Source: Deltaproteobacteria bacterium RIFCSPHIGHO2_01_FULL_43_49
GTDB lineage: Bacteria; UBA10199; SPLOWO2-01-44-7
Length of the DNA stretch: 64,000 bases
Assembly (NCBI GenBank): GCA_001798075.1
Contig: MGRG01000012.1
Coordinates: 91,852 to 155,851, forward strand
Reading direction: 5' to 3'
In this document: piece after piece, positions 1 to 64,000 of the stretch
Layout: the number at the start of each line of letters is the position of its first letter
Position numbering within the stretch: position 1 is the stretch's first letter
Program-made: the position numbers and the translations under genes
The notes under the pieces: model-generated
What the model was told of the DNA's origin: nothing
The model's database searches: none
Seen by the model: only the letters and a program-made list of their open reading frames with translations

Positions 1-576
1 AACAAAAGATATTTTTCCCCTCAGGAAATCAGCGCGACGCTTGAAAAGAGTGCCAAATTTTATAGCTGTGCCAAAAAAGGCGATGCAACGGTTCAATTCG
101 AAATTCAGCCGGATGGTCGTGTATTGGAAGCAGAATTGACTGAGAGTCATGGTTTATCTCTAGTACAAAGGGCTTGTGTCATTACGGCTGCACAAGTTTT
201 TCGTTTTTCACCCTTTGAAGAGTCAGAAACAAAAGGCCATACTCATATTTTTCGTTTTGAAACCCATCGATTTGAAGACCTGCGGCATTCCAAGAGACGG
301 GGTAGTGTTGATACCTATCTAAAATTAGCAAATTCTTTTATCCTCAAACAAAATTATCCAGAGGCGATTACGGCACTTCATATGGCGCTAGAGATCGATC
401 CTAAAAATGCAATGGCATATCGATCTTTGGGAGTGGTGCATTCCAGAATGGGTGAGACAAAGAAGGCCATGGAGGCCTACAGGAGATACCTTGAGTTAGC
501 ACCAGATTCTAAAGAAGCACCCTACATCAAGCAAATGCTACAGGAACACGGGAAGACCTCTCCTCGAAAAAAGTAA
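1..576 (+). CDS. TPR-repeat protein with TonB-C-like N-terminal region (5' partial, open to window edge)
   Basis: Frame 1 has no stop from base 1, so the gene starts upstream of the window; the ORF-track start at 124 is an internal TTG. TPR-like C-terminal half (NYPEAITALHMALEIDPKNAMAYRSLGVVHSRMGETKKAMEAYRRYLEL). N-terminal segment ATVQFEIQPDGRV resembles a TonB C-terminal domain. Confidence 0.5.
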   Translation, partial: NKRYFSPQEISATLEKSAKFYSCAKKGDATVQFEIQPDGRVLEAELTESHGLSLVQRACVITAAQVFRFSPFEESETKGHTHIFRFETHRFEDLRHSKRRGSVDTYLKLANSFILKQNYPEAITALHMALEIDPKNAMAYRSLGVVHSRMGETKKAMEAYRRYLELAPDSKEAPYIKQMLQEHGKTSPRKK

Positions 577-590
577 GATAAACATTGTTC

Positions 591-2003
591 CTACACCGCT
601 GCCGGGGTAGTGTGGGGAGCTTTTGTATCCGCCATTGGTCCAAATCTTCTAACAACACCTAAAGTCGCTCTGACCAGAAGATTTTGATTCTGATTCAACC
701 GATCCCAAAGCCTTTTTCTATCTTCAAGACTCAAATCCCTTCTTTTCAAAGCTCTAGCTGCAATCCCCACTTGTTGAGTGTTCGCTGGCAAAATTTCTGA
801 ATCGGAGAAAGCAGTAAAAATCAGGGAATAGGCATAGGCAAACTCAAATGCCATGTGGGGATCCTTTTCCGTTTCTACCTGCCAGGCAGCCCAGTCATAA
901 AGGATCTGTGCGCCGTGCGGGACAAATTTTTCAACCGCGTAAATGGCGTAAGAAAACGCATCTGCTCTGATTTCATTTGGCAAATGATTATTCTTTGCGA
1001 TGTCTAAAAGGGCAAGCGCTCCATCTATAATTTGCTCCGTATAATGCATAGTGTCGATCAAATCGTTCCCATGAAGCGCTAAAATACCTCCAACCATAAT
1101 CAAAAAGTCGTGCCTATCTGATGTTAAATGTCCTTCAATTGTTTTCAAAAAAGAAAGCGCCCAAGGATTGGCTCTGAAACCCAAAAGATTCGCCAAAATT
1201 CGCCTGCCGGTTCTTCTTAGTTCCCCGTCGGATTCCACACAAGCTTGTCCAAACAATTTTTCGGCAGGGGGTCTTAATCCTTCCAAAATAGCACTACGGT
1301 CATTTATTTCGTCGGACAGCTGAGTCAGACGAGTCATCAAAGTTTCGTGCCAAAGCTCAAGGGCTGATATTCTCCTGTAGGCAGGCGCCCTGTCATCTCT
1401 CCAAACTCTTTCCAAGTTCGTTTGTATTTCCTCCTTCGAGGTGCCAGGGGTCATGCCAAAATCTCCTAAATCATGGGCAAGACGAAAACGATCTTGCATC
1501 TCAGGATCGCGTCTATATGCCATTCTAACGATCATTTCATGCTGGCTACCGATGCGAATGCGCTGAGCAAATGCATCACTTGTCAGACCAACCGGTCTTG
1601 CCGGTCTTCCCGGTTGACGCAATTGTAAAAGCCGTGTGTCCAATATTTTTTTACCTTTCTTTTCAACAAGACTCTCTTTGATTGCGGCTCTTCCCAAAGC
1701 ATAATGACCACTTCTCAGGTTCTCAAGATTATTCGCAAAACCCCCTCTTGCGTAGTCTAGTCTCACCCTCGCATTATGATCATCATAGGGTCCCGAAATA
1801 TGGACGAATGACATAAGAATTCTTTTAGTAAACATGCCTGCAGTAAAAACATCTGCAACCGCTGCTAAACTCTCATAATCTTCTTCATTTGAAGCGAAGT
1901 CAGGTTTTGTATCTAAGGCGTGCCAGAATTCTTTCGGGCCGACCAGTAGGGCATCAACCAATGGGGTAACCGCATTTGTAATAAGAACCTGTGATCCAGT
2001 CAT
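591..2003 (-). CDS. hypothetical protein (470 aa)
   Basis: Long intact ORF with ATG start, convergent with the upstream TPR gene; no motif recognised by eye. Confidence 0.55.
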   Translation of the reverse strand: MTGSQVLITNAVTPLVDALLVGPKEFWHALDTKPDFASNEEDYESLAAVADVFTAGMFTKRILMSFVHISGPYDDHNARVRLDYARGGFANNLENLRSGHYALGRAAIKESLVEKKGKKILDTRLLQLRQPGRPARPVGLTSDAFAQRIRIGSQHEMIVRMAYRRDPEMQDRFRLAHDLGDFGMTPGTSKEEIQTNLERVWRDDRAPAYRRISALELWHETLMTRLTQLSDEINDRSAILEGLRPPAEKLFGQACVESDGELRRTGRRILANLLGFRANPWALSFLKTIEGHLTSDRHDFLIMVGGILALHGNDLIDTMHYTEQIIDGALALLDIAKNNHLPNEIRADAFSYAIYAVEKFVPHGAQILYDWAAWQVETEKDPHMAFEFAYAYSLIFTAFSDSEILPANTQQVGIAARALKRRDLSLEDRKRLWDRLNQNQNLLVRATLGVVRRFGPMADTKAPHTTPAAV

Positions 2004-2100
2004 AAAGCCTCTCTACAAGCGAGTCGTATAAAACATCTCGCGCTAAGTCAAATCATTTTGCCAAGCAACTTTTTTTGAATAGTGGCGATAGTATAGGTGT

Positions 2101-2874
2101 ATGCTTTCGGCCGCACAAATCTTTTTAGGAGTGGGACCTGCTATTTATTCAAATCCCATTTTAGCAGGTGAGGCAATAGCAAGTGCTCCTATATTGGGTG
2201 CCGAAGTGATCACCTTAGCCGATGCCTATGAAAACGTGTATCGAAAAAGGGGCATCCTTTTTCGAAGGAGTTTAGATGAATATAGAGAGGGTCTCAAAGA
2301 AGGAAATGATTACAAGACCTCGAGAGCCAAAGCGTCTTTAGCCAAACATGTTACAGCAACAAGTCTGAAGGTATGGAAGCAAATCCTTGCCAAGATTCAA
2401 AAGACCGGCTGGGCCACTTCTGGAGGCTTGTTTGCGACACCACAAGCCAAGTGGAAAATCGTCACCAATAACTTCTTTAAAAGTCTCAAAAACGTCAGTA
2501 TCATTGCAAGACGGCCGGGAGAGACTCTATCATTTAAGCCTCCCTGGATCAATTTCCCGCCGACCCCTTGTGATTTCGATTTTTTGTATGACAATATTGG
2601 ACAGCAGGTCGGTTACATTGGATACCATGATGAAGCTGACAAATTTATCTTAACGGATATAAGGGTGTATCGTCCGCGCGAGGGTATTGGATCAGCAGTG
2701 CTTAAGTGGCTTGCCCAACGTGCTGCAAATAGGGGTCGCAGATTTGTTCTTAAGGATGTTGAGAATCCCACTATCAATCGGATTGTCATAAGAGAAAAGA
2801 TATTTGAGGGACGGCCTCGACACATTCTCAAAGACGGCGCGCTGAACATTACAGGTAGGCCAAGAAAATACTAA
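2101..2874 (+). CDS. hypothetical protein, possible GNAT-like C-terminal region
   Basis: ATG start; C-terminal stretch REGIGSAVLKWLAQRAANRGRRFVL loosely resembles the acetyl-CoA binding motif of GNAT acetyltransferases. Weak. Confidence 0.4.
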   Translation: MLSAAQIFLGVGPAIYSNPILAGEAIASAPILGAEVITLADAYENVYRKRGILFRRSLDEYREGLKEGNDYKTSRAKASLAKHVTATSLKVWKQILAKIQKTGWATSGGLFATPQAKWKIVTNNFFKSLKNVSIIARRPGETLSFKPPWINFPPTPCDFDFLYDNIGQQVGYIGYHDEADKFILTDIRVYRPREGIGSAVLKWLAQRAANRGRRFVLKDVENPTINRIVIREKIFEGRPRHILKDGALNITGRPRKY

Positions 2875-3382
2875 AGAATCCAATCGCTCTCTTGGGTTTT
2901 AGGGGTGGTGGTTCCATGAGTTGTCGAATGGCGTTGAATAAGGAACGGATATGGGTGTCATGTTGAGCAACTTTCTGCTCTATTTCATTTAGTTTTCTAA
3001 AGAGCTCTTTGTGTTGAGATAACATCTCTCGCATTTTTACAAAAGCCCGGACTACATAAATGCTGACCTCGACGGCTCTTTGGCTGTTTAGAATAGATGC
3101 CGCCATAACTGCTCCATGTTCTGTAAAGGCATAGGGTAACCCTTTGTAAAACTTTAGGTTTTTGAGGTGGTCACAATTTGTGACCAGTTCATTTTTCTCT
3201 TCCTCAGACAATTGGATTATGAAATCTTGTGGAAACCGCTGTCGATTGCGCTTCACCGCTTGGTTAAAGACCTTAGTTGGAACCCCGTAGAGCGTCGCCA
3301 AATCAACATCCAGAATGACCTTTTCTCCACGTATGAGAAAAATCCGGTGGGTAATGTCTTCAGTCGGAATCAAATCATTCAT
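2849..3382 (-). CDS. ORF6N-domain protein (phage-associated putative DNA-binding protein)
   Basis: IRGEKVILDVDLATLYGVPTKVFNQAVKRNRQRFPQDFIIQL...LPYAFTEHGAVMAASILNSQRAVEVSIYVVRAFVKMRE matches the ORF6N domain pattern as I recall it. Confidence 0.7.
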   Translation of the reverse strand: MNDLIPTEDITHRIFLIRGEKVILDVDLATLYGVPTKVFNQAVKRNRQRFPQDFIIQLSEEEKNELVTNCDHLKNLKFYKGLPYAFTEHGAVMAASILNSQRAVEVSIYVVRAFVKMREMLSQHKELFRKLNEIEQKVAQHDTHIRSLFNAIRQLMEPPPLKPKRAIGFFSIFLAYL

Positions 3383-3547
3383 GGTTTCTTCTTAAGCAAA
3401 CCGTGTGCCAGTTTTAACGGTGTTAAAATGGCTTTGGTAGTGAGTAGGTGACCGATTTGAAGCAGCTACTGACGGGAAATTGGCAGGCAAGCCATGGTTG
3501 ACTTAAAGCTAGTGTCATGACAAAAAGCGCAAATCTTGGAGGTCTCT

Positions 3548-4705
3548 ATGAATGAAGCTGTGATTGTCGCTGCAGTACGCTCACCAATGGGAAGGGCTAA
3601 CAAAGGACAGTTTATCCACACACGCATTGATGACTTAGCAGCCGAAGTGATTCGTGCTGCACTTGCCAGAGTTCCGCAGATCAAACCGGAAATGGTTGAA
3701 GATGTTTTGATCGGTTGTGCGATGCCGGAAGGGGAGCAGGGCCTCAACGTTGCCCGCAACATCAGTTTTTTAGCCGGCATTCCTTTTGGTGCCGGCGCTG
3801 TGACGGTGAATCGTTTCTGTGCTTCCTCTTTAACAACAATCAATATGGCTGCCGATGCGGTTTTGAGTGGCGGGGCCGATATTTGTGTGACCGGCGGGAT
3901 CGAATCGATGAGTCATGTTCCGATGGGCGGGTTTAATCCAAGCCTCAATGAAAAACTTTTTGGTGATGGAAAACCGGCGGCCTACATCGGAATGGGAGAG
4001 GTCGCAGAAATTTTGGCAACAAAATATAAAATTTCTCGTGAAGAACAAGACAGATTTTCCCTCGGCTCTCATCAAAAAGCAATCAAGGCGCAAAAAGAAG
4101 GAAAATTGAAAAAAGAAATTTTGGAATGCTCTACGGTTCAAGCCGATGGTTCGATCAAAAAAGTTTTAGTCGATGAAGGTCCGAGAGAAGATACGACACT
4201 TGAAAAATTGGCACAGTTGAAGCCGGCCTTCAAGGCCAATGGTACAGTGACTGCAGGAAATTCTTCACCCCTCACCGATGGAGCGGCGTGTGTGATTGTG
4301 ATGTCGGCTGCCAAAGCAAAACAGCTTGGAATCAAACCTTTGGCGAAAATTAGGAGTTGGGCAGTGGCCGGAGTCGATCCAGCCCTCATGGGAATTGGTC
4401 CTGTGGATGCTGTGCCGAAAGCGTTAAAGAAAGCAGGGATGAAACTCTCCGATGTTGATTTGTTGGAACTCAACGAAGCTTTTGCTGTCCAGGTCTTGGC
4501 GGTATCGAGAGATTTGAATTGGGACATGACGAAACTCAATGTCCATGGGGGCGCGATTGCTTTGGGTCACCCGCTAGGGTGTAGCGGTGCTCGAATCATG
4601 GCAACCCTCCTCAATGCCTTGGAAATCTACAACAAGGCGATCGGCCTGGAGACATTGTGTGTCGGCGGCGGCCAAGGTGTGGCGACCATTGTTGAAAGAC
4701 TATAA
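3548..4705 (+). CDS. fadA: acetyl-CoA C-acyltransferase (thiolase)
   Basis: Thiolase signatures (VAAVRSPMGRANKG, NRFCASSLTTINMAADAV, C-terminal GLETLCVGGGQGVATIVE). ATG at 3548 with GGAGG 5 nt upstream; the track start at 3536 is TTG. Confidence 0.9.
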   Translation: MNEAVIVAAVRSPMGRANKGQFIHTRIDDLAAEVIRAALARVPQIKPEMVEDVLIGCAMPEGEQGLNVARNISFLAGIPFGAGAVTVNRFCASSLTTINMAADAVLSGGADICVTGGIESMSHVPMGGFNPSLNEKLFGDGKPAAYIGMGEVAEILATKYKISREEQDRFSLGSHQKAIKAQKEGKLKKEILECSTVQADGSIKKVLVDEGPREDTTLEKLAQLKPAFKANGTVTAGNSSPLTDGAACVIVMSAAKAKQLGIKPLAKIRSWAVAGVDPALMGIGPVDAVPKALKKAGMKLSDVDLLELNEAFAVQVLAVSRDLNWDMTKLNVHGGAIALGHPLGCSGARIMATLLNALEIYNKAIGLETLCVGGGQGVATIVERL

Positions 4706-6954
4706 TGTTATCGATCAAAAAAGCAGCGGTGATTGGTTCGGGAGTCATGGGGTCTGGAATTGCGGCCCATTTGGCCAACTGCGGGATTCCTTCTTATCTG
4801 TTGGATGTTGTTCCTCCCGATTTAGAAAAAATTCGGAAAGCTAGCCCAGCTCATTTATATGATGCCGATGACATTCGTCTCATCACTGTGGGACTATTGG
4901 ACCAAAATTTAGAAAAACTCAGAGAGTGCGACTGGATCATTGAGGCCGTCACCGAAAAGCTCGATGTCAAAAAAAATCTCTACAACAAAATCAAACCCTA
5001 CATTAGAGATTCTGCTTGGGTCTCTTCAAATACTTCTGGTCTTCCACTAAATGAATTAAAGTTTCGCGATAAATTCTGCATCACACATTTTTTCAATCCG
5101 CCACGCTATTTGAAGCTGATCGAAGTTGTTGGGGAAGCCAAAGAATTAGTGGAATTTATCGAAGAAAAATTGGGAAAAGGTGTTGTGAAGGCCAAAGATA
5201 CTCCTAACTTCATTGCCAATCGTATTGGTGTGTTTCATGTTTATGACTGCTTTCACATGACTTATGAAAAAAACTGGCCCCTTTCAAATGTGGAAAAAGT
5301 GATGGGACCTGCCACACTTCACCCCAAGAGTGCTGCTTTTAGAACATGTGATTTGGTGGGGTTGGATACGCTAAGCCTCGTTGCCAAGACTTGTTATGAT
5401 GGATGTAAAGAGGATGAGAACCGAAATCGCTTCAAAAACCCTGCCTTTTTGGACCAGATGATTGCCAAAGGATTGGTAGGTGCCAAAGTTGGCCAAGGTT
5501 TTTACAAAAAGGATAAAGAGACGAAGGAGATTTTGGCAATCAATTTACAAACACTAGAGTACGGCCCTCAACAAAAATTCAGAGCTGATTCTTTGGGCAA
5601 AGTTCGGGAAATGACAGAGCCTGCTGAAAAACTTCGCACCGTTGTCTTTGCTGATGATGAAGCAGGGCAGATCGCCTGGCCCTTGATGTCGAACATGCTG
5701 GTCTATGCTGCCAATCGCGTTCCAGAAATTTCAGATTCGATTGAAGATGTGGATAGAGCATTGCGCTGGGGATTTGGTTGGGAGCTCGGTCCTTTCGAAA
5801 TGTGGGATGCCTTGGGAGTTCCCCAGGTGGTAGAGCGTTTGCAAAAAGAGGGGCGTGCGGTTCCAAAATTGGTTCAAGAAATTCTAAAAAAAGGTGGAAA
5901 GTTTTATCCAAAGCCCAATCTGACCTTTTTGAAATCTCGCAAGGCTAATGGCGGTGTGGTCGAGAGCAATGCCGGCGGCTCCATTGTCGATTTAGGCGAT
6001 GGCGTTTTCTGCGCTGAGTTTCAATCCAAGATGAATGCCATCGATGGGGATGTCATAGAAACGATCAATAAAGCCCTCGCTAGGGCTGAGAAAGAGGGAT
6101 TGGGAGTAGTTATTACAAACGAGGGTGAGAATTTTTCAGTGGGTGCCAATTTGATGCTCATTTTACTCACCGCCCAACAAAAAGATTGGAAGCAACTCGA
6201 CTACATCGTTCAGGAATTTCAAAAAACGATGCAGAAAATTAGGTTTAGTCCAAAACCAGTAGTGGCGGCCCCGTTTAATTTGGTTTTAGGCGGAGGTTGT
6301 GAGGTTTGTCTCTCCGCCGCTCATATTGAGGCCCATGCTGAAACCTACATGGGTTTAGTGGAAGTCGGTGTCGGCATTCTTCCTGCCGGTGGCGGTTGTA
6401 AAAATATGATTCTGCGTTGGGAAGAAAAATTAACAAAACCCAAAAGCCCTCAAAATATGATTTGGTTTTCTCCGCTCGATGGCGGTGTTTTTCCAAAAGT
6501 GGGCAAATCTTTTGAGATGATTGCAATGGGAAAAGTTGCGACCTCCGCCAAAGAGGGAAAGAAATTTGGGCTTTTGAGAAAAAGTGATGGCGTTACTTTG
6601 AATAGAGATAATTTAACTCAGGCAGCCAAGAAAAAAGTTTTGGAACTTGCCAAAAATTATCAGCCCCCAAAAATGCGTGAAGATATTCAGCTGCCGGGCC
6701 GGGGTGGAGAAGTTGCTCTTGTCAGCGGTGCCCATGCTTTCTATTTGCGTGGCGAAATTAGTGATCACGATATGCTGATTGCCAAAACGGTTGCCCATGT
6801 TTTGGCGGGTGGCGATATGCCAACAATCCACTATACCTCCGAGCAGCATATTTTGGATTTGGAACGGGAAGCCTTCCTCAAACTCTGCGGTGAAGAAAAG
6901 ACTCAAGCCCGCATGCAGCACATGCTGATGAACGGAAAACCGCTTCGTAACTAG
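4705..6954 (+). CDS. fused 3-hydroxyacyl-CoA dehydrogenase / enoyl-CoA hydratase
   Basis: N-terminal NAD Rossmann motif AAVIGSGVMGSGIAAHLA; C-terminal crotonase-like region (VVAAPFNLVLGGGCEVCLSAAH). Start ATG overlaps the thiolase stop (TAATG), so the two are an operon. Confidence 0.9.
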   Translation: MLSIKKAAVIGSGVMGSGIAAHLANCGIPSYLLDVVPPDLEKIRKASPAHLYDADDIRLITVGLLDQNLEKLRECDWIIEAVTEKLDVKKNLYNKIKPYIRDSAWVSSNTSGLPLNELKFRDKFCITHFFNPPRYLKLIEVVGEAKELVEFIEEKLGKGVVKAKDTPNFIANRIGVFHVYDCFHMTYEKNWPLSNVEKVMGPATLHPKSAAFRTCDLVGLDTLSLVAKTCYDGCKEDENRNRFKNPAFLDQMIAKGLVGAKVGQGFYKKDKETKEILAINLQTLEYGPQQKFRADSLGKVREMTEPAEKLRTVVFADDEAGQIAWPLMSNMLVYAANRVPEISDSIEDVDRALRWGFGWELGPFEMWDALGVPQVVERLQKEGRAVPKLVQEILKKGGKFYPKPNLTFLKSRKANGGVVESNAGGSIVDLGDGVFCAEFQSKMNAIDGDVIETINKALARAEKEGLGVVITNEGENFSVGANLMLILLTAQQKDWKQLDYIVQEFQKTMQKIRFSPKPVVAAPFNLVLGGGCEVCLSAAHIEAHAETYMGLVEVGVGILPAGGGCKNMILRWEEKLTKPKSPQNMIWFSPLDGGVFPKVGKSFEMIAMGKVATSAKEGKKFGLLRKSDGVTLNRDNLTQAAKKKVLELAKNYQPPKMREDIQLPGRGGEVALVSGAHAFYLRGEISDHDMLIAKTVAHVLAGGDMPTIHYTSEQHILDLEREAFLKLCGEEKTQARMQHMLMNGKPLRN

Positions 6955-7064
6955 TTGATCTTACTTGATAATTTCCAACTAAAAAAAAATTTTAAAAAAT
7001 TTTAGCAACAAATTTAGAATTCTGCCGATAATAAGTGTAAGGGGATGAATTTTAGGAGGTTTAT

Positions 7065-7400
7065 ATGTCAGGTATTGAGTGTAAAAAAGGAACTGGTTTT
7101 CTCGATTTTGATCTGGCTAGATCTTGTAAGGAAGAGTTGGAGCAAAAACACAAGAAGCCCTTTCACATAGCAGTGTCAGAAGTAGGGATGTGGTCAAACC
7201 TTTATGTTCGAGAAGGTTTACAAGAAAATTGTGCTACAGATGCTGTCTTTAAAGATTTTATGGGTGATAACGAAGCGGCGGCAAGGGATTGTGCCAATTC
7301 GTTAATGGTTTTAGCAGGCAAACCGCATGTTACTATACGTGCTTTAGTCAATCGCATCTTTTCCGATCATTGGAAGGTCGAATTGATGAAAAAGAAATAG
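7065..7400 (+). CDS. hypothetical protein (111 aa), first small cassette
   Basis: ATG with AGGAGG RBS upstream; no recognisable domain. Confidence 0.45.
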   Translation: MSGIECKKGTGFLDFDLARSCKEELEQKHKKPFHIAVSEVGMWSNLYVREGLQENCATDAVFKDFMGDNEAAARDCANSLMVLAGKPHVTIRALVNRIFSDHWKVELMKKK

Positions 7401-7402
7401 TA

Positions 7403-7456
7403 CTAAATTGTTTTTGCGAGGCCGGCGGTTTTCTTTTGTAAAGTTTCCAAATTATT
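7403..7456 (-). pseudogene. 3' remnant of a paralog of the 115-aa gene at 9026-9373 (encodes ..NNLETLQKKTAGLAKTI*)
   Basis: Reverse-complement translation matches the C-terminus of the 9026-9373 product (LETIQKKTTQLAKSV*). Immediately follows the stop of the 7065-7400 cassette. Confidence 0.6.
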
Positions 7457-7514
7457 CAATTCTTAATAAAAAATAGAACTTTAAGAATTCAAATATCTCT
7501 GTTATGATCAATCC

Positions 7515-7826
7515 GTGGCCATAGATAAGATTCGGAACTGCCTCGGCAATTTAAAATTCACGAGCCACGCCAAAAATGGGATGTTAAAGGAAGAGTTAGG
7601 CGAAATTACCGAATCTGATATTCGAGAAGCGTTAGTTCAAGGGGAAGTGATTGAGAGTTATATGGAGGATCAACCTTATCCAAGTTTTTTAGTCTATGGA
7701 GAGACAAGCCAGAAGAGACCGTTGCATGTTGTTTGCGCTCCGATTGTTGAGGAGACTACATTAGTTATTATAACTGTTTATGAACCTGATCCGACCAAAT
7801 GGATCAAGTTTCGAAGGAGGATTTGA
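7515..7826 (+). CDS. DUF4258-family protein (toxin-like component of a two-gene module)
   Basis: EVIESYMEDQPYPSFLVYGETSQKRPLHVVCAPIVEETTLVIITVYEPDPTKW matches the DUF4258 pattern as I recall it. GTG start (uncertain). Confidence 0.7.
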   Translation: MAIDKIRNCLGNLKFTSHAKNGMLKEELGEITESDIREALVQGEVIESYMEDQPYPSFLVYGETSQKRPLHVVCAPIVEETTLVIITVYEPDPTKWIKFRRRI

Positions 7827-8053
7827 TGAAATGTGTTTTTTGTAAAGGATCTTTGGTTAAGAAGATGGTGGAAGAGGAAGTTAAAGCGGGCAATGATCAT
7901 ATTTTAGCTGAGGTGGAAGCAGAAGTTTGCGTCAACTGTCATGAACGTTATTTTCCACAAGGAACCATTGACTATCTTCAAAAGCTTAAAAAAGAGCTGA
8001 AGAATAAAAAGGAACAGTTCAAACCGGTGGGGCAAGTTTTTCGAGCAGCCTGA
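7826..8053 (+). CDS. YgiT-type zinc-finger protein (MqsA-like antitoxin-type partner)
   Basis: MKCVFCKG...EVCVNCHERYF has two CxxC pairs. ATG overlaps the DUF4258 stop (TGATG), with AGGAGG upstream. Confidence 0.65.
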   Translation: MKCVFCKGSLVKKMVEEEVKAGNDHILAEVEAEVCVNCHERYFPQGTIDYLQKLKKELKNKKEQFKPVGQVFRAA

Positions 8054-8079
8054 AATAAAACCACTTCGCAGATAAGAAA

Positions 8080-8166
8080 TTAAACAGTTTTTGCGAGGCC
8101 GGTAGTTTTTTTCTGAAGCGTTTCCAACCGAGACAAATAAGAATCCAACTGGCCGATTTGCCTTTG
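8080..8166 (-). pseudogene. 3' remnant of a paralog of the 115-aa gene (encodes ..RQIGQLDSYLSRLETLQKKTTGLAKTV*)
   Basis: Reverse-complement translation aligns with the C-terminus of the 9026-9373 product (QKIGRLDSYLSRLETIQKKTTQLAKSV*). Follows the stop of the zinc-finger gene. Confidence 0.65.
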
Positions 8167-8192
8167 AGGAACTGATTGCGTTTGTCCAATGG

Positions 8193-8438
8193 ATGGATTA
8201 TGCTGATGGTGTGAAAAAGATGACTAAGAAAGAGGGCAAAGCTTATTTGAAAAGATGGAGAGAGGTGCGTTCTATTTTGGCCAAAGAATGGCAGAGGCCA
8301 TCGTTGGCAGAAAGGTTTAAAGAATTTCTATTTTTACTCGACAATTGGTCTTTCTTTTCCTCCTATGAAAAGGGCGTAAAACGCGGCAATATTTCAAATA
8401 ACTGGGCACGGTTGAGAAGACGAGTTCAACATGGCTAA
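8193..8438 (+). CDS. hypothetical protein (81 aa), upstream partner of nucleotidyltransferase-fold gene
   Basis: ATG start; 8-nt overlap with the next gene; no recognised domain. Confidence 0.4.
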   Translation: MDYADGVKKMTKKEGKAYLKRWREVRSILAKEWQRPSLAERFKEFLFLLDNWSFFSSYEKGVKRGNISNNWARLRRRVQHG

Positions 8439-9018
8439 GGTGCAAAGCCTTTCAAAACCATTTCAAATTGCCTTAAAAGATCTATTTACTTGGTTTCATT
8501 CTTCCAAAGTTCGTGGATTAGTTATTGGAGGGGTAGCGTTGGCTTTTTTGGGGCGTCCCCGTTTGACGAAGGATATTGACGCGTTGGTGATGGTGAATTT
8601 GGATGATGTGGAAAGTTTTTTGAAATCAGGGCGACATTATAGCTTTGTTCCGCGTATCTCGGACCCTATTGCTTTTGCAAAGAAAAATCGGGTGCTACTT
8701 TTGAAACATACAAGAACAAAACTACCAATAGACATTTCTTTAGGAGCGCTTTCGTTTGAAGAAGAAAGTTTTCAACGAAGTAAAAAATTTTATGAGGGAA
8801 ATTTATCTATTCGATTTCCGACAACGGAAGACTTGATTATCATGAAAGCGGTTGCCCATCGCCCCCAGGATTTGGCAGATGTTGAAACACTTTTGTTGGT
8901 AAATCCCAGGGTGGATCTGAGACGTATTCGCAAGTGGGTTAAGGAGTTTGCAAAAGTTCTCGAGATGCCCGAGTTACTTCAAGATTTAGAAAGACTTTTG
9001 AAGGAGACAAAGAAATAA
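8431..9018 (+). CDS. nucleotidyltransferase-fold protein (pol-beta superfamily, AbiEii/MNT-like)
   Basis: LVIGGVALAFLGRPRLTKDIDALV resembles the GG...D.D nucleotidyltransferase motif; C-terminal IMKAVAHRPQDLADVETLL. Confidence 0.5.
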   Translation: MAKVQSLSKPFQIALKDLFTWFHSSKVRGLVIGGVALAFLGRPRLTKDIDALVMVNLDDVESFLKSGRHYSFVPRISDPIAFAKKNRVLLLKHTRTKLPIDISLGALSFEEESFQRSKKFYEGNLSIRFPTTEDLIIMKAVAHRPQDLADVETLLLVNPRVDLRRIRKWVKEFAKVLEMPELLQDLERLLKETKK

Positions 9019-9025
9019 TCCTCTT

Positions 9026-9373
9026 TCAAACGCTCTTTGCTAATTGTGTAGTTTTCTTCTGTATTGTTTCCAGCCGAGACAAATAAGAATCTAACCTGCC
9101 AATTTTCTGGTTGAGTGTTCTGGCTTTCAAATGCCATTTTTTGCCATCGACTGCTTTTAGTTTGGTAACCAATTCACTTTTAGCTTTTGTTGTGCGCTCT
9201 TTTTCTTTTTTCAGTTTGGCCTCACGCTCTTTGAGAAAACTTTTGGCAAACTCTTTGAAAGCAGCTTTGAAAGCTTTTTCACCCTCGGACGAAGTTCTTT
9301 TAAGCTTTTTCTTTTTAAACTCTGGGTTCTTTTTTAAAAACTGACCCCAAGTAAACTTGTGTGCTAACGACAT
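9026..9373 (-). CDS. lysine-rich coiled-coil hypothetical protein (115 aa); its 3' end is the repeated unit of the cassette array
   Basis: Intact ORF with ATG; highly charged K/E-rich sequence; its last 25 codons recur as remnants at 8080-8166 and 7403-7456. Confidence 0.5.
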   Translation of the reverse strand: MSLAHKFTWGQFLKKNPEFKKKKLKRTSSEGEKAFKAAFKEFAKSFLKEREAKLKKEKERTTKAKSELVTKLKAVDGKKWHLKARTLNQKIGRLDSYLSRLETIQKKTTQLAKSV

Positions 9374-9493
9374 AAATCCTCCAATTCAAAGTGGGCGGGA
9401 CTATTATGGAATCGGGCATAAAAATCAAGGGACTTTTTTAGTTGACTAAAATGGTGTTTAAGGAGATCCAAACCTCAAGAAAAGGGGGTTTTT

Positions 9494-9871
9494 ATGGCTT
9501 ACACCAACATCAAACCAAAAGAAGCTTATCAGAGGACAAAAGAGGGATATACCTATCTGGATGTCCGCACCGTTGAGGAATTTCAGGCAGGGCACGCCAA
9601 GGGAGCTGTGAACGTTCCTATCATTTTAAAAACACCGGCTGGGCGTGAGCAAAATCCCAATTTTTTGACCGTTGTTCAGGAAAAATTCCCAAAAGGGACC
9701 AAGTTGGTGATTGGTTGTCATTCGGGTGGGAGGTCAGGGATGGCTTGCCAGGTGTTGCAACCACTAGGCTATGAAGTTTTCAATATCGCCGGCGGTTTTG
9801 GAGGAGGTGTCGATTCCGAAACAGGCGAGACGATCAAAGGTTGGAAAGAGGAAGGACTCCCCGTGGAATAA
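9494..9871 (+). CDS. rhodanese-domain sulfurtransferase
   Basis: Rhodanese fold with active-site Cys in VIGCHSGGRSG. Confidence 0.85.
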   Translation: MAYTNIKPKEAYQRTKEGYTYLDVRTVEEFQAGHAKGAVNVPIILKTPAGREQNPNFLTVVQEKFPKGTKLVIGCHSGGRSGMACQVLQPLGYEVFNIAGGFGGGVDSETGETIKGWKEEGLPVE

Positions 9872-9873
9872 TT

Positions 9874-10635
9874 ATGTTGCTAGCGGTCGACGTTGGAAAT
9901 ACCAACATTACATTAGGGCTTTTCGAAGATGCCAATCTCAAACACCATTGGCGCATGGAAACTGCGCGTGCGCGAACGGCCGATGAATTTGGGATTTTGT
10001 TCAAGCAGCTCTTTGATTTGGTTAAAGTTGATTTTCGCATCATCAAAGGGATTGCAATTTCAAATGTTGTTCCACAGCTGCAACATATTTTACTCACCAC
10101 ATGCCAGAGATATTTTGACCGCGAGCCATTATGGGTGACCCCCAAAACCGCAAAAATTCCTTTGCGTGTTGATCATCCCGAAGAGGTTGGTGCTGATCGT
10201 TTGTGCAATGCGGTGGCCGCCTGGGAAAAATTCAAACAGGCAACGATTGTTGTCGATTTTGGAACGGCAACCACTTTGGATATTGTCACAGCCAAAGGAG
10301 AATATGGTGGGGGAGCCATCGCGCCTGGCATTGGGATTGCTAATCTAGCTCTCACCAAAGCCGCGGCGAAACTTCCTCGTGTGGAAATCGATAAACCCAA
10401 ACGAGTTGTGGGCCGCAACACGGTAGAATGTATTCAGGCAGGACTTTATTATGGCTATGTTGGCCTTGTGGATCACTTGATTGAATTGAGTATTAAGGAA
10501 GAAGGTGTGCCAATGAAGGTGGTGGCAACAGGAGGACTCGCTTCCCTCATCGCCAAAGAATCCAAAAAGATCGAAAAGGTCGAACGATTCTTAACTCTCG
10601 AAGGCCTCTATTTTATTTGGAAGAAAAATTCTTAA
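9874..10635 (+). CDS. coaX: type III pantothenate kinase
   Basis: N-terminal LLAVDVGNTNITLGLF and overall CoaX pattern; ATG 3 nt after the rhodanese stop. Confidence 0.9.
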   Translation: MLLAVDVGNTNITLGLFEDANLKHHWRMETARARTADEFGILFKQLFDLVKVDFRIIKGIAISNVVPQLQHILLTTCQRYFDREPLWVTPKTAKIPLRVDHPEEVGADRLCNAVAAWEKFKQATIVVDFGTATTLDIVTAKGEYGGGAIAPGIGIANLALTKAAAKLPRVEIDKPKRVVGRNTVECIQAGLYYGYVGLVDHLIELSIKEEGVPMKVVATGGLASLIAKESKKIEKVERFLTLEGLYFIWKKNS

Positions 10636-11723
10636 ACCCAATTCGGAAATAATTTTTGAATAGCGGAATGAATAGCTTTGCCATTTCTTGTTTGGAGCCC
10701 CAGTTTAAGTGCAGGGTCTGAGGCGAGCGCCTTTTCAATTCCTTGATTCGCTAATTTCAAAAGGTAAGGGAGTGTTGCCGTGGTTAAGGCCTCTGTAGAA
10801 GTGCGCGGCGTTAAAGCGGGCATATTTGTTACACAGTAATGAATCACACCGCGTTCTTTATATGTTGGTTCTGCGTGAGTCGTTGGTCTGGATGTCGCAA
10901 CACATCCTCCCTGATCAATGGCTACATCAACAATGACAGACCCTTCATCCATCGCTCCAACCATTTCTTTGGTGATTACAATCGGGGCTTTGTCGCCGGA
11001 GACCAAAACAGCACCGACAACTAAATCCGATTTCTGTGCCCATTGGGAGACTGATTGAGGCGTTGATGCAATCGCCTTAACTTTTCCGCCAAATTTTTGT
11101 TCAATCAATTTTAGTTTTGCTTCTTTGATATCCAAGACCACCACTTCGCTTCTCAATCCGAGGGCTACTTCTGCCGCGTTGAGTCCCACATGCCCTGCAC
11201 CAATCACTGTTACCAAACCTTTTCGCGTTCCGGTAACACCACCCAACAATAAACCTTTGCCACCATGATTGGAGTGCAAAAGATAAGTTCCAATTTGAGT
11301 GGCAATACGACCGGCGACTTCGCTCATGGGAGTTAGAAGAGGTAGTTCTCCATCAGAGAGTTCCACTGTTTCATAGCCAATACCCGTCACTTTGTTTTGG
11401 CAGAGGGCCTCCATCAAGGGAGGGACGCTGGCCAAATGAAGATAAGTAAAAAGGGAGAGCCCCGGTTTTAAATATCGATATTCACTTTCAACGGGCTCTT
11501 TGACTTTGACGATCAGTTCGGCTTGCTCCCAGACGGCAGTACCATCTCCCAAAAGAGTAGCGCCGGCCCCCTTATAGTCATCATCCTTAAACCCGCTGGA
11601 AAGTCCCACATTTTGTTGAACAAGGACTCTGTGGCCCTCTTGGACGAGTTTTGCCACTCCCTGAGGGGTCACCGAAACTCTGGTCTCTTTGGTCTTAATT
11701 TCCTTAGGAATTCCGATAATCAT
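10632..11723 (-). CDS. ald: alanine dehydrogenase
   Basis: MIIGIPKEIK..., LFTYLHLAS, LLTPMSEVAGR, VIGAGHVGLNAAEVA, VDVAIDQGG all match alanine dehydrogenase. Start taken at the internal ATG (MIIG). Confidence 0.9.
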   Translation of the reverse strand: MIIGIPKEIKTKETRVSVTPQGVAKLVQEGHRVLVQQNVGLSSGFKDDDYKGAGATLLGDGTAVWEQAELIVKVKEPVESEYRYLKPGLSLFTYLHLASVPPLMEALCQNKVTGIGYETVELSDGELPLLTPMSEVAGRIATQIGTYLLHSNHGGKGLLLGGVTGTRKGLVTVIGAGHVGLNAAEVALGLRSEVVVLDIKEAKLKLIEQKFGGKVKAIASTPQSVSQWAQKSDLVVGAVLVSGDKAPIVITKEMVGAMDEGSVIVDVAIDQGGCVATSRPTTHAEPTYKERGVIHYCVTNMPALTPRTSTEALTTATLPYLLKLANQGIEKALASDPALKLGLQTRNGKAIHSAIQKLFPNWV

Positions 11724-11874
11724 AGCGAGTGGCTTGTATCTTAAACTCAAAAGGTAGTCACTACCTTTCTGTAAATTTTACCAAAAGGTAGCGTCTACCT
11801 TTTGATGATGCGCTGCAGCAATTTAATGCGGGCCACCTAGCAACATTCCTTACTTTCTGTCGATAAGGATAGTG

Positions 11875-14800
11875 ATGTTAAAACACCTCCATTTTTTGCT
11901 GATTCTTGGATTGACGACCCTCACTTTGACAGCTTGTCCCGACAACAAACTGGGTGTCAGTGGCGGAACCTCTCCCAATTTGGTTGGCACTCCTGAGACC
12001 GTTCTTACCATCAAAGATTCTTCGCAACTTATTGGTGGTCCCAACGCTCAAGGACGCCTCGGCGATGTTTTGCTTTCCAATTCAAAAATCAAAGTCATTA
12101 TTCAAAAGCCAAATAAGTCGGCAGGGATTGGATCTTTCGGTGGCACGATCATTGATGCCGATCGGGTTCGATTTGGTGGGGAAGGGGCTGATCGTTGGCA
12201 AGAGCTTTTTCCTCTCGTGAATGTGGAGTGGACCGTTAATTATTTTACCTACGGTGTTTTGGCGGATGGCTCCGATGGGGGAGCACAAATTTTGCGCGCT
12301 CAAGGGATCATTGATGTTTATGATTATCTCGATTTGGATTTCATTGCTGATGCCGCTTCTGCAGTGCTCAACCAACAAATCACTTTTGCCGATCGCTTTG
12401 ATGACAGAAGAGATCCCTTCAATATCGATCCCAATCTCAAAGATCTTTATGCAGGGGTAATTACTGAATATCGTTTAGATCCAAGTGCCAATCATGTGAA
12501 AATCGAAACAACCTTCACGAATCCTTCGGACCACCCCATCTCCATGCCCATTGGTGATTTTTTGGTCGGGGGTGGTGAGTTGCAACTCTTGATTCCAGGA
12601 ATCGGTTTTTCTCCTGCTCCCACAATGCAGTTGGGGCAAAACACGCCGGCGATTATTTATGCCGGTTTTCCAGGTGTCGATGTCTCTTACGGCTATTTTT
12701 ATGACCCTTCTTCTTTTCTCCAACCAAAGGTTGAGGAAGATGAAGAAGAGCAATTTTATACTACCACTTCTGTGAGCTACGCGGGGCTCACCGGTGTTTT
12801 GCTCGGGGAAGAATTTTTAAAGATTTTACCTTTGGGAAGTCACGCTTCCCCCGAGGTTCATTTTACGATTCTTCCAAAAAGTGAACGAACAATCACTCGT
12901 TATTTTGTGGTGGGGGATGGCTCTGCCGGGTCTGTTTTGGATGAGGGGCTTAAAGTTTTGAAAGTACCAACCGCTAGCTTATCTGGACAAGTTGTCACGC
13001 CAAATGGAGCCTCCATTGAGGGAGCTACCGTGGCGGTAAAAAAATTGGGAGGGGGAACAATCGTTACCTACACTAGCGATGCCGAAGGTCGTTTTTCAGG
13101 ATTGCTCCCGACGGGTGAGGGAAAAGTTGGAAAACTTTTTGGCGATGGCAAATATGAACTGTGGGTGGACAAAAAGGGTTATCATGAAAATGAAACCGTT
13201 CGCGCTGGGAATTGTGCCCCTTCTCAAATTGATTTGACGAAACTCAGTGGTGCACAAATCGTTTGTAAACTTGGAGAAACAGGTTTTGTGAAACTAGCGG
13301 GTGGTGTGACAGACGCCGCAACAGGCTCCAATATACCTGCGAGACTTACCATTATTGGTCAAGACCCTAGTCCAGAGACAGCCGGTTCTGGAACTTTTTC
13401 CGACACTGATATTTTTTCTAAACCTTTTGGAGTTGTTGATGTGGAATTTGTAAATGCCAAAGGGACATTTGGTCTCACGTCGAACGATTATATGGAGCTA
13501 GAGCCAGGTTTTTATCGTTTTGTTTTTTCTCATGGGACAGAATATTCGGTGGTGGAAAGGGATGTCAACGTTAATGCTGGTGGTGCAGTGACGTTAGAAC
13601 AAATTATTTTAAAAAAAGTAGTTGATTCAAAAGGGTTTGTCTCATCTGATTTTCATATTCATGCGTTGCCCAGTGCCGACAGTGCTTTCAGCATTGAAAG
13701 AAGGGCCTTGGCGGCAGCAGCGGATGGGCTCGATGTTTTGCAAAGTTCCGATCACGATTTTTTAACAGATTATGCGCCGGTGGTGGCAAAACTTATCAAA
13801 GAGGGAATTTTAAAACCAGACAGTATTCAAACACTGGTGGGTGATGAAATTACTCCCAATCATTTTGGTCACATTCACGCCTTTCCACTGACTCCCAATT
13901 TTGATGATGTTGATCATGGGGCCATTGATTGGTCCTCGCATAGTTGGGATGAAATGTCTCCCGCACCCGATTATGTTCTCTCGCCAAAAGAAATTGTAGC
14001 CAAAGCGCTTCAAGATCCTGGTGAAGAGGTCATTCAAATTAATCACATTGCCGATAGTTCTTTAAGTATTCCGGTGGCGACCGGTTGGCTCACCACACCC
14101 ATTTATGAAAATAAATTTAAAATCCCTGCCTTTGTTTCTTACGCTGATCCCATCGAGAGACGCTTGGCCGCTCCAACAGACAGAGCGCCAGCTCCTCCTT
14201 ATGGCATGGGTGCTTCCGATCTCATTTTGGACACCTTCACGGCGATGGAACTGACCATCGGCCCTGAAATGAATGGAAATGCCCTCTGGGAGGTGGCTCT
14301 CCCCACCTGGTTTAATCTTCTGAATTTAGGTTTGGCTCCCACCGCGACCGCTAATTCCGATAGCCATCATGAAATCAAAGTACCATTGGGCATTCCCAGA
14401 AATTTTGTGGCGATGGATGTCGACCCCAGAGACGGTTTGAAAGATAGCTTTGCTGCAATTAATGAAGAAGTTTACGCACATAATATTAATGATCGAAAAG
14501 TCGTTGTCTCCGCAGGGCCTTATATTTCAATGACTGCTTTCAATGCCGATGGAGGTGTAGCGGGTGTGGGAGAAATAATTAAGGGTAATTCAATCCGTTT
14601 TGATATCGAAGTACAAGCTCCCAGTTGGGCCTGGTTTGATACGATTGAAATTTACGCCAATACAGAGCCATTGCCTGCAGAAGACTCAGGTCGTTTTGCC
14701 TTGAGAGATGAGGCAAGTGATCCTGCGCAATTTGCAAAGCCCTATCATATCCCTCATTATATTTATGATTCGGTTAAGCGGTACAAACTTTCTGACGGGA

Positions 14801-15171
14801 CATTAAAAAATTGGTCTGAGAAAGATGGTAAAATTACGGCAAAAGTGGAACTGACCATCAATATAAAAGAAGATACTTGGGTTGTGGTAGCGGCGAGAGG
14901 GACACCCAGCACAGAAGGCTATCGATCGTTGTTTCCAATCGTCCCTGTTGTTTTGAAGGATCCCAAGGATCCCCCAAAGGATTTTGATCCGACCCAGTTA
15001 GAGGAATTTCACAAAGATAAGAAAAAAGTGGGTGGTGCTGCCTGGGCCTTCACCAACCCCATTTTTATCGATGTCGACGGTGACACCGATCAAGACGGTT
15101 TTCCCTTTGAAGCCAAGTGGGTGCGAGAGGGATATTCCAAGTTAAAACCCTTTGTTCAGACAAAGCAATAG
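11875..15171 (+). CDS. large lipoprotein with carboxypeptidase-regulatory-like and PHP-like metal-dependent phosphoesterase regions
   Basis: Lipoprotein signal (LTLTAC); SLSGQVVTPNGASIEGATVAV...DAEGRF is CarbopepD_reg-like; FHIHALPSADS...GLDVLQSSDHD and NSDSHHE resemble PHP-domain motifs. Confidence 0.65.
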   Translation: MLKHLHFLLILGLTTLTLTACPDNKLGVSGGTSPNLVGTPETVLTIKDSSQLIGGPNAQGRLGDVLLSNSKIKVIIQKPNKSAGIGSFGGTIIDADRVRFGGEGADRWQELFPLVNVEWTVNYFTYGVLADGSDGGAQILRAQGIIDVYDYLDLDFIADAASAVLNQQITFADRFDDRRDPFNIDPNLKDLYAGVITEYRLDPSANHVKIETTFTNPSDHPISMPIGDFLVGGGELQLLIPGIGFSPAPTMQLGQNTPAIIYAGFPGVDVSYGYFYDPSSFLQPKVEEDEEEQFYTTTSVSYAGLTGVLLGEEFLKILPLGSHASPEVHFTILPKSERTITRYFVVGDGSAGSVLDEGLKVLKVPTASLSGQVVTPNGASIEGATVAVKKLGGGTIVTYTSDAEGRFSGLLPTGEGKVGKLFGDGKYELWVDKKGYHENETVRAGNCAPSQIDLTKLSGAQIVCKLGETGFVKLAGGVTDAATGSNIPARLTIIGQDPSPETAGSGTFSDTDIFSKPFGVVDVEFVNAKGTFGLTSNDYMELEPGFYRFVFSHGTEYSVVERDVNVNAGGAVTLEQIILKKVVDSKGFVSSDFHIHALPSADSAFSIERRALAAAADGLDVLQSSDHDFLTDYAPVVAKLIKEGILKPDSIQTLVGDEITPNHFGHIHAFPLTPNFDDVDHGAIDWSSHSWDEMSPAPDYVLSPKEIVAKALQDPGEEVIQINHIADSSLSIPVATGWLTTPIYENKFKIPAFVSYADPIERRLAAPTDRAPAPPYGMGASDLILDTFTAMELTIGPEMNGNALWEVALPTWFNLLNLGLAPTATANSDSHHEIKVPLGIPRNFVAMDVDPRDGLKDSFAAINEEVYAHNINDRKVVVSAGPYISMTAFNADGGVAGVGEIIKGNSIRFDIEVQAPSWAWFDTIEIYANTEPLPAEDSGRFALRDEASDPAQFAKPYHIPHYIYDSVKRYKLSDGTLKNWSEKDGKITAKVELTINIKEDTWVVVAARGTPSTEGYRSLFPIVPVVLKDPKDPPKDFDPTQLEEFHKDKKKVGGAAWAFTNPIFIDVDGDTDQDGFPFEAKWVREGYSKLKPFVQTKQ

Positions 15172-15214
15172 TCCTTCCTTGCTGCACTCTGAAATTTAAG
15201 CTATTTTGGCTCGC

Positions 15215-18211
15215 ATGCGACGGGTCTTTGGGGTTGTTTTTCTTTTCTTCACATTTTTTAGTTTTCAAACAGTTGAGGCAGGCCTTTTTCACCCCTTTAA
15301 AGGTTGGCGAACGATCGATATCCAGCATTTTTCAATTCACTATCATCAATCCATTGAAGAGGTCGCTCAAAGGGCGGCAGGCTATCTTGAAGAGGCCCAC
15401 GAAAAACTCTCTCCTCAATATCAATGGAAACCATGGGGAAGGACTCAGATTGTTCTGACCGATAATTTTGACGACTCAAATGGTTTGGCCAGTGTTTTGC
15501 CATACAATTGGATTTTGTTGAGGGTCGTACCGCCGGAACCCGAAAGTTCTTTGGCGATGTATGATGACTGGCTCAAAACGTTGATCACACATGAATACAC
15601 ACACATCCTTCACCTCGATGCCTACGGCGGTTTTTGGAAACCGGTTCACTGGATTCTTGGAAAATTGGTCGCTCCAGCAGGCTTAACCCCCAACTGGGTC
15701 AAAGAGGGAACGGCTACTCTTGAAGAGACCGAGGAAACAGAAGGTGGAAGGGGAAGAGCCGCCTATAGTGAGATGCTCCTTCGCACCGCCATTCTCAACA
15801 AACAATTTCCAACCATTGATCGTGCAGCTGGTGTCCATTGGAAATGGCCCGGCTTTCAAACCCCTTATATTTTTGGTGTGAAATTCATGCAGTATTTAAA
15901 AGAGCGTTTTGGCGAAGAAAAATTTCAGGCTTTTCATAAAAAAACACAGCGCAATTTTTTCATCGGAGCCATCAACTCTCATGCTAGGACTCTTTTTGGA
16001 AAAAGTTTTTATGAACTTTGGAAAGATTGGAAGAAAGAGCTCGAAGAAAAATATGAGGGGTGGGAATCCAATGTCAGACAAAAAGGTTTGACAGAAGTAG
16101 AACGTTTTTTAAGCGGAAAAGAATCTTTTTATCTCCCAACCTTTTCGAGAGATGGAGAAAAGCTTGCCTATGTGACATTGAGTCCAAGAAAAGCCAGCAC
16201 ACTTTGGCTAAAAGATCTAAAAGGTGGAAAACCAGAAAAATTAGGGGAGAGAACGCCAAGCCAAATCAGTTTTTCACCCGATGGAGGCTCTCTTGTTTTT
16301 TCTTCGATGGCAACGCATAAACGTTTTTATCGCTATTACGATCTCTTTCAAGTCGACCTCAAAACAAAAAAGTCTAAAAGACTCACGCATGGAAAAAGGG
16401 CCAGAGATCCCGACTTCAGTCCTGATGGTTCAAAGATATTGTTTGCAGCCGGTGAAGGTGGAACCGATTCTTTAAAAGTTTTTGATGTCGAGACACGGGA
16501 AATAACATCGTTAGTTGAAGCTTCTCCTTTCACGCAGTTTGCAAATCCTCGTTTTTCTCCCGATGGCTCGCAATTTGCGGTGGTGCGCTTCCAGAATCGT
16601 GTGGGTTGGGAATTGTGTCTCTACAGAGCGGATGGATCTTTTATCAAACAGCTTACCAAAAACGGTCTTTCTGTCGAATCGAGACCGACCTGGAGTCCCG
16701 ATGGTCGCTTTGTTTTGTTTAGTTCCGATGAAGATGGGGTCAATAATTTTTATGCCTATGATTTGACGACAGAAAAGAAACAACGTTTAACACAAGTCCT
16801 CACCGGTGTTTTTCAACCAGCCTTGTCGCCCGATGGAAACACTTTGTTGGCAAGATATTACAATGGAGATGGGTATGATATCAGGAAAGTTCCATTGGAT
16901 GGACTAATGACCGTGGACTCTGGACCAAGGACTAAAGATAAGAAAATAAAAAATGAAAAGAGTGAAGAAGGGTTAAAGGCTAATGCGACCGATGTACAAC
17001 CCACTTCGCTTGCGCGATCGCAACAAAGCGAACCACAAGTCACAGATTACGAGCCTCATAAATATAATCCTTTTCGGGGGTCGCTTTTTTTACCGCGATA
17101 CGTGTTGCCAGGATTTATTGTTCTGGACAATGGATTGTTGGTCTCTGGGGCAACGGGCGGGAACGATCCTTTACACTATCACAACTGGATTGGGGGTGCC
17201 ACTTATCGCACCGATGCCAAGCATCTCGGCTATTTTGGGCGTTATACTTTTAGCCGTTATCAACCCACTTTTGGAATAGGAATCGATGACTCTGCTGTCG
17301 ATTTTGGAACGCTTAGTTTTTCCACCGGAAACACCTATCATTTTTATGAAGAAAGAAGACAGGCTTATGCCTTCTTTTCTGTCCCCTTGGGAACAAGACA
17401 AGCCGTTGGGGCGAGTTATTTTTATGAAGATCGCATGCCGATCACTGGAATTTTAGCTAACGAAGCGGCGGCACTCAATTTAGGAATTTTTTCCGGTATC
17501 AACATAAACTATGTCTATGGTGATCGTACAGCCTATCCAGCTTCTATAAGCCCAACAGAAAAAGGGCGGACTTTGAGGCTTAATGGGACAATTACTGATG
17601 GACGATTGGGTGCAAATGAACAAAATGAACAAAAGATTTTTTCAGGGGACTATCGTGAATATATTCCTCTTGGAAAAAATCATGTGATTGCGATGCGTGC
17701 CGCCGGCGGCATTGCCTTTGGTGATGCCATTCTTCCAGGGACATTTAGTTTGGGTGGTTCCCTGGGCGAAGGGGCTTTAACGGGAGGGACTTCCTCTCGC
17801 AGTTTCAGTTTGCGGGGACTTCCTCTTTCCACATTGGTGCGAGACAAGGTCATGCTGTTATCGACAGAATATCGACTTCCGTTGGTTTCTCCGCAAAGAG
17901 GTTTAGGGACCTGGCCCATTTTTCTAAACAATCTTCATCTAGGATTTTTTGCCGACTATGGAGATGCGTGGGGGAGGGCGACCGATCCCACTAAAAATGG
18001 GTTGAGAGATTTCTTTGACGATTTCTTTTTGGGAGTTGGAGCAGAATTGAGGGGTGATTTTGTAATCGGTCACGGACTTCCCTTAACCGGCAGAGTCGGT
18101 TATGCGCGTATTATGGTCAACCGAGATCGTTTGGGAAATTTGAGAGATCCCTTTTTGAATAATCTCGTCAGAAACGGAATGTTTATCTTGCAATGGGGAA
18201 GCTCTTTTTGA
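15215..18211 (+). CDS. secreted multidomain protein: HExxH metalloprotease-like N-domain, TolB/PD40-like beta-propeller repeats, Omp85-like C-terminal region
   Basis: Signal peptide; HEYTHILH (HExxH); repeated SPDG motifs (FSPDGSKILFAA, FSPDGSQFAVV, WSPDGRFVLFSS, LSPDGNTLLA); glycine/aromatic-rich C-terminus ending in F. Confidence 0.6.
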   Translation: MRRVFGVVFLFFTFFSFQTVEAGLFHPFKGWRTIDIQHFSIHYHQSIEEVAQRAAGYLEEAHEKLSPQYQWKPWGRTQIVLTDNFDDSNGLASVLPYNWILLRVVPPEPESSLAMYDDWLKTLITHEYTHILHLDAYGGFWKPVHWILGKLVAPAGLTPNWVKEGTATLEETEETEGGRGRAAYSEMLLRTAILNKQFPTIDRAAGVHWKWPGFQTPYIFGVKFMQYLKERFGEEKFQAFHKKTQRNFFIGAINSHARTLFGKSFYELWKDWKKELEEKYEGWESNVRQKGLTEVERFLSGKESFYLPTFSRDGEKLAYVTLSPRKASTLWLKDLKGGKPEKLGERTPSQISFSPDGGSLVFSSMATHKRFYRYYDLFQVDLKTKKSKRLTHGKRARDPDFSPDGSKILFAAGEGGTDSLKVFDVETREITSLVEASPFTQFANPRFSPDGSQFAVVRFQNRVGWELCLYRADGSFIKQLTKNGLSVESRPTWSPDGRFVLFSSDEDGVNNFYAYDLTTEKKQRLTQVLTGVFQPALSPDGNTLLARYYNGDGYDIRKVPLDGLMTVDSGPRTKDKKIKNEKSEEGLKANATDVQPTSLARSQQSEPQVTDYEPHKYNPFRGSLFLPRYVLPGFIVLDNGLLVSGATGGNDPLHYHNWIGGATYRTDAKHLGYFGRYTFSRYQPTFGIGIDDSAVDFGTLSFSTGNTYHFYEERRQAYAFFSVPLGTRQAVGASYFYEDRMPITGILANEAAALNLGIFSGININYVYGDRTAYPASISPTEKGRTLRLNGTITDGRLGANEQNEQKIFSGDYREYIPLGKNHVIAMRAAGGIAFGDAILPGTFSLGGSLGEGALTGGTSSRSFSLRGLPLSTLVRDKVMLLSTEYRLPLVSPQRGLGTWPIFLNNLHLGFFADYGDAWGRATDPTKNGLRDFFDDFFLGVGAELRGDFVIGHGLPLTGRVGYARIMVNRDRLGNLRDPFLNNLVRNGMFILQWGSSF

Positions 18212-19560
18212 ATAAGTTCCAAGTTCCAAGTTCCAAGTTCCAAAAAAATTCTCTAATTTCCAGACATCTAAAAATTGGAATTTGGATTTTGGTATTTATT
18301 TGGAATTTGGTGCTTGGTACTTGGAGCTTCGCTAGGGAGTTGCCGCCTATTTTGCAGGTGCTTGAAAGAGAACCCTCCAATTTAGAAGACATTGAAGAGC
18401 TTGTTGATTTTCGCTGGTATGATGTCGCGTGGGAAGCTCTTAAACAATACCCCAAAGAAGAAAAAGTTTTATTTTTGAAAGCAAAAACCCTTGCAGGCTT
18501 AAAAAAATATGATGAAGCCCTTCAACTCTTTGATTCTTTAATTCGCGATGTGCAAAATCCTGAGATAAGAAGAGACTGTATCTTAAGGAAGGCTTATATA
18601 TTGACACGTCTCAAGCGTTACAATGAAGCGACTCAAATTTATGAAAATCTCATCAAAAATATTCCAGTTGCAAAAATGCAGAGAAAATTATCTGCGCGAG
18701 CATTCAAGGTAGCGTTAGAAGCAAGAAATTATCAAAAGGCCTTACAACTTTTGAAGGGAATGGGCCCTGCCGAAACGAGTTGGTGGAGAGGGTGGTGTCT
18801 CTTTCGTTTAGGACGTTCACAAGAAGCATTAAAACAATGGAGTCTCTTTACACCCAAACGACACAAAGAATTCTACACCCAGGCTTTGTTTTGGAAATCT
18901 TTTATTTTGGAAGAATTAGGGAAAACAACGCAGGCAAAACCACTTTTGCAAGAACTGGTGACCAAATATCCCCTTTCATTTTATGGGATCCTGGCGCTCC
19001 ATAAACTGTATCCAGACGGCAAGAAAAAATCTCCAGAAATTCCAAAACCAAACGGTTTGGAACAAAAATTCCCTCTTGAGTTTCAAGGGGAGATTAAGCG
19101 TGAGGCAAAAGTGAGAGGGCTCGAACCCTATTTAGTCTTTGCTCTTGTTTGGCAGGAATCAAGATTTCGGGATTGGGTCATCAGTCCTGTTGGGGCTATC
19201 GGGTTGATGCAATTGATGCCTCAGACTGCTTTGCAATTGGCAAAGGCTTCCAAGATAAAACATTTTCACTTAGCCGATATTTTGGAACCCTCGACCAATA
19301 TCAAACTCGGCTCCTTTTATCTAAAATTTCTAAAGCAGTTGTTTTCCAATCAGATCCCCTATGTTTTGGCCGCCTATAACGCGGGCGAAGAAGCGGTAAG
19401 CCGCTGGCTCTCTTCGAGAGAAGACGAATCGGTTGAAATTTTTATTGAAGAGATCCCCTTCGACGAGACCCAAAAATACGTCAAAAAGGTCCTGGCCGCC
19501 TATTGGCTCTACCATTTGGTCTACAACGGCAAGCTGCCCGAAACACTTTTTCATGAATGA
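18193..19560 (+). CDS. lytic transglycosylase (SLT domain) with TPR-like N-terminal region
   Basis: SLT signature LVWQESRFRDWVISPVGAIGLMQLMPQTA and AAYNAGEEAV. Start uncertain; a heptanucleotide repeat lies in codons 8-17 if ATG 18193 is used. Confidence 0.75.
   Translation: MGKLFLNKFQVPSSKFQKNSLISRHLKIGIWILVFIWNLVLGTWSFARELPPILQVLEREPSNLEDIEELVDFRWYDVAWEALKQYPKEEKVLFLKAKTLAGLKKYDEALQLFDSLIRDVQNPEIRRDCILRKAYILTRLKRYNEATQIYENLIKNIPVAKMQRKLSARAFKVALEARNYQKALQLLKGMGPAETSWWRGWCLFRLGRSQEALKQWSLFTPKRHKEFYTQALFWKSFILEELGKTTQAKPLLQELVTKYPLSFYGILALHKLYPDGKKKSPEIPKPNGLEQKFPLEFQGEIKREAKVRGLEPYLVFALVWQESRFRDWVISPVGAIGLMQLMPQTALQLAKASKIKHFHLADILEPSTNIKLGSFYLKFLKQLFSNQIPYVLAAYNAGEEAVSRWLSSREDESVEIFIEEIPFDETQKYVKKVLAAYWLYHLVYNGKLPETLFHE
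18214..18241 (+). repeat. (AAGTTCC)x4 heptanucleotide tandem repeat
   Basis: Four perfect tandem units read directly from the sequence, just after the upstream gene stop and inside the 5' end of the SLT ORF. Confidence 0.9.
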
Positions 19561-19674
19561 GTGTTTGACACGTTTTTGGGTACTTGTTAGAGGCGGCTTG
19601 TGTTTCCTACCCGCCTCCTTTCTTTAAGCCAAAATTGCCAGTCAATGTCAATGCTTATCAAAAGGAGAAACATT

Positions 19675-20667
19675 ATGAAAAATCTGCTTTGGGTTATCGT
19701 TTTAAGTTTTCTTGCCTGCAGCCAACCTTTAAAAACCTCTCCGTCCGGTGCTATGATAAAGATCGACGGTTCCAGCACCGTCTTTCCAGTCACCGAAGCG
19801 GTCGCCGAGGAATTTCAAAAGGCCAAGGAAGGTGCGGTCAAAGTGACAGTCGGCATCTCCGGAACCGGAGGAGGTTTTAAAAAGTTTTGCAGGGGAGAAA
19901 CAGATATTTCAGATGCCTCCAGACCGATTCTCAAAAAAGAAATGGATGACTGTAATTCAGGCGGGATCAAGTATATTGAGCTTCCGGTAGCTTATGATGC
20001 CTTAACCGTGATGATTCATCCTTCCAACACATGGGCAACAAAAATGACCGTTCAGGACCTTAAAAAAATCTGGGAGCCCACTGCGCAAGAAAAAATAACA
20101 AAATGGAATCAAGTTCGGCCCAACTGGCCCGATCAACCGATCAAACTTTATGGAGCCGGGGCTGACTCTGGCACGTTTGATTACTTTACAGAGGCCATTG
20201 TTGGCAAAGCAAAGTCGAGCCGGGGAGACTATACCGCGAGTGAAGATGACAATGTTTTGGTTCAAGGCATTGCCAATGACAAAAATTCTCTGGGCTACTT
20301 TGGATTTGCCTATTATGTTGAAAATCAAAATAAGTTAAAAGCAGTAGCCGTTGATGGAGGCAAAGGAGGTATTTTGCCTTCGCAAAAAACCGTTGAAGAT
20401 GGTACCTATGAACCACTTTCCAGGCCAATCTTTATCTACATCAACAATAAATCGTTGGATAGAAAAGAGGTAAAAGAGTTTGTTGAATTTTATCTGAAGA
20501 ATGCGGCGAAGCTCGTGCAAGAAGTTAAATATATCCCATTGCCAGCCAAAGCTTATGAAATGGTCTTGGGAAATTTTCAAAAAGGTAAAATCGGGACCGT
20601 CTTTGGTGGTAAATCTGAAGTGGGGCTCAAAATTGAAACCCTTTTACAGCGCGAAGCGAAATACTGA
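19675..20667 (+). CDS. pstS: phosphate ABC transporter substrate-binding protein
   Basis: Signal or lipoprotein-type N-terminus (FLACS) and PstS pattern ([19 protein letters not shown]). ATG at 19675 with AAAGGAGAAA upstream. Confidence 0.9.
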
Positions 20668-21526
20668 TCGCATCATAGCAGCGCTACTCTTTCTAGCCGC
20701 TCTCTCCTCGATAGCCATTACCGCGGGGATTGTGGGGATACTCGCCTATGAATCGCTGAGTTTTTTTAAGAATGTCTCCATTATTTCTTTTTTGACCGAT
20801 TCCCAATGGACTCCACTCTTTGATGACGCTCATTATGGAATTCTTCCTTTAGTGACGGGAACTTTAGTGACAACAACGGTTGCGATGCTGGTTGCCTTGC
20901 CTATTGGCACGATCACTGCCGTTTATTTAAGTGAATATGCCCACTTGAGGGTGCGCGAAACGGTGAAGCCCTTTTTGGAATTGCTGAGCGCTGTCCCAAC
21001 CGTCGTTTATGGCTATTTTGCCCTTTTGTTTGTCACTCCGCTTCTCCAACAAATCTTTCCAGACCTATCTGGTTTTAATATGTTAAGTGCCGGCTTGGTG
21101 ATAGGAATCATGATTATCCCCTATGTCAGTTCGGTCAGTGAAGATGCCATGCGTGCTGTGCCGATGAATCTGCGGGAAAGTTCCTACGCCTTGGGAGCTA
21201 CGAGATTGCAGACGGCTTGGAAGGTTGTAGTTCCCTCCGCTTTTTCTGGCATAGCCGCTGCTTACATTCTTGGAATTTCACGGGCTATTGGTGAAACAAT
21301 GGTTGTTGCTATCGCTGCCGGCATGCAACCTAATTTGACTCTCAATCCCATGGAACCTGCGGCAACCATCACCGCTTACATTGTTCAAGTAAGCCTGGGA
21401 GATCTGCCACACGGAAGTATTGGCTACCAAACCATCTTTGCGGCCGGTCTCACTCTTTTTTTGATGACACTTGTCTTTAACCTGATTGGACACATACTCC
21501 GCAAACGTTTTCGGGAAATTTATTAA
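20555..21526 (+). CDS. pstC: phosphate ABC transporter permease
   Basis: Multi-TM permease with PstC-like sequence. Start ambiguous: ATG 20555 overlaps pstS by 113 nt; a TTG near 20640 is an alternative. Confidence 0.8.
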   Translation: MKWSWEIFKKVKSGPSLVVNLKWGSKLKPFYSAKRNTDRIIAALLFLAALSSIAITAGIVGILAYESLSFFKNVSIISFLTDSQWTPLFDDAHYGILPLVTGTLVTTTVAMLVALPIGTITAVYLSEYAHLRVRETVKPFLELLSAVPTVVYGYFALLFVTPLLQQIFPDLSGFNMLSAGLVIGIMIIPYVSSVSEDAMRAVPMNLRESSYALGATRLQTAWKVVVPSAFSGIAAAYILGISRAIGETMVVAIAAGMQPNLTLNPMEPAATITAYIVQVSLGDLPHGSIGYQTIFAAGLTLFLMTLVFNLIGHILRKRFREIY

Positions 21527-21528
21527 AT

Positions 21529-22398
21529 ATGGCCTCTTACGCAAAAATGATTGCTGCAGGGAAAAGATGGGACAAGCTCTTCATTCTCGTTGGCCTTTCT
21601 TCCATGCTGGTGGGGTTGATTACGTTATCTGCATTGATCATCGATTTAGCTATTGATGGAGTGCCCCGCCTTTCTTTGAATTTTTTTACCTCTTTTCCAT
21701 CCCGCTTTCCTGAGGAGGCGGGGATTTTGTCTGCATGGGTTGGAACATCGCTTGTGATGTTAGTGACGGCACTCAGTGCCGTTCCATTGGGCATTGCGGC
21801 AGGTATTTATCTTGAAGAATATTCAAGAAAAAACTGGCTGACCGACTTCATTGAAATCAACATCGCTAATTTGGCTGGAGTCCCCTCCATTATTTATGGT
21901 TTGATGGCCTTGGGGCTTTTTGTCTATCAATTGCATTTAGGGCAAAGCATTTTGACGGCAGGGCTTACTTTGGCACTGTTGATTTTGCCAATGGTCATCA
22001 TGGCAACTCGCGAAGCGATTCGCTCCGTCCCAACGGCAATGCGAGAGGCCGCCTATGCAGTGGGGAGCAACAAATGGGAAGTGGTCAAAGATCATGTTCT
22101 CCCCTATTCTACCGGCGGGATTTTAACAGGAGTGATCATAGGGCTTTCGAGAGCGATCGGCGAAACTGCCCCTCTCATCACCATTGGAGCGTTGACGTTC
22201 ATCGCTTTTCTTCCCAAATCCTTAATGGACCCTTTTACCGTGATGCCGATTCAGATGTTTAACTGGGTATCCAGACCTCAAGAAGCGTTTCATTTCAATG
22301 CAGCAGCCGCGGGTCTTGTTTTGATGGCGATGACCTTAGCGATGAACGGCCTTGCCTTTTACATCCGTTTTCGCTTTAGAAAGAAAATAAAATGGTAA
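21529..22398 (+). CDS. pstA: phosphate ABC transporter permease
   Basis: PstA-like permease directly after pstC. Confidence 0.9.
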
Positions 22399-23156
22399 AA
22401 CACAATGGAATAAAAGCAGAAGTCAAAAATCTCAATTTTTATTATGGCACTAAACAAGCCCTCAAAAATATTAGTCTGACCATTCCTGAAAAAAAAGTGA
22501 CTGCATTTATTGGCCCTTCTGGTTGTGGCAAGACAACCTACCTAAGATGTTTCAACCGGATGCATGATCTTTATGCAGGCAACCGTTATGAGGGGAAAAT
22601 CATTTTACACCCCGATGGGGTTAACATCGTTGATCTAAACTTGGATCCTATTGAAGTGAGAATGCGTATTGGGATGGTCTTTCAAAAACCAAACCCGTTT
22701 CCAAAATCGATTTACGAAAATGTGGCCTATGGGCTCAAAATCCGCGGACTAAAAGGGGTGAGTGAAAAAGTGGAAAAGGCGCTCAAGGAAGCGGCCTTGT
22801 GGGATGAAGCTAAGGATCGTTTGAATGACCATGCTTTCAACCTCTCTGGAGGTCAGCAGCAGCGTTTGTGCATTGCTAGGGCTTTGGCAACCAACCCGGA
22901 AATCCTTCTGTTTGACGAACCAACCTCTGCACTCGATCCCATCGCCACCGCCAAGATTGAAGAATTGTTTACGCAACTAAAAGAGCGAGTCGCCATCATT
23001 ATTGTAACACACAACATGCAACAGGCGGCACGAGTTGCCGACAAAACGGCGTTTCTTTACTTGGGGGAACTAATCGAGTATGGAGATACAAAAACTCTCT
23101 TCACGAATCCAAAAGAGAAACGAACAGAAGACTATATTACAGGAAGATTTGGATAG
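22392..23156 (+). CDS. pstB: phosphate ABC transporter ATP-binding protein
   Basis: Walker [13 protein letters not shown] signature LSGGQQQR, Walker [13 protein letters not shown]. Confidence 0.95.
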
Positions 23157-23168
23157 GAGGAAGAACGA

Positions 23169-23849
23169 ATGAACTTACATACAGACAAACGATATGAAGA
23201 GGGGCTGCAAAGCCTTAAAGAACTGATTCTCAAAATGGGTGAGGTTGTGGAGGAAATGATCGCCCTTGCGATGAAGTCTCTGGTCGATCGCAATTCCAAC
23301 CTTGTTCAGGAAGTGATTCAGAGAGATCCGGAAGTCAATGATCTGGAGATCGCCATTGATGATCGCTGTTTGGAACTGCTAGCCCTACATCAGCCTGCAG
23401 CCTCCGACCTTCGGTTCATTACCATTGGGCTGAAAATTAGCAAAGATTTGGAGCGTATTGGTGATCTCTCGGTCAATATCGTGGAAAATGCCTTGGAGAT
23501 TAATAAGGAACCTGCTTTAAAACCCTATATCGATCTTCCCAAGATGGCTTCCAAATCCCAAACCATGGTCAAAGATTCACTCGATGCCTTTGTCAAAAGG
23601 GACATCCTACAGGCAGAAAGGGTGTGCAAGGTTGATGATGAAGTTGACGATCTCAATGACCGCATTTTTGGTGAATTGGTTGCCATTATGAAAAAAGACC
23701 CAGAGTCCATTTCAAGAAGCACAAGACTCATTTCTATTGCAAAACATTTGGAGCGGATTGCCGATCATGCAACGAATATTGCCGAAGAAATCATCTTTAT
23801 GGTGAAAGGGAAAGATATCCGCCACGGCAAAATATCATTTGAGGAGTAG
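23169..23849 (+). CDS. phoU: phosphate transport system regulator PhoU
   Basis: PhoU two-repeat helical pattern (DLERIGD and HLERIADHATNIAE). Confidence 0.9.
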   Translation: MNLHTDKRYEEGLQSLKELILKMGEVVEEMIALAMKSLVDRNSNLVQEVIQRDPEVNDLEIAIDDRCLELLALHQPAASDLRFITIGLKISKDLERIGDLSVNIVENALEINKEPALKPYIDLPKMASKSQTMVKDSLDAFVKRDILQAERVCKVDDEVDDLNDRIFGELVAIMKKDPESISRSTRLISIAKHLERIADHATNIAEEIIFMVKGKDIRHGKISFEE

Positions 23850-24710
23850 TTTTTCAATTCCTTCAAAAACGGCAATAAGATGGCGGACATTTGAGACAAA
23901 GTCGATTTTGGAGACATCGATTGTCAAAACAGGGCCTTGGTACCAACCGGTCTTTTGTAAAACATCAGCAAATTGATCGTAGCGGTTATTGAGCGCTTTT
24001 ACTAAACGCACCAGCCCTTGCGGCAAGTCCTCTTTCTTATCGGGAACCAATTCTTCTTTTCTTTCTCGTTCACGAATGTTGGTTAACAACATTTCAGAAG
24101 AACCTTTCAATAAAATCATCAAGTGTGGCCTAGGAAGAGAATCAAAATCTCTTCTTAAACGCTCTTCGATATTTTGTAGGCCTTGAGCATTTAAAAACGG
24201 AATCTCCATGTCATTGTGCAACACTTCGCAGAAAGCATAACGATCGGCAAAAGGGGAGCCGTCAATGCAGGTGGAACCTTTCAAGTGGGCCACCGTTTGA
24301 AGCTGCATTTTGCGAAGGTCCAAGTAAGCGTGCTGGATATCGAGGGCCGCCTTTTCCAAATCTTTTTTGTGAAAATCCGATGGGTCTTCTAAAAAGTTGT
24401 TGATGGCTGCGTAGTAACCCCCAAGAGTTCTTTTTGCTGAGTCTTTGGCTGTGTTGAGAAGCGGATAGATCATATAATTGTGAGGGATATGATCTTCAAA
24501 ACCCTCATCCGGGAGTTCAAAAAGGGCATTCATCCCCGTGTTGAACGCCAAAAATTTTACGAGAGAACTTTTTCCTGTGCCAATATTGCCGACACACGTA
24601 ATCAAAATCTGATTTTGAGAAAAAAATTGGTGGAGCCTTCGCTCCACAGAGGTGAGACGATTTGGAATCTGATGGCGGGGTATATTTTCATCCGCAATGA
24701 GGTCAAGCAT
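23835..24710 (-). CDS. deoxynucleoside kinase family protein (P-loop)
   Basis: P-loop VGNIGTGKSS; DRY-like segment; overall dNK-like layout. Confidence 0.55.
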   Translation of the reverse strand: MLDLIADENIPRHQIPNRLTSVERRLHQFFSQNQILITCVGNIGTGKSSLVKFLAFNTGMNALFELPDEGFEDHIPHNYMIYPLLNTAKDSAKRTLGGYYAAINNFLEDPSDFHKKDLEKAALDIQHAYLDLRKMQLQTVAHLKGSTCIDGSPFADRYAFCEVLHNDMEIPFLNAQGLQNIEERLRRDFDSLPRPHLMILLKGSSEMLLTNIRERERKEELVPDKKEDLPQGLVRLVKALNNRYDQFADVLQKTGWYQGPVLTIDVSKIDFVSNVRHLIAVFEGIEKLLLK

Positions 24711-25473
24711 TGTTTCTCCTCGCGGCGATTATCCTTCTTACTTTTTCGCGGATTGTTGCTGCTGCCACATGGACATAGTCGGGGTGATCAACCATATCGA
24801 TTTCAGCTGGCAAAACAATCAAATCGATATCAGGTGGGACGATAGCAATTTCTTGATAGCGTGCGGTCACCTTTTTCCAATTGGTAACTAAGTGTTCGTA
24901 GCATTCATGAATTTCTTTTAAGTAACCGGGCTGGATGGAGGCAGCATAACCATCTCCATCTTTGGCTCTTTTTTCCCTTCTTTTTTCCAAAAGCTCCGGT
25001 TCGGAGCGCAAATAGACCATCAAATCAGGCAGCCGAATGTGCTCTTTTTCCAGAACTTGTCTTAGCATTGTTTTGTAGAGATTGGCATGGGCCTCGGGCA
25101 TCTCACCCGACTGAATCATTCTTTTGACAAAAACTTCTGGGCCATCCAAAAAAGGTCTATCCTCAACAACCAAAACGCCATGGGAATTTTCTCTAGTCAT
25201 CAAATGACGGATCTCTCTTTGTTGTTGGGTACGCATATAGAGAAAAGCGATCTCTGTTGGAAAAATGTTAGCGAGTCGATCTTGATAAAATAAAGCAAGG
25301 CATTGATCGGCTAAAGAATCTTTTTCAATTCTTTCCGAAAAAGTGTGTAGCTCGCCATTATCGAGAAGTAATTCCAAATCTTTTTTGTAAGGATCTTTCG
25401 AGAGGGCATTCATGAGGGTTGTTTTTCCCGAAAAGAGATTCCCCATGATGCCAATATGAAAATTTCTGGTCAC
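24703..25473 (-). CDS. deoxynucleoside kinase-like P-loop protein (second paralog)
   Basis: P-loop GIMGNLFSGKTTL; adjacent to the first dNK-like gene and to dgt. GTG start. Confidence 0.5.
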   Translation of the reverse strand: MTRNFHIGIMGNLFSGKTTLMNALSKDPYKKDLELLLDNGELHTFSERIEKDSLADQCLALFYQDRLANIFPTEIAFLYMRTQQQREIRHLMTRENSHGVLVVEDRPFLDGPEVFVKRMIQSGEMPEAHANLYKTMLRQVLEKEHIRLPDLMVYLRSEPELLEKRREKRAKDGDGYAASIQPGYLKEIHECYEHLVTNWKKVTARYQEIAIVPPDIDLIVLPAEIDMVDHPDYVHVAAATIREKVRRIIAARRNNA

Positions 25474-25485
25474 GCACCCTGTCTA

Positions 25486-26667
25486 TCAAACGCGCTCTTC
25501 AGGGTCAAATAACTTTTTGTACTCTTGTAGGGCGAAGCGGTCGGTCATACCGGCGATATAATCGCAAATGTGGCGTTTGAGGTCGTTGTTTTTCTTAATG
25601 CGGCTATAAAATTCATCCGGCAAGATTTTGGGATTGCCTAAATAGGCGTTGAATAGATCTGTGATCGTTCTTTTGGCCTTTTCAGCCATTCTTTCAACCC
25701 GCCAATGGCAATACATATTTTCGAAAAGAAATTTTTTGAGCTCTGCCGTCTTTTTTTGCGTTTCCGCACTTAAACCGACGACATTTTTTCCTTTGGCGCG
25801 CACCTCTTCCAGTGTTGCGATCTTTTTTTCGGTAAACCTTTTTCTTGTTTCGGTTTGCAGATCATCCACCAGTCTATGAATTAATTTGCTAACCGTTCGA
25901 AAACGCTTGACCTTGTCAGGTGCTTGAGGGAATTTTTTGGTGATTTCAGAAAAAATTTCTCGCCACAATGCAACCTCTTCCAACATTTCAAAGGTCAACA
26001 TTCCATATTGCAAACCATCATCTAAATCGTGATTCATATAGGCGATCTCATCGGCAAAATTGACTATTTGGGCTTCCAAAGTGGGATAGCCGACTTTTTT
26101 TAGTTCCTCATCATCCTCTGGTTTGTCGTATTCTGAGGAGTGTTTCAAAATGCCTTCGAGCACTTCAAACGAAAGGTTCAGTCCTAAAAAATCGGGATAA
26201 CGTTCTTCCAATTGTGTGACCACACGATAGCTTTGCTTGTTATGTTCAAACCCACCGGCGTCTTCCATCAAGACATTCATTGCCGCTTCACCCGCATGAC
26301 CAAATGGTGTATGGCCCAAGTCATGTGCCAGGGCAATCGTTTGTGCTAAATCTTCATTCAGTCTCAGCATTCTTGCGATGCCACGCGAAATTTGGCTCAC
26401 TTCCAAACTGTGTGTTAGCCGAGTGCGATAGTAATCCCCTTCATGATTGATAAAAACTTGAGTCTTGTATTCAAGGCGTCGAAAAGCGGTGGAATGAACA
26501 ATCCGATCGAGATCTCTTTGAAAACGGGTTCTGAAAATACATTCGTCTTCTGTATGTTGGCGACCGAGACTTTTTGAAGAAAGTTGGGCATACGGCGCCA
26601 ACAGATCTTTTTCCCTCTCTTCATAGGCTTCACGGTTATGCAACGGGGCGGACTTTTGTTCCGGCAT
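25486..26667 (-). CDS. dgt: dGTP triphosphohydrolase-like HD-domain protein
   Basis: HD motif region RLTHSLEVSQISRGIA...ALAHDLGHTPFGHAGE. Confidence 0.85.
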   Translation of the reverse strand: MPEQKSAPLHNREAYEEREKDLLAPYAQLSSKSLGRQHTEDECIFRTRFQRDLDRIVHSTAFRRLEYKTQVFINHEGDYYRTRLTHSLEVSQISRGIARMLRLNEDLAQTIALAHDLGHTPFGHAGEAAMNVLMEDAGGFEHNKQSYRVVTQLEERYPDFLGLNLSFEVLEGILKHSSEYDKPEDDEELKKVGYPTLEAQIVNFADEIAYMNHDLDDGLQYGMLTFEMLEEVALWREIFSEITKKFPQAPDKVKRFRTVSKLIHRLVDDLQTETRKRFTEKKIATLEEVRAKGKNVVGLSAETQKKTAELKKFLFENMYCHWRVERMAEKAKRTITDLFNAYLGNPKILPDEFYSRIKKNNDLKRHICDYIAGMTDRFALQEYKKLFDPEERV

Positions 26668-27202
26668 GGTTTACCCCCTCCATTTCTTTAACGTAGGATT
26701 TCAAAACTTCTTTGGAAAAATTCAATGGGTCGATGTCATAATCTTTCAGTCCTTTTGTCAAAACAGGTGTGTTGGCACTGGAGATGTTAATGCCTGTATG
26801 GATCAAACAGGAAACAGGCGAAGAGGTTGCCACAGAGACTGAGAGTTTTGCGTTGTCATCATACAAATCATTTCCTTTTCTTTGAACGTTTCTGCATGAA
26901 GGATTTTTGTGAAGTAAATCATGGAGAATGGCAATTAACAACCGTTGCCTCAACACCATTCTTTCTAAATCTTTGTCAAAGTGTTCCACAATGAAATGAA
27001 GCATATCTTCGCTAAAGATCGGTGCATTACGAGCCACATCTTCAAGGTCTACCATTTTTTCGATAGGGACATTGGCTGGTCCTATGAAGGAGGCGATCAC
27101 ATCCCCTTTAATGTGTGTAAAATCGCGAATCCAGTTGGATCGAAGCTGGATTCCATCATAGAGAATGGGGGTGTCGATAAAGCGACTTTTCATCGTTGCC
27201 AT
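26636..27202 (-). CDS. hypothetical protein (188 aa), first gene of the dNTP-metabolism cluster
   Basis: Intact ORF with ATG, overlapping the dgt start by 32 nt; no motif recognised. Confidence 0.45.
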   Translation of the reverse strand: MATMKSRFIDTPILYDGIQLRSNWIRDFTHIKGDVIASFIGPANVPIEKMVDLEDVARNAPIFSEDMLHFIVEHFDKDLERMVLRQRLLIAILHDLLHKNPSCRNVQRKGNDLYDDNAKLSVSVATSSPVSCLIHTGINISSANTPVLTKGLKDYDIDPLNFSKEVLKSYVKEMEGVNHAGTKVRPVA

Positions 27203-27254
27203 AAGCCAAAAAGGTCATTATCTCAGTCTATGTAAGGAAGCAACTTTTTTGAAA

Positions 27255-27393
27255 AGGTGCCGATAGATTCCCGCGGGCAAGCCCGTGGTATTCTGGGTCT
27301 CGAGTTTTAGGGAATCTACCCAGCCGCCAAAGGCGGCGAGAGGGGGAGGCTCCATCCCCGCCTTGGCGGGGTGGAGGGGGCGACGCGAGCCCC
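27255..27393. repeat. GC-rich compound palindrome in a divergent intergenic region (candidate structured RNA or regulatory DNA)
   Basis: Nested inverted repeats: AGATTCCC...GGGAATCT enclosing CGGGC-AA-GCCCG, then GCCGCC-AAA-GGCGGC and CCCCGCC-TT-GGCGGGG; a TATAAT hexamer sits 10 nt before the downstream ATG. Confidence 0.4.
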
Positions 27394-27408
27394 TATAATA
27401 GACTCATT

Positions 27409-28194
27409 ATGTTGTCTTCAATACAGGTGAGCGCCTCTTTAGCCGGAGAAGTTGGGTTTTGGGGGCAGGCTGTTTTGCTTGCTCCTAGTGGGTTGCATGC
27501 CGCTTTGCAAACCGGTTTTGATCCTGCTCAAAATGATTTAGAAGAGATTCAGGGTGTCTTACACCCTTTACGAAAAGCTCTTCTTGCGCAACATGTTGAT
27601 TTGTTAGACGTGCCGCCTTCCTTCGAAATTGGTGACAGAGAAAACGCCGCAAACCTTAAAAAAATAGCCACTTCATTTCAAGCCATTCCTCATCATCCAT
27701 ACATGGCGGCAGCCAATGCTGTTTTTTTTGGAGGCGCTCTTCGGTTTGCCACGACAAAAGATGTTTTGGAAAAAATGGCCGTCATTACAGGCCCCCCAAA
27801 TCCTTTTTATGTTTTAGTTGCTCCTGTGATTACTGCTTTTTTTATTTGGGGCGGCGAAATGGAAAGTGCTGCATTGATGCATCGAGATTTGGGAGATATT
27901 TGGATTCGCTCTGATCAGGTAGATAAAGCGAGAGAGGCCTATTGCAAAGAGGGAGATATTTGTTTGAGGTGGGCTGAAGAATTATCAAGGGAGTCAGGAA
28001 TTATACAGGGTGAGGATTCTGAGTTCCGGGCCTATTGTTTGGCGAATCAATATGTACAAAAACTGAGGCTTGCAAAAGAAGCTTACCAAAGAGCAGAATC
28101 GGAAGAGGATTTAAAAAAAATTAGAAGATTTATACAAGAAGGGGAGCGCGAAGCAGAGCATTTACGAATGCGCGCTACTTTTGCAGGCCTTTAG
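27409..28194 (+). CDS. hypothetical protein (261 aa)
   Basis: Intact ORF with ATG; no recognised domain. Confidence 0.5.
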   Translation: MLSSIQVSASLAGEVGFWGQAVLLAPSGLHAALQTGFDPAQNDLEEIQGVLHPLRKALLAQHVDLLDVPPSFEIGDRENAANLKKIATSFQAIPHHPYMAAANAVFFGGALRFATTKDVLEKMAVITGPPNPFYVLVAPVITAFFIWGGEMESAALMHRDLGDIWIRSDQVDKAREAYCKEGDICLRWAEELSRESGIIQGEDSEFRAYCLANQYVQKLRLAKEAYQRAESEEDLKKIRRFIQEGEREAEHLRMRATFAGL

Positions 28195-28196
28195 AT

Positions 28197-28886
28197 TTAA
28201 AAGCGGTGGCTGATTTTTTCGGAAAGATCGTTAGCTTTAAAAGCAGCTAGCGTTCTGGCACAGGACTCGCAAACTCCACACATCTTTTCTTTTCCTTCGT
28301 AGCAACTCCAAAAATTATCGAGAGGAAGATCGAGTTCAATGAGTTTTGCAACCATCTCTTTTTTATTTATTTCTTGAACGTAGCTTTTAACTTTTGGAGG
28401 ATAAAGAAGGGTGGAGAGTTCCAGGGCGCGGTTTAGGCGATGGACATAATCAGAACTATTATCGGGAAAAGTGGCGGCCTCTTCGCGGTTAAAGCCGGTG
28501 ATAATCGTTGTTGCGCCTAAACTTTCCGCAAAAGAAGCCGCGATGTTTAAAAAAACGCCATTGCGGTTGGGGACCCAAACAGCCTCCGCTGATTTTTCGG
28601 TTGCCTTTTTGTCTTTGAGTTTTTCCAAATCGCTAAAACGGGGGAGCAAAGTCGTCGTATGGGTCAGGGCATTTTCACCTAAACTTTTAAGCCAAGGGAG
28701 TTCCACAACCTGATGTTTAATCCGCCAAAGCTTTGCGATTTTTTGTGCCGCTTTGGTTTCTTGGTTGGCTGCTCGCTGGCCGTAGTTGAAGGTAAGTGCC
28801 AAGACCACTTCATGATATTGCTTTGCAACGGCCGTCGAAAGGTAGGAATCTAATCCACCAGAAAGTAGAGTAACAGCGCGATCCAT
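28197..28886 (-). CDS. queC: 7-cyano-7-deazaguanine synthase
   Basis: PP-loop LLSGGLDSYLS and C-terminal zinc-binding cysteines (CGVCESCARTLAAF). Confidence 0.9.
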   Translation of the reverse strand: MDRAVTLLSGGLDSYLSTAVAKQYHEVVLALTFNYGQRAANQETKAAQKIAKLWRIKHQVVELPWLKSLGENALTHTTTLLPRFSDLEKLKDKKATEKSAEAVWVPNRNGVFLNIAASFAESLGATTIITGFNREEAATFPDNSSDYVHRLNRALELSTLLYPPKVKSYVQEINKKEMVAKLIELDLPLDNFWSCYEGKEKMCGVCESCARTLAAFKANDLSEKISHRF

Positions 28887-29402
28887 TTATCGTGCAGAAG
28901 GTCTTTTGCCTAAGCCTCTGAGCCTTTTTTCTAAATCGCCAAGTCTTACATTCAGCCTTGCTACATCTTTTCGGGTCGGAAAGTTGAGCATGGAGACCAA
29001 CTCAGAGCCTTTGTTCATCGCCAGCTTTTTGGCTTGTTTGGCCACATTGCTTTTTTCGATTTTGCTAAGGCAGGTTGCAAGACTTTTTTTGGCTTCTTTG
29101 ACCAGGCGGTTTCTATCAGGAAGGATATCGGCACGGCTTATCGTGTTTACGATTCCATCCGCAAAATATTTTACTTCTTTGGTAATCTGGTTTCTCTTTT
29201 TGAGGGCTAAGTGGATGATGTCGCGATGAGTTAGCCCTGTTAATTTCCTTTCCCACTTTGGTGGAAGGGTGTGTTTGAACTGCTTGTAGGCCCACTGAGC
29301 CTGTTTTTCGAGCGTGTTCAGGGCATGGTCAAAAGTTCTCAAACTGAGCGGAAACAGGCTGTGATTTCCTTTCCCTGCCCTCGCTTTGGTTCTTTTTTTC
29401 AT
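28887..29402 (-). CDS. hypothetical protein, possibly phasin-like
   Basis: Charged helical protein with C-terminal ARLNVRLGDLEKRLRGL reminiscent of phasin family C-termini. Weak. Confidence 0.35.
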   Translation of the reverse strand: MKKRTKARAGKGNHSLFPLSLRTFDHALNTLEKQAQWAYKQFKHTLPPKWERKLTGLTHRDIIHLALKKRNQITKEVKYFADGIVNTISRADILPDRNRLVKEAKKSLATCLSKIEKSNVAKQAKKLAMNKGSELVSMLNFPTRKDVARLNVRLGDLEKRLRGLGKRPSAR

Positions 29403-29513
29403 AGTTATCTCCTTGTTTTATATAGTAATCCTATACGTTATTACGCACCGTGTCAATTCCTGTTTTTAGCTTATTTTTTTGCCCCGTCAACCTGATTTAA
29501 ATCAGCTTTCAGC

Positions 29514-29544
29514 ATACCGCACGGTACCAGGTACCTGGCGGTAT
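29514..29544. repeat. REP-like palindrome (ATACCGCACGGTACCAGGTACCTGGCGGTAT)
   Basis: Near-perfect 31-bp palindrome abutting the RAYT stop codon. Confidence 0.8.
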
Positions 29545-30206
29545 TAGAGAACCACTTTTATTCGATTTGCAAGCCCATTTACTTGGTTCACCATCGCCGA
29601 AACCCGGCGTGATGTTGTCGCCTTAGATTCTTCCAAGAGGTTATGAGTTTTATCGGAAGGCAGCGGCGTCATAACAAGTTCTCTGTAAACTCTTTTACGT
29701 TTTTCATCATCGTTCACTAGGCCAAGGTAAGAAGGATGAAATTCTAATAATTCGTTTGGTGTGCCAAATGCATAGTAGGTATAACCACTCCATAACCAAT
29801 CTTCTGGTCTGATTACAAGTCCAGCAGATAGGGAGTTTCTATGCTGATAACGTAAACAAGCTAACGCATAGCGATCATTAGGAATGATATTGCTTCGATA
29901 TCGATGGGCCCAAAAGTGCCCGATTCTGTTATGCCGCTGATTAAAATCTTTAGCATATTTTAAACAAAGTTCCTGCATGATTTGGTCGATAAAATATCCC
30001 GTATGGGTGGAGAGGAGGAGATGGATATGCGAATGAAGCAGTTCATAATTATAAAGCCTGAATGCAAACTTCTCTTTAACCGCAGCTAACATTTCCAAGA
30101 ATATTTTGAAGTCTTCTTCTGTCTGAAGCAAATGCTCTTTGTTATTACATCGCAAAATGGTGTGATAATGAATGTCATCACCTTTGATTCGTGGCGCTCT
30201 AGGCAT
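29544..30206 (-). CDS. REP-associated tyrosine transposase (IS200/IS605 Y1 HUH family)
   Basis: HUH motif HSHIHLLL, conserved Tyr region (HFWAHRYRS), typical ~220-aa size. Confidence 0.85.
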   Translation of the reverse strand: MPRAPRIKGDDIHYHTILRCNNKEHLLQTEEDFKIFLEMLAAVKEKFAFRLYNYELLHSHIHLLLSTHTGYFIDQIMQELCLKYAKDFNQRHNRIGHFWAHRYRSNIIPNDRYALACLRYQHRNSLSAGLVIRPEDWLWSGYTYYAFGTPNELLEFHPSYLGLVNDDEKRKRVYRELVMTPLPSDKTHNLLEESKATTSRRVSAMVNQVNGLANRIKVVL

Positions 30207-30224
30207 GGCAAAACTCCTTTCCCA

Positions 30225-30283
30225 CTTACCGTGTGGTACCTGGTACCAGGCGGTACCGTGGGGTACCTGGTACCGAGTGGTAA
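30225..30283. repeat. REP-like palindrome doublet
   Basis: GTGGTACCTGGTACCAGGCGGTACC followed by GTGGGGTACCTGGTACCGAGTGGTA, directly upstream of the RAYT start. Confidence 0.8.
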
Positions 30284-30383
30284 TGCGAAAGGCGTGCCAA
30301 AATGAAAGGCTTTAGTTTTCAATAGGTTAGATTTTTTGGGGGTGCTGCAACTGACGAAATATGAACAGGTGCCGACGGATTTT

Positions 30384-30412
30384 TACCACCAGGTACCTGG
30401 TACCTGGTGGTA
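30384..30412. repeat. REP-like palindrome (TACCACCAGGTACCTGGTACCTGGTGGTA)
   Basis: Near-perfect palindrome sharing the GGTACC(W)GGTACC core. Confidence 0.8.
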
Positions 30413-30444
30413 TTTTTGGTGGTACTTTAAATTTCCTGATAAGT

Positions 30445-30963
30445 TCACTTAGGCTTCAGCCAGTCTATATTGACGTTGCTACCATCTGAGAGACGTGCAA
30501 GCACCACTCCGCTCAGCTGTTTAGTAAGTGCTAAAACAGTAGCAGTGTTGCCACCGGGTATAATTTTGTCTTTTTCTGGATTTTTCATTAAGTCTCTGTG
30601 ATTTACTTTAGAACCTACTATGAACTTTTCTCCAAACTTGTTTTCGGAGGATGTGATTCTAGGTATAATGGTTATTTTATTTCCATCAGAGAGAATTTCA
30701 GTTCCCGGATCAATATCTACAAATTTAATTTTAGGTGGCACTGTTCCAAAACGATTAACGATTGAGTTGTGGATGGCCTTTGCAGATATTCCTGTATATT
30801 TTGCCCACCCCGCCAAATCATAAATAGGCAGACCGTTGTCCTTAGCTATTTGTTCTACAAGTTTTCCCGCCTTTGCAGGATCGGTTACCACCCCTTGCTG
30901 TAGTAGAACGTCAGCTAATGTGTCTCCTTTTGATGCGACATAGCTAAAAATGGGGATAGTCAT
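30445..30963 (-). CDS. hypothetical protein with possible LysM-like N-terminus
   Basis: Intact ORF with ATG; YVASKGDTLADV is weakly LysM-like. Confidence 0.4.
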   Translation of the reverse strand: MTIPIFSYVASKGDTLADVLLQQGVVTDPAKAGKLVEQIAKDNGLPIYDLAGWAKYTGISAKAIHNSIVNRFGTVPPKIKFVDIDPGTEILSDGNKITIIPRITSSENKFGEKFIVGSKVNHRDLMKNPEKDKIIPGGNTATVLALTKQLSGVVLARLSDGSNVNIDWLKPK

Positions 30964-31234
30964 AACGTCCTCCTTTGTTGTACCAACATCAAATTACAGC
31001 AAATTGCGTGCCAAAACGTACGCACTTTTCGGGCCAGCCTCAGCATAAGAATTAGTTATGATTTTATTATGGTTTTTAGTTTCATTGAATTTTTACACAT
31101 GCTCAGAGCATCTCGGAATGGGTGAAAATGTACCATTTTTCTGCTGGAAACTTTTTTATTTTGGGGGCAACATTTCTATTGCTCAAAGTGTCATCAAAAT
31201 TTTGACGCTTTCCAATTTTATCTGACGATCAACA

Positions 31235-31335
31235 TCACTTCAAATCTTTAATCTTTAGCTGAATGGTTTTGATGTTGAGGTAGGTGTTCCATTGAGGGAC
31301 AAAGGCGATGTTGCCGCTACTTAGTGTTTACCGCC
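31235..31335 (-). pseudogene. duplicated 3' remnant of recJ (encodes ..GNIAFVPQWNTYLNIKTIQLKIKDLK*)
   Basis: Reverse-complement translation matches the true RecJ C-terminus (GGNVAFVPQWNTYQNQKTIQLKIKDLKRI*); about 80% nucleotide identity to 34118-34205 by eye. Confidence 0.7.
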
Positions 31336-31456
31336 AGATACCTAGTGGTACAGTGCACCAGATCCTGAATAGACACGTAGTGTCAACGCAATCGCCTGAG
31401 ATCGAATAGTTAATTATAACTTGACAGTATTTGAGGCCAAAATAGACTTGTGCTGT

Positions 31457-31849
31457 GTGAAAATTCTATTCGTTTGCGAATACAACGCTTGTCGGAGTCA
31501 GATAGCTGAGGGGCTGGCCCGTGCGCTCCTTCCGGAAAATTTTTCAATAACGAGTGCCGGTATTTATCCTGGTGAGTTGAATTGGGTCACCATTGAAGTA
31601 ATGAAGGAGATCGGGATCGACATCTCAACCCAGAGGTCCAAGTTGCTTGCAGAAGTATTGGACAGGCGTTTTGATCAAGTAATTGTCCTGGCAGAAGCGG
31701 CATGGAGGGCGGTCGAGATGTTAAAAACCGACCACAAATTGCTTTGGCCCTTTCCTGATCCAGCATGCGATCCCGGCGATGCCGAAGCGGTGAAAGGACG
31801 AATCCGCAGAGTTCGAGATCAGTTGAGAGAGAGGATTTTAACCCTATGA
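31457..31849 (+). CDS. low-molecular-weight phosphotyrosine phosphatase / arsenate reductase family protein
   Basis: CX5R P-loop VCEYNACRSQ near the N-terminus. Start taken at GTG 31457 (track start is TTG 31421). Stop overlaps the otsA start (ATGA). Confidence 0.7.
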   Translation: MKILFVCEYNACRSQIAEGLARALLPENFSITSAGIYPGELNWVTIEVMKEIGIDISTQRSKLLAEVLDRRFDQVIVLAEAAWRAVEMLKTDHKLLWPFPDPACDPGDAEAVKGRIRRVRDQLRERILTL

Positions 31850-34104
31850 AGTTTTCCCGTTTTGGGATTTTAGTCATCGGTTCTTTGCTGGTTGTTGTTG
31901 TCGGCATCTCTTTTATCCATTTTCAGCGAGAGCAGACCGCTCTTCGCGATGACCTCAACCGACGCGCCCGTGTGATCTCAAAAAGCCTCGCGCCGCCTGC
32001 AATCCGTATCTTGAAGAATCCCCCCGCCATTGACGAAGAAGACGTTGCGGAGCGGTTGGAGGGGCAGGGTCGTACTATCGGACTCATGATTTGCAACCTT
32101 GAGGGAAAACCGATCGCATTGTCGTCGACACTGACTGACACAGTAACCTGCAACGATGAGGTCATGGCCACGTTGGAAAGCGGAAAGGAATCTATTTTAC
32201 TGGATGAAATAGGGGGTCAGTCGCTCCACCGCCTGATTTTGCCATTGAAAGATCGCACCGGTTCTCTTCTTGGCACCCTTACCATCGTTCACGATTCCTC
32301 ATACATTACCAAACGGGTCACGTCCGCAGTCACCTGGATGACCCTCAGCCTCGCCATTTTGGCGATTGTCATTGCTCTTGGAACCTATCTTGCCTCTCGT
32401 CGCTCATTCCAAAGGTCGGTCACTCAGCTCCTCGACTGGATGAAATCATCGAAGAGTGCGGAAGACCTCCCTCCACCCACCGAATCTCTTTTGAGACCTG
32501 TCTCCAGGGAGGTTGAAAAGCTGACCGCGCGGCTACGGGCGGCCAAAGAGACAGCCAAAGAGGTTTCGGAGGCAAATCGTGTGAGTAATCTTTGGACTGG
32601 GGCACGACTCAAGGGTCACGCTACGTTTTCTATCGGAAATAAATCGCTGATCGTTGTTTCCAACCGGGAACCATACATGCATGTCAAGAAGGAGGGAAAA
32701 CAGCGAGTCATCATCCCTGCCAGCGGTCTTGTAACAGCCCTCGATCCCGTCCTTCGGGCGACGAGCGGTATCTGGATTGCCCACGGGTCAGGAGAAGAGG
32801 ACCGCGACTTTGTGAATAGTGAGGACAAGATTCTGGTACCGCCAGAGTCTCCGCTTTATACGCTTCGCCGGATCTGGCTCACGCGAGAAGAAGAAGAGCG
32901 ATACTATTATGGCTTCTCCAACGAGGCAGTCTGGCCCCTCTGCCATCTCACCCATCACCGTCCACATTTTGAGGAGAAGGACTGGCAGTCTTACATAAAG
33001 GTGAATGAGAAATTTGCCGACGCTGTCCTCCAAGAATGTGGCAAAGACCAACCGTTTGTCCTAGTTCAGGATTATCATTTTACCCTGCTCCCAAAGTTGA
33101 TTCGCGAGAGGCGGCCGGATGCCGTGGTTGGCCTTTTCTGGCACATTCCCTGGCCTACGCCTGAATCGTTTCAAATCTGTCCCTGGAAACGAGAGATATT
33201 GGAAGGGATGCTGGGAGCAAATTTTGTAGGTTTTCATCTGCAATCGTACTGCAACAACTTCCTGGACACTGTAAACAGCCTTCTCCCTGTGCGAATTGAT
33301 TGGGATCGACCTGGCATCCTTCACAATGAAGGCTTAACAACGGTCAAACCGTTTCCCATTGGCGTCCAGTTGTGGTCGGAGCGAGGAGTCGCTTCAGATG
33401 AGAGATTTCGGGAAAAAGCAAATATGTGGCGGAAGGAGTTGGAGTTAAATGCCAAGCGTCTGATCGTGAGCGTTGATCGGCTCGATTACACCAAGGGGAT
33501 TCCAGAGAGGATTGGTGCCATTGATCGGTTTTTGGAAAAGTATCCAGCCCATCGGGGAAAAGTTGTCTTTGTTCAACTTGCGGCCCCCAGCCGGGTTCAC
33601 ATCCCCCGTTACAGAGAATTTGTGACAGAGGTGGAGGGGCTTGTGGAACAAATCAATTGGAGACATGGGACAGAAGACTGGAAACCGATTCTTTTTCTCA
33701 AATCGCATCATGACCCCGAAACAGTTTATACCTTTCTGCGGATGGCCGATGTTTGCATCATTAGCTCTCTTTCAGACGGCATGAATCTTGTCGCCAAGGA
33801 ATTTGTCGCGGCGCGAGAAAAGGGAGATGGAGTGTTGATCCTTTCGGAATTTACCGGGGCCGCTCGGGAGTTTCAAGACGCGTTGCAGATCAATCCCTAT
33901 GCCCGTGCCGACTTTGCCGAGGTCATCAGGGTGGCCATTGAGATGCCGATGGAAGAGCAAAAAAAACGGATGAGCCGGATGAAAGCACAGGTCATAGAGC
34001 ACAATGTCTACGGATGGGCCGCGAATCTTATCACGGAAATGACTCAAACTGTAGAAGTCGGCATTTCATCCCGTCAAGATTTTCAAACAAGCAAGTACCT
34101 TTAA
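31846..34104 (+). CDS. otsA: trehalose-6-phosphate synthase (GT20) with ~265-aa N-terminal membrane-anchored extension
   Basis: GT20 catalytic region from about 32640 (LIVVSNREPY, FWHIPWPTPE, ANFVGFHLQSY); two predicted TM helices upstream (FGILVIGSLLVVVVGISFIHF; VTWMTLSLAILAIVIALGTYLA). Confidence 0.85.
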   Translation: MKFSRFGILVIGSLLVVVVGISFIHFQREQTALRDDLNRRARVISKSLAPPAIRILKNPPAIDEEDVAERLEGQGRTIGLMICNLEGKPIALSSTLTDTVTCNDEVMATLESGKESILLDEIGGQSLHRLILPLKDRTGSLLGTLTIVHDSSYITKRVTSAVTWMTLSLAILAIVIALGTYLASRRSFQRSVTQLLDWMKSSKSAEDLPPPTESLLRPVSREVEKLTARLRAAKETAKEVSEANRVSNLWTGARLKGHATFSIGNKSLIVVSNREPYMHVKKEGKQRVIIPASGLVTALDPVLRATSGIWIAHGSGEEDRDFVNSEDKILVPPESPLYTLRRIWLTREEEERYYYGFSNEAVWPLCHLTHHRPHFEEKDWQSYIKVNEKFADAVLQECGKDQPFVLVQDYHFTLLPKLIRERRPDAVVGLFWHIPWPTPESFQICPWKREILEGMLGANFVGFHLQSYCNNFLDTVNSLLPVRIDWDRPGILHNEGLTTVKPFPIGVQLWSERGVASDERFREKANMWRKELELNAKRLIVSVDRLDYTKGIPERIGAIDRFLEKYPAHRGKVVFVQLAAPSRVHIPRYREFVTEVEGLVEQINWRHGTEDWKPILFLKSHHDPETVYTFLRMADVCIISSLSDGMNLVAKEFVAAREKGDGVLILSEFTGAAREFQDALQINPYARADFAEVIRVAIEMPMEEQKKRMSRMKAQVIEHNVYGWAANLITEMTQTVEVGISSRQDFQTSKYL

Positions 34105-35807
34105 ATTCTTTTGAGGTCTTTTATCTTTAATTGGATTGTTTTTTGATTTTGGTAGGTGTTCCATTGGGGGACAAAGGCGACATTGCCCCCCTTAAGTGTC
34201 AACGGATGGTTGTTGCTCATATTAAACCCGATTGCTTCCAATGTGGTTTCCAAATCGGTCACTTTGAATTTCAAATGTTTTTCGCCCACGACACGCAAGT
34301 CATTAAATTTTAGATCGTTGCAGGCAAAAACCGGTTCTGGATTTTTGATTCCAAAAGGTTTGAGAGACCCCAATTCTTCAAGAAACTTTGCTTGAATGTC
34401 ATTTAATTTTAATTCGCAATCGATATTCAAGAAAGGCTTAAATGGTTCTTCCAAGACTTTTTGTTGGAGTGCCTTTTCGAAACGTTCTTCAAATTGGCTT
34501 AAATTTGTTAGCGAAACCGTAAGGCCGGCCGCTTGTTTGTGCCCACCAAATTGCTCTAGCAAATCGGAACAGGCCTCTAAAATTTCAACAATGTGTACTC
34601 CGGGAATGCTTCTTGCCGAACCTCTCGCAAAATCTTTTTCGATCGCCAAAGCAATAGAGGGGCGGTAATAATTTTCTGCGAGTTTGGAAGCGACCAATCC
34701 GACGATGCCCGGATGCCAATCTTTTGAAGAAACAACAAAACCGTTTTTTGCTAATTTATCTTCCGCCTGTCTAAAAGCTTCTCTCACATGTTTTTCCTGC
34801 ATCGCCTGTCTTTCTTGATTGCATTGGTCTAAAATCTTAGCAAGCTTACTAGCCCTTTCTAAATCGGCAGCACAAAGCAGATCCAAGCCCAGAGAGGCTT
34901 TGGCGATCCGACCACCGGCATTGATGCGGGGTGCTAATCGAAATCCAATATCGGATGGCTCCATGGTTTTACCGCCATCTAACTTACAGACTTCTTTCAG
35001 CGCGATGATGCCCATTTTTTTTGTGACTGCTAACTCTTTGAGCCCATAAGTCACCAAAATCCGGTTGATGCCGGTCAAGGGCGCTAAATCACCGACGGTT
35101 CCCAGTGCCACAAGATCTAAATGTTGCCTTAAGTTTGGCTCCCCATTTTTGAAGAGACCCTCCTCCCGCATTTTTTGACGTAGGGCTATGAGCAACATAA
35201 AAACAACACCGACACCGGCAAGCTCTCTGCCAGGTGTTCCTTCTTTCAACATCTGCGGATTGATGAAAGCAAAAGCAGGAGATTTCCTCGAATCCAATTC
35301 GTGATGATCGGTAACAATCACATCCAACCCATTTTTTTTAGCCCATTGAAGTGCATCCTGCGACTTTGTGCCGCAGTCGGCTGTAATAATGAGCGAAATC
35401 TTTTTGGCTTTCAGCTCCTCCAAGGCTTTGATATTGATTCCATAACCTTCTTGAATTCGGTCAGGGATATAAACAGTGAGGGGCAAGCTCAACTCAGTAA
35501 AAAATGTTTGAAGAAGTGCGGAAGAAGTAAGTCCATCGACATCATAGTCTCCATAAACAGCAATCGATTCTCGATTTTGGATGGCTTGAATCAAACGCCG
35601 GACAGCTTTTTCCATATCTGGAAAAAGAAAGGGGTTGGGCAAATCTTTTAAAGAAGGCTTCAAAAAAGCTTGTACCTTTTCTGGTTCGTCAATGCCACGA
35701 TTAATAAGGATTTGCGCAGTAACCCAAGAGATTCCCAGCGCTTCAGCTAAACGCTTCTGGAGTGATGGGTTAGGGGACGAAATCCTCCAGGTTTTTTGCA
35801 GGGGCAT
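34101..35807 (-). CDS. recJ: single-stranded-DNA-specific exonuclease RecJ
   Basis: DHH-family motifs (VYGDYDVDGLTS, DHHE) and RecJ-like overall sequence. Confidence 0.9.
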   Translation of the reverse strand: MPLQKTWRISSPNPSLQKRLAEALGISWVTAQILINRGIDEPEKVQAFLKPSLKDLPNPFLFPDMEKAVRRLIQAIQNRESIAVYGDYDVDGLTSSALLQTFFTELSLPLTVYIPDRIQEGYGINIKALEELKAKKISLIITADCGTKSQDALQWAKKNGLDVIVTDHHELDSRKSPAFAFINPQMLKEGTPGRELAGVGVVFMLLIALRQKMREEGLFKNGEPNLRQHLDLVALGTVGDLAPLTGINRILVTYGLKELAVTKKMGIIALKEVCKLDGGKTMEPSDIGFRLAPRINAGGRIAKASLGLDLLCAADLERASKLAKILDQCNQERQAMQEKHVREAFRQAEDKLAKNGFVVSSKDWHPGIVGLVASKLAENYYRPSIALAIEKDFARGSARSIPGVHIVEILEACSDLLEQFGGHKQAAGLTVSLTNLSQFEERFEKALQQKVLEEPFKPFLNIDCELKLNDIQAKFLEELGSLKPFGIKNPEPVFACNDLKFNDLRVVGEKHLKFKVTDLETTLEAIGFNMSNNHPLTLKGGNVAFVPQWNTYQNQKTIQLKIKDLKRI

Positions 35808-35816
35808 AAATTAACA

Positions 35817-36743
35817 CTACGCTTTTTTGCCAACCAAAAATTGAAAACGAGGCGCTGCTTTGTACATTGCGAGATAAATGGGACAGGCAATCGAAAAAGT
35901 GGAATAGGTTCCCGTGACGACTCCGACAATCAACGCTAGCGCAAAATCTTTGATGGTCGCCCCACCCAAGAAGTAAAGAACAATACAAACAAAAAGGGTG
36001 CTCAAAGAGGTGATGAGTGTTCGCGATAAGGTTTCGTTGATGCTGGTATTAACAATTTCTTCTACCGTGTCGGGGGCAATCAATCTTGTATGTTCACGAA
36101 TGCGATCAAAGACAATAATGGTATCATTAATAGAGTAACCGACAATTGTTAAGCAAGCAGCCAAGATCGTGAGATTGAATTCCAATTGCAAAAGGGCAAA
36201 AAGTCCCAACGTCACCATCACATCGTGAAAGAGAGCAACAATGGCCCCTGGTGAAAAATAAAAGTCGAAGCGAAAACCGACATAAACAAGCATGCAAAAC
36301 AGAGAAAATAAAACAGCCAGTGTTCCTTTGCGACGCAGTTCCTGGCCCACTTTGGGGCCAACGATCTCTTCTTGTTCTAAAATTAATCCCTCTTCTCCAA
36401 ACGCCTTTGCCAATTCTGGAGTGACGGTGGTTGAGAGGGAGGCGGATTCTTCAGAAGGTTTAGCAACTTTGATCACCAGTCTTCTTTCTTGGGGGTTACC
36501 GTAGCGAACAACGGAGGCATCGCCCAGCCCCAAATTGGCAAGCAGATTTCGTACTTCTGTCTCGGAAACCTCTTTTGGAAATTGATATTGAAGTTTCACG
36601 CCACCCATAAAGTCAGTTCCGTAGTTAAGCCCGCGCGTGAAAAGAAGAAAAAGGCTAGCTCCGACAATCAAAGAAGACAAAATCAAAAAGAGAAAACGAT
36701 TTTTTACAAAAGGGAAATTCGGCGTTTCTTTAAAAATACGCAT
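35817..36743 (-). CDS. secF: protein translocase subunit SecF
   Basis: SecF-like membrane protein directly downstream of secD. Confidence 0.9.
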   Translation of the reverse strand: MRIFKETPNFPFVKNRFLFLILSSLIVGASLFLLFTRGLNYGTDFMGGVKLQYQFPKEVSETEVRNLLANLGLGDASVVRYGNPQERRLVIKVAKPSEESASLSTTVTPELAKAFGEEGLILEQEEIVGPKVGQELRRKGTLAVLFSLFCMLVYVGFRFDFYFSPGAIVALFHDVMVTLGLFALLQLEFNLTILAACLTIVGYSINDTIIVFDRIREHTRLIAPDTVEEIVNTSINETLSRTLITSLSTLFVCIVLYFLGGATIKDFALALIVGVVTGTYSTFSIACPIYLAMYKAAPRFQFLVGKKA

Positions 36744-36745
36744 GG

Positions 36746-38491
36746 TTAAATACTAATCCTCGCAATTTTGCGCCTTGATAAAAAGAATTCATAAACTGTT
36801 TTTGTCATCGTGACAGCGGTAAGGAGGTTACACATAAGGCCTATCATCAAGGTGACCGCGAAACCGCGAATTGGTCCTGTTCCGAACTGATACAAAATAA
36901 TCCCTGCGATGATTGTTGTTAAATTGGAATCCATGATGGCTCGCACGGCATTGCTGTAACCCGCTTCTACGGCGGCTCTTGGTTGTTGGCCAGCTTTCAG
37001 TTCATCTCGAATGCGCTCAAAAATAAGGACATTGGCATCGACCGCCATACCGATTGTCAAAGCAATTCCCGCCATGCCAGGGAGTGTGAGGGTTGCTTGA
37101 AACATTGCGAGCAAGGCGAAAATAAAAAGTGTGTTGATGAGGACCGCCGCGTCGGCCAACAATCCGGAAAGATTGTAATAAACCACCATAAAAATAACGA
37201 CGAGAAGAGTTCCTATCAACATCGCCTTCAAGCTTTTTTGAATCGAATCGGCACCCAGTGTCGGGCCAATCACCGTTTTGGTTGCCTCTTGGAGTCTGGC
37301 GGGTAGAGCCCCTTCTTGCAAAACCAATGTCAAATCTTTTGCCTCTTTGAGTTGTGATTGTCGATCCAAATTGCCGCCCAGGTCGATTTTGCACTGACCA
37401 TTTAAAATCGGTTCTCTAATTTGTGGGGCCGACATGACATTGCCATCCAGCATGATGGCCAATAATTCCTTCACATGCGCTTTGGTCAATTCGCCAAAAT
37501 TTTTGGCCCCCTCAGGGCTGAAAGTCAGGCTGACATAGGGTTGAGAGGTCTGTGGGTCAATTTGGACTTGAGCATTTTTGAGCATGTCACCGGTGATGTA
37601 GGACGTTTGCTCTAGAAGGTAAGGGAGTGCTTGAGTCACCTGTCCTGTTGCACTGTCGCGAGTCAGTTCAAAAGCAATTTCTGTTCCTTCCGGCAACTTG
37701 TCGTTCAAAATTTCGTTTAGTTTTTTCACATCATCTGCACTATAAGCGATTGGCAAATTATTTTCTTTTCTGGCGTTTCCAATCAAATCACCCAATGTCT
37801 TGCTCTCCAACTTTCCACTCACCAGCTTGAATTCCAACTTGCCTGCTTGCTGGATGACTTTGATCGCTCTTTCAGGGTCTTTTACACCCGGAAGTTCCAC
37901 AATAAGTCTTGTATCCCCTTGCTGTTGGACTGTTGGTTCTGAAAGACCATAGCGATCGATACGATTGCGCACCGCTTGGACCGCCTGCGAGACCACATCT
38001 TTTCTAACAAGACTTTCATATTCTGGATCGAGGCTGAAATTTGCCATCGGTTGCGGTTGCAAGGTGGAACCCTTTTTTACAAGGGCAGTTTTATAATCTT
38101 TAGCAACCAGCTCGAGTGTGGTTTGCAAATCACTATCGGATTTAAAAGTAAACTGGAGTTGATGACTTGCCGGATCGCGTTTCCAATCGGCAGGTTCGAT
38201 GTTTCGTTTTTTAAGATCTCTCAAAAGGTCTTGCGCTAACAGATCTACCTTTGTGGCAATCCCTTCTTCCACCATCACATCCATTTCGATATAAATCCCG
38301 CCGCGCAAATCCAAACCTAGGTTTAAACCTTTTTCCGGGAAGAAATCAAAATACCAGGGAATCGGCTTTTGTTGTGATTCGAGTTCCTGTCGGATTTGTG
38401 GGAATTTGAAGAAAGTGGGAACCAGTGCATAGATGGCCAACACAACGGAACCTAACATTCCCCCAATTTTCCACTTCCATGAAGAAGTCAT
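36746..38491 (-). CDS. secD: protein translocase subunit SecD
   Basis: SecD pattern (GLDLRGGIYI) and multi-TM C-terminal region. Confidence 0.9.
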   Translation of the reverse strand: MTSSWKWKIGGMLGSVVLAIYALVPTFFKFPQIRQELESQQKPIPWYFDFFPEKGLNLGLDLRGGIYIEMDVMVEEGIATKVDLLAQDLLRDLKKRNIEPADWKRDPASHQLQFTFKSDSDLQTTLELVAKDYKTALVKKGSTLQPQPMANFSLDPEYESLVRKDVVSQAVQAVRNRIDRYGLSEPTVQQQGDTRLIVELPGVKDPERAIKVIQQAGKLEFKLVSGKLESKTLGDLIGNARKENNLPIAYSADDVKKLNEILNDKLPEGTEIAFELTRDSATGQVTQALPYLLEQTSYITGDMLKNAQVQIDPQTSQPYVSLTFSPEGAKNFGELTKAHVKELLAIMLDGNVMSAPQIREPILNGQCKIDLGGNLDRQSQLKEAKDLTLVLQEGALPARLQEATKTVIGPTLGADSIQKSLKAMLIGTLLVVIFMVVYYNLSGLLADAAVLINTLFIFALLAMFQATLTLPGMAGIALTIGMAVDANVLIFERIRDELKAGQQPRAAVEAGYSNAVRAIMDSNLTTIIAGIILYQFGTGPIRGFAVTLMIGLMCNLLTAVTMTKTVYEFFLSRRKIARISI

Positions 38492-38493
38492 AG

Positions 38494-39962
<1,469 letters not shown>

Positions 39963-40011
39963 TTATATTTTTGATTTATGTTTTTGATTTTTAATTTTTG
40001 ATCTTTGATTT

Positions 40012-41010
40012 TCATAAAATTAGCATGCAATCTCCATAACTGAACAAGCGATACTGCTTCGTAATGGCTTCTTGGTAAGCCTGCAAGATAAATTCTCTGT
40101 TCGCAAAAGCAGAGACCAAAACAATCAGCGTCGATTCTGGTTGATGAAAGTTAGTCAAGATTCCATCCACTATTTTGAATGGATATTCAGGATAAATAAA
40201 AAGATCGGTTAGGGATTTATTCCAATCACTTTCTAGTGCTCGAACAACTGTTGTTCCCACAGCAATGACACGTCTTCCTTCTTTTTTAGCTTGGTGGATG
40301 ATATCGGCAGTCTCTTTCGGTACCGAAAATTTTTCTCCATGCATTCTATGTTGTGTGATGTCTGATGAACGAATTGGCAAAAAAGTGTCGGTAGAAACAT
40401 GAAGGGTCACAGAAGTTGTTTGCACACCACAATCAATGATTTTTTGCAAAAGTTCTTGGCTAAAATGAAAACTGGCGGTAGGGGCGGCGGCAGACCCAGA
40501 GATTTTGGCAAAAATCGATTGATAACGTTCACGATCAATATCTGTGTAATCTTGTTTTGTTTTTCGCTGGATGTAGGGCGGAAGAGGGGGTAATCCCCAT
40601 TTTTCAATTTGTTGCTCACTATTTTCCCCTTCGAATTCTACCGTGCAATCTTCAGCAGTTTTCTCTAAAATTTTTCCAAAAAAATCATCTCCGAATTGGA
40701 GTCTTAAACCCTCTTTTACTTTTTTGAGTGGTTTTCCAAGACACCGCCAAACATTTTCTCCCAATTTTTCCAAAAGCAGCAATTCGATATTTGTCCCTTG
40801 AGCCAGGATTCTTGCAGGGAAAACTTTTGTGTTGTTAAAAACCAAAACATCTCCCTTGCTCAAAAAATCAGGAAGTTCTTTAATAGAATGATGTGCCCAT
40901 TTTTTTGGCACGCGGTTCAAAACCATCATCTTGCTCGCATCCCGCTCCGTAAGCGGTTGTTGGGCAATGAGCTCTTTGGGGTAGTTGTAAGAAAAAAGTT
41001 TCAAATCCAT
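40012..41010 (-). CDS. queA: S-adenosylmethionine:tRNA ribosyltransferase-isomerase
   Basis: QueA-like sequence (DLKLFSYNYPKELIAQQPL, PPYIQR). Confidence 0.9.
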   Translation of the reverse strand: MDLKLFSYNYPKELIAQQPLTERDASKMMVLNRVPKKWAHHSIKELPDFLSKGDVLVFNNTKVFPARILAQGTNIELLLLEKLGENVWRCLGKPLKKVKEGLRLQFGDDFFGKILEKTAEDCTVEFEGENSEQQIEKWGLPPLPPYIQRKTKQDYTDIDRERYQSIFAKISGSAAAPTASFHFSQELLQKIIDCGVQTTSVTLHVSTDTFLPIRSSDITQHRMHGEKFSVPKETADIIHQAKKEGRRVIAVGTTVVRALESDWNKSLTDLFIYPEYPFKIVDGILTNFHQPESTLIVLVSAFANREFILQAYQEAITKQYRLFSYGDCMLIL

Positions 41011-41023
41011 AATTAACGCGTGT

Positions 41024-41062
41024 GGTGAGAAAGTGATGGACAGGACCCGTCACTTTCTCACC
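41024..41062. repeat. 16-bp-stem hairpin between the SpoIID-like gene and queA
   Basis: GGTGAGAAAGTGATGG / CCGTCACTTTCTCACC with loop ACAGGAC; no adjacent U-tract on either strand. Loop resembles the CAGGACCC motif of the covarying element. Confidence 0.6.
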
Positions 41063-41065
41063 TTC

Positions 41066-42160
41066 CTAATATAATTTTCGCAAAGTGGCTTTGGGATAGT
41101 AGTGTTCCAAAATAGTTTTGTAATCGGCTCCTTGGTCGGCCATGCCTTTTGCCCCCCACTGGCAAAGCCCTACGCCATGGCCATAACCGGTTCCTTTGAA
41201 AACGACATGACGGTTGTTCAATTCCACATCAAACCAAGTACTTTTTAAATTTTTAAAACCCAAAGTATTTCGCAAGTCGGTTGCTTTCAAATAAAGGTTG
41301 TTTTCGTCTGTTTCGATAATGATCATGGCATTTCGGGGGGAGTCATCAAAGCGCTCCAACTGGATTGAAACAATTTTTGAACCGGTCAACCCCCTGTTTT
41401 TCAGTGCGTTAAGAAGTTGGTGGTGAGAAAGGGTTAATTCCCAATCTTGATGCGGCGAATCTTTGCAATAATGATCAATAATGCTGCTGGATATTTCCTT
41501 TTTGCCCCACACTCTGGGTGCTACCTCTGTTTGTCCACCACAAGTGCTGTGAAAATAGGCAGGAAACATTCCAAGATACCAGAGGACTTCACCTCTTGTG
41601 GCATCCACCGCCTCTTTGACAATATTATCTTGAGTTGTTCCCAATGATCCTTTGTAGACTTGATCGGCGGTATCAGATTCCAAATCATAACTCCCGCTTT
41701 GACGGCGTTGCTTTTGTCTAAAAAGGGCATAAGTTCTGGCTGCCACCACTTGAGCCTTAATCGCTTCCTCAGGCCAGCTAGAAAAAATTTCACCATGCAC
41801 GAGCCCTACCAAATAGTCCTCCAGAGGCAACTCATTGAGGACGAGCAATTGATTATTCGAATCTTTTTTGATTTCTAACCAACCTTTAAATTGTTTCCCT
41901 TGAATTTCGACCGCTTCCGTTCGGCTGCCGATTTTGATCACAGGATAGGAAAAAGTTTGGCTTCCAACTTTGAACCCATTTTCCGTGGAGGTAACCAGGG
42001 CAGGGCTGTCGATAAAATGACTAATGGGACGCGGTTCATTCCCTAATAGCCACAAATTTTCACCCTCAACAGTCAATTTTGGAAGGTCCTTGAAAATAGC
42101 AACCCGAACGGAAGGGATAACAAGCAGAGAACACAAAATCAGACTCTTCAATCTTTGCAT
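41066..42160 (-). CDS. SpoIID/LytB-domain protein
   Basis: Signal peptide; SpoIID-like region (VVAARTYALFRQ, YFHSTCGGQTE). Confidence 0.8.
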   Translation of the reverse strand: MQRLKSLILCSLLVIPSVRVAIFKDLPKLTVEGENLWLLGNEPRPISHFIDSPALVTSTENGFKVGSQTFSYPVIKIGSRTEAVEIQGKQFKGWLEIKKDSNNQLLVLNELPLEDYLVGLVHGEIFSSWPEEAIKAQVVAARTYALFRQKQRRQSGSYDLESDTADQVYKGSLGTTQDNIVKEAVDATRGEVLWYLGMFPAYFHSTCGGQTEVAPRVWGKKEISSSIIDHYCKDSPHQDWELTLSHHQLLNALKNRGLTGSKIVSIQLERFDDSPRNAMIIIETDENNLYLKATDLRNTLGFKNLKSTWFDVELNNRHVVFKGTGYGHGVGLCQWGAKGMADQGADYKTILEHYYPKATLRKLY

Positions 42161-42211
42161 GTCGGTTCTCTAACATAACTACTTGAATTGACAAAGAATT
42201 TATTCTTGCTG

Positions 42212-42300
42212 CTTGGTGAGTGGGTGGCCCGGAGTGTTTGTTGTGGGGTTTAGTTAGGGGCCCCCACAAAAACACGGAGGGACAGGCCCTACTCACCAAG
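42212..42300 (+). repeat. palindromic structured element, copy 1
   Basis: Conserved core TGGGTGGCCCGGAGTGTTTG.TGTGGGGTTTAGTTAGGGGCCCCCACA.AAACACGGAGGG.CAGG shared with 60460-60546; outer stem CTTGGTGAGT / ACTCACCAAG is complementary. Confidence 0.65.
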
Positions 42301-42305
42301 CCAAG

Positions 42306-42335
42306 GAAGCAACATTTTTGGGGATTTGCCGATAA
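42306..42335 (+). promoter_or_regulatory. conserved 30-bp box (GAAGCAACATTTTTGGGGATTTGCCGATAA), candidate ECF-type promoter or operator
   Basis: 27 of 30 positions identical to 46416-46445; AAC at the -35-like position and CGA about 17 nt downstream. Confidence 0.35.
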
Positions 42336-42430
42336 GTATAGTGTGGCCGACGACCACTGAGACTCTAATTAGAATTGACACTCTGTGTCGGCACCCTTAA
42401 AATTCGATGCAAAAGAGGAATCATTCCAAA

Positions 42431-43951
42431 ATGTTACGACTCTCCATACCGGTCAAGGTCCTTTTGGCCGCAGGCTTTGGTTATGTTGCCATTCTTTTCG
42501 CGACCACCTGGGCCACTTTGGTTTACTCTCTCGACACTCAGGACCTCTGGCTGGGAATAAAAATTGAACATTGGTTTCTGATCGGAGAAATTTTCTTCGT
42601 CGTTTTAGTGGCCACCATTACCTCCTATTTTTTACTGGATCGTCCCTTGAACAAGTTGACCGAGATCATGAACAAGGCCGGAGAGGGAGATTTCTTAATC
42701 CGTGCTCCCAACAATCGCTCGGACGAAATCGGCATGTTGGCAGACAATTTTAATAAGATGCTAGCAAGAGTCACCGATCTCTCCGCCAACAAAATCCAGA
42801 CCGATCACGATTTGATCATTGTTCAAGAAGAGTTGAAGTACAAAAAGAGTTTAGAGGAGAAGACAAAACTTATTGAAAGGGCAAATCACACTCTCGAAAA
42901 TCTTGTCAAAGATTTATCCCTTCTTTACGAAATTGGGCAGAGTATTAACCAAACAATCGATCTAGAACAACTCTATCAAGTCATTGGAGATGTTTTGAAA
43001 CGCAATTTAAGGTTGAAAAATTTTTCTTTGATGGTTTGGAACGACAAACATCAAGTTTTAACCGTCAAAACGGTCTTCGGTTTTGAAAAAGACTCCAAAG
43101 TAAAACAGATGACATTCCAAGCAGGAGAGGGAATTGCCGGAGAAGTTTTGAAAACGGGAAAAACGATTTATGTTGGCGATGTAAAAAAGGAAACGCGCCT
43201 TGTTGAAAGGGGTCTTGAGTTATTGGGCTCCATATTGTCCGTGCCGTTAACCTATAAGGGTGAGACACTGGGTGTTATTAATTTTGGCAGAGACAAGACC
43301 TATTCTTTCACCAATCATGATGTGAAAATGCTGACCTTGGTTGCCAATCAGGTTGCCCTCGCGATGGCGAATGCCAGACTCTACACGCAAACCAGAGAAC
43401 TTTCCGTGACCGACGAACTGACCGGTGTTTTCAATCGCAGACACTTTGCGCAAGTTTTACAATTGGAGTGGAAAAGGGCAGTCCGTTTTAAACGAGAACT
43501 TTCTTTGCTTATGATCGATGTCGACTATTTCAAACGCTACAATGATACCTATGGGCATTTGAAAGGAGACGAGGCCTTAAAAGAAATTGGAAAGATACTG
43601 ATTGCCAATTTGCGTGAGGTTGATACCGTCGCCCGCTTTGGTGGGGAAGAATTTATTGTGCTCCTGCCCGATACCGATAAGCGTGGCGCTCAAGCGGTGG
43701 CTGAAAAATTAAGACATCTTGTTCAAGAAAAAATCGAAGCGATCACGATTAGTGTGGGAGTGGCAACGTATCCCGATGATGTGACCGAGATGGATGACTT
43801 GATTGACCATGCCGATATCGCTCTTTATAACGCCAAAGACAAAGGCCGCAACCGGGTGTTGACCTACACGGGCGGTAAACCCCCAGAATCTTTAAATCCC
43901 CCCTCCGAAGAAAAACAAGATTCCAACATCAAACCAAGGTTAGTGCATTAA
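42431..43951 (+). CDS. diguanylate cyclase with TM, HAMP and GAF regions
   Basis: GGEEF active-site motif (RFGGEEFIVLLPDTD); HAMP-like LNKLTEIMNKAGEGDFLIRAP; two N-terminal TM helices. ATG 42407 is an alternative start. Confidence 0.85.
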   Translation: MLRLSIPVKVLLAAGFGYVAILFATTWATLVYSLDTQDLWLGIKIEHWFLIGEIFFVVLVATITSYFLLDRPLNKLTEIMNKAGEGDFLIRAPNNRSDEIGMLADNFNKMLARVTDLSANKIQTDHDLIIVQEELKYKKSLEEKTKLIERANHTLENLVKDLSLLYEIGQSINQTIDLEQLYQVIGDVLKRNLRLKNFSLMVWNDKHQVLTVKTVFGFEKDSKVKQMTFQAGEGIAGEVLKTGKTIYVGDVKKETRLVERGLELLGSILSVPLTYKGETLGVINFGRDKTYSFTNHDVKMLTLVANQVALAMANARLYTQTRELSVTDELTGVFNRRHFAQVLQLEWKRAVRFKRELSLLMIDVDYFKRYNDTYGHLKGDEALKEIGKILIANLREVDTVARFGGEEFIVLLPDTDKRGAQAVAEKLRHLVQEKIEAITISVGVATYPDDVTEMDDLIDHADIALYNAKDKGRNRVLTYTGGKPPESLNPPSEEKQDSNIKPRLVH

Positions 43952-44613
43952 GTTTTTTGCAAGAGATCCCGCACTTTCTTCATATCTTCCCAAACAGGCC
44001 TTTTTGCATCGGGGTTTCGGAGTAAAAAGGCAGGGTGGTAGGTAGGCATGACTTTGATTCCTCTAAACTCCTGCCACTGACCTCTCATCGCAGAGATTTT
44101 TTGGTCAGTTTCCAAGAGATATTGAAAGGCAACCGAACCTAAACAAACAATAACCTTTGGTTTGATCGTTTCGATTTGCTGATGCAAAAATGGAATACAG
44201 GTTGCCGCTTCATCCGGCAGTGGCGCTCTGTTTTCAGGAGGGCGGCATTTGGCTATATTCGCAATATAGACAGTGCTTCTTTTGAGGCCCATTGCCTCAA
44301 TGATTTTGGTGAGCAATTGACCGGCACGGCCGACAAAAGGCTCTCCTTGAATATCTTCATCACGCCCGGGGCCTTCGCCAATAAACATCAATTGAGCCTT
44401 GGGACTTCCCACACCAAAGACGATGTTTTTGCGCCCCTCGCAAAGCCGGCAGCGCTTGCAATCACCAATCTCGGCACGAATTTCTTCAAGGGTTTTTGGT
44501 TTTTCTGAGCCACCTTTTTTTGATTCCCCTTTAGGCACCCATTCCAGGCCTAGCTGCTTTTGATAAAGGAGGCTTTGTTTTAAATCTTGCACTAACTTTG
44601 TGATATCTGACAT
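43948..44613 (-). CDS. uracil-DNA glycosylase, family 4
   Basis: CKRCRLCEGRKNIVFGVGSPKAQLMFIGEGPGRDED...GRAG matches the family 4 UDG pattern. Confidence 0.85.
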   Translation of the reverse strand: MSDITKLVQDLKQSLLYQKQLGLEWVPKGESKKGGSEKPKTLEEIRAEIGDCKRCRLCEGRKNIVFGVGSPKAQLMFIGEGPGRDEDIQGEPFVGRAGQLLTKIIEAMGLKRSTVYIANIAKCRPPENRAPLPDEAATCIPFLHQQIETIKPKVIVCLGSVAFQYLLETDQKISAMRGQWQEFRGIKVMPTYHPAFLLRNPDAKRPVWEDMKKVRDLLQKT

Positions 44614-44643
44614 ATGTATTGATGTTGCCGGCTTGGCTACCTG

Positions 44644-44775
44644 GCGATGAGGGCGCCGAAAGTACGTGATATTTTTTGGGTCGGCCCAAAAAATTCGCTC
44701 GACTCTCGCCCCGCCAGTCTTTTATCCCGATAAGGTGTGGCGGGGCTGCGAGACGACTTTCGTCCCCCTCATCGC
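44644..44775. repeat. GC-rich compound palindrome between the UDG and phospholipase-C-like genes
   Basis: 20-bp outer inverted repeat (GCGATGAGGGCGCCGAAAGT / ACTTTCGTCCCCCTCATCGC) enclosing hairpin TTTTTTGGG-TCGG-CCCAAAAAA and a second imperfect inverted repeat. Confidence 0.5.
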
Positions 44776-44809
44776 CACGCCACGCCGGCAACAGTCAATA
44801 ACGAATGAA

Positions 44810-45733
44810 ATGTTTCTTGTCTATCTTACAATTATAATTCTCGGTCTGTTTCTGGATCCCATTGTTGCGCACGCCTGGGGCCCAGGAACGCATCTTGATA
44901 TTGCTCTGACTGTTTTGCAACATTCTTTTTGGGCGTTGCCGACTGTTCGTGCCCTCATTGAAACTTATCGTGACGACTTTATCTACGGGGCTGTCAGCCC
45001 CGACATCATCGTTGGAAAAAAGTATGCGGGGGCCATTTATCACTGTCACAACTGGTCGATTGGCAAACTCATTTTGGAAGAGGCTCAAACCGACATGGAA
45101 CGGGCCGCGGCGTGGGGTTATCTCACACACCTTGCCGCCGACACGGTGGCCCATAATTATTTTGTACCCTTTAAAATCATTCGCAGTTTTTCGACACGGT
45201 CTCTTTCTCATGTTTATTGGGAGATGCGTTATGACCTTCATATTCCAGATCATTGTTGGAAAGAGTTTAAACATGTCATCCGCCAGGACTACAGACCTTT
45301 TGATCATCTCTTAGAGCGCGTTTTGAAGAAAACAATTTTTTCTTTTCGCACCAACAAAAAGATTTTTAATAGCATTTTAATTCTGCAAAAAATGAAGCAA
45401 CTTCGTTTTGGGCTTAAAGTTTATGCAAAAGCCTCCCGGTGGGAATTGCCAGAAAGAGATAGGAGACACTATAAAGAATTGACTTTAGAGACGATTAAAG
45501 ATTTTTTGCGCCACCCCCAACAAGCAAAATGTTTAAAAGCTGATCCGGCAGGACAGAGAAAATTACTTTATGCCGCGGAGACGAGAAAACAACTAAAAGA
45601 CTTCACAAAAGAAAAGAGGCGTAACAAAGAAATCACTCAATTTCTCGAATCAGTAAAACAAAAACTCCATCGCGGCCTGTTTGATTCAACAGTGAGCCTA
45701 CCAAATCTTTACGATTTCGCTAACTATCGTTGA
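44810..45733 (+). CDS. zinc-dependent phospholipase C-like protein
   Basis: Signal-like N-terminus then HAWGPGTHLDIA, GAVSPD, THLAADTVAHNYF. Start taken at internal ATG 44810 because the track ORF start lies inside the palindrome. Confidence 0.65.
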   Translation: MFLVYLTIIILGLFLDPIVAHAWGPGTHLDIALTVLQHSFWALPTVRALIETYRDDFIYGAVSPDIIVGKKYAGAIYHCHNWSIGKLILEEAQTDMERAAAWGYLTHLAADTVAHNYFVPFKIIRSFSTRSLSHVYWEMRYDLHIPDHCWKEFKHVIRQDYRPFDHLLERVLKKTIFSFRTNKKIFNSILILQKMKQLRFGLKVYAKASRWELPERDRRHYKELTLETIKDFLRHPQQAKCLKADPAGQRKLLYAAETRKQLKDFTKEKRRNKEITQFLESVKQKLHRGLFDSTVSLPNLYDFANYR

Positions 45734-46243
45734 GGGTTCACACAGACGGCCTTTTCCTTCATAGCCACAAGCCAGCTCACCGCTGTCTGGCTCCAAAACT
45801 TTGTAGCCCAATTCTTTAAGACGCCCAATGTTCCACTGCGTTGCCTTGTGTTCCCACATATGAACATTCATCGAAGGGCAAAACAAAACGGGTGCGCGTG
45901 TGGCGAGCAAAATGTTGGTGAGCAAATCATTGGCCAAACCGTGAGCTGCTTTGGCAATAAGATCAGCCGTGGTTGGTGCAATGACAACAATGTTTGCTTT
46001 ATCAGCCAGCGCAATGTGTCCAATTTTTTGCTCTTGGGTAAGGTCAAACAAATCAGTGTGGACCGGATTGTGAGAGAGAGTTTGAAGGGTTAAAGGGGTT
46101 ACAAATTCTTTGGCGGCACCTGTCAAAACCACATGGACATCAGCCTCTTCTTGAACCAGCAGGCGCACCAACTCACAGCTCTTATAAGCCGCAATTCCAC
46201 CCCCAACCCCCAAAACAACGGTTTTGTTTTTTAGCGAATTCAT
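45698..46243 (-). CDS. coaC: phosphopantothenoylcysteine decarboxylase (flavoprotein, stand-alone CoaC)
   Basis: Flavoprotein fold (VVLGVGGGIAAYKS, PTTADLIAKAAHGLANDLL, PSMN); no CoaB domain attached. Confidence 0.8.
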   Translation of the reverse strand: MNSLKNKTVVLGVGGGIAAYKSCELVRLLVQEEADVHVVLTGAAKEFVTPLTLQTLSHNPVHTDLFDLTQEQKIGHIALADKANIVVIAPTTADLIAKAAHGLANDLLTNILLATRAPVLFCPSMNVHMWEHKATQWNIGRLKELGYKVLEPDSGELACGYEGKGRLCEPSTIVSEIVKIW

Positions 46244-46415
46244 TTCAAAGAGGGCAAATCACAATAACTTATGAAAAGCCATGAAATTTTAAAATACATC
46301 GGATTTGGAACATAATGCTTTAAAACTTAGACATTCCGAACTGGTTTTGAATAAATTCTATTTATTTTTCAATGAGTTACCAATAAAATTTCTGGCCCAT
46401 TTTTTGTATGCTTTT

Positions 46416-46445
46416 GAAGCAACTTTTTTGAGGATTTGCCGAAAA
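46416..46445 (+). promoter_or_regulatory. conserved 30-bp box copy 2 (GAAGCAACTTTTTTGAGGATTTGCCGAAAA), candidate promoter of the four-gene operon
   Basis: 27 of 30 identical to 42306-42335; ends about 20 nt before the operon start codon, followed by RBS AGGAGAGG. Confidence 0.35.
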
Positions 46446-46465
46446 CAATTAGGAGAGGTTTTTTA

Positions 46466-48046
46466 ATGGCTGAGAAGTGTCAATTAATTAGTAAATTATC
46501 AGTGTCACCCTCCATACTGCTCGGTAGTTTTCTTTATGATATCAGCAAGTTAGGTGGAAATCCTGGGGAGCTAGACACCTGTGACCTAAAGGTTTTCCAA
46601 AAGGAATTGGGTATTTCTTTGCCCCAAAAAGCATTTCTCGACAAATTTGGAAAAGGGGATTCGTTTAAACTCATTGAAGCCTCTGAATTTCTTTATAATC
46701 AGTATTTATATGCCCCCAACAATAAATATTATGCGTTTTACCCCAAATATTTCAGCAATCAGACCCATGCGGATCTCGCAGAAGTGGCTCTTCGTGACCT
46801 AAAAACGACCCTGGAACCTATCGTCGAAGTAGGAGTCCTCAAAAAAATTCCTATCTACGAGCGCATCTTGAAAGAACCGGCCCTGGCAGAATGGCTTTCT
46901 GTTGATGAAAAAGAAAAAATTGGAGCAGACATTGCAAAAATTCGTGAACTTTTTGAAGAAAAGAACTGGAAAGACCTCTACCCCCGCATGGACACTTTTG
47001 AAGTATCTCTCCCTGATTTGTACGAGACGATTAGCCAACGAGCTCAGGATAACGTTAAATTTTGGGAAAGGGCTGTTGTTGCAACGGAAGTTGTTCACAA
47101 TGTGTTATTTATCGGGGCCGGTGTTGCAGTGGGAATCGTTGCTGGCCCTGTGGCAGCTGTTGGTGCGACACTGGCATTCGGTTTATCTTCCCTCGCCTCC
47201 GAAGAAACTGCCAAAGCTATTTCACAAGATGACTATACATGGCAAAATGCTTTGAAATCTTTTGGCTATCACGCACCGTTTGATATTATCAAAAGTGCCG
47301 CTTTCCTATTTCCGCCACTCAAGGCTGCAACCATCTTTGTGGGAGCCACTTTTGTGGAAGTTGCGGCAGACCCATTTGGAGAACCGAAACCTGTTGTTGA
47401 CCGTTTGATTGATGGAGGTTTTTCAGCTCTGGTTGCAGCGGCCACTTTTTTCGTTGGGAAAAAAGCCGGCGAAAAACTGGGGCCTTATTTTGCAAAATAT
47501 TTTAGAAGAGCCATCCAGCCAGTTCCGGAGTCACCTCAACTTGTCAGACCAACAGTTGTTGAAACTCGAACGGCTACTTCTCCCTCGCCACCTGTTGAAC
47601 CGCCTCCTCCAAAAATGGAAGTGGAGCCTGCACCGCCACCCCCCACCCCCAAACCAAAAAGGGTCGAAGCCAGACCCAAAAATGGTGGCCCTAATGGAGC
47701 ATCGCATTCAGAGAAGGTCTTGCACACCATCAAGAAAACACGATTTGCAGAAGATTGTTTTGAAAAGCTCACACCGTTGGTTAAAGGAAAAATGGAGGAG
47801 TTTGTTGCAACACTCGTTAATAAATTAAATTTCGGAGTTCCTATTGCAAAAATTGCTAATGTCATGCGGAACAAGGATTTCGCCGGTGTTTGGGAAGGAC
47901 GTTTCATGTCTGCTAGCAATGCGAGAGTCTATTTTAAAATCACCGATGATCCCAATGGTTCCAAAATAGTTGAGATTCTCGGTTATTCTTTAGGAGAAGC
48001 CGATCGCATTGCTATTTTACAGCATTTTGCTGGTGGGAGGCATTAA
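46466..48046 (+). CDS. operon gene 1: membrane-type protein with Gly/Ala-rich hydrophobic segments, Pro-rich linker and RelE/ParE-like C-terminal domain
   Basis: ATG 46466 with AGGAGAGG RBS; hydrophobic segments (VLFIGAGVAVGIVAGPVAAVGATLAFGL; FSALVAAATFFVG); linker SPSPPVEPPPPKMEVEPAPPPPTPKPK; C-terminus AGVWEGRFMSASNARVYFKITDDPNGSKIVEILGYS resembles the RelE/ParE toxin pattern. Confidence 0.6.
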   Translation: MAEKCQLISKLSVSPSILLGSFLYDISKLGGNPGELDTCDLKVFQKELGISLPQKAFLDKFGKGDSFKLIEASEFLYNQYLYAPNNKYYAFYPKYFSNQTHADLAEVALRDLKTTLEPIVEVGVLKKIPIYERILKEPALAEWLSVDEKEKIGADIAKIRELFEEKNWKDLYPRMDTFEVSLPDLYETISQRAQDNVKFWERAVVATEVVHNVLFIGAGVAVGIVAGPVAAVGATLAFGLSSLASEETAKAISQDDYTWQNALKSFGYHAPFDIIKSAAFLFPPLKAATIFVGATFVEVAADPFGEPKPVVDRLIDGGFSALVAAATFFVGKKAGEKLGPYFAKYFRRAIQPVPESPQLVRPTVVETRTATSPSPPVEPPPPKMEVEPAPPPPTPKPKRVEARPKNGGPNGASHSEKVLHTIKKTRFAEDCFEKLTPLVKGKMEEFVATLVNKLNFGVPIAKIANVMRNKDFAGVWEGRFMSASNARVYFKITDDPNGSKIVEILGYSLGEADRIAILQHFAGGRH

Positions 48047-50418
48047 TGACCACTATTAATTTTGGCTTTATTGAAGCAGCCATCACTGCAGCCCAGGCAG
48101 CCCAAGCGGCTTCTAATAGGGCTGAATTAGATGCCGCATTGGAAAAATTGGGGAGGGCGATCCATCCCCTGGATACCTTTGCTGATGGCAATCTATCCCC
48201 CTTGGTGGAAAGGCTGACGAGTGGTAGAAGAGCTGTCACTGAAGCAGAACTGAATCAAGTTATCAGGACTATCAACGATGCCGGGGATAAATACCGGGCA
48301 AGTTCAGGCACAAAGGAATCAAAAGCCAGCAGTGCGCACACAGGGCACGGTGTTCATGGAAGCCCCAATCCTTATCTTATTCAAGTAGGTCAGTCTAAAA
48401 CTTTTTCCCCGCGCCCTAACCAAGCCTACATCGCACGGAAAGCAGTGAGCCATTTTAGAGAAGAACACAGAGGTTTTTTTCGCCTCGATACAGGTGAGGG
48501 TAAAACACCAACATACGGATTCATCATTCAAGAACTTCGCAAAGAACTTCCCGATGAATACCAAGAGGCACTTGTTGTCATGGGTTGCCATCAAGCAGAA
48601 CCCGCTCGCAAATTGGCAGAGACGATGAAACATATGTTTCGTGATGAAAAAATCATGTTTTTAGAGGGAGGTATTGAAGCAGAAGATTTTAAAAGAGTTA
48701 CTTTTGTGGTGGGGACCTATCAACAACTAGCACAAAAATCGAGTATTGACGTTTTGAAAGAATGGGCTGGTCAAAAAAGAATTCTTTTTGTCTTGGATGA
48801 AGCGGACATGGTTGTTTTCAAAGGTATTGCAGAAGATGAACATCGAATGGCTACTTGGATTCGTCTCTTGATCGACTTTGGAGTCTTTACACAACATGGG
48901 CATTATCTTGCCAGAACACGGCATCGACTGTTGGGGGCCTCTGCAACCCTTGATCGCCCTGATGAAATTTCTCTCTCAACTGTTTGGGGTCCTGGAAATG
49001 TTTTCTATCATACACCGATGGCAGAGGGGGTTCGGCGCGGCACTCTTGTGCCCGTGGTTGGTCATGTCTTAGAAATGGATGTTCCAGAAAAAGAAAAACA
49101 TCTCTTCAGGGATTTTACGAAGATTGTGGATGGTAAGATTGTGGTTGATAAAACAAAAGTGATGTCTGCCTGCGGCAGTGATCATGCTGTTAAAACATCG
49201 GTTCGAGCTGTGATCGATCATATGAAGATGAAGATTGGTGCTGGAACGACAAAGGGTGAAGCAGTGCGGCGTGGGATCGGTTATGCCATGGACACCACTG
49301 CCTTGGAAAAACACATGCGCTGGCAGCAAGAATTATTTGGGTTGGTAGAGGTTATTTTCCAAATTTATCAAGGCTTGGCTGCATCAAAACCAATGCATGT
49401 TGATACAATCCTCGCTCATCTTGGTGGTCTGGAGAAACTAGATGCGTTTGGTCAAACTTTAAAACGGTTTCTCTATGCTAGAGAATGGAAAACGGTGGAA
49501 TCCCTTTACAGAAAGGCGGTCAGTTCTTTAAAAAATGGGAGAAAAGAAGGTATTTCGGAATTGTTCACTACTCTCTATTCTATTTTGAATGTTGATGTTC
49601 GCAGAATCAAAGGAAGACCTTTGGTGGCCACGGCTGTCTGGCAAAGTATGGACATGGATCGTGAAGGCAAAAAAATTCCTCGTGAGGCTCGTCGCACTCA
49701 ATATCTCAACAAATTTGGTGATCGGGAACTAACGATGAAGGGCTTCAATGCTGGGGTGATCGACATGCTCTGGAGCATTGGGATGTTGGACAGAGGTTTC
49801 GACGAACCGATGGCAAGCTTAATTGTTGATAATGCCCCTAGTTCATCGAGAAGAGAAGTGGTGCAAAGGGCAGGCCGTATCATGCGACCACCCGACCCCA
49901 AAAATCCTAAAGATCATAGTCAAAAACCAGAATCTATTTATATTACACTGACACCCAATTTGGAAGCCCACCATCTCGATGTGGCCAGAAAAGATTTAGC
50001 CCGAGTTTTTGGTACCGAAGTAGATCCTGAGCTCAATATCATTAAGATTCGCCCTACCAAAGAAGGGGATTTTGAGTGGCGTACTCCCGATCCTGTTCAA
50101 CTTGATTTGGGAGGTGATAAAAAAGTCCATTTAGTGTTGGTTGGGGCTAGAACCGTGGAGGCATTGGTTCATTTTTTAAAAGGACGTTATGGGAAAGATT
50201 ATGATCCCGAAATTTTGGCCTTCGATGCCGGTGTTGGGGTTGAAGAAGTTGATGATTTATTGCGGGCCATTCGTTTTCCCAAGGAATCCAGATTACGTGC
50301 CTTTTTAAAAAATTGGCGTGCCGATGATGCAACAATCCACCAAATCATGGCAATCTATCACTCCGATCTTGCCGACATGAAAACGGTCTATGGTAACGCC
50401 TGGAGGATTGTGCAATGA
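48046..50418 (+). CDS. operon gene 2: SF2 helicase / ResIII-type ATPase
   Basis: Motif I LDTGEGKT (about 48490), motif II LDEADM (about 48796), motif III SAT (about 48934), motif VI QRAGRIMRP (about 49861). Start overlaps the gene 1 stop by 1 nt. Confidence 0.75.
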   Translation: MTTINFGFIEAAITAAQAAQAASNRAELDAALEKLGRAIHPLDTFADGNLSPLVERLTSGRRAVTEAELNQVIRTINDAGDKYRASSGTKESKASSAHTGHGVHGSPNPYLIQVGQSKTFSPRPNQAYIARKAVSHFREEHRGFFRLDTGEGKTPTYGFIIQELRKELPDEYQEALVVMGCHQAEPARKLAETMKHMFRDEKIMFLEGGIEAEDFKRVTFVVGTYQQLAQKSSIDVLKEWAGQKRILFVLDEADMVVFKGIAEDEHRMATWIRLLIDFGVFTQHGHYLARTRHRLLGASATLDRPDEISLSTVWGPGNVFYHTPMAEGVRRGTLVPVVGHVLEMDVPEKEKHLFRDFTKIVDGKIVVDKTKVMSACGSDHAVKTSVRAVIDHMKMKIGAGTTKGEAVRRGIGYAMDTTALEKHMRWQQELFGLVEVIFQIYQGLAASKPMHVDTILAHLGGLEKLDAFGQTLKRFLYAREWKTVESLYRKAVSSLKNGRKEGISELFTTLYSILNVDVRRIKGRPLVATAVWQSMDMDREGKKIPREARRTQYLNKFGDRELTMKGFNAGVIDMLWSIGMLDRGFDEPMASLIVDNAPSSSRREVVQRAGRIMRPPDPKNPKDHSQKPESIYITLTPNLEAHHLDVARKDLARVFGTEVDPELNIIKIRPTKEGDFEWRTPDPVQLDLGGDKKVHLVLVGARTVEALVHFLKGRYGKDYDPEILAFDAGVGVEEVDDLLRAIRFPKESRLRAFLKNWRADDATIHQIMAIYHSDLADMKTVYGNAWRIVQ

Positions 50419-51725
50419 GTGTAAGTGTTGTCACTCCTGCAGGATATGTTACCGGCCTACTTGGTAATCTGGAGACCCTAAGTGTTGCCGGTCAAGAATC
50501 AGACATTGCAGAGGTCTTAAACGATTTATTTCCTCAAGTAGATCGTCTTGGTAATGCTGAACTTGGACAGCGTTTAAAAAAAGTAGCAACCGCGTTGCAA
50601 AATGGTGATTATAAAAGAACTCAATGGTTACAATCTTCATTATATCGTGAACTCACTGATCTTCAAGCAGCACTCCAAAGTGGTCAAGCTATTGAAGAGG
50701 CATTGCAAGCAAGACAAGCTGCTCAAGCGTTAAAAAAAATAGAAGGACCAGGCGGCGGGCGATTTACCTCTTCCATTACTGCAAGACCAGTTCAAAGAGT
50801 TTCTGTTGGACCACCACCAGTCATTGAATGGGAGAAGTTTGGATCTAGAAGGTATCCTGCACCGCTCCCCCCAAGTGAAGAGGTGAATACAGCGGGCAGA
50901 CGATTGGCTTATGTTGTCAGTTACGTTGCCGGAATGGCAGGTCATGGGGAATTCACGGCTGATACAGAAGATTTTTATAGCATCAGTTCTGAGATGCGCA
51001 GACGTATCGAAAAAGCGTTATTCGTTCCCAAAGCATTGGGCCAGTTTCCAACACGGGATGCAAGATCGATTATTATCAAAGCCCATCAATTAGAGCCGCT
51101 TTATGGAAGATTAGTTCAAGAACTTCTGATCCAATCTATTTTTGAATCACAGGGTTGGTCGTTGGGCGTTCCACTCTCCGATGCCCCGTGGGATCTCTCT
51201 TTTTTGTATGCCTTGAGACGCTATGGTGCGATGCAGTTGTTGGCCTCCGAAGAGAAAGCAAAAGAAGTGTCGGAAGACAAAGCGCTCATTCGCGTTGTGC
51301 AAGGCAAAGTCAGTTTGGAAGCGGTGAACTGGCATCCAGGCAAAACCCGTCGCGAAGTTTTTGAGCCTTGGTTACAAGGGATAGCCAGCAGAAATGGTAA
51401 CAATGAAAAACTTTTAGAGAGACAACGCAAATATATTGGCGATGGAATTTTGCGTGCAACAAATTGGCAGCCTCCTCGCAATGGCGCTGGTTGGGAGCCG
51501 CAACTCCAATGGATGGTCAGGCGCTGGATTGCCCATTTTCATTTTGGTGCTTTGCCGGCCCGGGGACTTCCATTTAAAACCGATGTGATCATTCGTTTTG
51601 CAATGGCGAAACACCCAACAAAACTAGATTTAACTTTTGCGAGAGCTTTGTTGGCCATGATGCGTGATTATTATTCAAAGGCAGAATTACAAGCCATGGG
51701 GGATTTTATACCGAGGGATAAATGA
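50415..51725 (+). CDS. operon gene 3: hypothetical protein (436 aa)
   Basis: 4-nt overlap (ATGA) with the helicase stop; no recognisable motif. Confidence 0.6.
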   Translation: MSVSVVTPAGYVTGLLGNLETLSVAGQESDIAEVLNDLFPQVDRLGNAELGQRLKKVATALQNGDYKRTQWLQSSLYRELTDLQAALQSGQAIEEALQARQAAQALKKIEGPGGGRFTSSITARPVQRVSVGPPPVIEWEKFGSRRYPAPLPPSEEVNTAGRRLAYVVSYVAGMAGHGEFTADTEDFYSISSEMRRRIEKALFVPKALGQFPTRDARSIIIKAHQLEPLYGRLVQELLIQSIFESQGWSLGVPLSDAPWDLSFLYALRRYGAMQLLASEEKAKEVSEDKALIRVVQGKVSLEAVNWHPGKTRREVFEPWLQGIASRNGNNEKLLERQRKYIGDGILRATNWQPPRNGAGWEPQLQWMVRRWIAHFHFGALPARGLPFKTDVIIRFAMAKHPTKLDLTFARALLAMMRDYYSKAELQAMGDFIPRDK

Positions 51726-54700
51726 GTATTGTTATCTCAAGGGGTTTAGCAGCACTTCAGTCTCAGATGGCAGAAGGTCTTGCCCGACTAACAGCTGACA
51801 ATGCCGCACTTTTTCAACCAGATTCTTCGTCTTCTTATGAAAACCCTGCTTTGTTAGCTGCGCAACGTTACACAAAAGAAGAACCAAGGAAAATTTCGCC
51901 CGGCATTTTCCTTCACGACATGCACGGGGCCTTGAAAAAAGTTGCCGGTTCTCGTTTCGTTGCTAAAACTCCAGAGAATGAAGACAAAGCATTTTTAAGG
52001 GCTATCGTGGGTGGTCTTTCCCTCTTTTTGGGGAAAATGGACGCGCAAAGTGAAACAGAGATTGCAGGAATGGTAGATCAAGTAATCTCGCAGATTGCAG
52101 ACCCTGCCATTCAAAAGCTTATTTTGGGTGCCGGCATTGCATTGCCAACTTCTTCCACAACGTCTGTAGCTGTTTCAGCTCCTTTAACGGTCTTGCCACC
52201 TGTTGTAGCCGCACCACAACCTCCTGCTCCAACTGTTGCTGCTCCTATCACGACAACTCTTACCCCTTTTGACTATCATCCAAACAGTGAAGAGAGGTTG
52301 GATGCTGAGTTTGAATATCGTCTCGCGAATGTTCACCAGCGCATTCAAGATGCAAATATTTCCTGGCCCTATGATTTTGTCAGATGGTGTCGCTCCCTTT
52401 ATCTTTTGGCAGGTGAGTTGCCAAATGGAGATGCAGCAAGGGTACGTGGAAATATCACCCGTGGTTTAAGAAGAATCAACGAGTTAGCCTCCATCAGTGT
52501 CGAAGATATTCGTCGCCTGTTAGGTCCTTCTGCGATGGCAGTGGGTCGTTACCCCGAAGGAATTTCGCAAGATTGGCCACGAGATATATCCAATGATTTT
52601 GGTTCTGCCATTATTGCTGTCCACGATGTCGGTGAAACTGTCATTGCCAACAAAGCAGCCCTCCTCTGGAAGGCAAGCACTGGCTTAGAAAATCAAGATG
52701 AGATTAGAGGTGATTTGGTTTCGATCCTGCGTCGTTTCGAAATAGCTTTGTTATCGGGAAGAGAAACAGATCATGAGGAAATAGAAAAAGCGCTTGATGA
52801 AATTGCGTTGAAAATTCCGGAAGCCAAACGCCCGGAAATGTTCTTAAAGAAAGAAACAGTACCACAGCCTTCACCCATCCCGTTAGAACCCATGTCGCAA
52901 GCAGAGTGGGTACAAAAAAGTTTGGATTTTTTGGTTTATGAAAAATCAAAATGGGGAAGTATGGAAGGAGAACTCTCCAATCAATTAGAGCATCTTTTTA
53001 AATTATTGAAAGTCGAAGAGGCTTTAGCACCACGTGCACCAGAGCTGTTGGGATTGGCATTTCAACTGATGTTATCTTATCGCCAGATGGTGGGGGTATC
53101 CGGAATAGAAGCTTTGGCATTGGGTAAAGATCCCAGCCTACCGATCAGTTTTGAAGACAGGGCTAAAGCCTTTGACATGATGAAGGCTGCCCACAACCAG
53201 CTCGATCTTCTTCAAGAGTGGGGTGATGCCTATAATAAAGATCCAAAAGCTTATCAACCGTTGTTCGGTGAAAATGGTCTTGCCGAAATAGTCTCTCGCT
53301 ACATCGTTCATGCTCGAGGAGGATCCCAAAACCCACTTGAAGAAGCGAGTGGAAATTTTGTTCAAGCACACCCTGAGTTGAAACTTTCAACTGCTATGGC
53401 CCGCAGGTTACTATCCTATTTTGTTGGGCTAACAGATGGAACTTTTAACGAGGCTTTCTTACAAGAAGTGTTAGGGGCCAAACCTAAGGCTCAAGAAGCG
53501 GCTGGACCAGAGCTTGATTTAGAAAATACCCCATTTTTGGATGTTGATCCAAATAAATACACTCCCTATGGGCGCGTTTTTGGAAAAGTTGTTCTGGATG
53601 GAGGAGTCATCCGAGTAGGCGGTGGCAAAAATAGACCTGGGATCTTTTTTGGGATTTATTTGACAACCTTAGAAAAGATTTACCGAAAATACCGTGAACA
53701 AGTTCGCACATCCGGTAGCAGTAGTTTCGAGTCGGCCTATACATTGGCCGTGAAGCAGGAAAAATATCAAGAAAGATATAGAAAAGACTATGAAAAATTG
53801 TTTGGGGATCTTCTTAGATTGCTGGGTGAAAATAAGGATATGGCCGATTTGGTGGAAACAGCAATTTTGTCTGGTAAGACTCAGTTAAAGGTACCTGAAA
53901 AGCAAGCAATACCTACAAGTGGCGGCCCTCCCATGGAACGACCTGTGGAAGAGGCGCCTACTGCAGCGCTAGCGCCAACACCAGCTCCAGTTTCAGTACC
54001 ACCATCGGTTGAAGTATCGAGACCAGCTGCAACAAGGGTTGATGAAGCCGTCTTTGCCGGTGCCGCACTCGTTTCACCCGATGCTCCTCCTGCCGAAGCT
54101 AACCCCTTTATCGAAGCAGCTGCAATAGTATCAGAGTTTGTTCCACCCCCAGCAGAGGTAGTTGTATCTTCAGGAGTTGCCGTAGTCGAAGTGCCACCAC
54201 CTGTTGAAACAGCGACAATTCCAGCGATCGAAGAAGAAATATTAATTGTAGATGAAGTAGAGGTAGAAACATTTCCAGCGATTCTAGCCCCCTATATTAC
54301 TAAATGGTCCCTGGGTGAAGTTGAGAAAAAAGTATTGCAAGATATGTGCGCGGTAACTTCACCAGAAGCTGTTTTGAAAGCTCTGGATAATATTGAACAA
54401 AACAGTTGGGAGAGTGAGGAGCGAAAAAGAAAGATTCTGACAGAATATGCAAGGGCTTTAGAACTTGGAAGAATAACAGAGAGAGGTAAAAAAAGAGTTG
54501 TAGAGCTTCTGGCCTCTAAGGAAAATTTTGGGAGGGTGAGACTTCTCCTATCTGTTGCCGCTGCAAAACCGACCAGTCTGGTTTTGGATCAGATTATTCC
54601 AGACCCCATTCAGTTGGGCAAAAAGGGGGGGCGATATCTAGATATTGACTTTAAATCTTACCCTCCTGTAGCTGTGGTTCGGCCTGCAATCACTCTTGCA

Positions 54701-57145
54701 GAAGGATTATACGAAGAAATAGCCGTCATGCCGAGTGGGCGTTCCGTATTGATTAGAGGACCTTTTAAAGGGGATGCCATTGATATCGGAATAGATCACG
54801 GGCAGCTCCAGAAAGGGATCGGTGGTCTTTTAGGTGAATTGGCAAGGGCTCAAGGGGCCATTGAAAGTGGCGCGCGAACCTCTCTCTTGCTCCTCGTTTT
54901 TAACGAAAATGGCATGACACCGCGTGCCCGAAAATACTTTTTTAGCCAGCACCCTCAAGGCACTTTGATTGAATGGTATGGAAACACTTTTAGTCGGTGG
55001 TCTTTAGAAAAATATGACGATGAAATTATGCTGCAGGAAACCCGTTTTGATAGAGAAGGGAATAAAATTTCTGAAAAACTTAATTCTATTGAAACATTCG
55101 AAGGAGAAGTAGAAGTTCATTTTGTTACAGCCAATGATCGCAATCCCCACACGGAACGCCTGATAGAAAAACCAACCACGCGAGCAATTGAAGATTTAAG
55201 GGCGATGGGAGAATCCAAAGAAGCGATTCGTTTGAAAGTTGTTCGGGATGCGGCCATTAACGCCGTCGGTTTTCTCAATCCCAATCACCCCGATGCAGAT
55301 AAAGTCATCGAAGTGGCTAAGAAGTTTGGTCAATCTCGTCTTAGTAAGAGACAAATTGTTGAATTGAAAGAGGAGCTGGATGCAGTTGTCATTGAAATAG
55401 AACATCGCTTTGACTCCACAATACCTCCTAAAGCTGTCGAATTGGCAGCCCTTGTGGGTGTAGAAAAATTAACTCAGTTGCTGACAATAAAAGGAATCTC
55501 TTCTGAAAATGTCGATGAATTGATCCATCACCTCTTGGTTTTAAAAACCAAGTTCAATGGAGAAGTCATTGTCAAAATAGTCGATCAATTGTTGGAAGTG
55601 AGTACAAAAAATCTCGCCCACTTTACAACACTTCTCAACCGCCTTGCTCAACTAGAAAGACTAGTAAGACAACGGGGTTTAAACATCACCGATATCACTT
55701 TAAAACCAGAAACCCTTTATGGTGGATGGGCCCTGACTTTGGATGGAAAGGTCATCTTGATCGGTTCTACTAAGGGGGAACCTTTTCATGTCCCATTCCC
55801 ATTGGGCGGGACAATGAAACAGGCTGAAGGGATTGCCGGAGCTTTAGCTCCCAATTTCGAAAGGGTAGAAGATGCGATTTTAGAAGGGAATGTGAGTGGC
55901 TTGCTTTTAATGTTGGTTGGAGAAGATGGAATTACCGAGCAAGGTAGAGACTCACTTTGGACAACCTTTGGATCCGATGCAGAAGTCTGGGTTCTCAAAA
56001 TAACCAATGATCAACAGGCCGATCATTATATCTTCAAAAAGAATAAAGAGGGCCCTTTGGCCGAATCGCTGGGAGAAGAAATTTATGAGGTGATCTCCTT
56101 TGCTCGTGAAGAAGAAGAAATTAAAATTGAAAAACTGGAACGAAAAGAAAGCCGTCAGGTCGTCAGTCCACTTTTGCTTGCAAAAAGAATTCTCGGTGTT
56201 GTGAAGCCCAAACCTTCTCCAGAGGGTGCACCAGCAAAGAAGCGTTGGGAACACATTGACGCGGATTTTGCAAAAATCTTTGCTGATCATGAGGTTACTG
56301 CACAACAAATTTGGGGACCTTTGAGCGAAATTGTGAATGATGAACGTGTTTTGAAAAAAGGAGATGCATTTATTGATTTGATGGAGTTTGCCGATCAGTT
56401 AAATGGAACCTTTGAAGCTCATTTAATGCCAATGAGTGCCTTGGCAACGGGAATTCAAATTGGAGAGCCCGTTTTTCCGGGAATAGACTTGCTCAAATGG
56501 AGAGATTTAATCGAAACTTCGACATTAGGAATCCAAGAAGCACTGTTTGATCTTAGTGACACAGAAGAAGAGGGAATCGCAAAAATCGTAAAGATTCCCC
56601 AACATCTGCATGAGTTTCATCTTTTGCTTCATCAGATTTTGATGGTTGAACTAAACGGTTATCGCAACCTCCTTAATCGGTTAGACAGTGTGAAGGCTTC
56701 AAGCGACATCCCGCCCGATTTGGCAAGACAAAAGGAATTGATTGAAACACTTCGAGGGCGTGCTGCAGATTTGGGAAAATACCTGGGGGCCGATTTCTTT
56801 AAAGAGCTCAATAAGATTCGGACCATCATGCAAAACAGAATCAATTACTTTAATGAAGTGTTGAAACCCAAGATTTTTGAATTTCAAACGAGGGATGATT
56901 TGGAGCTTCCTTCTTCGAATCCAATAACATCCGACCTCTATGCTTTTGTGGATAAATATGGTTTTAAACGGGGAAGGGAGGCAGAGCATGGAGTTCTCTT
57001 TGTAAATCCAGCTACAGGAATAACCGTAAATCTGCCCTACGACGATAAAGGTCTTGATCCACGCACGATGAAAAACTCCAGATCGGATGCTATAAAAGCT
57101 GTCGAAGAATCTTTGCGTAAAGAAGGCCGCATGCCCCCTGCTTAG
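51722..57145 (+). CDS. operon gene 4: giant hypothetical protein (1,807 aa) with Pro/Ala/Val-rich linkers and an internally duplicated ~95-aa module
   Basis: 4-nt overlap with gene 3; low-complexity linker at about 53910-54250; paired modules at about 54730-54990 and 55740-56000 share GxxxLLxLVxExGxT; no catalytic motif recognised. Confidence 0.65.
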   Translation: MSIVISRGLAALQSQMAEGLARLTADNAALFQPDSSSSYENPALLAAQRYTKEEPRKISPGIFLHDMHGALKKVAGSRFVAKTPENEDKAFLRAIVGGLSLFLGKMDAQSETEIAGMVDQVISQIADPAIQKLILGAGIALPTSSTTSVAVSAPLTVLPPVVAAPQPPAPTVAAPITTTLTPFDYHPNSEERLDAEFEYRLANVHQRIQDANISWPYDFVRWCRSLYLLAGELPNGDAARVRGNITRGLRRINELASISVEDIRRLLGPSAMAVGRYPEGISQDWPRDISNDFGSAIIAVHDVGETVIANKAALLWKASTGLENQDEIRGDLVSILRRFEIALLSGRETDHEEIEKALDEIALKIPEAKRPEMFLKKETVPQPSPIPLEPMSQAEWVQKSLDFLVYEKSKWGSMEGELSNQLEHLFKLLKVEEALAPRAPELLGLAFQLMLSYRQMVGVSGIEALALGKDPSLPISFEDRAKAFDMMKAAHNQLDLLQEWGDAYNKDPKAYQPLFGENGLAEIVSRYIVHARGGSQNPLEEASGNFVQAHPELKLSTAMARRLLSYFVGLTDGTFNEAFLQEVLGAKPKAQEAAGPELDLENTPFLDVDPNKYTPYGRVFGKVVLDGGVIRVGGGKNRPGIFFGIYLTTLEKIYRKYREQVRTSGSSSFESAYTLAVKQEKYQERYRKDYEKLFGDLLRLLGENKDMADLVETAILSGKTQLKVPEKQAIPTSGGPPMERPVEEAPTAALAPTPAPVSVPPSVEVSRPAATRVDEAVFAGAALVSPDAPPAEANPFIEAAAIVSEFVPPPAEVVVSSGVAVVEVPPPVETATIPAIEEEILIVDEVEVETFPAILAPYITKWSLGEVEKKVLQDMCAVTSPEAVLKALDNIEQNSWESEERKRKILTEYARALELGRITERGKKRVVELLASKENFGRVRLLLSVAAAKPTSLVLDQIIPDPIQLGKKGGRYLDIDFKSYPPVAVVRPAITLAEGLYEEIAVMPSGRSVLIRGPFKGDAIDIGIDHGQLQKGIGGLLGELARAQGAIESGARTSLLLLVFNENGMTPRARKYFFSQHPQGTLIEWYGNTFSRWSLEKYDDEIMLQETRFDREGNKISEKLNSIETFEGEVEVHFVTANDRNPHTERLIEKPTTRAIEDLRAMGESKEAIRLKVVRDAAINAVGFLNPNHPDADKVIEVAKKFGQSRLSKRQIVELKEELDAVVIEIEHRFDSTIPPKAVELAALVGVEKLTQLLTIKGISSENVDELIHHLLVLKTKFNGEVIVKIVDQLLEVSTKNLAHFTTLLNRLAQLERLVRQRGLNITDITLKPETLYGGWALTLDGKVILIGSTKGEPFHVPFPLGGTMKQAEGIAGALAPNFERVEDAILEGNVSGLLLMLVGEDGITEQGRDSLWTTFGSDAEVWVLKITNDQQADHYIFKKNKEGPLAESLGEEIYEVISFAREEEEIKIEKLERKESRQVVSPLLLAKRILGVVKPKPSPEGAPAKKRWEHIDADFAKIFADHEVTAQQIWGPLSEIVNDERVLKKGDAFIDLMEFADQLNGTFEAHLMPMSALATGIQIGEPVFPGIDLLKWRDLIETSTLGIQEALFDLSDTEEEGIAKIVKIPQHLHEFHLLLHQILMVELNGYRNLLNRLDSVKASSDIPPDLARQKELIETLRGRAADLGKYLGADFFKELNKIRTIMQNRINYFNEVLKPKIFEFQTRDDLELPSSNPITSDLYAFVDKYGFKRGREAEHGVLFVNPATGITVNLPYDDKGLDPRTMKNSRSDAIKAVEESLRKEGRMPPA

Positions 57146-57573
57146 GCCTTTTCCCTTTTGGCGAGGTAGTCCAACACAGATTTGGCAAAGAGTTCGAAGT
57201 CGCTTAGATGTTGCTTAAGAACGCTATAAATTTCTTTGTCATCCGTTTCCCAATAAAGATGCACCAAGCGGTTTCTCATTTTTGCCATTTTTCGCAATTT
57301 TGTGAGAAAGCCCTCGGTGACCACTCCATTTTCCACGAGTACTTTAAAGCTGTCGGCATAGTCCTTTGGCGCTCTAAAGCCAAATCTGGAGATGAGATGG
57401 TTTGTCAAATCAAGACATGTCTCTAAAGCATATTGGAGATTGAGGCGAGCGCTGTCTTTTTTCATCGCATCTTTTAGGAAATCAGCCTCAGAAAATGCGC
57501 CGAGTTCTTTCAACTTTAAAACATATTGACGAAGCCGATCTACGAGCATTGTTACTTTTTTTATATCAACCAT
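57142..57573 (-). CDS. hepT: HepT-like (DUF86) toxin
   Basis: Rx4HxY motif (RNRLVHLY) near the C-terminus; overlaps the upstream MNT gene by 8 nt. Confidence 0.8.
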   Translation of the reverse strand: MVDIKKVTMLVDRLRQYVLKLKELGAFSEADFLKDAMKKDSARLNLQYALETCLDLTNHLISRFGFRAPKDYADSFKVLVENGVVTEGFLTKLRKMAKMRNRLVHLYWETDDKEIYSVLKQHLSDFELFAKSVLDYLAKREKA

Positions 57574-58015
57574 GCGTCAACCCTTGTTCGCGAATCGTTC
57601 GCAAACGTTCCGAGCAATAGTTATCGATAAAAAATTTGAAATCAAAATAATGTTTGCGTGTTCGCTCTTCATAATTTGCTCGTATAGTATCCGAAATTGC
57701 GTAGAGTAATTTGCCGTCTGTGATTACTTTTCCTTGAAAATCAAGAGGGGCATCATTGATAATTCGAACATCAAACTCAAACGTTGGAAAGGAACCTTCC
57801 AAAAGGTCTTCGATCTCAATTTCAAAATCCCATCGATTCTTTCCAAAGTGTTTTGTATTAATAACCAAAGCAATATCGACATCACTAAGGGGCGTGGAGT
57901 TGCCTGTTGCGTAGGAACCATGCAAATAAACAAGTTCCAAAAAGGAATTTTTTTTTGCTAATTCTCGGAAGGCCCTCCCCAAATTTTCTTTATCCTGAGG
58001 TTTCATGACACTCAT
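57566..58015 (-). CDS. mntA: MNT-type nucleotidyltransferase antitoxin
   Basis: Nucleotidyltransferase motif LHGSYATGNSTPLSDVDIALV immediately upstream of hepT. Confidence 0.8.
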   Translation of the reverse strand: MSVMKPQDKENLGRAFRELAKKNSFLELVYLHGSYATGNSTPLSDVDIALVINTKHFGKNRWDFEIEIEDLLEGSFPTFEFDVRIINDAPLDFQGKVITDGKLLYAISDTIRANYEERTRKHYFDFKFFIDNYCSERLRTIREQGLTHG

Positions 58016-58065
58016 TATAGCGAATATGCTTAAAGTTTCAACCCATTTTCATTTTCAACAATACA

Positions 58066-59232
58066 TTATAATGACTTCTTGAGGGCTTCTTTGATTCTTT
58101 GGATACCTTCTTTGATGGATTCGGTGTCACAGGCGTAAGAAAGTCGCAAATAGCCTGGGGCGCCAAAGCCTTCGCCGGCAACCACAGCAACGTGGGCTTC
58201 TTCTAAAAGGGTGTCGGCAATTTGTTGCGAAGGTTTTTTAAAGGCTGTGATATTGGGGAATAAATAAAAAGCCCCTTGGGGTTTGAAGCAGGTGACACCT
58301 GGAATTTTTGTCACCAGCTCGAACATCAGGTTGCGTCTTTTTTCAAATTCCTTACGCATTTTTTCTATTTCACCATCACAATCGTTGAACGCCGTCACAG
58401 AGGCCCTCTGAACAAAAGTGGCAATCGAAGTAATTTCTTGGCTCTGTAAAATCTTCATTTTGTCGATCAGTTCTTTTGGGCCGGCGGCAAATCCCATCCG
58501 CCAACCGGTCATTGAATAAGCTTTGGAAGCACCATTGATCAAGATCGTTTGATTGCGCATGGCAGGTGCCGCCTCTACGAAAGAGGCTTGTTTGAAACCA
58601 TCGTAAGTTAGTTTTGAATAAATTTCGTCCGACAAAACCCAGATTTTTTTCTTGGTACAGATGTCGCCAAATTCTTTTAGCTCTTCTTTTGTATAACAAG
58701 CTCCTGTTGGGTTGGAGGGAGAATTAAGGATGAGCATTTTTGTTTTAGGGATAATCGCTTTCTCGAGTTGTTGCGGTGTCATTTTAAAACCGGCCTTGTC
58801 ATCGGTTTGAATGATAACCGGTTTGCCACCCGCCAACAAAACCTGATCGAGATAAGAGACCCAATAAGGAGCAGGGATAATCACTTCATCTTCATTATCA
58901 ATCAAAACCTGAAGAACAATATAAATAGATTGTTTCGCTCCACAGCCGACAATGATTTCGTCTGGTGAATAATCGAGCCCGTGATCTTTTTTGAGTTTTT
59001 GCGCGATGGCTTGGCGCAGTTCTGGAATTCCAGGCACCGGGGCATATTTTGTCCAATTTTCATCGAGCGCTTTTTTGCAGGCCTCTTTAATTTTTTCAGG
59101 CGTTGGGAAATCGGGCTCCCCGGTGGTGAAATCAATCACCTTGATTCCCTTGGCTTTTAGCTCCCTGGCCTTGGCCGCCGCCGCCAAAGTCGAAGAAGGT
59201 TTGATGTTTAAAATTCGCTTTGAAAATCGCAT
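58066..59232 (-). CDS. PLP-dependent aminotransferase (aspartate aminotransferase-like, class I)
   Basis: Class I aminotransferase pattern with PLP-lysine region NGASKAYSMTGWRMGF. Confidence 0.85.
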   Translation of the reverse strand: MRFSKRILNIKPSSTLAAAAKARELKAKGIKVIDFTTGEPDFPTPEKIKEACKKALDENWTKYAPVPGIPELRQAIAQKLKKDHGLDYSPDEIIVGCGAKQSIYIVLQVLIDNEDEVIIPAPYWVSYLDQVLLAGGKPVIIQTDDKAGFKMTPQQLEKAIIPKTKMLILNSPSNPTGACYTKEELKEFGDICTKKKIWVLSDEIYSKLTYDGFKQASFVEAAPAMRNQTILINGASKAYSMTGWRMGFAAGPKELIDKMKILQSQEITSIATFVQRASVTAFNDCDGEIEKMRKEFEKRRNLMFELVTKIPGVTCFKPQGAFYLFPNITAFKKPSQQIADTLLEEAHVAVVAGEGFGAPGYLRLSYACDTESIKEGIQRIKEALKKSL

Positions 59233-59274
59233 ACTTATTAAAAAGGCGTCGGACGCCTTTTAAGGGCATAGTGA

Positions 59275-59757
59275 TTATTTTAATTTCGATTTTAGAAGTT
59301 TTTCCACTTGTGGGTGGATCATCCCTTTGCAAGAGCCTCCAAACGTTAAAATCTCTCGTATAAATGTTGAGCTCAGATGGGAATATTTTCCCTCTGTCAT
59401 CATAAAAATGGTTTCCAGTGAAGGGTAGAGGGCTTTGTTGACCAATGCCATTTGCGATTCATATTCATAGTCACTCATGTTGCGAATACCTCTCAGTAGT
59501 GTGCGAACTTTTCTTTGTTTTGCAAAATCGACCAACAAACCGTTAAAAGAAACAACTTCAATTTTATCTTTATAAGCTTTAAGAAGTTTTGCCAATAAGT
59601 CCACACGTTCTTTAACATTTAGGATTGGTTTTTTGGAGGTATTGGTTGCAACAGCAACAACGAGTTTGTCAAAAATTTTCAAACCCCGCTCAATGATATT
59701 GAGATGTCCCATCGTGGGAGGATCAAATGACCCGGCACAAATTGCAATTTTATCCAT
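59275..59757 (-). CDS. coaD: phosphopantetheine adenylyltransferase
   Basis: N-terminal ICAGSFDPPTMGHLNIIERG (T/HxGH motif). Confidence 0.9.
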   Translation of the reverse strand: MDKIAICAGSFDPPTMGHLNIIERGLKIFDKLVVAVATNTSKKPILNVKERVDLLAKLLKAYKDKIEVVSFNGLLVDFAKQRKVRTLLRGIRNMSDYEYESQMALVNKALYPSLETIFMMTEGKYSHLSSTFIREILTFGGSCKGMIHPQVEKLLKSKLK

Positions 59758-59759
59758 GA

Positions 59760-60305
59760 TTATCCTCTCTTCAAAAAACTGACCAAGGTTTGTCCATATT
59801 TTCTTTCGTCCGTCAAGCGCAAGCCCTCTATTGCTCCAATTGGTTCCTTGGGATGGTGCTCTACTATAATAATTGTTTCATCGTGCAGAAGAAAGCTATT
59901 TGCCAGTTTGTTTAATGTTTTTTTGACGAAACGTTTTTCATAAGGGGGGTCGACAAAGATAAGATCGAATTTTTTTTGTTTTTTAGAAAGAATAGCGATT
60001 GTCTTTGCCGCCGACAGGTAAAAGACATTGGCTCTATCGGCAAAGCCACATAGATCAATATTTTTGCCGATCAATTTTAAAGACTCTTTGGAATCATCCG
60101 CAAAAACAGCTTCTTTAGCCCCTCGGCTTAAAGCCTCAATCCCCATAGAACCGGTCCCTGCAAAAAGATCCAAAACAGTCCAATCGGTGACATCAAAAAG
60201 GATATTGAAAACCGCCTCTTTGACCTGATCGAGTACGGGCCTGATGAGATTGGATTTAGGGCTGGCAAGTCGCCTCCCTTTGGCTTCACCTGCAATCACA
60301 CGCAT
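59760..60305 (-). CDS. rsmD: 16S rRNA (guanine966-N2)-methyltransferase
   Basis: SAM-binding LDLFAGTGSMGIEALSRGA and DPPY motif. Confidence 0.85.
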   Translation of the reverse strand: MRVIAGEAKGRRLASPKSNLIRPVLDQVKEAVFNILFDVTDWTVLDLFAGTGSMGIEALSRGAKEAVFADDSKESLKLIGKNIDLCGFADRANVFYLSAAKTIAILSKKQKKFDLIFVDPPYEKRFVKKTLNKLANSFLLHDETIIIVEHHPKEPIGAIEGLRLTDERKYGQTLVSFLKRG

Positions 60306-60322
60306 TTATTTACCTCCGTTTT

Positions 60323-60411
60323 GTTGAAAATGACGGGCTCCGGGTCGGCTTGCTGCACGCCCTCCCGACAGATCGGGCTGACAGCTGCGCCGACCACCCG
60401 TCATTTTCAAC
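60323..60411. repeat. GC-rich palindromic element in the rsmD leader region
   Basis: Perfect 14-bp inverted repeat GTTGAAAATGACGG / CCGTCATTTTCAAC separated by a GC-rich 61 bp with internal complementarity; lies 18 nt upstream of the rsmD start, adjacent to its GGAGG RBS. Confidence 0.55.
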
Positions 60412-60459
60412 TTCACATTTTTCGGAGCACCTATGCGAAAACACCCTATCTTAATGATT

Positions 60460-60546
60460 GGAGTGAATGGGTGGCCCGGAGTGTTTGCTGTGGGGTTTAG
60501 TTAGGGGCCCCCACAGAAACACGGAGGGGCAGGACCCGTTCACTCC
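60460..60546 (+). repeat. palindromic structured element, copy 2
   Basis: Same core as 42212-42300 with a different but still complementary outer stem (GGAGTGAA / TTCACTCC). Confidence 0.65.
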
Positions 60547-60651
60547 ACTCAATATTATTAAGGTGTTTTCGCAAAGGTCGGAGAAGTCTATGCATAGAAC
60601 TTGCATTAATTCAAAAGACAAGCTATGGCGAGCGAATAATAAGGAGGATTC

Positions 60652-61470
60652 ATGAAACGCAAATTTTGGCATTGGGCTTTTTTATTAGCTTTGACCCTGT
60701 CACCCGTTCTGGCAGAGGCTGCCAAGACAACCTATGTCTACACCGACAGACGCTTTCATTTCGTGAAGCGTGTTGAGATGGACAAAGAGGAACTCAAAGA
60801 ACGTCAAGTGAACCATCCTTACACCTTCACCGATTTGCAGCTCAGAGATATGTTGGCAGGTGTTAAATTTAGCAGACAGCTTGTTTTCAAAAAAGAGGTT
60901 CAAGAAGATGCTGTTTTCAACCAGGCAAATTTGGATTTTTTAGTGCCACACCTTGTTCAGGCTTTTAAAGAATCGCAACCCAACGAAGAAATTGTTTTTG
61001 CTTTTATCACTCATCGATCAAAGTTTGTTGTGAGAGACGACCAGCTAACGATTGTGCGTTCGTGGGTGGAAGGGAATCAGCTTCATATGGAATTTCGCAA
61101 GCTGATGGCCAAGGTTGATGTGACGAACTACGACAAGTTGGGCGATGTGAATCAGGCGATGAATCGGGCGCAAGGCTTGCGCGTTGCTTTGGAATTAACA
61201 CCGGGTCAGCAGTATGGCAGAAGCACCGATGAGGTTTTGTTGACCATTCCTTCTGCTTCTGCTGTGGCGAGTGCTCTTGAAAAACCAAAAGAAGAAAAGG
61301 CCAAAGAAGAGAAGAAAACGGCCAAGGTTGAGAAAAGGACGACAGTTTCTGAGCCGGTTAGTGGTTCTGCTGCCGATCGGTTGAAACAACTAGATCAACT
61401 CAAAAAACAGGGGCTTATTAGTAAGGAAGAATACCAACAAAAGCGCCAGGAAATCTTGAATCAGCTGTAG
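60652..61470 (+). CDS. secreted hypothetical protein with SHOCT-like C-terminus
   Basis: Signal peptide (LALTLSPVLAEA); C-terminal LDQLKKQGLISKEEYQQKRQEIL is SHOCT-like; AAGGAGG RBS. Confidence 0.55.
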   Translation: MKRKFWHWAFLLALTLSPVLAEAAKTTYVYTDRRFHFVKRVEMDKEELKERQVNHPYTFTDLQLRDMLAGVKFSRQLVFKKEVQEDAVFNQANLDFLVPHLVQAFKESQPNEEIVFAFITHRSKFVVRDDQLTIVRSWVEGNQLHMEFRKLMAKVDVTNYDKLGDVNQAMNRAQGLRVALELTPGQQYGRSTDEVLLTIPSASAVASALEKPKEEKAKEEKKTAKVEKRTTVSEPVSGSAADRLKQLDQLKKQGLISKEEYQQKRQEILNQL

Positions 61471-61483
61471 GCGAAAAAAATAG

Positions 61484-61505
61484 CGGGTCCTGCCCCTCCG
61501 TGTTT
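61484..61505 (-). repeat. inverted partial copy of the palindromic element core
   Basis: CGGGTCCTGCCCCTCCGTGTTT is the reverse complement of the 3' part of copy 2 (AAACACGGAGGGGCAGGACCCG) and is followed by a T-run, just after the SHOCT gene stop. Confidence 0.6.
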
Positions 61506-61568
61506 TTTTGTTCAGAAGCAACTTTTTTGGCGCCCCGCCGAAGAACCCATCAGAAAGGTCTTATTTCC

Positions 61569-63332
61569 ATGAATGCACCTTTAACGAGTTTATTTCTAAA
61601 TCCAGGCATGGTTGCCAATCTTGGTGTGCCTAACATTTTGTCGGGGTTGCCCCCAACAGTGGAACTGGGTTCGGTAGTTGAGGGTTTTGGCCAAGCCATT
61701 GAACATGCTGCTCCAAATTATTTTACTGATTGGGCGGAGTCTGCTCGACGTCTACAAGAGCTATTACAAAGAGGTGGAACTCCTGAAAAATTTCAACGCC
61801 TTCAAAGTTCTTTATCAGGCATCATTGACGAACTGGGGGAAGACGAATTGAACGCCGTTTTGGCCAAAACCGGCTGGAAACCTTCAGAACAATTTTTAAA
61901 AGATCGTTCCCCCGTGAAAATTGAGACGACGATGGCTTATGTAGATGCAACTGCAGGTGTTGTCATTCATGAACTGGCCGAACTTGTTGCTGCGGAGAGT
62001 GTCAGCCGACCAGGAAGTAAGACTGAGGCAACGTATGACTCGGCAGAGTGGATCAAGGATCGCATGACCGATTTAGGTTTTAAGGATATCATCCTGCTCG
62101 AGGCGGAGAACAGTAATCCCAGTGTTTTTGGCCAAATTGTCGTCGATCCCAAAGCACCAACTGTTCTTTTCTATGCCCATCATGATGTGAAACCCCCTGG
62201 AGGGGAGTGGAAACAGGTAGATCCTTTTAAAGCAGAAGTGCACAATGGTAGATTATTTGGAAGAGGGGCAGCCGATGACAAAGCAGGTATTATGGCTATT
62301 TTGTCTGCTGTGCAGGCGTATCAAGATGCCGGTTTAAAACTCCCTGTTAACGTCGCTGTACTGTTTGAAGGGGAAGAAGAAATCGGCTCTCCACATTTAG
62401 ATAAAATTCTTGAAGTGTTAAAAACCAGGGTTCAAGATTTTCAACCCAATGTTGTGGTGACTTGCGATTCCATGAATATGAAGGTTGGACTCCCCACTGT
62501 AATAGCAAGCACTCGTGGGATTGCCGATCTGATGGTGACCGTCCAGTCGGTAGCTCAAGGTTCCCACGCTGGTCGCAATAGTTATGCCATGGATGCTTAT
62601 CAAGCCTTCTCAGCATTGATCTATAATATGATAGGCTCTTACGGAGAACTTTATGTTTGGGGATTGACCGATTGTGCCCCCGAAATTCCAATAAGTTTTC
62701 GAAAAAGTTTAGATAAGCTTGCAGAACTTATTACATTGGATGAATTGCGTGATGCAGCTCACATGTCGCATGATGCCAATTTTTTAGTCCCCCGAGAAGA
62801 ACCGACTGTCCAAGATGTTTTGGGTCATACCTGGCGTGGTTACGCGATGAAGATTTTAGCAGTGCAAGGAGCTCAAGATATCGAAAACGCGGCTGGTATG
62901 ATTGTTCCTAAAGTTAAAACGTTAATTCAATTGCGAATTCCTCCCCGTGTTGATTCAGTCCAAGCGGCACTAATTTTAATTAAAACTTTACAAGAAAAAG
63001 CACCCAAGGGGGTACGTGTTGATATTGTTGTGGCGGGGGAAATCGTTGATCCTTGGGAGACAAAAATTGATGGCCCTGCTGCCAATGCTTTACTCAGTGC
63101 TTTAGACATGGGTTATGGAAGAGAAGCGGTCTTGGGTGGTTCGGGTGGGGGGATCGGTTTTTTAAGTATTATTGGAAAACATTTTCCAGAGGCAACCGTG
63201 TTACCGATTGGAACAGAAGATCCTCTTTCCAATGCGCACGGTCCCAACGAGAGTGTAGCCATAGAAAATGTTATAGGGACAGCCCGCTCGATTGTCGCCT
63301 TTCTTTATAATATCTCGAGGCGTTTAGGGTAG
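61569..63332 (+). CDS. M20-family metallopeptidase (dipeptidase-like) with N-terminal extension
   Basis: M20 motifs (FYAHHDVKPPG, GRGAADDKAG, FEGEEEIGS). Start taken at internal ATG; uncertain. Confidence 0.75.
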   Translation: MNAPLTSLFLNPGMVANLGVPNILSGLPPTVELGSVVEGFGQAIEHAAPNYFTDWAESARRLQELLQRGGTPEKFQRLQSSLSGIIDELGEDELNAVLAKTGWKPSEQFLKDRSPVKIETTMAYVDATAGVVIHELAELVAAESVSRPGSKTEATYDSAEWIKDRMTDLGFKDIILLEAENSNPSVFGQIVVDPKAPTVLFYAHHDVKPPGGEWKQVDPFKAEVHNGRLFGRGAADDKAGIMAILSAVQAYQDAGLKLPVNVAVLFEGEEEIGSPHLDKILEVLKTRVQDFQPNVVVTCDSMNMKVGLPTVIASTRGIADLMVTVQSVAQGSHAGRNSYAMDAYQAFSALIYNMIGSYGELYVWGLTDCAPEIPISFRKSLDKLAELITLDELRDAAHMSHDANFLVPREEPTVQDVLGHTWRGYAMKILAVQGAQDIENAAGMIVPKVKTLIQLRIPPRVDSVQAALILIKTLQEKAPKGVRVDIVVAGEIVDPWETKIDGPAANALLSALDMGYGREAVLGGSGGGIGFLSIIGKHFPEATVLPIGTEDPLSNAHGPNESVAIENVIGTARSIVAFLYNISRRLG

Positions 63333-64000
63333 GTCGGAAATAATTCGCAGCCTTTTTTGGTGACAGTAACAATATCTTCAATGCGCACGCCACCGGTTTT
63401 TCGGTAGTAAAGACCAGGTTCCACAGTGACGATTTGACCCTCTTCAAGATAAAAATCTCTCGCAGTCATTCGCACGGGCTCTTCATGAATTTCTAGCCCA
63501 ATCCCATGGCCCGTGCCGTGAATGAAACCTTGTTTCACTCCGTTGATCTCTTTTGTGGGATAACCTTGGGCTTGAAAATATTTTTGGATCGCTTGATGGA
63601 TTGTTTTGCCATTGATGCCCGCCTTAATTTTTGAAATTGCCATTTCTTGCGCAAACTTCACGGCCGCATATTGTTTTTTTAACTGAGGGGTAGCCCTCCC
63701 TTTGCAAAAAGTTCTGGTCGCATCGCCATAAAATCTCGTTTTATCGGAGCGGGGAAAAATATCGACGATGATGGCTTGATTGGGTCTCAAAGGCCCAGAG
63801 CCAACGCAGTGGGGGTCGGTTGCTTGCAAACCTCCTGCAACAATGATGTCGGTGGTACGAAACCCAAGTTCCAACAAAAAGCGATCCAATTCAAATCGCA
63901 ATCGCTCCGAACTTAAAATTTTTCCTTTCCAGTAGAGTTGACCCTTTTTGATTTGAGACTCTCTTAAGATTTTTTCTGCCAAACCAATGGCTCTAAAGAC
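63305..64000 (-). CDS. M24-family peptidase (Xaa-Pro aminopeptidase/dipeptidase-like), 5' partial at window edge
   Basis: M24 catalytic region (HGTGHGIGLEIHE, VTVEPGLY, GVRIEDIV); reading frame open to base 64000, and the track start is an internal TTG. Confidence 0.8.
   Translation of the reverse strand, partial: VFRAIGLAEKILRESQIKKGQLYWKGKILSSERLRFELDRFLLELGFRTTDIIVAGGLQATDPHCVGSGPLRPNQAIIVDIFPRSDKTRFYGDATRTFCKGRATPQLKKQYAAVKFAQEMAISKIKAGINGKTIHQAIQKYFQAQGYPTKEINGVKQGFIHGTGHGIGLEIHEEPVRMTARDFYLEEGQIVTVEPGLYYRKTGGVRIEDIVTVTKKGCELFPTYPKRLEIL

Follow-up and report, generated by a model that had tools for sequence, protein, structure and literature searches.

Integration into the 3' end of a gene, with replacement of that end, is textbook behaviour for integrase-bearing prophages and islands. 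SCC/SCCmec composite islands at the 3' end of rlmH (orfX) in staphylococci consist of tandem cassettes, some of them without ccr, and carry repeats that contain the last target codons; the repeats are about 15–20 bp long and near-identical, and the cassettes are many kilobases in size and moved by Ccr serine recombinases. The minimal mobile elements of Neisseria occupy a fixed site between conserved genes with variable small cassettes that contain no mobility genes, and they spread by transformation and recombination in the flanks. To our knowledge, they leave no duplicated fossil ends of the flanking genes. Element e14 (and phage 21) in icd of Escherichia coli K-12 brings a substitute 3' end with mostly synonymous or conservative changes, and the displaced end is icdC, as summarized in an account that cites Hill et al. 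1989 (PMC13626634). In streptococci, the 3' ends of fda, rpsI, rpmG and rplL harbour CIMEs and accretion arrays. CIMEs are recombinase-less, bounded by att direct repeats and arranged in tandem; they stand in line beside a cognate ICE or IME, whose decay products they are considered to be (PMC7563491). In the tycheposon islands of Prochlorococcus, repeated integration at the same site pushes older elements outward and leaves partial tRNAs behind (10.1101/2020.12.28.424599).

Here, we describe a locus of an uncultured groundwater bacterium, within a 64,000-nt stretch of DNA (the window), whose integration footprint is of a familiar type but unusually minimal and without an integrase. The footprint encloses little beyond a toxin-antitoxin-like pair, or a two-gene metabolic operon at recJ, with no recombinase, and it recurs at two genes in one genome and, around other cargo, at the corresponding junction of a second genome.

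Layout of the fadB/g115 islet

The stops of fadB and g115, both housekeeping genes and in convergent orientation, enclose a variable intergenic islet of 2.07 kb (Table 1). The original prediction had placed three direct copies of the g115 3' end in this region, each right after a small module, and both points were borne out: one live and two fossil copies lie co-linear and in the same orientation, with 2 nt separating the stop of the 111-aa ORF from fossil 1, 26 nt separating the zinc-finger gene stop from fossil 2, and 7 nt separating the nucleotidyltransferase stop from the live g115 stop. The cassettes are almost wholly coding, with spacers of 2–60 nt and no pseudogene debris. The same arrangement is repeated in independent assemblies (a 136 kb JGI contig, and L047 and L048 at 99.5% identity) and is therefore not an assembly artefact. 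The exact g115 sequence occurs on 24 contigs, and its neighbours are essentially alike in all of them.

The g115 family is conserved and lineage-restricted, with no match in Pfam or NCBIfam. An AlphaFold2 model (pLDDT 86.7; helices 29–73 and 80–114) predicts a helical hairpin, for which a fold search against the PDB returned generic coiled-coil hairpin matches only.

Table 1. Features of the g115/fadB and recJ loci, with positions in the window.
Feature	Position	Strand	Evidence or remark
fadB-like 3-hydroxyacyl-CoA dehydrogenase/enoyl-CoA hydratase	4705..6954	+	convergent neighbour; adjoins g115 in empty sites
111-aa near-orphan ORF	7065..7400	+	promoter-like site at 6991-7020
Fossil 1, g115 3' end, last 15 codons + stop	7403..7450	-	alignment, tblastn
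Cassette A (DUF4258 gene 7515-7826 + zinc-finger gene 7799-8053)	7515..8053	+	Pfam, TIGR03831
Fossil of fadB 3' end, adjoining fossil 2	8054..8083	+	comparison with fadB ends
Fossil 2, g115 3' end, ~26-27 codons + stop	8080..8160	-	sequence alignment
Cassette C (81-aa ORF 8193-8438 + 195-aa nucleotidyltransferase 8431-9018, overlapping)	8193..9018	+	Pfam
Live repeat unit (last 27 g115 codons + stop)	9026..9106	-	26-nt identity block at 9066-9091
g115, intact 115-aa target gene	9026..9373	-	44 homologues, nearly all 115 aa
Fossil of recJ 3' end, TLSSGNIAFVPQWNTYLNIKTIQLKIKDLK*	31238..31327	-	tblastn E=2e-10
recJ cargo: ArsC/LMW-phosphatase-like gene 31421-31849 + OtsA-like gene 31765-34104	31421..34104	+	
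recJ, second target gene	34101..35807	-	Pfam DHH/DHHA1/RecJ_OB

Fossil copies of the g115 end

Fossil 2 translates as QIGQLDSYLSRLETLQKKTTGLAKTV* and is 77% identical to the live g115 end over 78 nt, in keeping with the ~75–80% nucleotide identity and protein-level conservation that had been estimated. Fossil 1 translates as LETLQKKTAGLAKTI* and matches fossil 2 at 35/45 nt and the live gene at 28/45. In a tblastn search of the whole window, the g115 C-terminus found fossil 2 at E=1.5e-10 and fossil 1 at E=5.6e-4. A 15-mer, TTTTTGCGAGGCCGG, is exact in both fossils, and a 26-nt block, GTTTCCARCCGAGACAAATAAGAATC, occurs within the window only in the live gene and fossil 2 (0.00 matches expected).

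This block makes fossil 2 a mosaic with respect to the live gene: the left 12 nt agree at 8/12, positions 8120–8145 at 25/26 and the last 15 codons at 31/45, leaving ~68% identity on either side of the block (codon differences, xx.xx......x.xx.x..xxx.xx.x). Over the identity-block segment, g115 orthologues are identical at only 19–23 of 36 positions. The homology of fossil 1 begins exactly at TTGGAAAC, the right-hand end of the 26-nt block, and these 8 nt are the only core that it shares with live g115, compared with the 25/26 block of fossil 2 and a 33/36 block at recJ. These alignments support the reading that the near-identical block marks a recombination joint; the statistics on the identity blocks are post hoc, with p roughly 0.004–0.02 per locus by our own estimate.

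Between the live gene and fossil 2, differences at the three codon positions number 6, 4 and 10 (9 synonymous and 5 non-synonymous codons), and between the two fossils 3, 0 and 7 (7 synonymous and 2 non-synonymous codons). Because most of the differences fall at synonymous sites, the copies must have diverged while they were functional genes. A living Gly-type allele (…TTGLAKSI) with the fossils' unusual Gly was found in the related locus L050, and fossil 2 matches its last 43 nt at 34/43, compared with 25/43 for the live window g115. The comparison supports derivation of the fossils from different functional g115 alleles that resemble the Gly-type allele of L050. The live end (…QLAKSV) is phylogenetically congruent with the remainder of the gene; for this end to be a replacement, the donor must have been a close relative or the crossover must have taken place upstream of g115. 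The fossils are unequal in length: 45–51 nt for fossil 1, 81 nt or more for fossil 2 and ~90 nt for the recJ fossil.

When the 110 nt flanking each copy toward its cassette were aligned locally in pairs, no shared element-borne arm emerged, and the likeness did not go beyond g115 homology. A similar AAAGAAATA just outside copies 1 and 3 was dropped, since lysine-rich C-terminal tails, a common trait of nucleotidyltransferases of this family, account for the likeness. Beside the fadB stop, at 6972, a fourth TTTCCA might be a very degraded fossil and is not significant.

The repeat had been described as a remnant of g115, and this is accurate as far as it goes; fossil 2, however, also carries the end of fadB. 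This adjoining fossil reads AAAACCACTTCG (KPLR), an 8-nt insertion and AGAAATTAA (RN*), with ~29 nt kept; it agrees with the fadB end of the window at 11/12 positions and with those of L002 and L003 at 9/9 (p about 0.01–0.04 against shuffles), and its stop overlaps that of the g115 fossil, an arrangement also seen in empty junctions. The repeat unit is therefore a copy of the whole convergent g115/fadB junction in its empty state. No significant fadB-end fossil was detected beside copies 1 and 3.

Cargo modules

Both two-gene cassettes consist of small overlapping genes with toxin-family and antitoxin-family features by sequence. In cassette A, the Pfam DUF4258 match (8e-20) and the TIGR03831 YgiT finger (8e-6) point to a putative pair of a DUF4258 toxin-like protein and a YgiT/MqsA-type zinc-finger antitoxin-like protein. 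The pair is preceded by a promoter-like site, TTAAGA-16-TATGAT, which lies with a candidate inverted-repeat operator (AATTCTTAA/TTAAGAATT) at 7458–7508. The nearest match of the DUF4258 protein is from the same strain. In cassette C, the 195-aa protein matches Pfam DUF6036 (2.9e-9) and AbiEii (1.2e-5). Together with the 81-aa protein it would make up a type IV/VII-like toxin-antitoxin pair, encoded convergently to g115. The closest non-self homologue of its nucleotidyltransferase (72%) resides at an unrelated locus of a related MAG whose g115 site is empty, and no fossil of neighbouring genes was found at that locus.

The 111-aa ORF has three matches among 1.84 billion representatives, two of them weak, and tblastn found no match at any related locus. 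It has no fossil on its fadB side. Fossil 1 adjoins this ORF, whereas the simplest order of events would place it beside fadB. As regards the number of integrations, three copies fit two such events, and the 111-aa ORF lacks a fossil of its own.

Related genomes

The comparison of orthologous loci that the original prediction had called for identified an empty junction, with g115 and fadB stops abutting or overlapping, in at least six relatives (L002, L004, L005, L020, L050 and the P0005 contig); in L052 the two genes are separated by 50 nt. Five others carry different cargo at the junction (L003, L044, L017/L043, L049 and L051). These loci show that the g115/fadB junction is an insertion point.

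L051 contains an independent array that runs from an FGE-sulfatase through a g115-end fossil and a fadB-end fossil (55 nt, 43/55 identical, p<0.001) to another nucleotidyltransferase cassette. This locus is the exception: 40 other related loci, drawn from genome and metagenome scans, yielded no fossils, and the occupied sites of L003, L044 and L043 show none. Insertions are also found at other positions: a related toxin-antitoxin pair lies on the other, upstream side of g115 in L049, extra genes lie between the rhodanese gene and g115 in L002, and an insert lies between panK and the rhodanese gene in L005. Judged from these loci, insertions have struck several positions around g115, and the neighbourhood as a whole is a hotspot.

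A second footprint at recJ

Within the same window, recJ carries a like footprint, with a fossil 3' end separated from the gene by 2.8 kb of convergent cargo; the footprint is therefore not unique to g115. The recJ fossil and the live end share the 33/36 identity block, beyond which identity falls to ~70%; of the codon changes between them, 9 are synonymous and 2 non-synonymous. The live 3' end overlaps the cargo stop by 4 nt. This cargo is metabolic rather than toxin-antitoxin, encoding a 779-aa OtsA-like trehalose-phosphate synthase beside an ArsC/LMW-phosphatase-like protein, and includes no recombinase gene.

Within the window, the motif TTTGTC-N4-5-TGGAA is confined to two of the g115 copies and both recJ copies. 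It is missing from g115 orthologues and from the L051 array, and is therefore not a general requirement. Neither the g115 nor the recJ identity block had an exact match in viral contigs.

Searches for mobility machinery

As had been stated for the window, no integrase was found: Pfam detected no tyrosine or serine recombinase (Phage_integrase, Resolvase, Recombinase) among its ~45 ORFs of at least 120 aa, nor in any cassette. The inserts of relatives at the g115 junction likewise yielded no recombinase, and no ICE/IME signature protein was found at the junction in the window, L002–L005, L017, L043, L044 or L049–L052. Among roughly 20 related loci, none has an integrase-bearing element at the g115 site. 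Window scans detected no IntI integrase and no reverse transcriptase (Pfam), and the repeats have no Rfam match. No excised or circular form of the modules was seen among the 24 contigs with the exact g115.

Two other element classes were considered and rejected. For attC or IS200-type hairpins, none of the three copies, on either strand, folded as DNA any better than shuffled sequence (z-scores +0.1 to +1.3). For a diversity-generating retroelement, the mismatches are of all types, synonymous-biased and not adenine-specific, with no reverse transcriptase.

Proposed mechanism and alternatives

We consider it on balance probable that the islet arose by serial Campbell-type integration with 3'-end replacement at the g115/fadB junction, as in e14/icd or CIME arrays. 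The joint of the two gene ends would have undergone two or more recombination events in succession, probably three. The incoming unit would be a short self-contained module (two toxin-antitoxin-like pairs and one orphan ORF) joined to a diverged copy of the junction, comprising the last 15–30 g115 codons and, in at least one case, the last fadB codons. A single Campbell-type crossover between the incoming copy and the resident junction would insert the module and provide g115 with a new functional 3' end; the former end would survive as a fossil beyond the module. The pair next to g115 (81-aa ORF and nucleotidyltransferase) would be the most recent arrival, with older modules pushed toward fadB. 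Because each replacement would be a working end under coding constraint, the copies would differ mainly at synonymous sites. A circular intermediate and a catalyst are presumed. As the modules encode no recombinase, integration would depend on one supplied in trans, the situation of cis-mobilizable elements, or on homologous recombination by the host, seeded on the 26–36-nt identity blocks. Toxin-antitoxin addiction plausibly explains the persistence of the modules. Several observations weigh against this account: no recombinase in the window or in the inserts of relatives, no circular or excised form, unequal fossil lengths, the position of fossil 1 beside the 111-aa ORF, the fossil-free occupied sites of L003, L044 and L043, the fossil-free locus of the closest nucleotidyltransferase homologue, the congruent live g115 end and the post hoc block statistics. 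This account retains much of the original prediction of successive site-specific integrations: the insertion point, the distinct alleles and the joint agree with it, as does the restored end, since the live 3' end would be a replacement beside the newest cassette with the old end left as a remnant. The term site-specific fares less well, given the unequal fossil lengths, the lack of a recombinase, the mostly fossil-free occupied sites and the L049 cassette across g115.

Linear DNA from related strains offers an unlikely but credible route, through either homology-facilitated illegitimate recombination or an exchange like that of minimal mobile elements. In this scheme, homologous crossing-over upstream, in panK, the rhodanese gene or the g115 body, would bring in the donor g115 with its downstream cassette, and the other end would join illegitimately inside the resident g115; the fossils would then be the undeleted rest of the old gene, with no duplication or dedicated enzyme required. 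The lack of a recombinase, the variable fossil lengths, the congruent live end and the surrounding hotspot (L049, L002, L005) all agree with such a route, and N cassettes with N gene-end copies fit it without an extra assumption for the 111-aa ORF. The 25/26 (g115) and 33/36 (recJ) blocks in fossils of ~68–70% identity, however, are not predicted by it, and it needs two or three independent illegitimate joins, each within 30–60 nt of a cassette promoter, without donor downstream DNA. The fadB-end fossil by fossil 2 and the L051 junction fossil would further require cassettes already inside duplicated donor junctions. There is a rather small chance that the modules are instead the last remnants of a larger integrase-bearing island or prophage at the g115 3' end, a classical CIME left after deletion of all but the toxin-antitoxin pair and the att fossil. 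Two of the three modules are toxin-antitoxin-like pairs, the genes hardest to lose, and att-like fossils are present. By definition, a CIME is an ICE or IME that has decayed but retains its att sites, and such elements are frequent at the 3' ends of genes (PMC7563491). The compact, debris-free cassettes tell against decay, as does the need for precise deletion three times here and again at recJ, where the cargo is metabolic, and none of the roughly 20 related loci has an integrase-bearing element at this site.

Coding-type divergence, also between the two fossils, is not the neutral decay expected from local tandem duplication of g115 or its junction, or from long target-site duplications, with decay of extra copies and conversion or replacement of the live one. 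Gene conversion between neighbouring copies might account for the co-oriented direct repeats and the short identity block, yet the fossils are closer to the L050 lineage than the resident gene is and relatives have a single g115 adjoining fadB, leaving this very improbable, in agreement with the earlier view that the copies are not recent local duplications. An integron-like array (CALIN) or the template and variable repeats of a diversity-generating retroelement would be hardly credible: small co-oriented cassettes each followed by a repeat, the toxin-antitoxin cassettes typical of chromosomal integrons and the position of retroelement variable repeats at gene 3' ends are all reminiscent of these systems, but the repeats do not fold as attC sites, there is no IntI with attI (IntI being absent by definition in CALINs), reverse transcriptase or Rfam match, and the differences are not adenine-specific. 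The repeats are, moreover, coding g115 ends that are present in empty-site relatives.

A more far-reaching version of the integration model is a decidedly doubtful one: an undescribed class of recombinase-free minimal cassettes (0.5–3 kb), each with replacement 3' ends of convergent host genes, that would be inserted in trans by a chromosomal recombinase, perhaps via a TTTGTC-N4-5-TGGAA core, and would be integron-like while targeting coding 3' ends instead of attI/attC. If modules move as such, they would offer a route for toxin-antitoxin genes and small cargo into precise chromosomal sites of uncultured groundwater bacteria, and fossil gene ends would provide a cheap, annotation-free marker of insertion history in metagenome-assembled genomes. 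If they are by-products of decay or recombination, the locus remains a clean natural archive of successive acquisitions, with the order of events readable from the fossils.

Comparison with known systems

The g115 locus resembles e14/icd in its protein-coding 3'-end target, replacement end and displaced far-side fossil; direct copies of the 3' end, one live and one displaced, flank the insert at both g115 and recJ, and the g115 site is empty in relatives. Whereas e14 spans 15 kb and has its own integrase and a single fossil, the inserts here are 0.45–2.8 kb, recombinase-free and stacked, and one fossil includes the end of the convergent neighbour. As in CIMEs, the cargo has no recombination or transfer genes, is bounded by att-like repeats of the target 3' end and lies in tandem beside the target. 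Unlike CIMEs, which have short near-identical att sites, the repeats are 45 to >100 nt long with 62–78% identity, the modules are smaller than classical CIMEs (1.2–13 kb), and no partner ICE or IME was found at the same site in the window or at the junctions of about 20 related loci.

The cargo array is split by partial target copies like the tycheposon islands; tycheposons target tRNA genes and carry tyrosine recombinases and replication genes, whereas protein-coding 3' ends are the targets here and no recombinase was seen. Like SCC/SCCmec, the locus holds tandem cassettes bounded by repeats of the target's last codons, although these repeats are long and diverged. Different small cassettes without mobility genes alternate between fadB and g115 in the manner of the Neisseria minimal mobile elements, and the fossil gene ends that they leave are an extra feature beyond the definition of that class.

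Results

The 3' end of g115, a 115-aa gene, occurs in three direct copies in the window, as had been noticed from the sequence: the live end and two displaced ends (hereafter fossils 1 and 2; see table). In a tblastn search of the window with the g115 C-terminus, the recurring copies scored E=1.5e-10 and 5.6e-4. Fossil 2 aligns significantly with the live end at the nucleotide level (77% identity over 78 nt); a 26-nt block is limited to these two copies, with 0.00 matches expected, and fossils 1 and 2 have an exact 15-mer in common. The repetition is far beyond chance, and the presence of the arrangement in several independent assemblies rules out an assembly artefact.

Between the copies lie the modules originally described: a 111-aa ORF that is nearly an orphan, a DUF4258 gene with a YgiT/MqsA-type zinc-finger partner, and a DUF6036/AbiEii nucleotidyltransferase gene with an overlapping 81-aa ORF. 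The latter two modules are predicted toxin-antitoxin-type pairs. The DUF4258 gene is preceded by a promoter-like site whose -35 element is overlapped by an inverted repeat, AATTCTTAA-N14-TTAAGAATT, a plausible candidate for an antitoxin operator.

Features of the window and of loci from related genomes (L numbers; coordinates of each locus)
Feature	Position	Strand	Description
g115	9026-9373	-	115-aa ORF, C-terminal end …IGRLDSYLSRLETIQKKTTQLAKSV, then stop
Fossil 2	8080-8160		last 27 g115 codons; translation QIGQLDSYLSRLETLQKKTTGLAKTV, then stop
Fossil 1	7403-7450		last 15 g115 codons; translation LETLQKKTAGLAKTI, then stop
Inverted repeat	7458-7489		upstream of DUF4258 gene
recJ	34101-35807	-	fossil 3' end at 31238-31327
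Y1 transposase homologue	29544-30206	-	220 aa, REP-associated/IS200-like (Pfam Y1_Tnp 3.8e-14; NCBIfam REP_Tyr_transpos)
Four-gene block	46436-57145	+	co-directional 536-aa ORF, 790-aa ResIII/DEAD helicase, 436-aa ORF, 1807-aa ORF
HepT/MNT pair	57142-58015	-	HEPN ribonuclease + nucleotidyltransferase toxin-antitoxin, between 1807-aa ORF and aminotransferase gene
L049 cassette	449-1118		different DUF6036 nucleotidyltransferase pair, between rhodanese and g115
L051 C-terminus	2749-2898		nucleotidyltransferase end near-identical to that of L049, downstream of g115
L021 short g115	434-658		74 aa, abuts fadB stop
L035 short g115	754-978		74 aa, abuts fadB stop
L003 rhodanese	892-2199		435-aa ORF, fused to ~300-aa N-terminal multi-pass membrane domain

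With 44 homologues, of which nearly all have 115 aa, g115 is a genuine gene restricted to its lineage. It stands in a conserved order of panK, rhodanese and g115, then convergent fadB and thiolase. Relatives include both empty and differently filled sites. The g115 stop overlaps that of fadB in L004, L005, L020 and L050; the two lie 6 nt apart in L002, the gap is 50 nt in L052, and the gene calls abut on the P0005 contig. Elsewhere the junction holds a 635-aa ORF (L003), an ORF of ~70 aa (L044), an AAA_14/DUF4143 ATPase (L017, L043), an uncharacterized convergent gene (L049) or an FGE-sulfatase with a further cassette (L051). The arrangement is thus not fixed among relatives, and the g115/fadB junction is an insertion point. 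Several of the occupied sites in relatives carry no fossils.

In L051, whose g115 is 78% identical to that of the window, g115 is followed by the convergent FGE-sulfatase gene, fossils of the g115 and fadB ends, and a different DUF6036 nucleotidyltransferase cassette. The fossil pair consists of a degraded g115 end abutting a 55-nt fadB end (43/55 identical, p<0.001 against shuffles), and the locus is an independent example of stacked cargo with a junction fossil.

Other variation was seen around g115. The upstream pair of L049 and the near-identical downstream C-terminus of L051 place the same cassette type on opposite sides of g115 in two relatives. The short g115 variant keeps the conserved N-terminus, with a lysine-rich tail replacing the second helix. 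The window rhodanese is a stand-alone 125-aa protein, unlike the fused form of L003.

Relative to live g115, fossil 2 is a mosaic. The block GATTCTTATTTGTCTCGG[C/T]TGGAAAC is 25/26 identical between them, flanked by 8/12 identity in the preceding 12 nt and 31/45 in the following 45 nt, and orthologues reach at most 19-23/36 in the segment containing it. Fossil 1 homology starts exactly at TTGGAAAC, the edge of this block. The fossil 2 stop is directly followed by a fossil fadB 3' end, AAAACCACTTCG (KPLR) and then AGAAATTAA (RN and stop), whose stop overlaps that of the g115 fossil exactly as in empty junctions. The repeated unit, originally described as a 3' remnant of g115, does contain that end but is a copy of the whole convergent two-gene junction.

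Most differences among the copies are synonymous, with a concentration at third codon positions: 9 synonymous and 5 non-synonymous codons between live g115 and fossil 2, and 7 and 2 between fossils 2 and 1, with 0 second-position changes. The copies thus diverged as working genes. Both fossils encode Gly where window g115 has Gln (…T[T/A]GLAKT…), a residue found in one living allele, P0003, among the 44 homologues. Over the last 43 nt, the P0003 locus (L050) matches fossil 2 at 34/43 positions but live window g115 at only 25/43. The synonymous bias and the likeness to L050 show that the fossils came from other functional g115 lineages rather than from local duplication and decay, in line with the original view that they are not recent duplications.

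We compared each ORF C-terminus, and then each full ORF, with the window. Beyond g115, this all-ORF scan found such a fossil for one gene, recJ, which bears the same footprint. Between recJ and its fossil lie 2.8 kb with ArsC-like and OtsA-like genes, convergent with recJ and overlapping its stop by 4 nt. The fossil has a 33/36 identity block followed by ~70% identity; of its codon differences from the live end, 9 are synonymous and 2 non-synonymous.

Scans of ~45 window ORFs and of the inserts of relatives turned up no tyrosine or serine recombinase, DDE transposase or reverse transcriptase, in keeping with the original remark that the window has no integrase. The sole mobility-type gene, the Y1 transposase-like ORF, lies ~1 kb past the recJ fossil, with no link to the fossils found. 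The g115 end repeats do not fold and match no Rfam family, and the 24 contigs with exact g115 yielded no excised or variant arrangement. Contigs bearing the exact gene reach 652 kb. A motif defined post hoc, TTTGTC-N4-7-TGGAA, has four occurrences in the window (0.47 expected), two in g115 copies and two in recJ copies, and is absent from g115 orthologues and the L051 array.

Elsewhere in the window, the stops of the HepT/MNT pair overlap its neighbours, with no fossil gene ends. The adjacent four-gene block, three of whose genes have no Pfam match, could be a defence island.

Discussion

The coding-type divergence, the identity blocks, the junction fossils and the resemblance that the fossils bear to a different living lineage fit Campbell-type integration in which the 3' end is replaced. 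A diverged junction copy, arriving on the incoming unit, would recombine with the resident junction; the gene would then finish in the imported sequence, and its former end would be pushed beyond the cargo. Repeated events would stack modules, the newest adjoining g115. The scheme first proposed was one of successive site-specific integrations, and its serial insertion and end replacement have good support. Site-specificity fares less well: the fossils are unequal in length, the 111-aa ORF has none, fossil 1 does not abut fadB, and occupied sites in relatives can be fossil-free. With 26-36 nt, the identity blocks are of a size expected equally for a site-specific core or for the minimal homology required by RecA.

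The main rival, integration of linear DNA by one homologous and one illegitimate join, accounts for the missing recombinase and the variable fossil lengths but leaves both the identity blocks and the junction fossils unexplained. It is also possible that larger islands decayed to a toxin-antitoxin pair, although very clean deletions would then have had to happen repeatedly, and the cargo at recJ, which is metabolic, is at odds with it.

The footprint of end replacement is seen at two genes of the window and again in a second genome of this uncultured lineage, and it has precedents. Prophage e14 integrates into icd with 3'-end replacement, leaving the displaced icdC fossil (PMC13626634), as proposed for g115. 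The process proposed here also explains the tandem accumulation of integrase-less cis-mobilizable elements (CIMEs) at the 3' ends of genes (PMC7563491) and the growth of tycheposon islands (10.1101/2020.12.28.424599). The e14/icd and CIME type of footprint is known; here it is minimal, recombinase-less and made up mostly of toxin-antitoxin pairs.

Follow-up and report, generated by a model that had tools for sequence, protein, structure and literature searches.

Stem-loops at the 5' terminus stabilise bacterial mRNAs, the leader of ompA being one example. Small palindromic intergenic repeats such as ERIC, BOX, Correia/NEMIS and MITE-like elements are co-transcribed with genes and can change the stability of the mRNA (PMC3184786). 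For the promoters of the sigma-28 (FliA) type, the E. coli consensus is TAAAGTTT-n11-GCCGATAA (PMC2859248), and in Bdellovibrio the attack-phase promoters have the form TTAAG-N16-CCGATA (PMC3627812). Two-thirds of these attack-phase promoters are of the sigma-28 type, including those of non-flagellar genes and of structured small RNAs (PMC3627812).

Here, a GC-rich compound palindrome of 127 nt (positions 27267-27393, plus strand, with boundaries uncertain by a few bases) was analysed within the window, that is, the whole 64-kb stretch of DNA under study. The reading towards which we lean is that this block is an insertion between a sigma-28-type promoter and the native leader of a hypothetical gene, carried as a passenger in the mRNA leader.

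The GC-rich block and its hairpins

The block lies in a 206-nt spacer between the DUF366 gene (identified by Pfam; 26636-27202, minus strand) and a conserved hypothetical gene of 261 aa (27409-28194, plus strand), which has the promoter and the insertion upstream, so that the divergent intergenic setting described in the earlier note was confirmed by the strands of both genes. The right two-thirds of the spacer form a GC island, with values of 0.60-0.66 in 100-nt windows compared to 0.39 immediately left of the block and 0.44 across the whole window.

Regarding the flanking genes, no Pfam or NCBIfam match was found for the 261-aa protein. The DUF366 gene is the first of an operon that continues with an HD-phosphohydrolase (dGTPase-like) and two deoxynucleoside kinases, and a possible extended -10 sequence, TGAGATAAT, at 27225-27217, outside the insertion, could belong to a promoter of its own. 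The queC gene is located at 28197-28886, and the hypothetical gene separates it from DUF366 in this region (23835-28886); in many distant relatives (loci L005-L015) queC stands directly upstream of DUF366. A link of the DUF366 operon to 7-deazaguanine metabolism is suggestive only.

All four of the nested GC-rich stems that had been claimed for the spacer were found at their positions. Hairpin 1 (27264-27318) has a perfect outer stem of 9 bp, formed by TAGATTCCC (27264-27272) and GGGAATCTA (27310-27318), which encloses a small hairpin, CGGGC-AA-GCCCG (27274-27285; arms at 27274-27278 and 27281-27285). Hairpin 2 (27323-27337) is made of GCCGCC (27323-27328), an AAA loop and GGCGGC (27332-27337). 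Hairpin 3 (27350-27376), CTCCA(T)CCCCGCC-TT-GGCGGGGTGGAG, has a core of CCCCGCC (27356-27362) and GGCGGGG (27365-27371), and CTCCA/TGGAG extends this stem with one bulged T. Hairpins 2 and 3 have the core of one palindrome type and could also pair with each other. A fifth stem, absent from the earlier list, was formed by GGGGC (27377-27381) and GCCCC (27389-27393), yielding hairpin 4 (27377-27393; GGGGC-GACGCGA-GCCCC). Hairpin 4 was considered as a terminator and ruled out, as no T-run follows the stem; a terminator scan of 26900-27700 detected no terminator-like site.

The block exceeded chance in its structure, though modestly. A count of perfect inverted repeats of at least 6 nt gave six in the block compared to 2.2 +/- 1.6 expected (P = 0.03), and their summed arm length gave P = 0.015, both from 2000 dinucleotide shuffles. 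Fold prediction on both strands, a check proposed for the hairpins, returned z-scores of -1.9 to -2.2 for RNA of the plus strand and for DNA of both strands, and of -3.0 for RNA of the minus strand; structure beyond that of shuffled sequence was thus borne out, at a modest z of about -2 to -3. On a reading of the sequence, the asymmetry of G-U versus A-C in the stems favoured neither strand.

The dyad CCGCC-N2-3-GGCGG was present in two copies, 34 nt apart, versus 0.08 expected, and nowhere else in the window. An internal tandem duplication of a unit of about 34 nt was also considered and rejected, as the units match at only about 21/41 columns; the mean column identity of 76% for the alignment of these units is a figure reported by the tool. 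Tandem Repeats Finder found nothing in the block, and internal repetition is not supported beyond the repeated CCGCC...GGCGG dyad.

Putative sigma-28-type promoters in the window

Directly adjoining the block and facing the hypothetical gene, a predicted promoter of the sigma-28 (FliA) type occupies positions 27240-27266 of the plus strand, in the form GCAACTTT-N11-GCCGATAG, with a predicted transcript start at about 27273. Its -35-like box (27240-27247) agrees with that of E. coli, TAAAGTTT, at 5/8 positions, and its -10 box (27259-27266), located after the 11-nt spacer, agrees with GCCGATAA at 7/8. The site resembles sigma-28 promoters in its -10 box and in the 11 nt that separate this box from an 8-mer with TTT as its last bases, whereas its -35 half is GCAACTTT instead of the TAAAGTTT of the E. 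coli consensus.

The motif recurs along the window. The pattern GCAAC-N15-SCGAWR was found at six sites, all of them on the plus strand, compared to 0.36 expected, and the 30-nt motif GAAGCAACTTTTTTG-N7-GCCGATAA, corresponding to families D2 and D19 of the repeat scan, lies in every copy just upstream of a plus-strand gene (2062-2091, 7002-7031, 27237-27266, 42306-42335, 46416-46445 and 61515-61544, all plus strand). The spacing between the -35 and -10 boxes is exactly 11 nt in the six copies, and the other copies show GCCGATAA, GCCGAAAA or GGCGATAG as the -10 box. In these other five, a start codon is located 9-71 nt downstream of the -10 box: four have a Shine-Dalgarno sequence and then an ATG, 20-71 nt past the box, and in the remaining one, that of gene 2101, the ATG comes after 9 nt. 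The genes downstream of the copies encode a HAMP-GAF-GGDEF diguanylate cyclase, an M20 peptidase and hypothetical proteins; no fliA or flagellar genes were seen in the window. Judged by its sequence, the motif represents a sigma-28/FliA-like promoter family, with sigma-28 dependence predicted, and it is like that of Bdellovibrio in that this promoter type serves non-flagellar genes and short non-coding transcripts.

Other assignments were tried and discarded. On the minus strand, AAAAAAGTTGCTT could pass for the -35/UP region of a DUF366 promoter, but this reading was dropped because the full 30-nt motif faces plus-strand genes. A sigma-54 promoter was rejected, with a GG-to-GC spacing of 20 nt and not 12. 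Gene 2101, which has the promoter type in common with the 261-aa gene, was also considered as its paralogue and rejected.

Two further promoter copies were found outside the window on locus L109 (2759-2890 and 3691-3790), at about 5.1 and 4.2 kb beyond its left end. Both are followed by 65-100 nt and then by a hairpin with a T-run, and the two short transcripts would have similar 5' ends, (T/C)AGTA(A/G)TGAGAG; no Rfam match was found for either. This pair are probably FliA-dependent small RNA genes, and are put forward as candidates.

The block in related genomes

The relatives compared were the nearest in the genome collection, which are metagenome-assembled genomes labelled Deltaproteobacteria with DUF366 proteins of 62-67% identity, and short contigs at 72-80%, recovered by way of the protein collection. 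A divergent gene was located beside DUF366 in 6/6 related loci (L002, L003, L004, L084, L085 and L107), and the promoter was kept in 4/6. In these four (L002, L003, L004 and L107), the motif points towards the divergent neighbour of DUF366, which is the same hypothetical gene or one in the same position. L084 and L085, the closest two relatives (DUF366 77-79% identical), do not have a clean copy of the motif, and only 31 and 44 nt, respectively, separate their divergent start codons. Homologues of the 261-aa protein are encoded divergently from DUF366 in L085 (44% identity, E 1e-21) and L084 (34%, E 3e-15), and the same-position genes in L003 and L004 show a weaker, N-terminal similarity to it.

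The earlier note had named a lack of conservation in related genomes among the results that would refute it. The block was present in none of the six loci, which argues against a conserved regulatory element. The distance from the -10 box to the ATG, which is 142 nt here, was 7-27 nt in L002, L003, L004 and L107, and 7-34 nt in an alignment of these four with three other window copies. Because of this difference, and of the short spacers of L084 and L085, the segment 27267-27393 is, on comparison of the sequences, a species-specific insertion between promoter and gene.

An assembly artefact or chimeric join could produce a similar picture, and short chimeric contigs of the locus do exist (P0002). 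However, the separate assemblies of two samples (window/L001 and L106) agree at every base of the 206-nt spacer, and in a third assembly, L082, the part of the spacer that is covered was also identical, although this assembly breaks inside hairpin 3, as an artefact might lead one to expect. As the gene was moreover found in 33 blocks of the collection, an artefact is scarcely credible.

No relative of the block was detected in 85 loci from related genomes, in plasmid and phage collections or in three viral scans. A protein search with a six-frame peptide query, aimed at spurious ORFs on other copies, did not find any relative either. Two metagenome scans gave no match in one case and 20 matches in the other; the latter were obtained with a 20-mer and arose by chance within GC-rich coding sequence for FPAGKPV, and both scans missed the present locus too, being uninformative on further copies in the same genome. 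A JGI contig of the same organism matched the window at 100% identity along 12.9 kb. The earlier note had also proposed a search for similar elements elsewhere in the genome, and only one copy of the block was present in the 79 kb made up of the window and two loci that flank it.

Transcription, possible function and origin of the block

A TATAAT hexamer had been described upstream of the start codon, and it was found at 27394-27399, with 9 bases between it and the ATG at 27409. It forms part of a short leader (27394-27408, plus strand), TATAATAGACTCATT, which has no Shine-Dalgarno sequence and resembles the GCATAAGCGAGACAT-ATG of L003 and the GCATAAACAACGC-ATG of L004. At other promoter copies the -10 box is followed by TATAG, GTATAG, TAAGT or TAGTA. 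Because a TATA-type sequence trails the -10 box at these copies, the hexamer reads as the native transcript start, and it is probably native leader sequence rather than a -10 box.

In the main rival explanation, which we consider less likely, the block would be upstream promoter DNA, a near-leaderless mRNA would start from the TATAAT, and the palindromes would act at the DNA level, either as operators for dimeric regulators or by uncoupling the gene from the old sigma-28-type promoter. Such a mRNA would fit with a perfect TATAAT that precedes by 9 nt an ATG lacking a Shine-Dalgarno sequence, and short leaders are known for this promoter family (7 nt in L002 and 9 nt in gene 2101). The pair of dyads unique in the window (2 versus 0.08 expected) is also in line with it, as is the outer stem of hairpin 1, which overlaps the -10 box and would form in DNA only. 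However, the earlier suggestion of the hexamer as a -10 box with a leaderless or very short-leader transcript found little support, as the site has neither a -35 match (GTGGAG at the 17-nt spacing) nor a TG extension and was not called by the promoter scan. Furthermore, the 9 bases in between make a long spacing if transcription began at the A of the ATG, the usual TATA-type sequence after the -10 box at other copies explains the hexamer otherwise, and with the dyads confined to this spot in the 64 kb, no regulon is visible.

The alternative raised in the earlier note, transcription of the structure from further upstream, is supported by the sigma-28-type promoter that ends at 27266 and faces the gene. 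In the passenger-leader reading, RNA polymerase would start near 27273 and read the hairpins on the plus strand into the gene, and a leader that once measured 7-30 nt would become a GC-rich one of about 136 nt without a Shine-Dalgarno sequence. In hairpin 1, the left arm of the outer stem coincides in part with the -10 box and precedes the predicted start; because this arm would be left untranscribed, the outer stem could form in DNA and would lie outside the predicted RNA. Given the predicted start near 27273, only a few bases would then separate the CGGGC-AA-GCCCG hairpin from the 5' terminus of the mRNA, in a manner like that of the ompA-type leaders. Such a 5'-end stem could slow decay, and the bulk of the structure could alter translation; the effect, if any, would be generic, through the stability of the mRNA, the efficiency of its translation or the distance between promoter and gene.

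It was also considered that the block could be a recently acquired functional structured RNA, either a FliA-dependent cis-regulatory leader (a thermosensor, or a protein-binding or ligand-binding variant) or a small RNA that processing would release from the 5' end of the mRNA. In favour of this, a strong promoter-like site is found immediately upstream, this promoter type precedes the two short terminator-ended transcripts nearby as well as small RNAs in Bdellovibrio (PMC3627812), an alternative pairing between hairpins 2 and 3 is feasible, and the GC content is far above that of the genome, as expected of a selected structure. Against this, the block was absent from every related genome recovered, no homologue was detected in any search, the z-score is only about -2, and the G-U versus A-C asymmetry favours neither strand. 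The Rfam scan that had been proposed gave no match at gathering thresholds in the whole window, and with permissive filters over 27150-27460 only chance-level matches were obtained, none of them convincing even at E = 10; the best, to a microRNA model, scored 20.9 bits versus a cut-off of 100. No tRNA or tmRNA was found, and a preQ1 or other 7-deazaguanine riboswitch, a candidate prompted by the nearby queC and DUF366, was rejected as it had no Rfam match.

The features expected of particular RNA classes were also missing. For a cis-regulatory leader or riboswitch, there was no conservation upstream of the same gene in the six related loci; for an expression platform, there was neither a terminator-like site nor a Shine-Dalgarno sequence to sequester. 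The AUG region pairs in a local hairpin with the coding region, in which the block is not involved. For an independent small RNA gene, the promoter-like site is present but there is no terminator between 27273 and the ATG, in contrast to the two L109 sites, which carry both. Consequently, a functional structured RNA is unlikely: the block is probably no conserved regulatory RNA, and its hairpins do not resemble a switch that responds to a ligand or a signal. That it would be a new functional RNA module under a FliA-type promoter, acting as a signal-responsive leader or as a 5'-processed small RNA, is quite unlikely; if true, it would represent a regulatory RNA born by insertion at the promoter-to-start junction and caught in a snapshot.

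A mobile or repeat origin of the block is plausible but unproven, and is unsupported because only one copy was found in 79 kb, terminal inverted repeats are lacking and the flanking repeat is doubtful. The ends, ATTCCCGCGGGC... and ...GCGAGCCCC, are not complementary for any choice of boundary considered. The flanking repeat would be ATAGA (5 nt; 27263-27267 and 27398-27402) or TA (2 nt), and given the freedom in placing the boundaries, the chance of such a repeat was roughly estimated at about 0.1. The block is like ERIC, BOX and Correia elements in its length (these being about 100-160 nt), in being non-coding, in its stem-loops, in its transcribed intergenic site and in being limited to one lineage; in contrast, those families have many copies, terminal inverted repeats and target duplications, compared to the one copy of the block in 79 kb.

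The block also resembles REP/BIME elements, which are short GC-rich imperfect palindromes clustered intergenically, and a RAYT-like gene is located 2.1 kb away. However, the palindromes of this gene, GGTACCWGGTACC, share nothing with the block, and the assignment of the block as its REP element was rejected for this reason. The gene, an IS200-like Y1 transposase (29544-30206, minus strand), had as its best model the REP-associated tyrosine transposase, at 54 bits, below the cut-off of 80. Four GGTACCWGGTACC palindromes flank it (29514-29543, 30226-30282 and 30383-30412) and occur nowhere else in the 79 kb; a palindrome similar to GGTACCWGGTACC was also seen beside the promoter in L107.

Small palindromic repeats abound in this genome. 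A GC-rich hairpin repeat family, termed 'D4', was found with units of about 85 nt and three full copies in the 79 kb (42216-42296, 60463-60543 and, on the minus strand, L109 7435-7525), in addition to a partial copy at 61484-61510. The full copies keep one long hairpin, with compensatory double changes in 5/31 pairs, and two 'D4' copies abut the -35 side of sigma-28-like promoters. The block is like this family in being GC-rich, hairpin-forming and intergenic, but it consists of four short hairpins instead of one long one and has no sequence similarity to it. None of the hairpins of the block recurs elsewhere in the window or in the 79 kb, and no sequence in common was detected with the other hairpin or palindrome elements of the genome.

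Other repeats were noted along the window. Adjoining a 'D4' copy, in a divergent intergenic region, a single GC-rich hairpin of about 100 nt (60320-60420) has perfect 15-nt termini, GTTGAAAATGACGGG and CCCGTCATTTTCAAC. A palindrome with 29-nt arms, 86% complementary and with a 1-nt gap, is located at 11747-11805 between divergent genes (10632-11750, minus strand; 11872 onward, plus strand) and is operator-like in appearance. An 83-nt direct repeat (31245-31327 and 34117-34199; 77% identical) brackets the genes of the segment 31421-34104, the GC content of which is above that of its surroundings.

The block is thus regarded as an orphan insertion of a single lineage, with no sign of a dedicated mechanism, and matters little on its own. 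Nevertheless, it illustrates that a perfect TATAAT near a start codon need not be a promoter, and that a small insertion can give a near-leaderless gene a long structured leader. Of greater interest than the block, arguably, are the promoter family and the family of hairpin repeats. The block led to the first of these, a promoter family predicted to be of the sigma-28 type and to serve non-flagellar genes and probable small RNAs in an uncultured bacterium.

Follow-up and report, generated by a model that had tools for sequence, protein, structure and literature searches.

A RAYT-like HUH/Y1 transposase gene and a dispersed family of GGTACC-core palindromes in an uncultured deltaproteobacterial genome

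Results

The locus and its palindromes

The window is the whole 64-kb stretch of DNA analyzed here. Within it, a gene for a transposase-like protein lies between queC (28197-28886, minus strand) on its left and the genes for a low-molecular-weight phosphatase (LMWPc), otsA and recJ on its right, the same neighbors that a preliminary description of this DNA had given. Four copies of a 29-nt palindrome with the pattern TACC-N4-GGTACC-W-GGTACC-N4-GGTA surround the gene, one at its stop codon and three upstream (Table 1). The preliminary description had reported a 220-residue HUH/Y1 reading frame bracketed by palindromes at 29514-29544, at 30225-30283 (a doublet) and at 30384-30412. The reading frame is confirmed, and the palindromes resolve into four 29-nt units that agree with those positions to within 1-2 nt.

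Table 1. Features of the transposase-like gene and its surroundings (window coordinates)
Feature	Position	Strand	Evidence
REP-like palindrome 1, TACCGCACGGTACCAGGTACCTGGCGGTA; adjoins stop codon of the gene; hairpin with 2x2 internal loop	29515..29543		dG -9.7 kcal/mol, z -3.7
220-aa HUH/Y1 transposase-like gene (RAYT-like, class-2 TnpA-Y1)	29544..30206	-	Pfam, NCBIfam, alignment, structure comparison
Shine-Dalgarno AAGGAG, 7 nt 5' of ATG	30214..30219	-	read off sequence
REP-like palindrome 2, TACCGTGTGGTACCTGGTACCAGGCGGTA; within predicted 5' UTR	30227..30255		core-motif and inverted-repeat search
REP-like palindrome 3, TACCGTGGGGTACCTGGTACCGAGTGGTA	30254..30282		core-motif and inverted-repeat search
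Predicted sigma-54-type promoter, TGGCACGCCTTTCGCA; 10/11 consensus positions, GG/GC kept	30284..30299	-	consensus match; also a direct repeat
REP-like palindrome 4, TACCACCAGGTACCTGGTACCTGGTGGTA; perfect 14+1+14, 100% complementary; outer boundary of conserved unit	30384..30412		dG -13.5 kcal/mol, z -6.3
Outer-arm tandem duplication, TGGTGGTATTTT / TGGTGGTACTTT	30405..30428	+	direct-repeat search; L008 alignment conserved up to here
Possible decayed remnant, TACCGCCAGATACCTAGTGGTA; one family-like arm	31329..31350		inverted-repeat search

Palindromes 2 and 3 form a head-to-tail doublet, overlapping through one common GGTACC, and the doublet form recurs at two further places (L015 and L049/L054). 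The sequence GGTACCWGGTACC occurs four times in the window, at 29523, 30235, 30262 and 30392, while shuffled sequences give 0.00 copies; a base-composition estimate predicts about 3e-5 strict copies per 4 Mb. Folded as single-stranded DNA, single units are predicted to form hairpins at z = -3.7 to -6.5, and the doublet a weaker one (z about -2 to -2.5). A degenerate fifth copy had been proposed at 31329-31366. One 18-nt arm there is indeed 89% complementary to 29526-29543, but the segment shows neither a significant hairpin (z = +0.33) nor an intact core. No further copies occur in the 64-kb window, even at 5 mismatches over 20 fixed positions.

Outside the locus, GGTACC occurs six times in 64 kb, an ordinary frequency for hexamers of like composition, and an explanation through restriction-modification (avoidance of GGTACC) was rejected on that ground. 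A terminator role was also rejected: a T run follows copy 4 only, on the strand that has no upstream gene. An Rfam scan of the region from 27 to 33 kb returned a lone sub-threshold chance match, to a microRNA family, so the palindromes are unexplained by any known RNA element.

The encoded protein is RAYT-like

The GenBank entry for the protein, OGQ04402.1, carries only the annotation "hypothetical protein". Its sole Pfam domain is Y1_Tnp (PF01797), which covers residues 11-111 and scores 53 bits against a cutoff of 23. H60-I-H62 forms the HUH motif, and the catalytic tyrosine, Y120, lies within YQHRNS; the C-terminal extension, about 80 residues long, has W139, S140 and Y174 invariant. Across 38 aligned relatives, residues H15, R19, H60, H62, G96, H97, R102, Y120, N124, W139 and S140 are invariant, and the residue after N124, serine in the window protein, is proline in most. 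The class-2 TnpA-Y1 signature is HUH plus Y---N(P) (Quentin et al. 2018, PMC6006769). That signature is present here as HxH plus Y-x3-N (Y120-QHR-N124), not the Y-x3-Q of IS200. The SHIH, FWA and YQHRNS motifs of the window protein exactly match no subclass tabulated by Quentin and colleagues.

The RAYT model of NCBIfam, NF047646, scores 54 bits, under its 80-bit equivalog cutoff, and the IS200 model NF033573 scores 30 bits, under its cutoff of 55. For the window protein and all 38 aligned relatives NF047646 is the top NCBIfam model, ahead of IS200. A single-sequence phmmer search of the PDB gave zero matches and a family profile was required; with the profile, TnpA-REP (4ER8) ranks first at E 1.8e-4, in an alignment that spans the tyrosine helix (YxxxNPV...W.S). 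The AlphaFold model has a pLDDT of 91.7, and its top Foldseek match is again 4ER8 (E 1.4e-7, TM 0.73 on the target). IS200/IS605 TnpA structures, including IS608 and ISDra2, hold ranks 2-30 and share the catalytic core fold. As modeled, the fold is nearest that of TnpA-REP, C-terminal tyrosine helix included. Pfam finds no HTH domain in the window protein; the most distant homologs, P0056-58 (26-31% identity), do have one at the C-terminus.

The exact 220-residue protein was found on 24 contigs, in one gene context throughout. No paralog lies within the 158 kb of the same genome searched, and no tnpB-like neighbor lies beside the gene. In the sequence examined, the gene was found once and is single-copy in that sense. 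The possibility that the protein is a conventional IS200 TnpA, which had been raised against the RAYT assignment, is thus contradicted by its Y-x3-N motif, by the RAYT and IS200 model scores, by 4ER8 as the nearest structure, and by its single copy. The reading of the locus as a RAYT gene with REP sequences holds for the protein and for the dispersed repeats described below, but the equivalog cutoff of the RAYT model is missed.

A predicted sigma-54-type promoter

The predicted sigma-54-type promoter lies 1 nt from palindrome 3, and the predicted start site falls inside that palindrome. Seven other homolog loci have a comparable site, matching at 10-11 of 11 positions, upstream of the ATG, and an eighth, L056, has a degenerate one (8/11). 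The site stands immediately before the proximal palindrome in five loci, L056 among them, and downstream of the palindrome in L064, L060 and L050. Searches for GAFTGA or RpoN-box motifs and for a sigma-54 gene found neither that gene nor an enhancer-binding activator in the 158 kb of this genome examined. A keyword search of the literature pairing RAYT with sigma-54 terms returned no reported link.

Copies dispersed in the genome

Whether the palindrome is confined to this locus had been named in advance as decisive. It is unique to the locus within the window, but at least 11 strict copies, along with 2 near ones, are spread over 10 further loci, for a total of 15 strict and 2 near copies. 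The count comes from a metagenome scan (52 loci found) and exact protein look-ups; the 15 strict copies are a lower bound, drawn from loci retrieved by the pattern itself and hence from a sample biased toward presence. A scan of a genome collection with the full 29-nt pattern gave one match, in a different MAG (L003). Eight of the 10 loci are tied to the genome of the gene: each of the 10 encoded proteins tested has a 100% identical counterpart in the four MAGs that carry the gene. The loci are assigned to the Rifle MAG "Deltaproteobacteria bacterium RIFCSPLOWO2_01_44_7"; this assignment to one genome depends on the binning by the original authors, on which four independent MAGs concur. Copy density is about 1 per 100 kb on copy-bearing contigs and zero in the remaining 63 kb of the window.

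All 15 copies begin with TACC and end with GGTA, their flanking bases are unconserved, and none has a GT[AG]G foot. Unit positions 4 and 24 mostly pair as A/T or G/C, and the perfect copies carry ACCA/TGGT or GCCA/TGGC. Each dispersed unit comprises the whole palindrome instead of one end alone, and none has a transposase gene beside it. Six of the 10 loci overlap a start codon or lie within about 50 nt of one (greA, hemE, and dtxR-like, feoB, response-regulator and TPR-protein genes). Only one lies 3' of a gene, 23 nt past the alaS stop codon. The expectation that copies would sit downstream of convergent genes failed: none of the 10 lies between convergent genes.

Three of the 10 dispersed loci are in frame inside coding sequences, the TPR-protein copy being counted both here and among those near start codons. 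These copies encode residues 65-75 of the prmC product, residues 230-239 of a SAM_HAT protein, and residues 9-18, in the signal peptide, of the TPR protein. The 29-nt palindrome is open in all reading frames, and the proteins that carry it, in surface loops or in a signal peptide, are otherwise intact. In the SAM_HAT protein the copy inserts 7 residues compared with PH0463, and the TPR ortholog at the syntenic place in L064 is 11 residues shorter where the copy sits; the prmC copy makes no net length change relative to E. coli HemK.

Some copies are held at orthologous sites across species of 70-84% nucleotide identity. One of these, between dtxR-like and mraZ genes, is kept at one spot in three species (70-80% identity), and its N4 bases vary. 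Such retention could equally reflect a host function. DtxR-box-like motifs lie beside two copies (L015, L023).

Homologs and their palindromes

Nearly all homolog loci examined (38-62% identity) have flanking palindromes of their own, on both sides of the gene in L008, L056, L059, L060, L064, L065 and L050 and upstream only in L058 and L062. The core is GGTACC-W-GGTACC in L008, L059, L062 and L050, and nearly so in L056; it is GTGCC-W-GGCAC in L058 and L065 and GAAGC-W-GCTTC in L064, and the flank of L060 forms a longer hairpin. The cores covary with protein clade, and GGTACC-W-GGTACC persists down to 39% protein identity. The only named sources of the homologs are MAGs labeled "Deltaproteobacteria".

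Four homologs occupy one syntenic site, with the order acyltransferase, gene, rpe, fmt, def, priA. Compared with L008, from a related species, the unit is 93% identical in nucleotide sequence between the outer palindromes, and the alignment collapses just outside them; between the same two species a neighboring gene product has 72% amino acid identity and the prmC locus 84% nucleotide identity. Synteny with L008 ends at the right-hand palindrome and does not extend into the right flank. The more distant relatives have the gene at a different, conserved site. The break in L008 and the different site lend support, of an indirect kind only, to the earlier claim that this region is recombinationally active.

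Discussion

The locus is probably a REPtron, in which a single-copy, vertically inherited, domesticated HUH/Y1 single-stranded DNA transposase (RAYT-like, class-2 TnpA-Y1) is accompanied by short palindromic repeats cognate to it. Domestication is argued by the one context on 24 contigs, by the four syntenic homologs, and by a unit that is 93% identical in a related species where its surroundings are less conserved. An analogy can be drawn with E. coli TnpA-REP and IS608 TnpA, on which the protein would bind the hairpin of one DNA strand and cut beside it through Y120, assisted by a metal site at H60 and H62. It would then rejoin the strands, and the 29-mers would thereby be copied or moved over evolutionary time; the 2x2 mismatch by the inner GGTACC stem may, on the same analogy, lend imperfect copies a polarity. 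The palindromes would then be mobile; no empty orthologous site was found among the loci retrieved by the pattern. Transcription would start from the sigma-54 promoter adjoining the proximal palindrome and stay silent without an activator, and by binding that palindrome the protein could exert feedback on the promoter or 5' UTR of its gene.

The conservation at orthologous sites and the DtxR-box-like motifs prompted a second reading, in which the 29-mers serve chiefly as regulatory sites, bound as operators by the RAYT-derived protein or by some other dimeric regulator, and are kept in place at particular promoters and 5' ends by selection, not distributed by transposition. The dtxR-like/mraZ copy, at the same spot in three species with differing N4 bases, fits such a role, as do the six loci at or near start codons, the copy at the gene's own predicted sigma-54 promoter and the exact twofold symmetry of the units as duplex. 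Operators would hardly be expected in frame within three coding sequences or 23 nt after the alaS stop codon, the adjacent genes have no functional theme in common, and the protein keeps all its catalytic residues. Because of the in-frame copies, and because the palindrome core changes in step with the Y1 protein clade, the pattern expected of a nuclease with its substrate, we regard this reading as a minor rival and unlikely. It is compatible with a REPtron; the two are not mutually exclusive.

Very unlikely, in our judgment, is an autonomous minimal insertion sequence of the IS200 type, about 900 bp with tnpA alone, whose left and right subterminal hairpins would be the flanking palindromes and whose solo ends or footprints would be the dispersed 29-mers. 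Similar hairpins at both ends are found in IS608 and IS200, the identity to L008 stops just outside the outer palindromes where the right flank loses synteny, and the different site in more distant relatives implies that the unit moved at least once. However, the exact protein has one context only, no second copy occurs in the 158 kb, one syntenic site is retained in four genomes, and tnpB is absent. The IS200 model scores under its own cutoff and under the RAYT model, the tyrosine motif is Y---N instead of Y---Q, and the dispersed units are whole palindromes. A chance cluster of low-complexity KpnI-site sequence with no link to the reading frame, for which only the palindromic nature of GGTACC itself speaks, is effectively refuted by the shuffles, by the composition estimate, by the ordinary frequency of GGTACC elsewhere in the window and by the recurrence of gene plus palindromes in eight or more other genomes.

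Returning to the REPtron, its features may be joined in a more specific proposal, which we put forward tentatively as one possibility. A RAYT-like clade of uncultured groundwater and sediment bacteria, new to the literature and nearest the supposedly REP-less subclass 2.1, would recognize a symmetric 29-nt palindrome that lacks GTAG, would keep it at low copy number, including in frame in essential genes and at start codons, and would owe its expression to a conserved sigma-54 promoter joined directly to the proximal palindrome. If this is true, a domesticated transposase is under signal-dependent, activator-gated control. The conservation of the predicted promoter suggests a nuclease switched on by a specific signal only and, if the promoter is real, it offers a direct handle on when RAYTs act.

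A RAYT with its repeats is a recognized kind of system, found here in an unusual form. E. coli TnpA-REP (YafM, 4ER8; Quentin subclass 2.2, Bertels Group 2) shares the HUH/Y1 fold, is the top structural and profile match, and likewise has a W-S motif after a tyrosine motif of the Y---NP type. Like the E. coli REPtron, this is a single-copy gene between palindromes that are also dispersed genome-wide, and it is inherited vertically. The window protein, in contrast, is only about 18% identical to E. coli TnpA-REP and exceeds it by 55 residues, having a helical extension at its C-terminus. Its repeat lacks the GTAG foot of E. coli REP; it is palindromic over the full 29 nt and contains two GGTACC sites. 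REP copies in E. coli number several hundred, against 15 strict copies seen here, and the present system differs further in its copies within genes and at 5' ends, its sigma-54-type promoter and its lack of BIME mosaics. The label "classical REP/BIME" given in the preliminary description does not fit, as the foot and the mosaics are missing, the copy number is low and three of the 10 dispersed loci are in frame within genes.

Subclass 2.1, the TIRYT/TIRtron group (Bertels Group 1; Di Nocera et al. 2013, PMC3733652; Quentin et al. 2018, PMC6006769), resembles the window protein in length class (median 238 aa) and in its WS(S/G) tail motif, and it is prevalent in delta-proteobacteria. The distant homologs P0056-58 carry the C-terminal HTH typical of this subclass. 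Flanking 16-mers of Bertels Group 1 are similarly low in abundance, at about 12 per replicon (PMC5581495) versus 15 or more copies here. Subclass 2.1 is reported to have no REP-like sequences nearby (PMC6006769), and TIRYT repeats fit GGGGWSAS, whereas the flanks here are GGTACC hairpin palindromes with dispersed copies and the window protein lacks the HTH. Subclasses 2.6 and 3 are described with "atypical secondary structures" (Quentin et al. 2018, PMC6006769); as here, non-GTAG hairpins flank the gene and have copies elsewhere in the genome. The window protein, with Y---N, differs from subclass 2.6, of Bacteroidetes, and from class 3, with Y----Q and a CnGA foot.

Palindromic elements of Rickettsia, roughly 100-150 nt long, reportedly occur in frame inside genes. 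They resemble the present family as short palindromes tolerated in frame, but the 29-nt unit is much shorter, and a cognate Y1 protein can be identified for it. REPs within genes are known (Di Nocera 2013, PMC3733652), and subclass 2.4 REPs occur inside tnpA-REP (Quentin et al. 2018, PMC6006769). IS200/IS605 TnpA proteins (IS608, ISDra2; subclass 1.1) have the same catalytic core fold and recognize subterminal hairpins in single-stranded DNA, but the window protein has Y---N rather than Y---Q, is single-copy and without tnpB, and its solo hairpins are dispersed without the gene. RAYTs and REPs are the best-studied case of bacterial transposase domestication. To our knowledge, nearly all work on them concerns high-copy GTAG REPs in Enterobacteria and Pseudomonas. 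The lineage described here is a small, tractable version, with about 15 nearly identical 29-mers and a cognate protein for which there is a confident structural model, and its natural in-frame insertions mark permissive sites in proteins.

The transposase-like gene and its palindromes

The 220-aa protein encoded by the minus-strand ORF scores 53 bits on Pfam model Y1_Tnp (PF01797), whose cut-off is 23. The sequence GGTACCWGGTACC occurs four times in the window, at 29523, 30235, 30262 and 30392 (0.00 in window shuffles), each time at the centre of a 29-nt unit, TACC-N4-GGTACC-W-GGTACC-N4-GGTA. A HUH/Y1 gene with GGTACC palindromes, as claimed in the preliminary description, is thereby confirmed. 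As single-stranded DNA, single units form 12-13-bp hairpins, perfect or with a 2x2 internal loop next to the inner stem (z scores -3.7 to -6.5); the doublet folds more weakly, at about -2 to -2.5. The rest of the 64-kb window contains no further unit-like sequence when up to five mismatches are allowed at the 20 fixed positions. A fifth, degenerate copy had been proposed at 31329; it retains one recognisable arm (repeat I6) but lacks a core and does not fold significantly (z +0.33), and is at most a remnant of a unit.

Features of the locus, its homologues and the dispersed copies. L handles denote loci (scan matches or homologue contigs); positions without a handle are window coordinates, and percentages are protein identities.
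Feature	Position	Description
Transposase-like gene	29544-30206(-)	220 aa
Palindrome 1	29515-29543	abuts stop codon of the gene
Palindromes 2 and 3	30227-30255, 30254-30282	head-to-tail doublet with one GGTACC in common; begins 21 nt 5' of the ATG
Palindrome 4	30384-30412	perfect palindrome
Sigma-54-type promoter (direct repeat D2)	30299-30284(-)	TGGCAC-GCCTT-TCGCA; 1 nt from palindrome 3
Second sigma-54-type site	31013-30998(-)	TGGCACGCAATTTGCT; about 34 nt 5' of the ATG of ORF 30445-30963(-)
Homologue, 90%	L008	core GGTACC-W-GGTACC
Homologue, 62%	L059	core GGTACC-W-GGTACC
Homologue, 60%	L056	core GGTACC-T-GCTACC
Homologues, 58% and 57%	L058, L065	core GTGCC-W-GGCAC
Homologue, 47%	L064	core GAAGC-W-GCTTC
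Homologue, 44%	L060	longer hairpin
Homologue, 41%	L050	core (A/G)GTACC-S-GGTAC(T/C)
Homologue, 39%	L062	core GGTACC-W-GGTACC
Dispersed copy	L007	23 nt 3' of alaS stop codon
Dispersed copy	L023 10672-10700	46 nt 5' of dtxR-like gene, divergent from mraZ
Dispersed copy	L042	44 nt 5' of hemE
Dispersed copy	L041	3 nt 5' of greA ATG
Dispersed copy	L015	immediately 5' of feoB; ATG in arm of neighbouring degenerate copy
Dispersed copy	L051	response-regulator ATG within the copy's own arm (ATGGTA)
Dispersed copy	L044	in frame within prmC, residues 65-75
Dispersed copy	L014	in frame within SAM hydroxide adenosyltransferase (SAM_HAT) gene, residues 230-239
Dispersed copy	L017	in frame within TPR-protein signal peptide, residues 9-18
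Two dispersed copies	L012	just 5' of Ser/Thr kinase gene or within its N-terminal extension

Elsewhere in the window, the segment 31421-34104, which holds overlapping ORFs for an LMWPc phosphatase and otsA, is raised in G+C, especially at 32001-34000 (0.515, versus about 0.44 in the rest of the window); this accords with the earlier suggestion that an arsC/otsA segment was acquired. The hairpin ACCAAAAGGTAGCGTCTACCTTTTG at 11762-11807 resembles an "AAAA/TTTT" palindrome family (ACCAAAAGGTACC-W-GGTACCTTTTGGT), which is scattered over other metagenome contigs and also adjoins the 41%-identical homologue L050; it could be a decayed copy or merely a terminator. Two stretches, 60421-60586 and 27310-27420, share 75-80% identity with L051 711-880 and L006 3927-4035, and probably represent segments of paralogous or conserved genes.

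Classification of the protein

Across 38 aligned relatives (26-90% identity), H15, R19, H60, H62, G96, H97, R102, Y120, N124, W139, S140 and Y174 are invariant; the HUH motif is thus intact and the catalytic tyrosine lies in a Y-x3-N(P) setting. Within the TnpA-Y1 family this setting marks class 2, the corresponding motif of IS200 transposases being Y-x3-Q (Quentin et al. 2018, PMC6006769). The NCBIfam model for REP-associated tyrosine transposases (RAYTs) is the top match for all 38 sequences, above IS200, although the window protein itself scores 54 bits, under the cut-off of 80. A PDB search with the single window sequence gave no match; with the family profile, E. coli TnpA-REP (4ER8) ranks first, in an alignment that spans YxxxNPV...W.S. 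The AlphaFold model (pLDDT 91.7) likewise has 4ER8 as its top structural match (E 1.4e-7, TM 0.73 on target), followed by the IS608, ISDra2 and IS200 transposases. By motif type and model ranking, classification as a conventional IS200 TnpA is not borne out.

Homologous loci

Eight homologous loci were found through protein look-up, and L008 and L050 through a metagenome scan. Palindromes bracket or precede the gene in all but L063, where no paired core is seen and the contig stops 29 nt beyond the gene. Core and protein covary as expected for a nuclease and its substrate (Table). Four homologues from different organisms (L056, L058, L059, L065) share one syntenic site, acyltransferase - gene - rpe - fmt - def - priA, which argues for vertical inheritance. 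The palindrome of the L050 type (ACCAAAAGGTACC...) is also dispersed, at L004-L006, L020, L025, L028 and L038.

From outer palindrome to outer palindrome, window positions 29480-30450 and L008 780-1760 are 93% identical in nucleotide sequence, against a background of 72% amino acid identity for a neighbouring 171-aa protein and 84% nucleotide identity for the prmC locus. The right flanks show no synteny: in L008, a related species, the sequence leads on to an ORF of Gly-Pro-rich repeats. The 93% identity could stem from a recent exchange or from a slowly evolving unit.

The 3' palindrome extends into the end of the gene in at least two homologues, where it codes for the last residues, ...H-M/L-V-P-G-T-I (L059 9262-9280; C-termini of homologous proteins P0004 and P0019). 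A group II intron reverse transcriptase lies immediately 5' of the 38%-identical homologue in L063 (8482-9810), and the distant homologue in L062 (2137-13043) sits amid several toxin-antitoxin pairs (PemK/MazE, HicAB, HEPN/NTase).

Dispersal of the 29-mer in the same genome

The window's gene is OGQ04402.1, annotated as a hypothetical protein; its exact protein is read on 24 contigs, in one context throughout. Exact look-ups place it in the Rifle groundwater MAG "Deltaproteobacteria bacterium RIFCSPLOWO2_01_44_7" and in three sibling MAGs. A scan of a one-genome-per-species collection returned a single, unrelated match (L003), so the source species evidently lies outside that collection. Scanning JGI metagenomes for the palindrome pattern returned 52 loci, about 25 of which, with G+C of 42-50% (mostly 43-46%), carry the same family, TACC-R-Y-N-N-GGTACC-W-GGTACC-T-G-G-Y-GGTA. 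Ten proteins from eight loci (L007, L012, L014, L017, L023, L042, L044, L051) were looked up, and all ten are identical to proteins of the four MAGs that carry the window's gene; the 484-kb contig that carries L014 and L042 also carries L015 and L041. These exact matches and the common contig assign the dispersed copies to the gene's genome. The palindrome is therefore not unique to the locus: at least 11 further strict and two near copies occur at 10 other loci, making 15 strict copies altogether, a lower bound because the scan missed even the genome's own gene locus. By an estimate from base composition, chance alone would yield about 3e-5 strict copies per 4 Mb.

With no base conserved beyond its ends, the 29-mer is the whole element. 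A Y1 gene adjoins none of the dispersed copies, and the 158 kb of this genome examined contain one such gene. Several unrelated contigs of 38-67% G+C (L009, L013, L016, L022/L027/L052, L033) matched the pattern through tandem arrays of short GGTACC-containing repeats (e.g. GGTACCGACCGGTACCC...) and are not members of the family.

None of the 10 dispersed loci has its copy between convergent genes. The expected preference for such sites thus failed to appear, contrary to the pattern of classical REPs (Di Nocera et al. 2013, PMC3733652). The copy in SAM_HAT shows up as seven inserted residues (PPGTRYH) when compared with PH0463, a homologue of known structure, and at the exact site of the TPR copy the syntenic orthologue from L064 has 11 aa fewer; the prmC copy entails no net length change relative to E. 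coli HemK. The conserved part of the 29-mer is open in all frames, with no stop codon, which explains its tolerance inside genes.

The start codons of feoB (L015 909-917) and the response regulator (L051 4292-4300(-)) lie inside a palindrome arm (...CTATGGTA...), and both proteins begin M-V-N. Upstream of greA the palindrome occupies the expected position of the ribosome-binding site. The dtxR-like/mraZ intergenic copy is found at the same position in three species (L023, L003 2041-2069 and L037 104-130) whose nucleotide identity is 70-80%, including a MAG of 54% G+C; its N4 bases vary among them but its core and an adjoining block do not, which reflects either a role in the host or persistence over a long time. 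DtxR-box-like palindromes lie a few to about 20 bases from the 29-mer 5' of feoB (TTAGTATTACCTAAC, L015 835-860) and of the dtxR-like gene (TTAGCCTATACTAAC, L023 10630-10650), an adjacency that may be coincidental.

A conserved, predicted sigma-54-type promoter

Repeat D2 is a sigma-54-type promoter so close to palindrome 3 that the predicted start site falls inside the palindrome, with palindrome 2 in the 5' UTR. Sites scoring 10-11/11 precede the gene in L008, L058, L059, L065, L064, L060 and L050; L056 has a degenerate version, and the 38-39%-identical relatives have none there. The order promoter - palindrome - Shine-Dalgarno - ATG holds in L008, L058, L059, L065 and, with its degenerate site, L056, while in L064, L060 and L050 the palindrome is upstream of the promoter. 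The whole window has only five such sites on both strands. A second one, perfect, precedes the neighbouring 172-aa ORF; the two genes may be co-regulated. The 158 kb of this genome examined contain no gene for sigma-54 or an activator, so sigma-54 control is proposed at the level of sequence; autoregulation of the transposase-like gene is possible on the same basis. A literature keyword search pairing RAYT with sigma-54 found no report of a link, an apparent match being a false word match.

Interpretation

Given its anatomy, the same-genome dispersal of the palindromes, the single-copy gene, synteny, covariation and intact catalytic residues, the locus is probably a REPtron, in which a domesticated Y1 single-stranded DNA nuclease/transposase is paired with its cognate palindromes. 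If it acts as TnpA-REP and IS608 do, the protein would bind the palindrome hairpin on single-stranded DNA, cleave and rejoin it through its tyrosine, and may mobilise the repeats.

That the palindromes are chiefly regulatory operators, a view compatible with a REPtron, is suggested by their bias to 5' ends and by the copy kept at the orthologous dtxR-like/mraZ site, but is unlikely in view of the in-frame copies within genes. An autonomous IS200-like element is very improbable, since the gene is single-copy, the motif is Y-x3-N and not Y-x3-Q, the homologues are syntenic and the solo palindromes are complete. Chance can be dismissed.

The core of the RAYT/REP reading in the preliminary description survives both of the checks proposed there to refute it, and the system belongs to this known kind. 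"Classical REP/BIME" overstated the case, since the repeats lack a GTAG foot, occur in few copies and in part lie within genes. The symmetric GGTACC palindrome, the in-frame copies and the conserved sigma-54-type promoter merit specialist interest. The SHIH, FWA and YQHRNS motifs match no tabulated subclass exactly; by length, WS tail motif and host group the family is nearest to subclass 2.1 (Bertels Group 1). Subclass 2.1 was reported without REP-like neighbours (Quentin et al. 2018, PMC6006769), and its flanking 16-mers number about 12 per replicon (PMC5581495), close to the copy number here.

Follow-up and report, generated by a model that had tools for sequence, protein, structure and literature searches.

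The 3′ end of recJ is present twice in the window, that is, in the whole 64,000-nucleotide stretch of DNA that was analysed, and one of the two copies derives from the recJ of another lineage. The copies flank an ArsC-like phosphatase gene and an otsA-like gene, and they are a recombination scar of known type, not the mark of a new integration system. The history preferred here, which stands an even chance of being correct, is a homology-anchored additive import with one illegitimate join at a hotspot between recJ and the queC side.

Two diverged copies of the recJ 3′ end

The recJ gene (34101–35807, minus strand) is intact and encodes 568 amino acids with the Pfam domains DHH, DHHA1 and RecJ_OB; secF, secD, yajC, tgt and queA upstream of it are syntenic in relatives. 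Its functional last 30 codons before a KRI-stop tail constitute copy B (34110–34199, minus strand), and copy A (31235–31327, minus strand), made up of 30 codons and a stop codon, is a relic of such an end in a displaced position. The direct repeat formed by 31245–31327 and 34117–34199 extends over 83 nt without gaps and has 64 matches (77%; blastn E 1.4e-11). Copy A encodes the peptide TLSSGNIAFVPQWNTYLNIKTIQLKIKDLK (31238–31327; stop codon at 31235–31237) and the RecJ C-terminus reads TLKGGNVAFVPQWNTYQNQKTIQLKIKDLKRI, likewise followed by a stop; the two copies are identical at 25 of 30 residues (83%; tblastn E 3.6e-13). Over both strands of the whole window, the next-best ungapped match of the repeat 83-mer reaches 42/83, and against the window background (mean 21.4, sd 4.1) the repeat itself stands at a z of about 10. 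The duplication of the recJ 3′ end that the sequence-only reading had placed at 31235–31335 is therefore real, but the homologous stretch measures 83–90 nt and not 101 nt. Because a TAA immediately precedes copy A and a start codon is lacking, this copy lies outside any longer ORF, and neither a frameshift nor an internal stop is present across its 30 codons. Five identical nucleotides (ACACT) form the edge of the repeat on its 5′ side; a 16-nt identical block is internal to it and equally conserved in a 64% relative (L055).

The stop codons of otsA and recJ do overlap, in the TTAA at 34101–34104, as had been noted. The view of this overlap as the mark of a precise insertion is rejected, since convergent genes in this genome usually sit so: of 11 convergent gene pairs across the window, 10 overlap or are at most 14 nt apart, and four have the same 4-nt overlap.

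The differences between copies A and B are mostly synonymous (pS 0.74, which is saturated; pN 0.13). When copy A was simulated to drift neutrally after a local duplication, so few non-synonymous changes were seen in 0 of about 900–1100 matched runs, and in simulations purifying selection on both copies fits the divergence. The rejection of neutral decay indicates that both copies once ended working recJ genes in separate lineages. Their peptide identity exceeds that to any sampled relative (at most 73%), which places the donor closer than all of these relatives, consistent with the 88% protein identity between otsA and its nearest homologue (L051). By our own count over the 30 codons, GC3 is about 60% in copy A and about 50% in copy B, with 0.42 for recJ; the higher value of copy A points weakly against copy B as the import.

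The functional recJ may itself be a mosaic, with a change at about residue 501 that would precede the repeat boundary. Over the final ~66 residues of RecJ the similarity to one relative, P0003, is unusually high, and maximum-chi-square analysis puts a breakpoint near residue 501 with permutation p values of 0.02 (P0002 vs P0003) and 0.0015 (P0006 vs P0003). The excess identity between the window protein and P0003 at residues 501–536 ranks second of 231 pairs, with a z of about 2 after per-sequence correction. These values are no more than suggestive of a possible foreign tract, which would cover residues ~501–568 (34101–34305, minus strand) and reach about 36 codons further upstream than the repeat. 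From residue 501 onward, P0003 may simply be conservative in its RecJ.

A second locus and the search for integration machinery

A similar footprint had been reported for a cassette array at 7065–9373, and this likeness is borne out: displaced 3′ ends with mainly synonymous differences occur there as well. The 3′ end of a 115-aa gene on the minus strand (9026–9373) recurs in two displaced copies (8082–8159 and 7405–7482), so that a 78-nt repeat recurs at 7405–7482, 8082–8159 and 9028–9105, and toxin-antitoxin-like cassettes are interleaved with these copies. The displaced copies retain the peptide and the stop codon, and their differences have a p of about 0.004–0.01 under simulated neutral decay.

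The further proposal that one undescribed integration mechanism may act at both sites is not supported: the two loci share no motif, hairpin or common repeat length, no recombinase was found among the ORFs scanned, and known processes give exactly such a scar. First, the search for a motif common to the recJ and array repeat families gave none, 797 of 1000 shuffles scoring as well, and the repeats are of unequal length (about 45, 85 and 90 nt). Second, neither family folds into a hairpin (single-strand folding z from −0.5 to +1.6). Third, no integrase or recombinase is found in the segment that the recJ repeats enclose, in the 10 kb to either side of it, or in the scanned window ORFs of at least 120 aa, which are all such ORFs minus the last two (61500–63982). 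A search for viral or plasmid relatives of the segment gave none. That the three joins all lie 45–90 nt inside gene ends could be an observation bias, and a site-specific process would suit this pattern as well.

Two known systems do not fit. The 7–9 kb array resembles integron cassette arrays in its small co-oriented cassettes, often toxin-antitoxin-like and each followed by a repeat, but an intI integrase is absent, and the repeats are diverged coding 3′ ends of variable length without attC-type hairpins. For a diversity-generating retroelement, no reverse transcriptase is found within 10 kb on either side of the recJ locus, and the mismatches between the copies, which should then be confined to adenines of one copy, are in many cases C/T, C/G or G/T, with A in neither copy.

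The recJ–queC hotspot and how it may have been filled

On the far side of the segment lie a 171-aa gene (28887–29402) and queC (28197–28886; QueC Pfam 2.2e-55), both on the minus strand, and the 171-aa protein matches the products of recJ-downstream genes of relatives with blastp E values from 3e-23 to 4e-70. The junction between recJ and this w171-like gene is a recurrent insertion hotspot, since in three of five related loci (L050, L056 and the P0002 contig) recJ is followed immediately by the small gene, with queC next; in the other two (L048 and L055) unrelated cargo occupies this position, between recJ and the queC side. Insertion of a two-gene unit at the recJ 3′ end, as originally proposed, is thus supported by the cargo-free relatives, by the foreign composition of the unit and by the occurrence of otsA elsewhere without recJ: none of the 10 other otsA loci, including the closest one (L051), has recJ beside otsA. 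No donor genome with otsA adjoining recJ was found among these ten, which counts against the import preferred below.

The relatives without cargo have their recJ stop codon inside a conserved promoter box. An intact box, P1 (TTGACACGGTGCGTAATA; 29439–29456, minus strand), stands upstream of the w171-like gene and queC, and a decayed copy, P2 (ATGACACTTTGAGCAATA; 31177–31194, minus strand), lies 40 nt downstream of copy A and aligns to the box of the relatives; with up to 3 mismatches allowed, TTGACACNNTGCGTAATA is matched 3 times in the window, where 0.3 matches would be expected. Copy A thus keeps the ancestral downstream context and can be read as the displaced resident end of recJ. All 24 contigs read with an identical RecJ have the same gene neighbours, insert included, and the direction of import, with copy B as the incoming end, is read from context because no empty-site or polymorphic strain occurs among these assembled contigs.

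In the import that we prefer, the donor would be a related lineage of about 50% GC with an ArsC-like/otsA pair immediately after its own recJ, and the incoming piece would comprise the end of the donor recJ and the two cargo genes. At one end, homologous recombination would take place inside recJ, with a crossover that probably lies about 200 nt short of the stop codon, near codon 500. At the other, non-homologous end, an illegitimate join would be made 90 nt before the resident stop, where a REP-like palindrome (REP5) now sits. As the outcome, recJ would now end in donor sequence (copy B), and the final 30 codons of the resident gene, together with what is left of the promoter box, would have been moved 2.9 kb downstream as an untranslated relic (copy A and P2).

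This history has precedents. Homology-facilitated illegitimate recombination, in which one homologous anchor and one illegitimate join add kilobase-scale foreign DNA beside the anchor, was demonstrated with laboratory constructs in the transformable bacteria Acinetobacter, S. pneumoniae and P. stutzeri, in work cited by a study of displacement arrays (references in PMC5361080); those cases are experimental, whereas at recJ the process would be read from its scar. The same mechanism has been proposed for the displaced 3′ ends in rhs, cdiA (CDI) and T6SS effector-immunity arrays, where new 3′ ends and cargo enter via upstream homology, old ends and their linked genes are shifted downstream, and arrays grow through successive events of this kind with no recombinase involved (PMC5361080). 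The recJ locus shares with these a new 3′ end with linked cargo, an old 3′ end downstream and the lack of a recombinase. They differ in that the genes there are polymorphic toxins, whose displaced end is a functional variable module with a co-oriented immunity gene, whereas here recJ and one small lysine-rich gene are the targets, their 3′ end only rides along, and the cargo has the convergent orientation.

The main alternative, possible though unlikely, is a decayed integrase element of the e14/phage 21 type, which would have integrated site-specifically into recJ and whose att site would bring a substitute recJ 3′ end and displace the native one; its integrase gene would later have been deleted, or the element would be non-autonomous and use a recombinase encoded elsewhere, and the cassette array would represent repeated integration at one site. 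In E. coli K-12, e14/phage 21 in icd has duplicated the icd 3′ end and left the icdC pseudogene; the functional end comes from the incoming DNA with mostly synonymous differences, and the native end is a short pseudogene on the far side (PMC13626634). As in icd/icdC, a housekeeping gene has a direct repeat of its 3′ end with a mostly synonymous, foreign functional end and a displaced native fragment beyond the insert (PMC13626634); retention of the native downstream context by copy A is predicted too, and the tandem accretion and toxin-antitoxin cargo of the array are typical of mobile islands. However, e14 is a prophage of 15 kb that encodes an integrase and excises on SOS induction, whereas the insert at recJ is 2.8 kb, the inserted units at the two loci are merely 0.7–2.8 kb with the unequal repeats given above, and neither the recombinase scan nor the search for viral or plasmid relatives found anything. 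Identity at the 5′ edge of the repeat is limited to 5 bases, the internal block is equally conserved in the 64% relative, the two loci lack a common motif, and the foreign tract in recJ may reach beyond the repeat.

The same mechanism could have run in the opposite direction, with copy B native and copy A imported, but this is improbable. The imported fragment would comprise a foreign recJ end, a promoter box, a 172-aa ORF and a Y1 transposase unit, with its homology anchor on the queC side and an illegitimate join beside an already resident otsA pair. The 172-aa ORF (30445–30963, minus strand; GC 0.407), itself part of the inserted material, has no homologues outside its own cluster, and everything between copy A and the transposase unit, these included, is AT-rich (GC 0.37–0.41), both of which speak for this direction; since the hotspot cargo varies among relatives, fragments spanning the hotspot would naturally end inside recJ, and the GC3 of copy A is further from that of recJ than is the GC3 of copy B. 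On the other hand, a donor already having two promoter boxes is required, a foreign unit of REP5 and transposase is no simpler when REPs are absent from the nine related loci scanned, and the functional end of recJ, with its hint of foreign ancestry, speaks for copy B as the imported one.

Still less probable is a role for the Y1 (RAYT-like) transposase or REP hairpins, whereby the otsA pair or the recJ fragment would have been relocated or captured through cleavage or recombination at REP5. The transposase unit (29495–30432, minus strand; gene at 29544–30206, Pfam Y1_Tnp 3.8e-14) is bounded by 49-nt inverted repeats containing REP-like palindromes, and REP5 (TACCGCCAGATACCTAGTGGTA; 31329–31350), of the same family, is separated by 1 nt from copy A at the inner end of the latter. 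The five REP-like copies of the 64-kb window all lie within 1.9 kb of one another around the transposase gene, at the locus itself, and no such palindrome was found in the nine related loci scanned. The single Y1 transposase gene, with inverted palindromic flanks and a further copy nearby, recalls RAYT/REP (REPIN) systems, but there are just five clustered copies in 64 kb, and the protein falls under the curated RAYT cut-off (NCBIfam REP_Tyr_transpos, 54 bits vs 80). Palindromes are plausible places for breaks and illegitimate joins, and REP5 lies at the breakpoint; however, the tie of the Y1 unit to the recJ-end duplication is positional only, the array has the same footprint without a REP at any of its junctions, and a copy from another lineage would be left unexplained. 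IS200/IS605 and RAYT transposition is not known to duplicate its target.

A local duplication of the recJ end at the time of insertion, for instance through replication slippage or as a long target-site duplication, after which the unused copy decayed, would be the simplest reading of a direct repeat flanking an insert, but it is hardly credible given the saturated synonymous divergence with so low a pN, the failure of every simulated history to match, the agreement of the array copies and the intact frame of copy A.

The ArsC-like/otsA cargo

The cargo consists of a 130-aa ArsC-like low-molecular-weight phosphatase gene (LMWPc; 31457–31849, plus strand; Pfam LMWPc 3.9e-14) and a gene for a 752-aa otsA-like trehalose-6-phosphate synthase (31846–34104, plus strand; Pfam Glyco_transf_20 2.4e-128, residues 266–732). 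The LMWPc gene starts at the GTG at 31457, where homology to relatives begins, and not at the TTG at 31421. Two features noticed earlier by inspection stand: the genes are coupled through an ATGA (LMWPc stop at 31847–31849, otsA ATG at 31846–31848), and they are GC-richer than their surroundings. GC and GC3 are 0.511 and 0.555 in otsA and 0.491 and 0.504 in LMWPc, 3–4 sd above the 27 other window genes (GC 0.446 ± 0.016, GC3 0.42 ± 0.04), and match the otsA genes of relatives with 49–51% GC. The closest otsA homologues are 88%, 76% and 68% identical, and the first of these (L051), whose DNA has about 51% GC, shares 81.6% DNA identity with the window gene. Ahead of the GT20 domain, the otsA product has an N-terminal extension of ~265 aa with two apparent hydrophobic segments, as read by eye, and it scores below the cut-offs of the NCBIfam OtsA models (TIGR02400, 443 bits vs 565).

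Identity of the LMWPc protein as a thioredoxin-coupled arsenate reductase ArsC is not supported (NCBIfam arsC_pI258_fam, 97 bits vs an equivalog cut-off of 174). The conserved partners of its gene are otsA, MscS and GH15, and not ars genes: LMWPc and otsA are directly paired in L051 as well, and in L052 and L053 they belong to one operon with MscS, or GH15 and MscS, in between. A promoter-like site, TTGACA-16-TAGACT (31421–31448, plus strand), lies just before the LMWPc start and matches the consensus at 10 of 12 positions, as a consensus match only. The cargo carried into the recJ–queC hotspot is probably an osmoadaptation module with its own predicted promoter.

The displaced recJ end and the genes beside it

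The last codons of recJ occur twice as a direct repeat (31245-31327 and 34117-34199), which aligns without gaps over 83 nt with 64 matches (blastn E 1.4e-11); the runner-up for this 83-mer elsewhere in the window, on both strands, reaches 42/83 (background 21.4 ± 4.1). Copy A (31238-31327, minus strand) translates to TLSSGNIAFVPQWNTYLNIKTIQLKIKDLK, then TGA, and copy B (34110-34199) is the terminus of RecJ itself, TLKGGNVAFVPQWNTYQNQKTIQLKIKDLKRI with its stop; 25 of the 30 residues are identical (tblastn E 3.6e-13). The duplication of the recJ 3′ end claimed in the sequence-only reading is thereby borne out. Copy A is a fragment, because a stop codon lies immediately upstream of it and a start codon is absent. 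No homology was found past the stop codons of the two copies.

Two plus-strand genes lie between the copies: one for a low-molecular-weight phosphatase that is ArsC-like with scores far under the family cut-offs (31457-31849, true start GTG 31457), and an otsA-like gene (31846-34104). Their proposed ATGA coupling was confirmed. So was their GC-richness, formerly a visual impression: otsA has a GC of 0.511 and a GC3 of 0.555 vs 0.446 ± 0.016 and 0.42 ± 0.04 in 27 other genes, and the phosphatase gene is also GC-rich relative to this genome. The overlap of the otsA and recJ stop codons is present as well (TTAA, 34101-34104), but it does not mark an insertion event: it is the norm of this genome, because 10 of the window's 11 convergent pairs overlap or are at most 14 nt apart, four of them with a 4-nt stop-stop overlap (TTAA in three, TTAG in one). 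The single wide gap between convergent genes in the window is the site of the cassette array. A chimeric otsA tail was rejected for want of clear evidence, the tail being variable in every homologue and of usual length here.

The gene pair is found at other loci of related genomes. In L051, the closest otsA locus, the phosphatase gene and otsA show the very same coupling as in the window, with 88% protein and 81.6% DNA identity (31457 to 34049) and no similarity in the flanks. In L052 the two are grouped with MscS, and in the MAG containing the related recJ locus L048 they lie on a different contig from recJ, in one operon with GH15 and MscS; recJ stood beside otsA in none of the 10 otsA loci examined. 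This linkage to an MscS channel gene and a GH15 trehalase-like gene in relatives, the GT20 domain that follows ~265 residues with two hydrophobic segments (by eye) in OtsA, the phosphatase, and a promoter-like site matched by sequence in front of the phosphatase gene (31421-31448) suggest that the cargo is a self-contained osmoadaptation (trehalose) module. Homologues of OtsA in the clade (L051, L052, L053; 730-790 aa) share a conserved N-terminal region of ~265 aa that seems to contain membrane segments (window 31846-32640), and their genes are linked to the ArsC-like phosphatase without otsB; the phosphatase might substitute for trehalose-6-phosphate phosphatase.

The recJ-queC interval and two recJ lineages

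Five recJ loci were read, from relatives whose RecJ proteins are 59-66% identical to that of the window. L050, L056 and the P0002 contig have the gene order secD, secF, recJ, small gene, queC, DUF366, in which the small gene and the 171-aa gene of the window (28887-29402) are homologues; this order, with recJ followed directly by the small gene and queC, supports the claim that a two-gene unit was inserted at the recJ 3′ end. Between recJ and the small gene, L048 (9674-13345) has a pair of Wzy_C genes along with a 208-aa gene, L055 (2989-5129) a nucleotidyltransferase gene and an AAA_14/DUF4143 ATPase gene, and the window otsA and the phosphatase gene together with an orphan 172-aa ORF, whose homologues are all within its own cluster, and the Y1 transposase unit. 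The cargoes of L048 and L055 are unrelated, and that of L048 includes a gene with collagen-like GPx repeats. The spot between recJ and the small gene and queC is an insertion hotspot. No second recJ end was found in L048, L050, L055 or L056. Scans of genomes and metagenomes for close relatives returned distant ones only (RecJ at most 40%, OtsA 41-49%), and strain variation was seen at neither the recJ locus nor the cassette array.

Over 30 codons, copies A and B show ~12 synonymous-only differences and 5 residue changes (pS 0.74, pN 0.13). In simulations of a local duplication followed by neutral drift of copy A and selection on copy B, matched for total divergence, so few non-synonymous changes arose in 0 of about 900-1100 runs; purifying selection on both copies recreated the observed pattern. 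Local duplication with decay is rejected on the codon pattern and the simulation, and one of the copies must therefore have ended a working recJ of another lineage until recently. Since A and B are 83% identical to each other and at most 73% to other sampled relatives, the donor lineage is closer than any of these relatives, in keeping with how close the otsA pair is to that of L051. In the repeat, the nearly identical central block (AFVPQWNTY codons) was rejected as a recombination core, since the 64% relative L055 conserves it just as well.

In cargo-free relatives a conserved promoter box, TTGACACnnTGCGTAAT, lies ahead of the small gene, and the recJ stop codon falls in its -35 hexamer; the TGA was seen there in both such relatives with DNA to inspect. 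The box stands ahead of the small gene and queC in all five related loci (L050 9700-9730; L056 5445-5475), and the RecJ tail of P0002 (…PLTHCVKIGSI) appears to be a read-through translation of it. The window has an intact box before the 171-aa gene (29439-29456) and a decayed second one, ATGACACTTTGAGCAATA, 40 nt downstream of copy A (31177-31194), 0.3 matches with at most 3 mismatches being expected per window. Therefore, copy A retains the ancestral downstream context, and copy B adjoins the cargo. Beside the intact box, 29457-29494 is collinear with the spacer that follows copy A, but as a third, very short recJ remnant it was not significant.

The body of RecJ also bears on the extent of the exchange. 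At informative sites up to residue 500, the window protein favors the relative P0002 over P0003 by 53 to 33; past this residue (the last ~66 residues) the affinity flips, with P0003 favored by 11 to 2, and 6 of the 7 informative sites in residues 501-536, outside the repeat, group with P0003. A max-chi2 permutation test gave p 0.02 for P0002 vs P0003 and 0.0015 with P0006 as the alternative, and the excess C-terminal identity of the window-P0003 pair ranks 2nd of 231 pairs, with z ~2 once per-sequence effects are removed. These values hint that the imported tract may reach beyond the repeat into recJ.

The cassette array and other features of the window

A three-cassette array (7065-9373), flanked by a fadB-like gene on one side and a lysine-rich 115-aa gene on the other, consists of a 111-aa gene of unknown function, a DUF4258 gene with an MqsA-like gene, and an 81-aa gene with an AbiEii-like (AbiEii/DUF6036) nucleotidyltransferase gene. 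Its 78-nt repeat is the coding 3′ end of the 115-aa gene (9026-9373, minus strand; terminus KIGRLDSYLSRLETIQKKTTQLAKSV with its stop). The convergent cassettes each precede a diverged copy of the last 15-27 codons of this gene, and the copies at 8082-8159 and 7405-7482 retain the peptide, with a stop codon at the equivalent position. They differ mainly by synonymous changes (pS 0.61, pN 0.15), and neutral decay is rejected (p ~0.004-0.01). The idea that the array and recJ carry the same footprint thus stands. The homology lengths are about 45 and 85 nt in the array vs 90 at recJ; no motif common to the two repeat families and no REP at the array junctions was found. The array was unchanged in 24/24 contigs read with an identical 115-aa gene. 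Of 1867 ORFs (stop to stop, 100 aa or longer) scanned in 918 kb of loci, only recJ and the array gave displaced ends that were clean, isolated and derived from real genes, and the remaining matches resembled paralogues, repeats or weak marginal matches.

Elsewhere in the window, a four-gene operon (46436-58015) encodes proteins of 536 aa, 790 aa (a ResIII/DEAD helicase with a weak PbeA-like match at its C-terminus), 436 aa and 1807 aa; Pfam/PADLOC gave an assignment for the helicase gene only, and a HepT/MNT toxin-antitoxin pair comes next. This operon may be an undescribed defence system. Two divergent promoter regions share a 74-nt intergenic repeat of 93% identity (42216-42289 and 60463-60536), one copy of which sits inside a 150-nt imperfect palindrome (60429-60578); a separate 59-nt palindrome (11747-11805) lies downstream of an ald-like gene.

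Possible routes of import

No integrase, resolvase or other recombinase was found between the repeats, within 10 kb on each side, or in the scanned window ORFs of at least 120 aa, the Pfam scan covering all of these ORFs but the last two (61500-63982). As possible targets, tRNA and tmRNA genes are absent from the window; Rfam families had no credible match in 28-36 kb, and viral and plasmid collections held no relative of the inserted segment. Integron-like hairpin sites were rejected, single-strand folding of the repeats being no better than that of shuffles, and an apparent att motif shared by the recJ and array repeats (GTT(T)CCA...GACAAA) was not significant. With shared motif, hairpins and recombinase all missing from these searches and a known recombination scar fitting the locus, the earlier suggestion of a new integration mechanism is unsupported.

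The data fit an additive import, in which homology in the flanking core gene would provide the anchor and an illegitimate join would close the opposite end. Such homology-anchored import would explain why the repeat is foreign and varies in length, why no recombinase was found, why copy A retains its ancestral context, and why recJ may be mosaic. T6SS effector-immunity arrays, rhs loci and CDI loci likewise contain displaced 3′ ends, for which this model has been proposed (PMC5361080); the displaced recJ end is comparable to them. The locus is a well-resolved new example of this already known type of scar.

The main competing explanation is an integrase element of the e14/icd type that has decayed or is non-autonomous. 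It would leave an identical kind of repeat (PMC13626634), but a recombinase that was lost or acts in trans has to be assumed, and foreign sequence on the upstream side of the repeat is not among its predictions. Import in the reverse direction is less probable, as is involvement of REP elements and the Y1 transposase. REP5 (31329-31350), a REP-like palindrome, and the inner end of copy A are 1 nt apart; the window's five such palindromes are all at 29.5-31.4 kb, the relatives of REP5 solely around the Y1 (IS200/RAYT-like) transposase gene (29544-30206); none was found in nine related loci scanned. The Y1 unit (29495-30432) is bounded by 49-nt inverted repeats, which terminate in ATTTAAAT and hold GGTACC-centred palindromes. 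There is also a slight chance that, in this uncultured lineage, the small recombinase-less cargo units (0.7-2.8 kb) are true mobile cassettes that target coding 3′ ends by an undescribed trans-acting or homology-guided mechanism; the short targeting arm of each would then be the last 15-30 codons of a core gene in a diverged copy, and units would stack at the 3′ ends of chosen genes, an accretion like that of integrons but with coding 3′ ends in place of attC sites.

Read as homology-anchored import, the locus reveals no new molecular machine; it records, as a clean scar that can be dated, how an uncultured groundwater bacterium acquired genes horizontally. Related lineages have swapped the accessory genes of the hotspot along with part of the core gene next to it, and recJ is therefore probably a chimera. 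The occurrence of two loci with displaced 3′ ends within 64 kb suggests that the process is frequent in this lineage, and displaced 3′ ends with a signature of purifying selection offer a cheap, sequence-only marker of import events.
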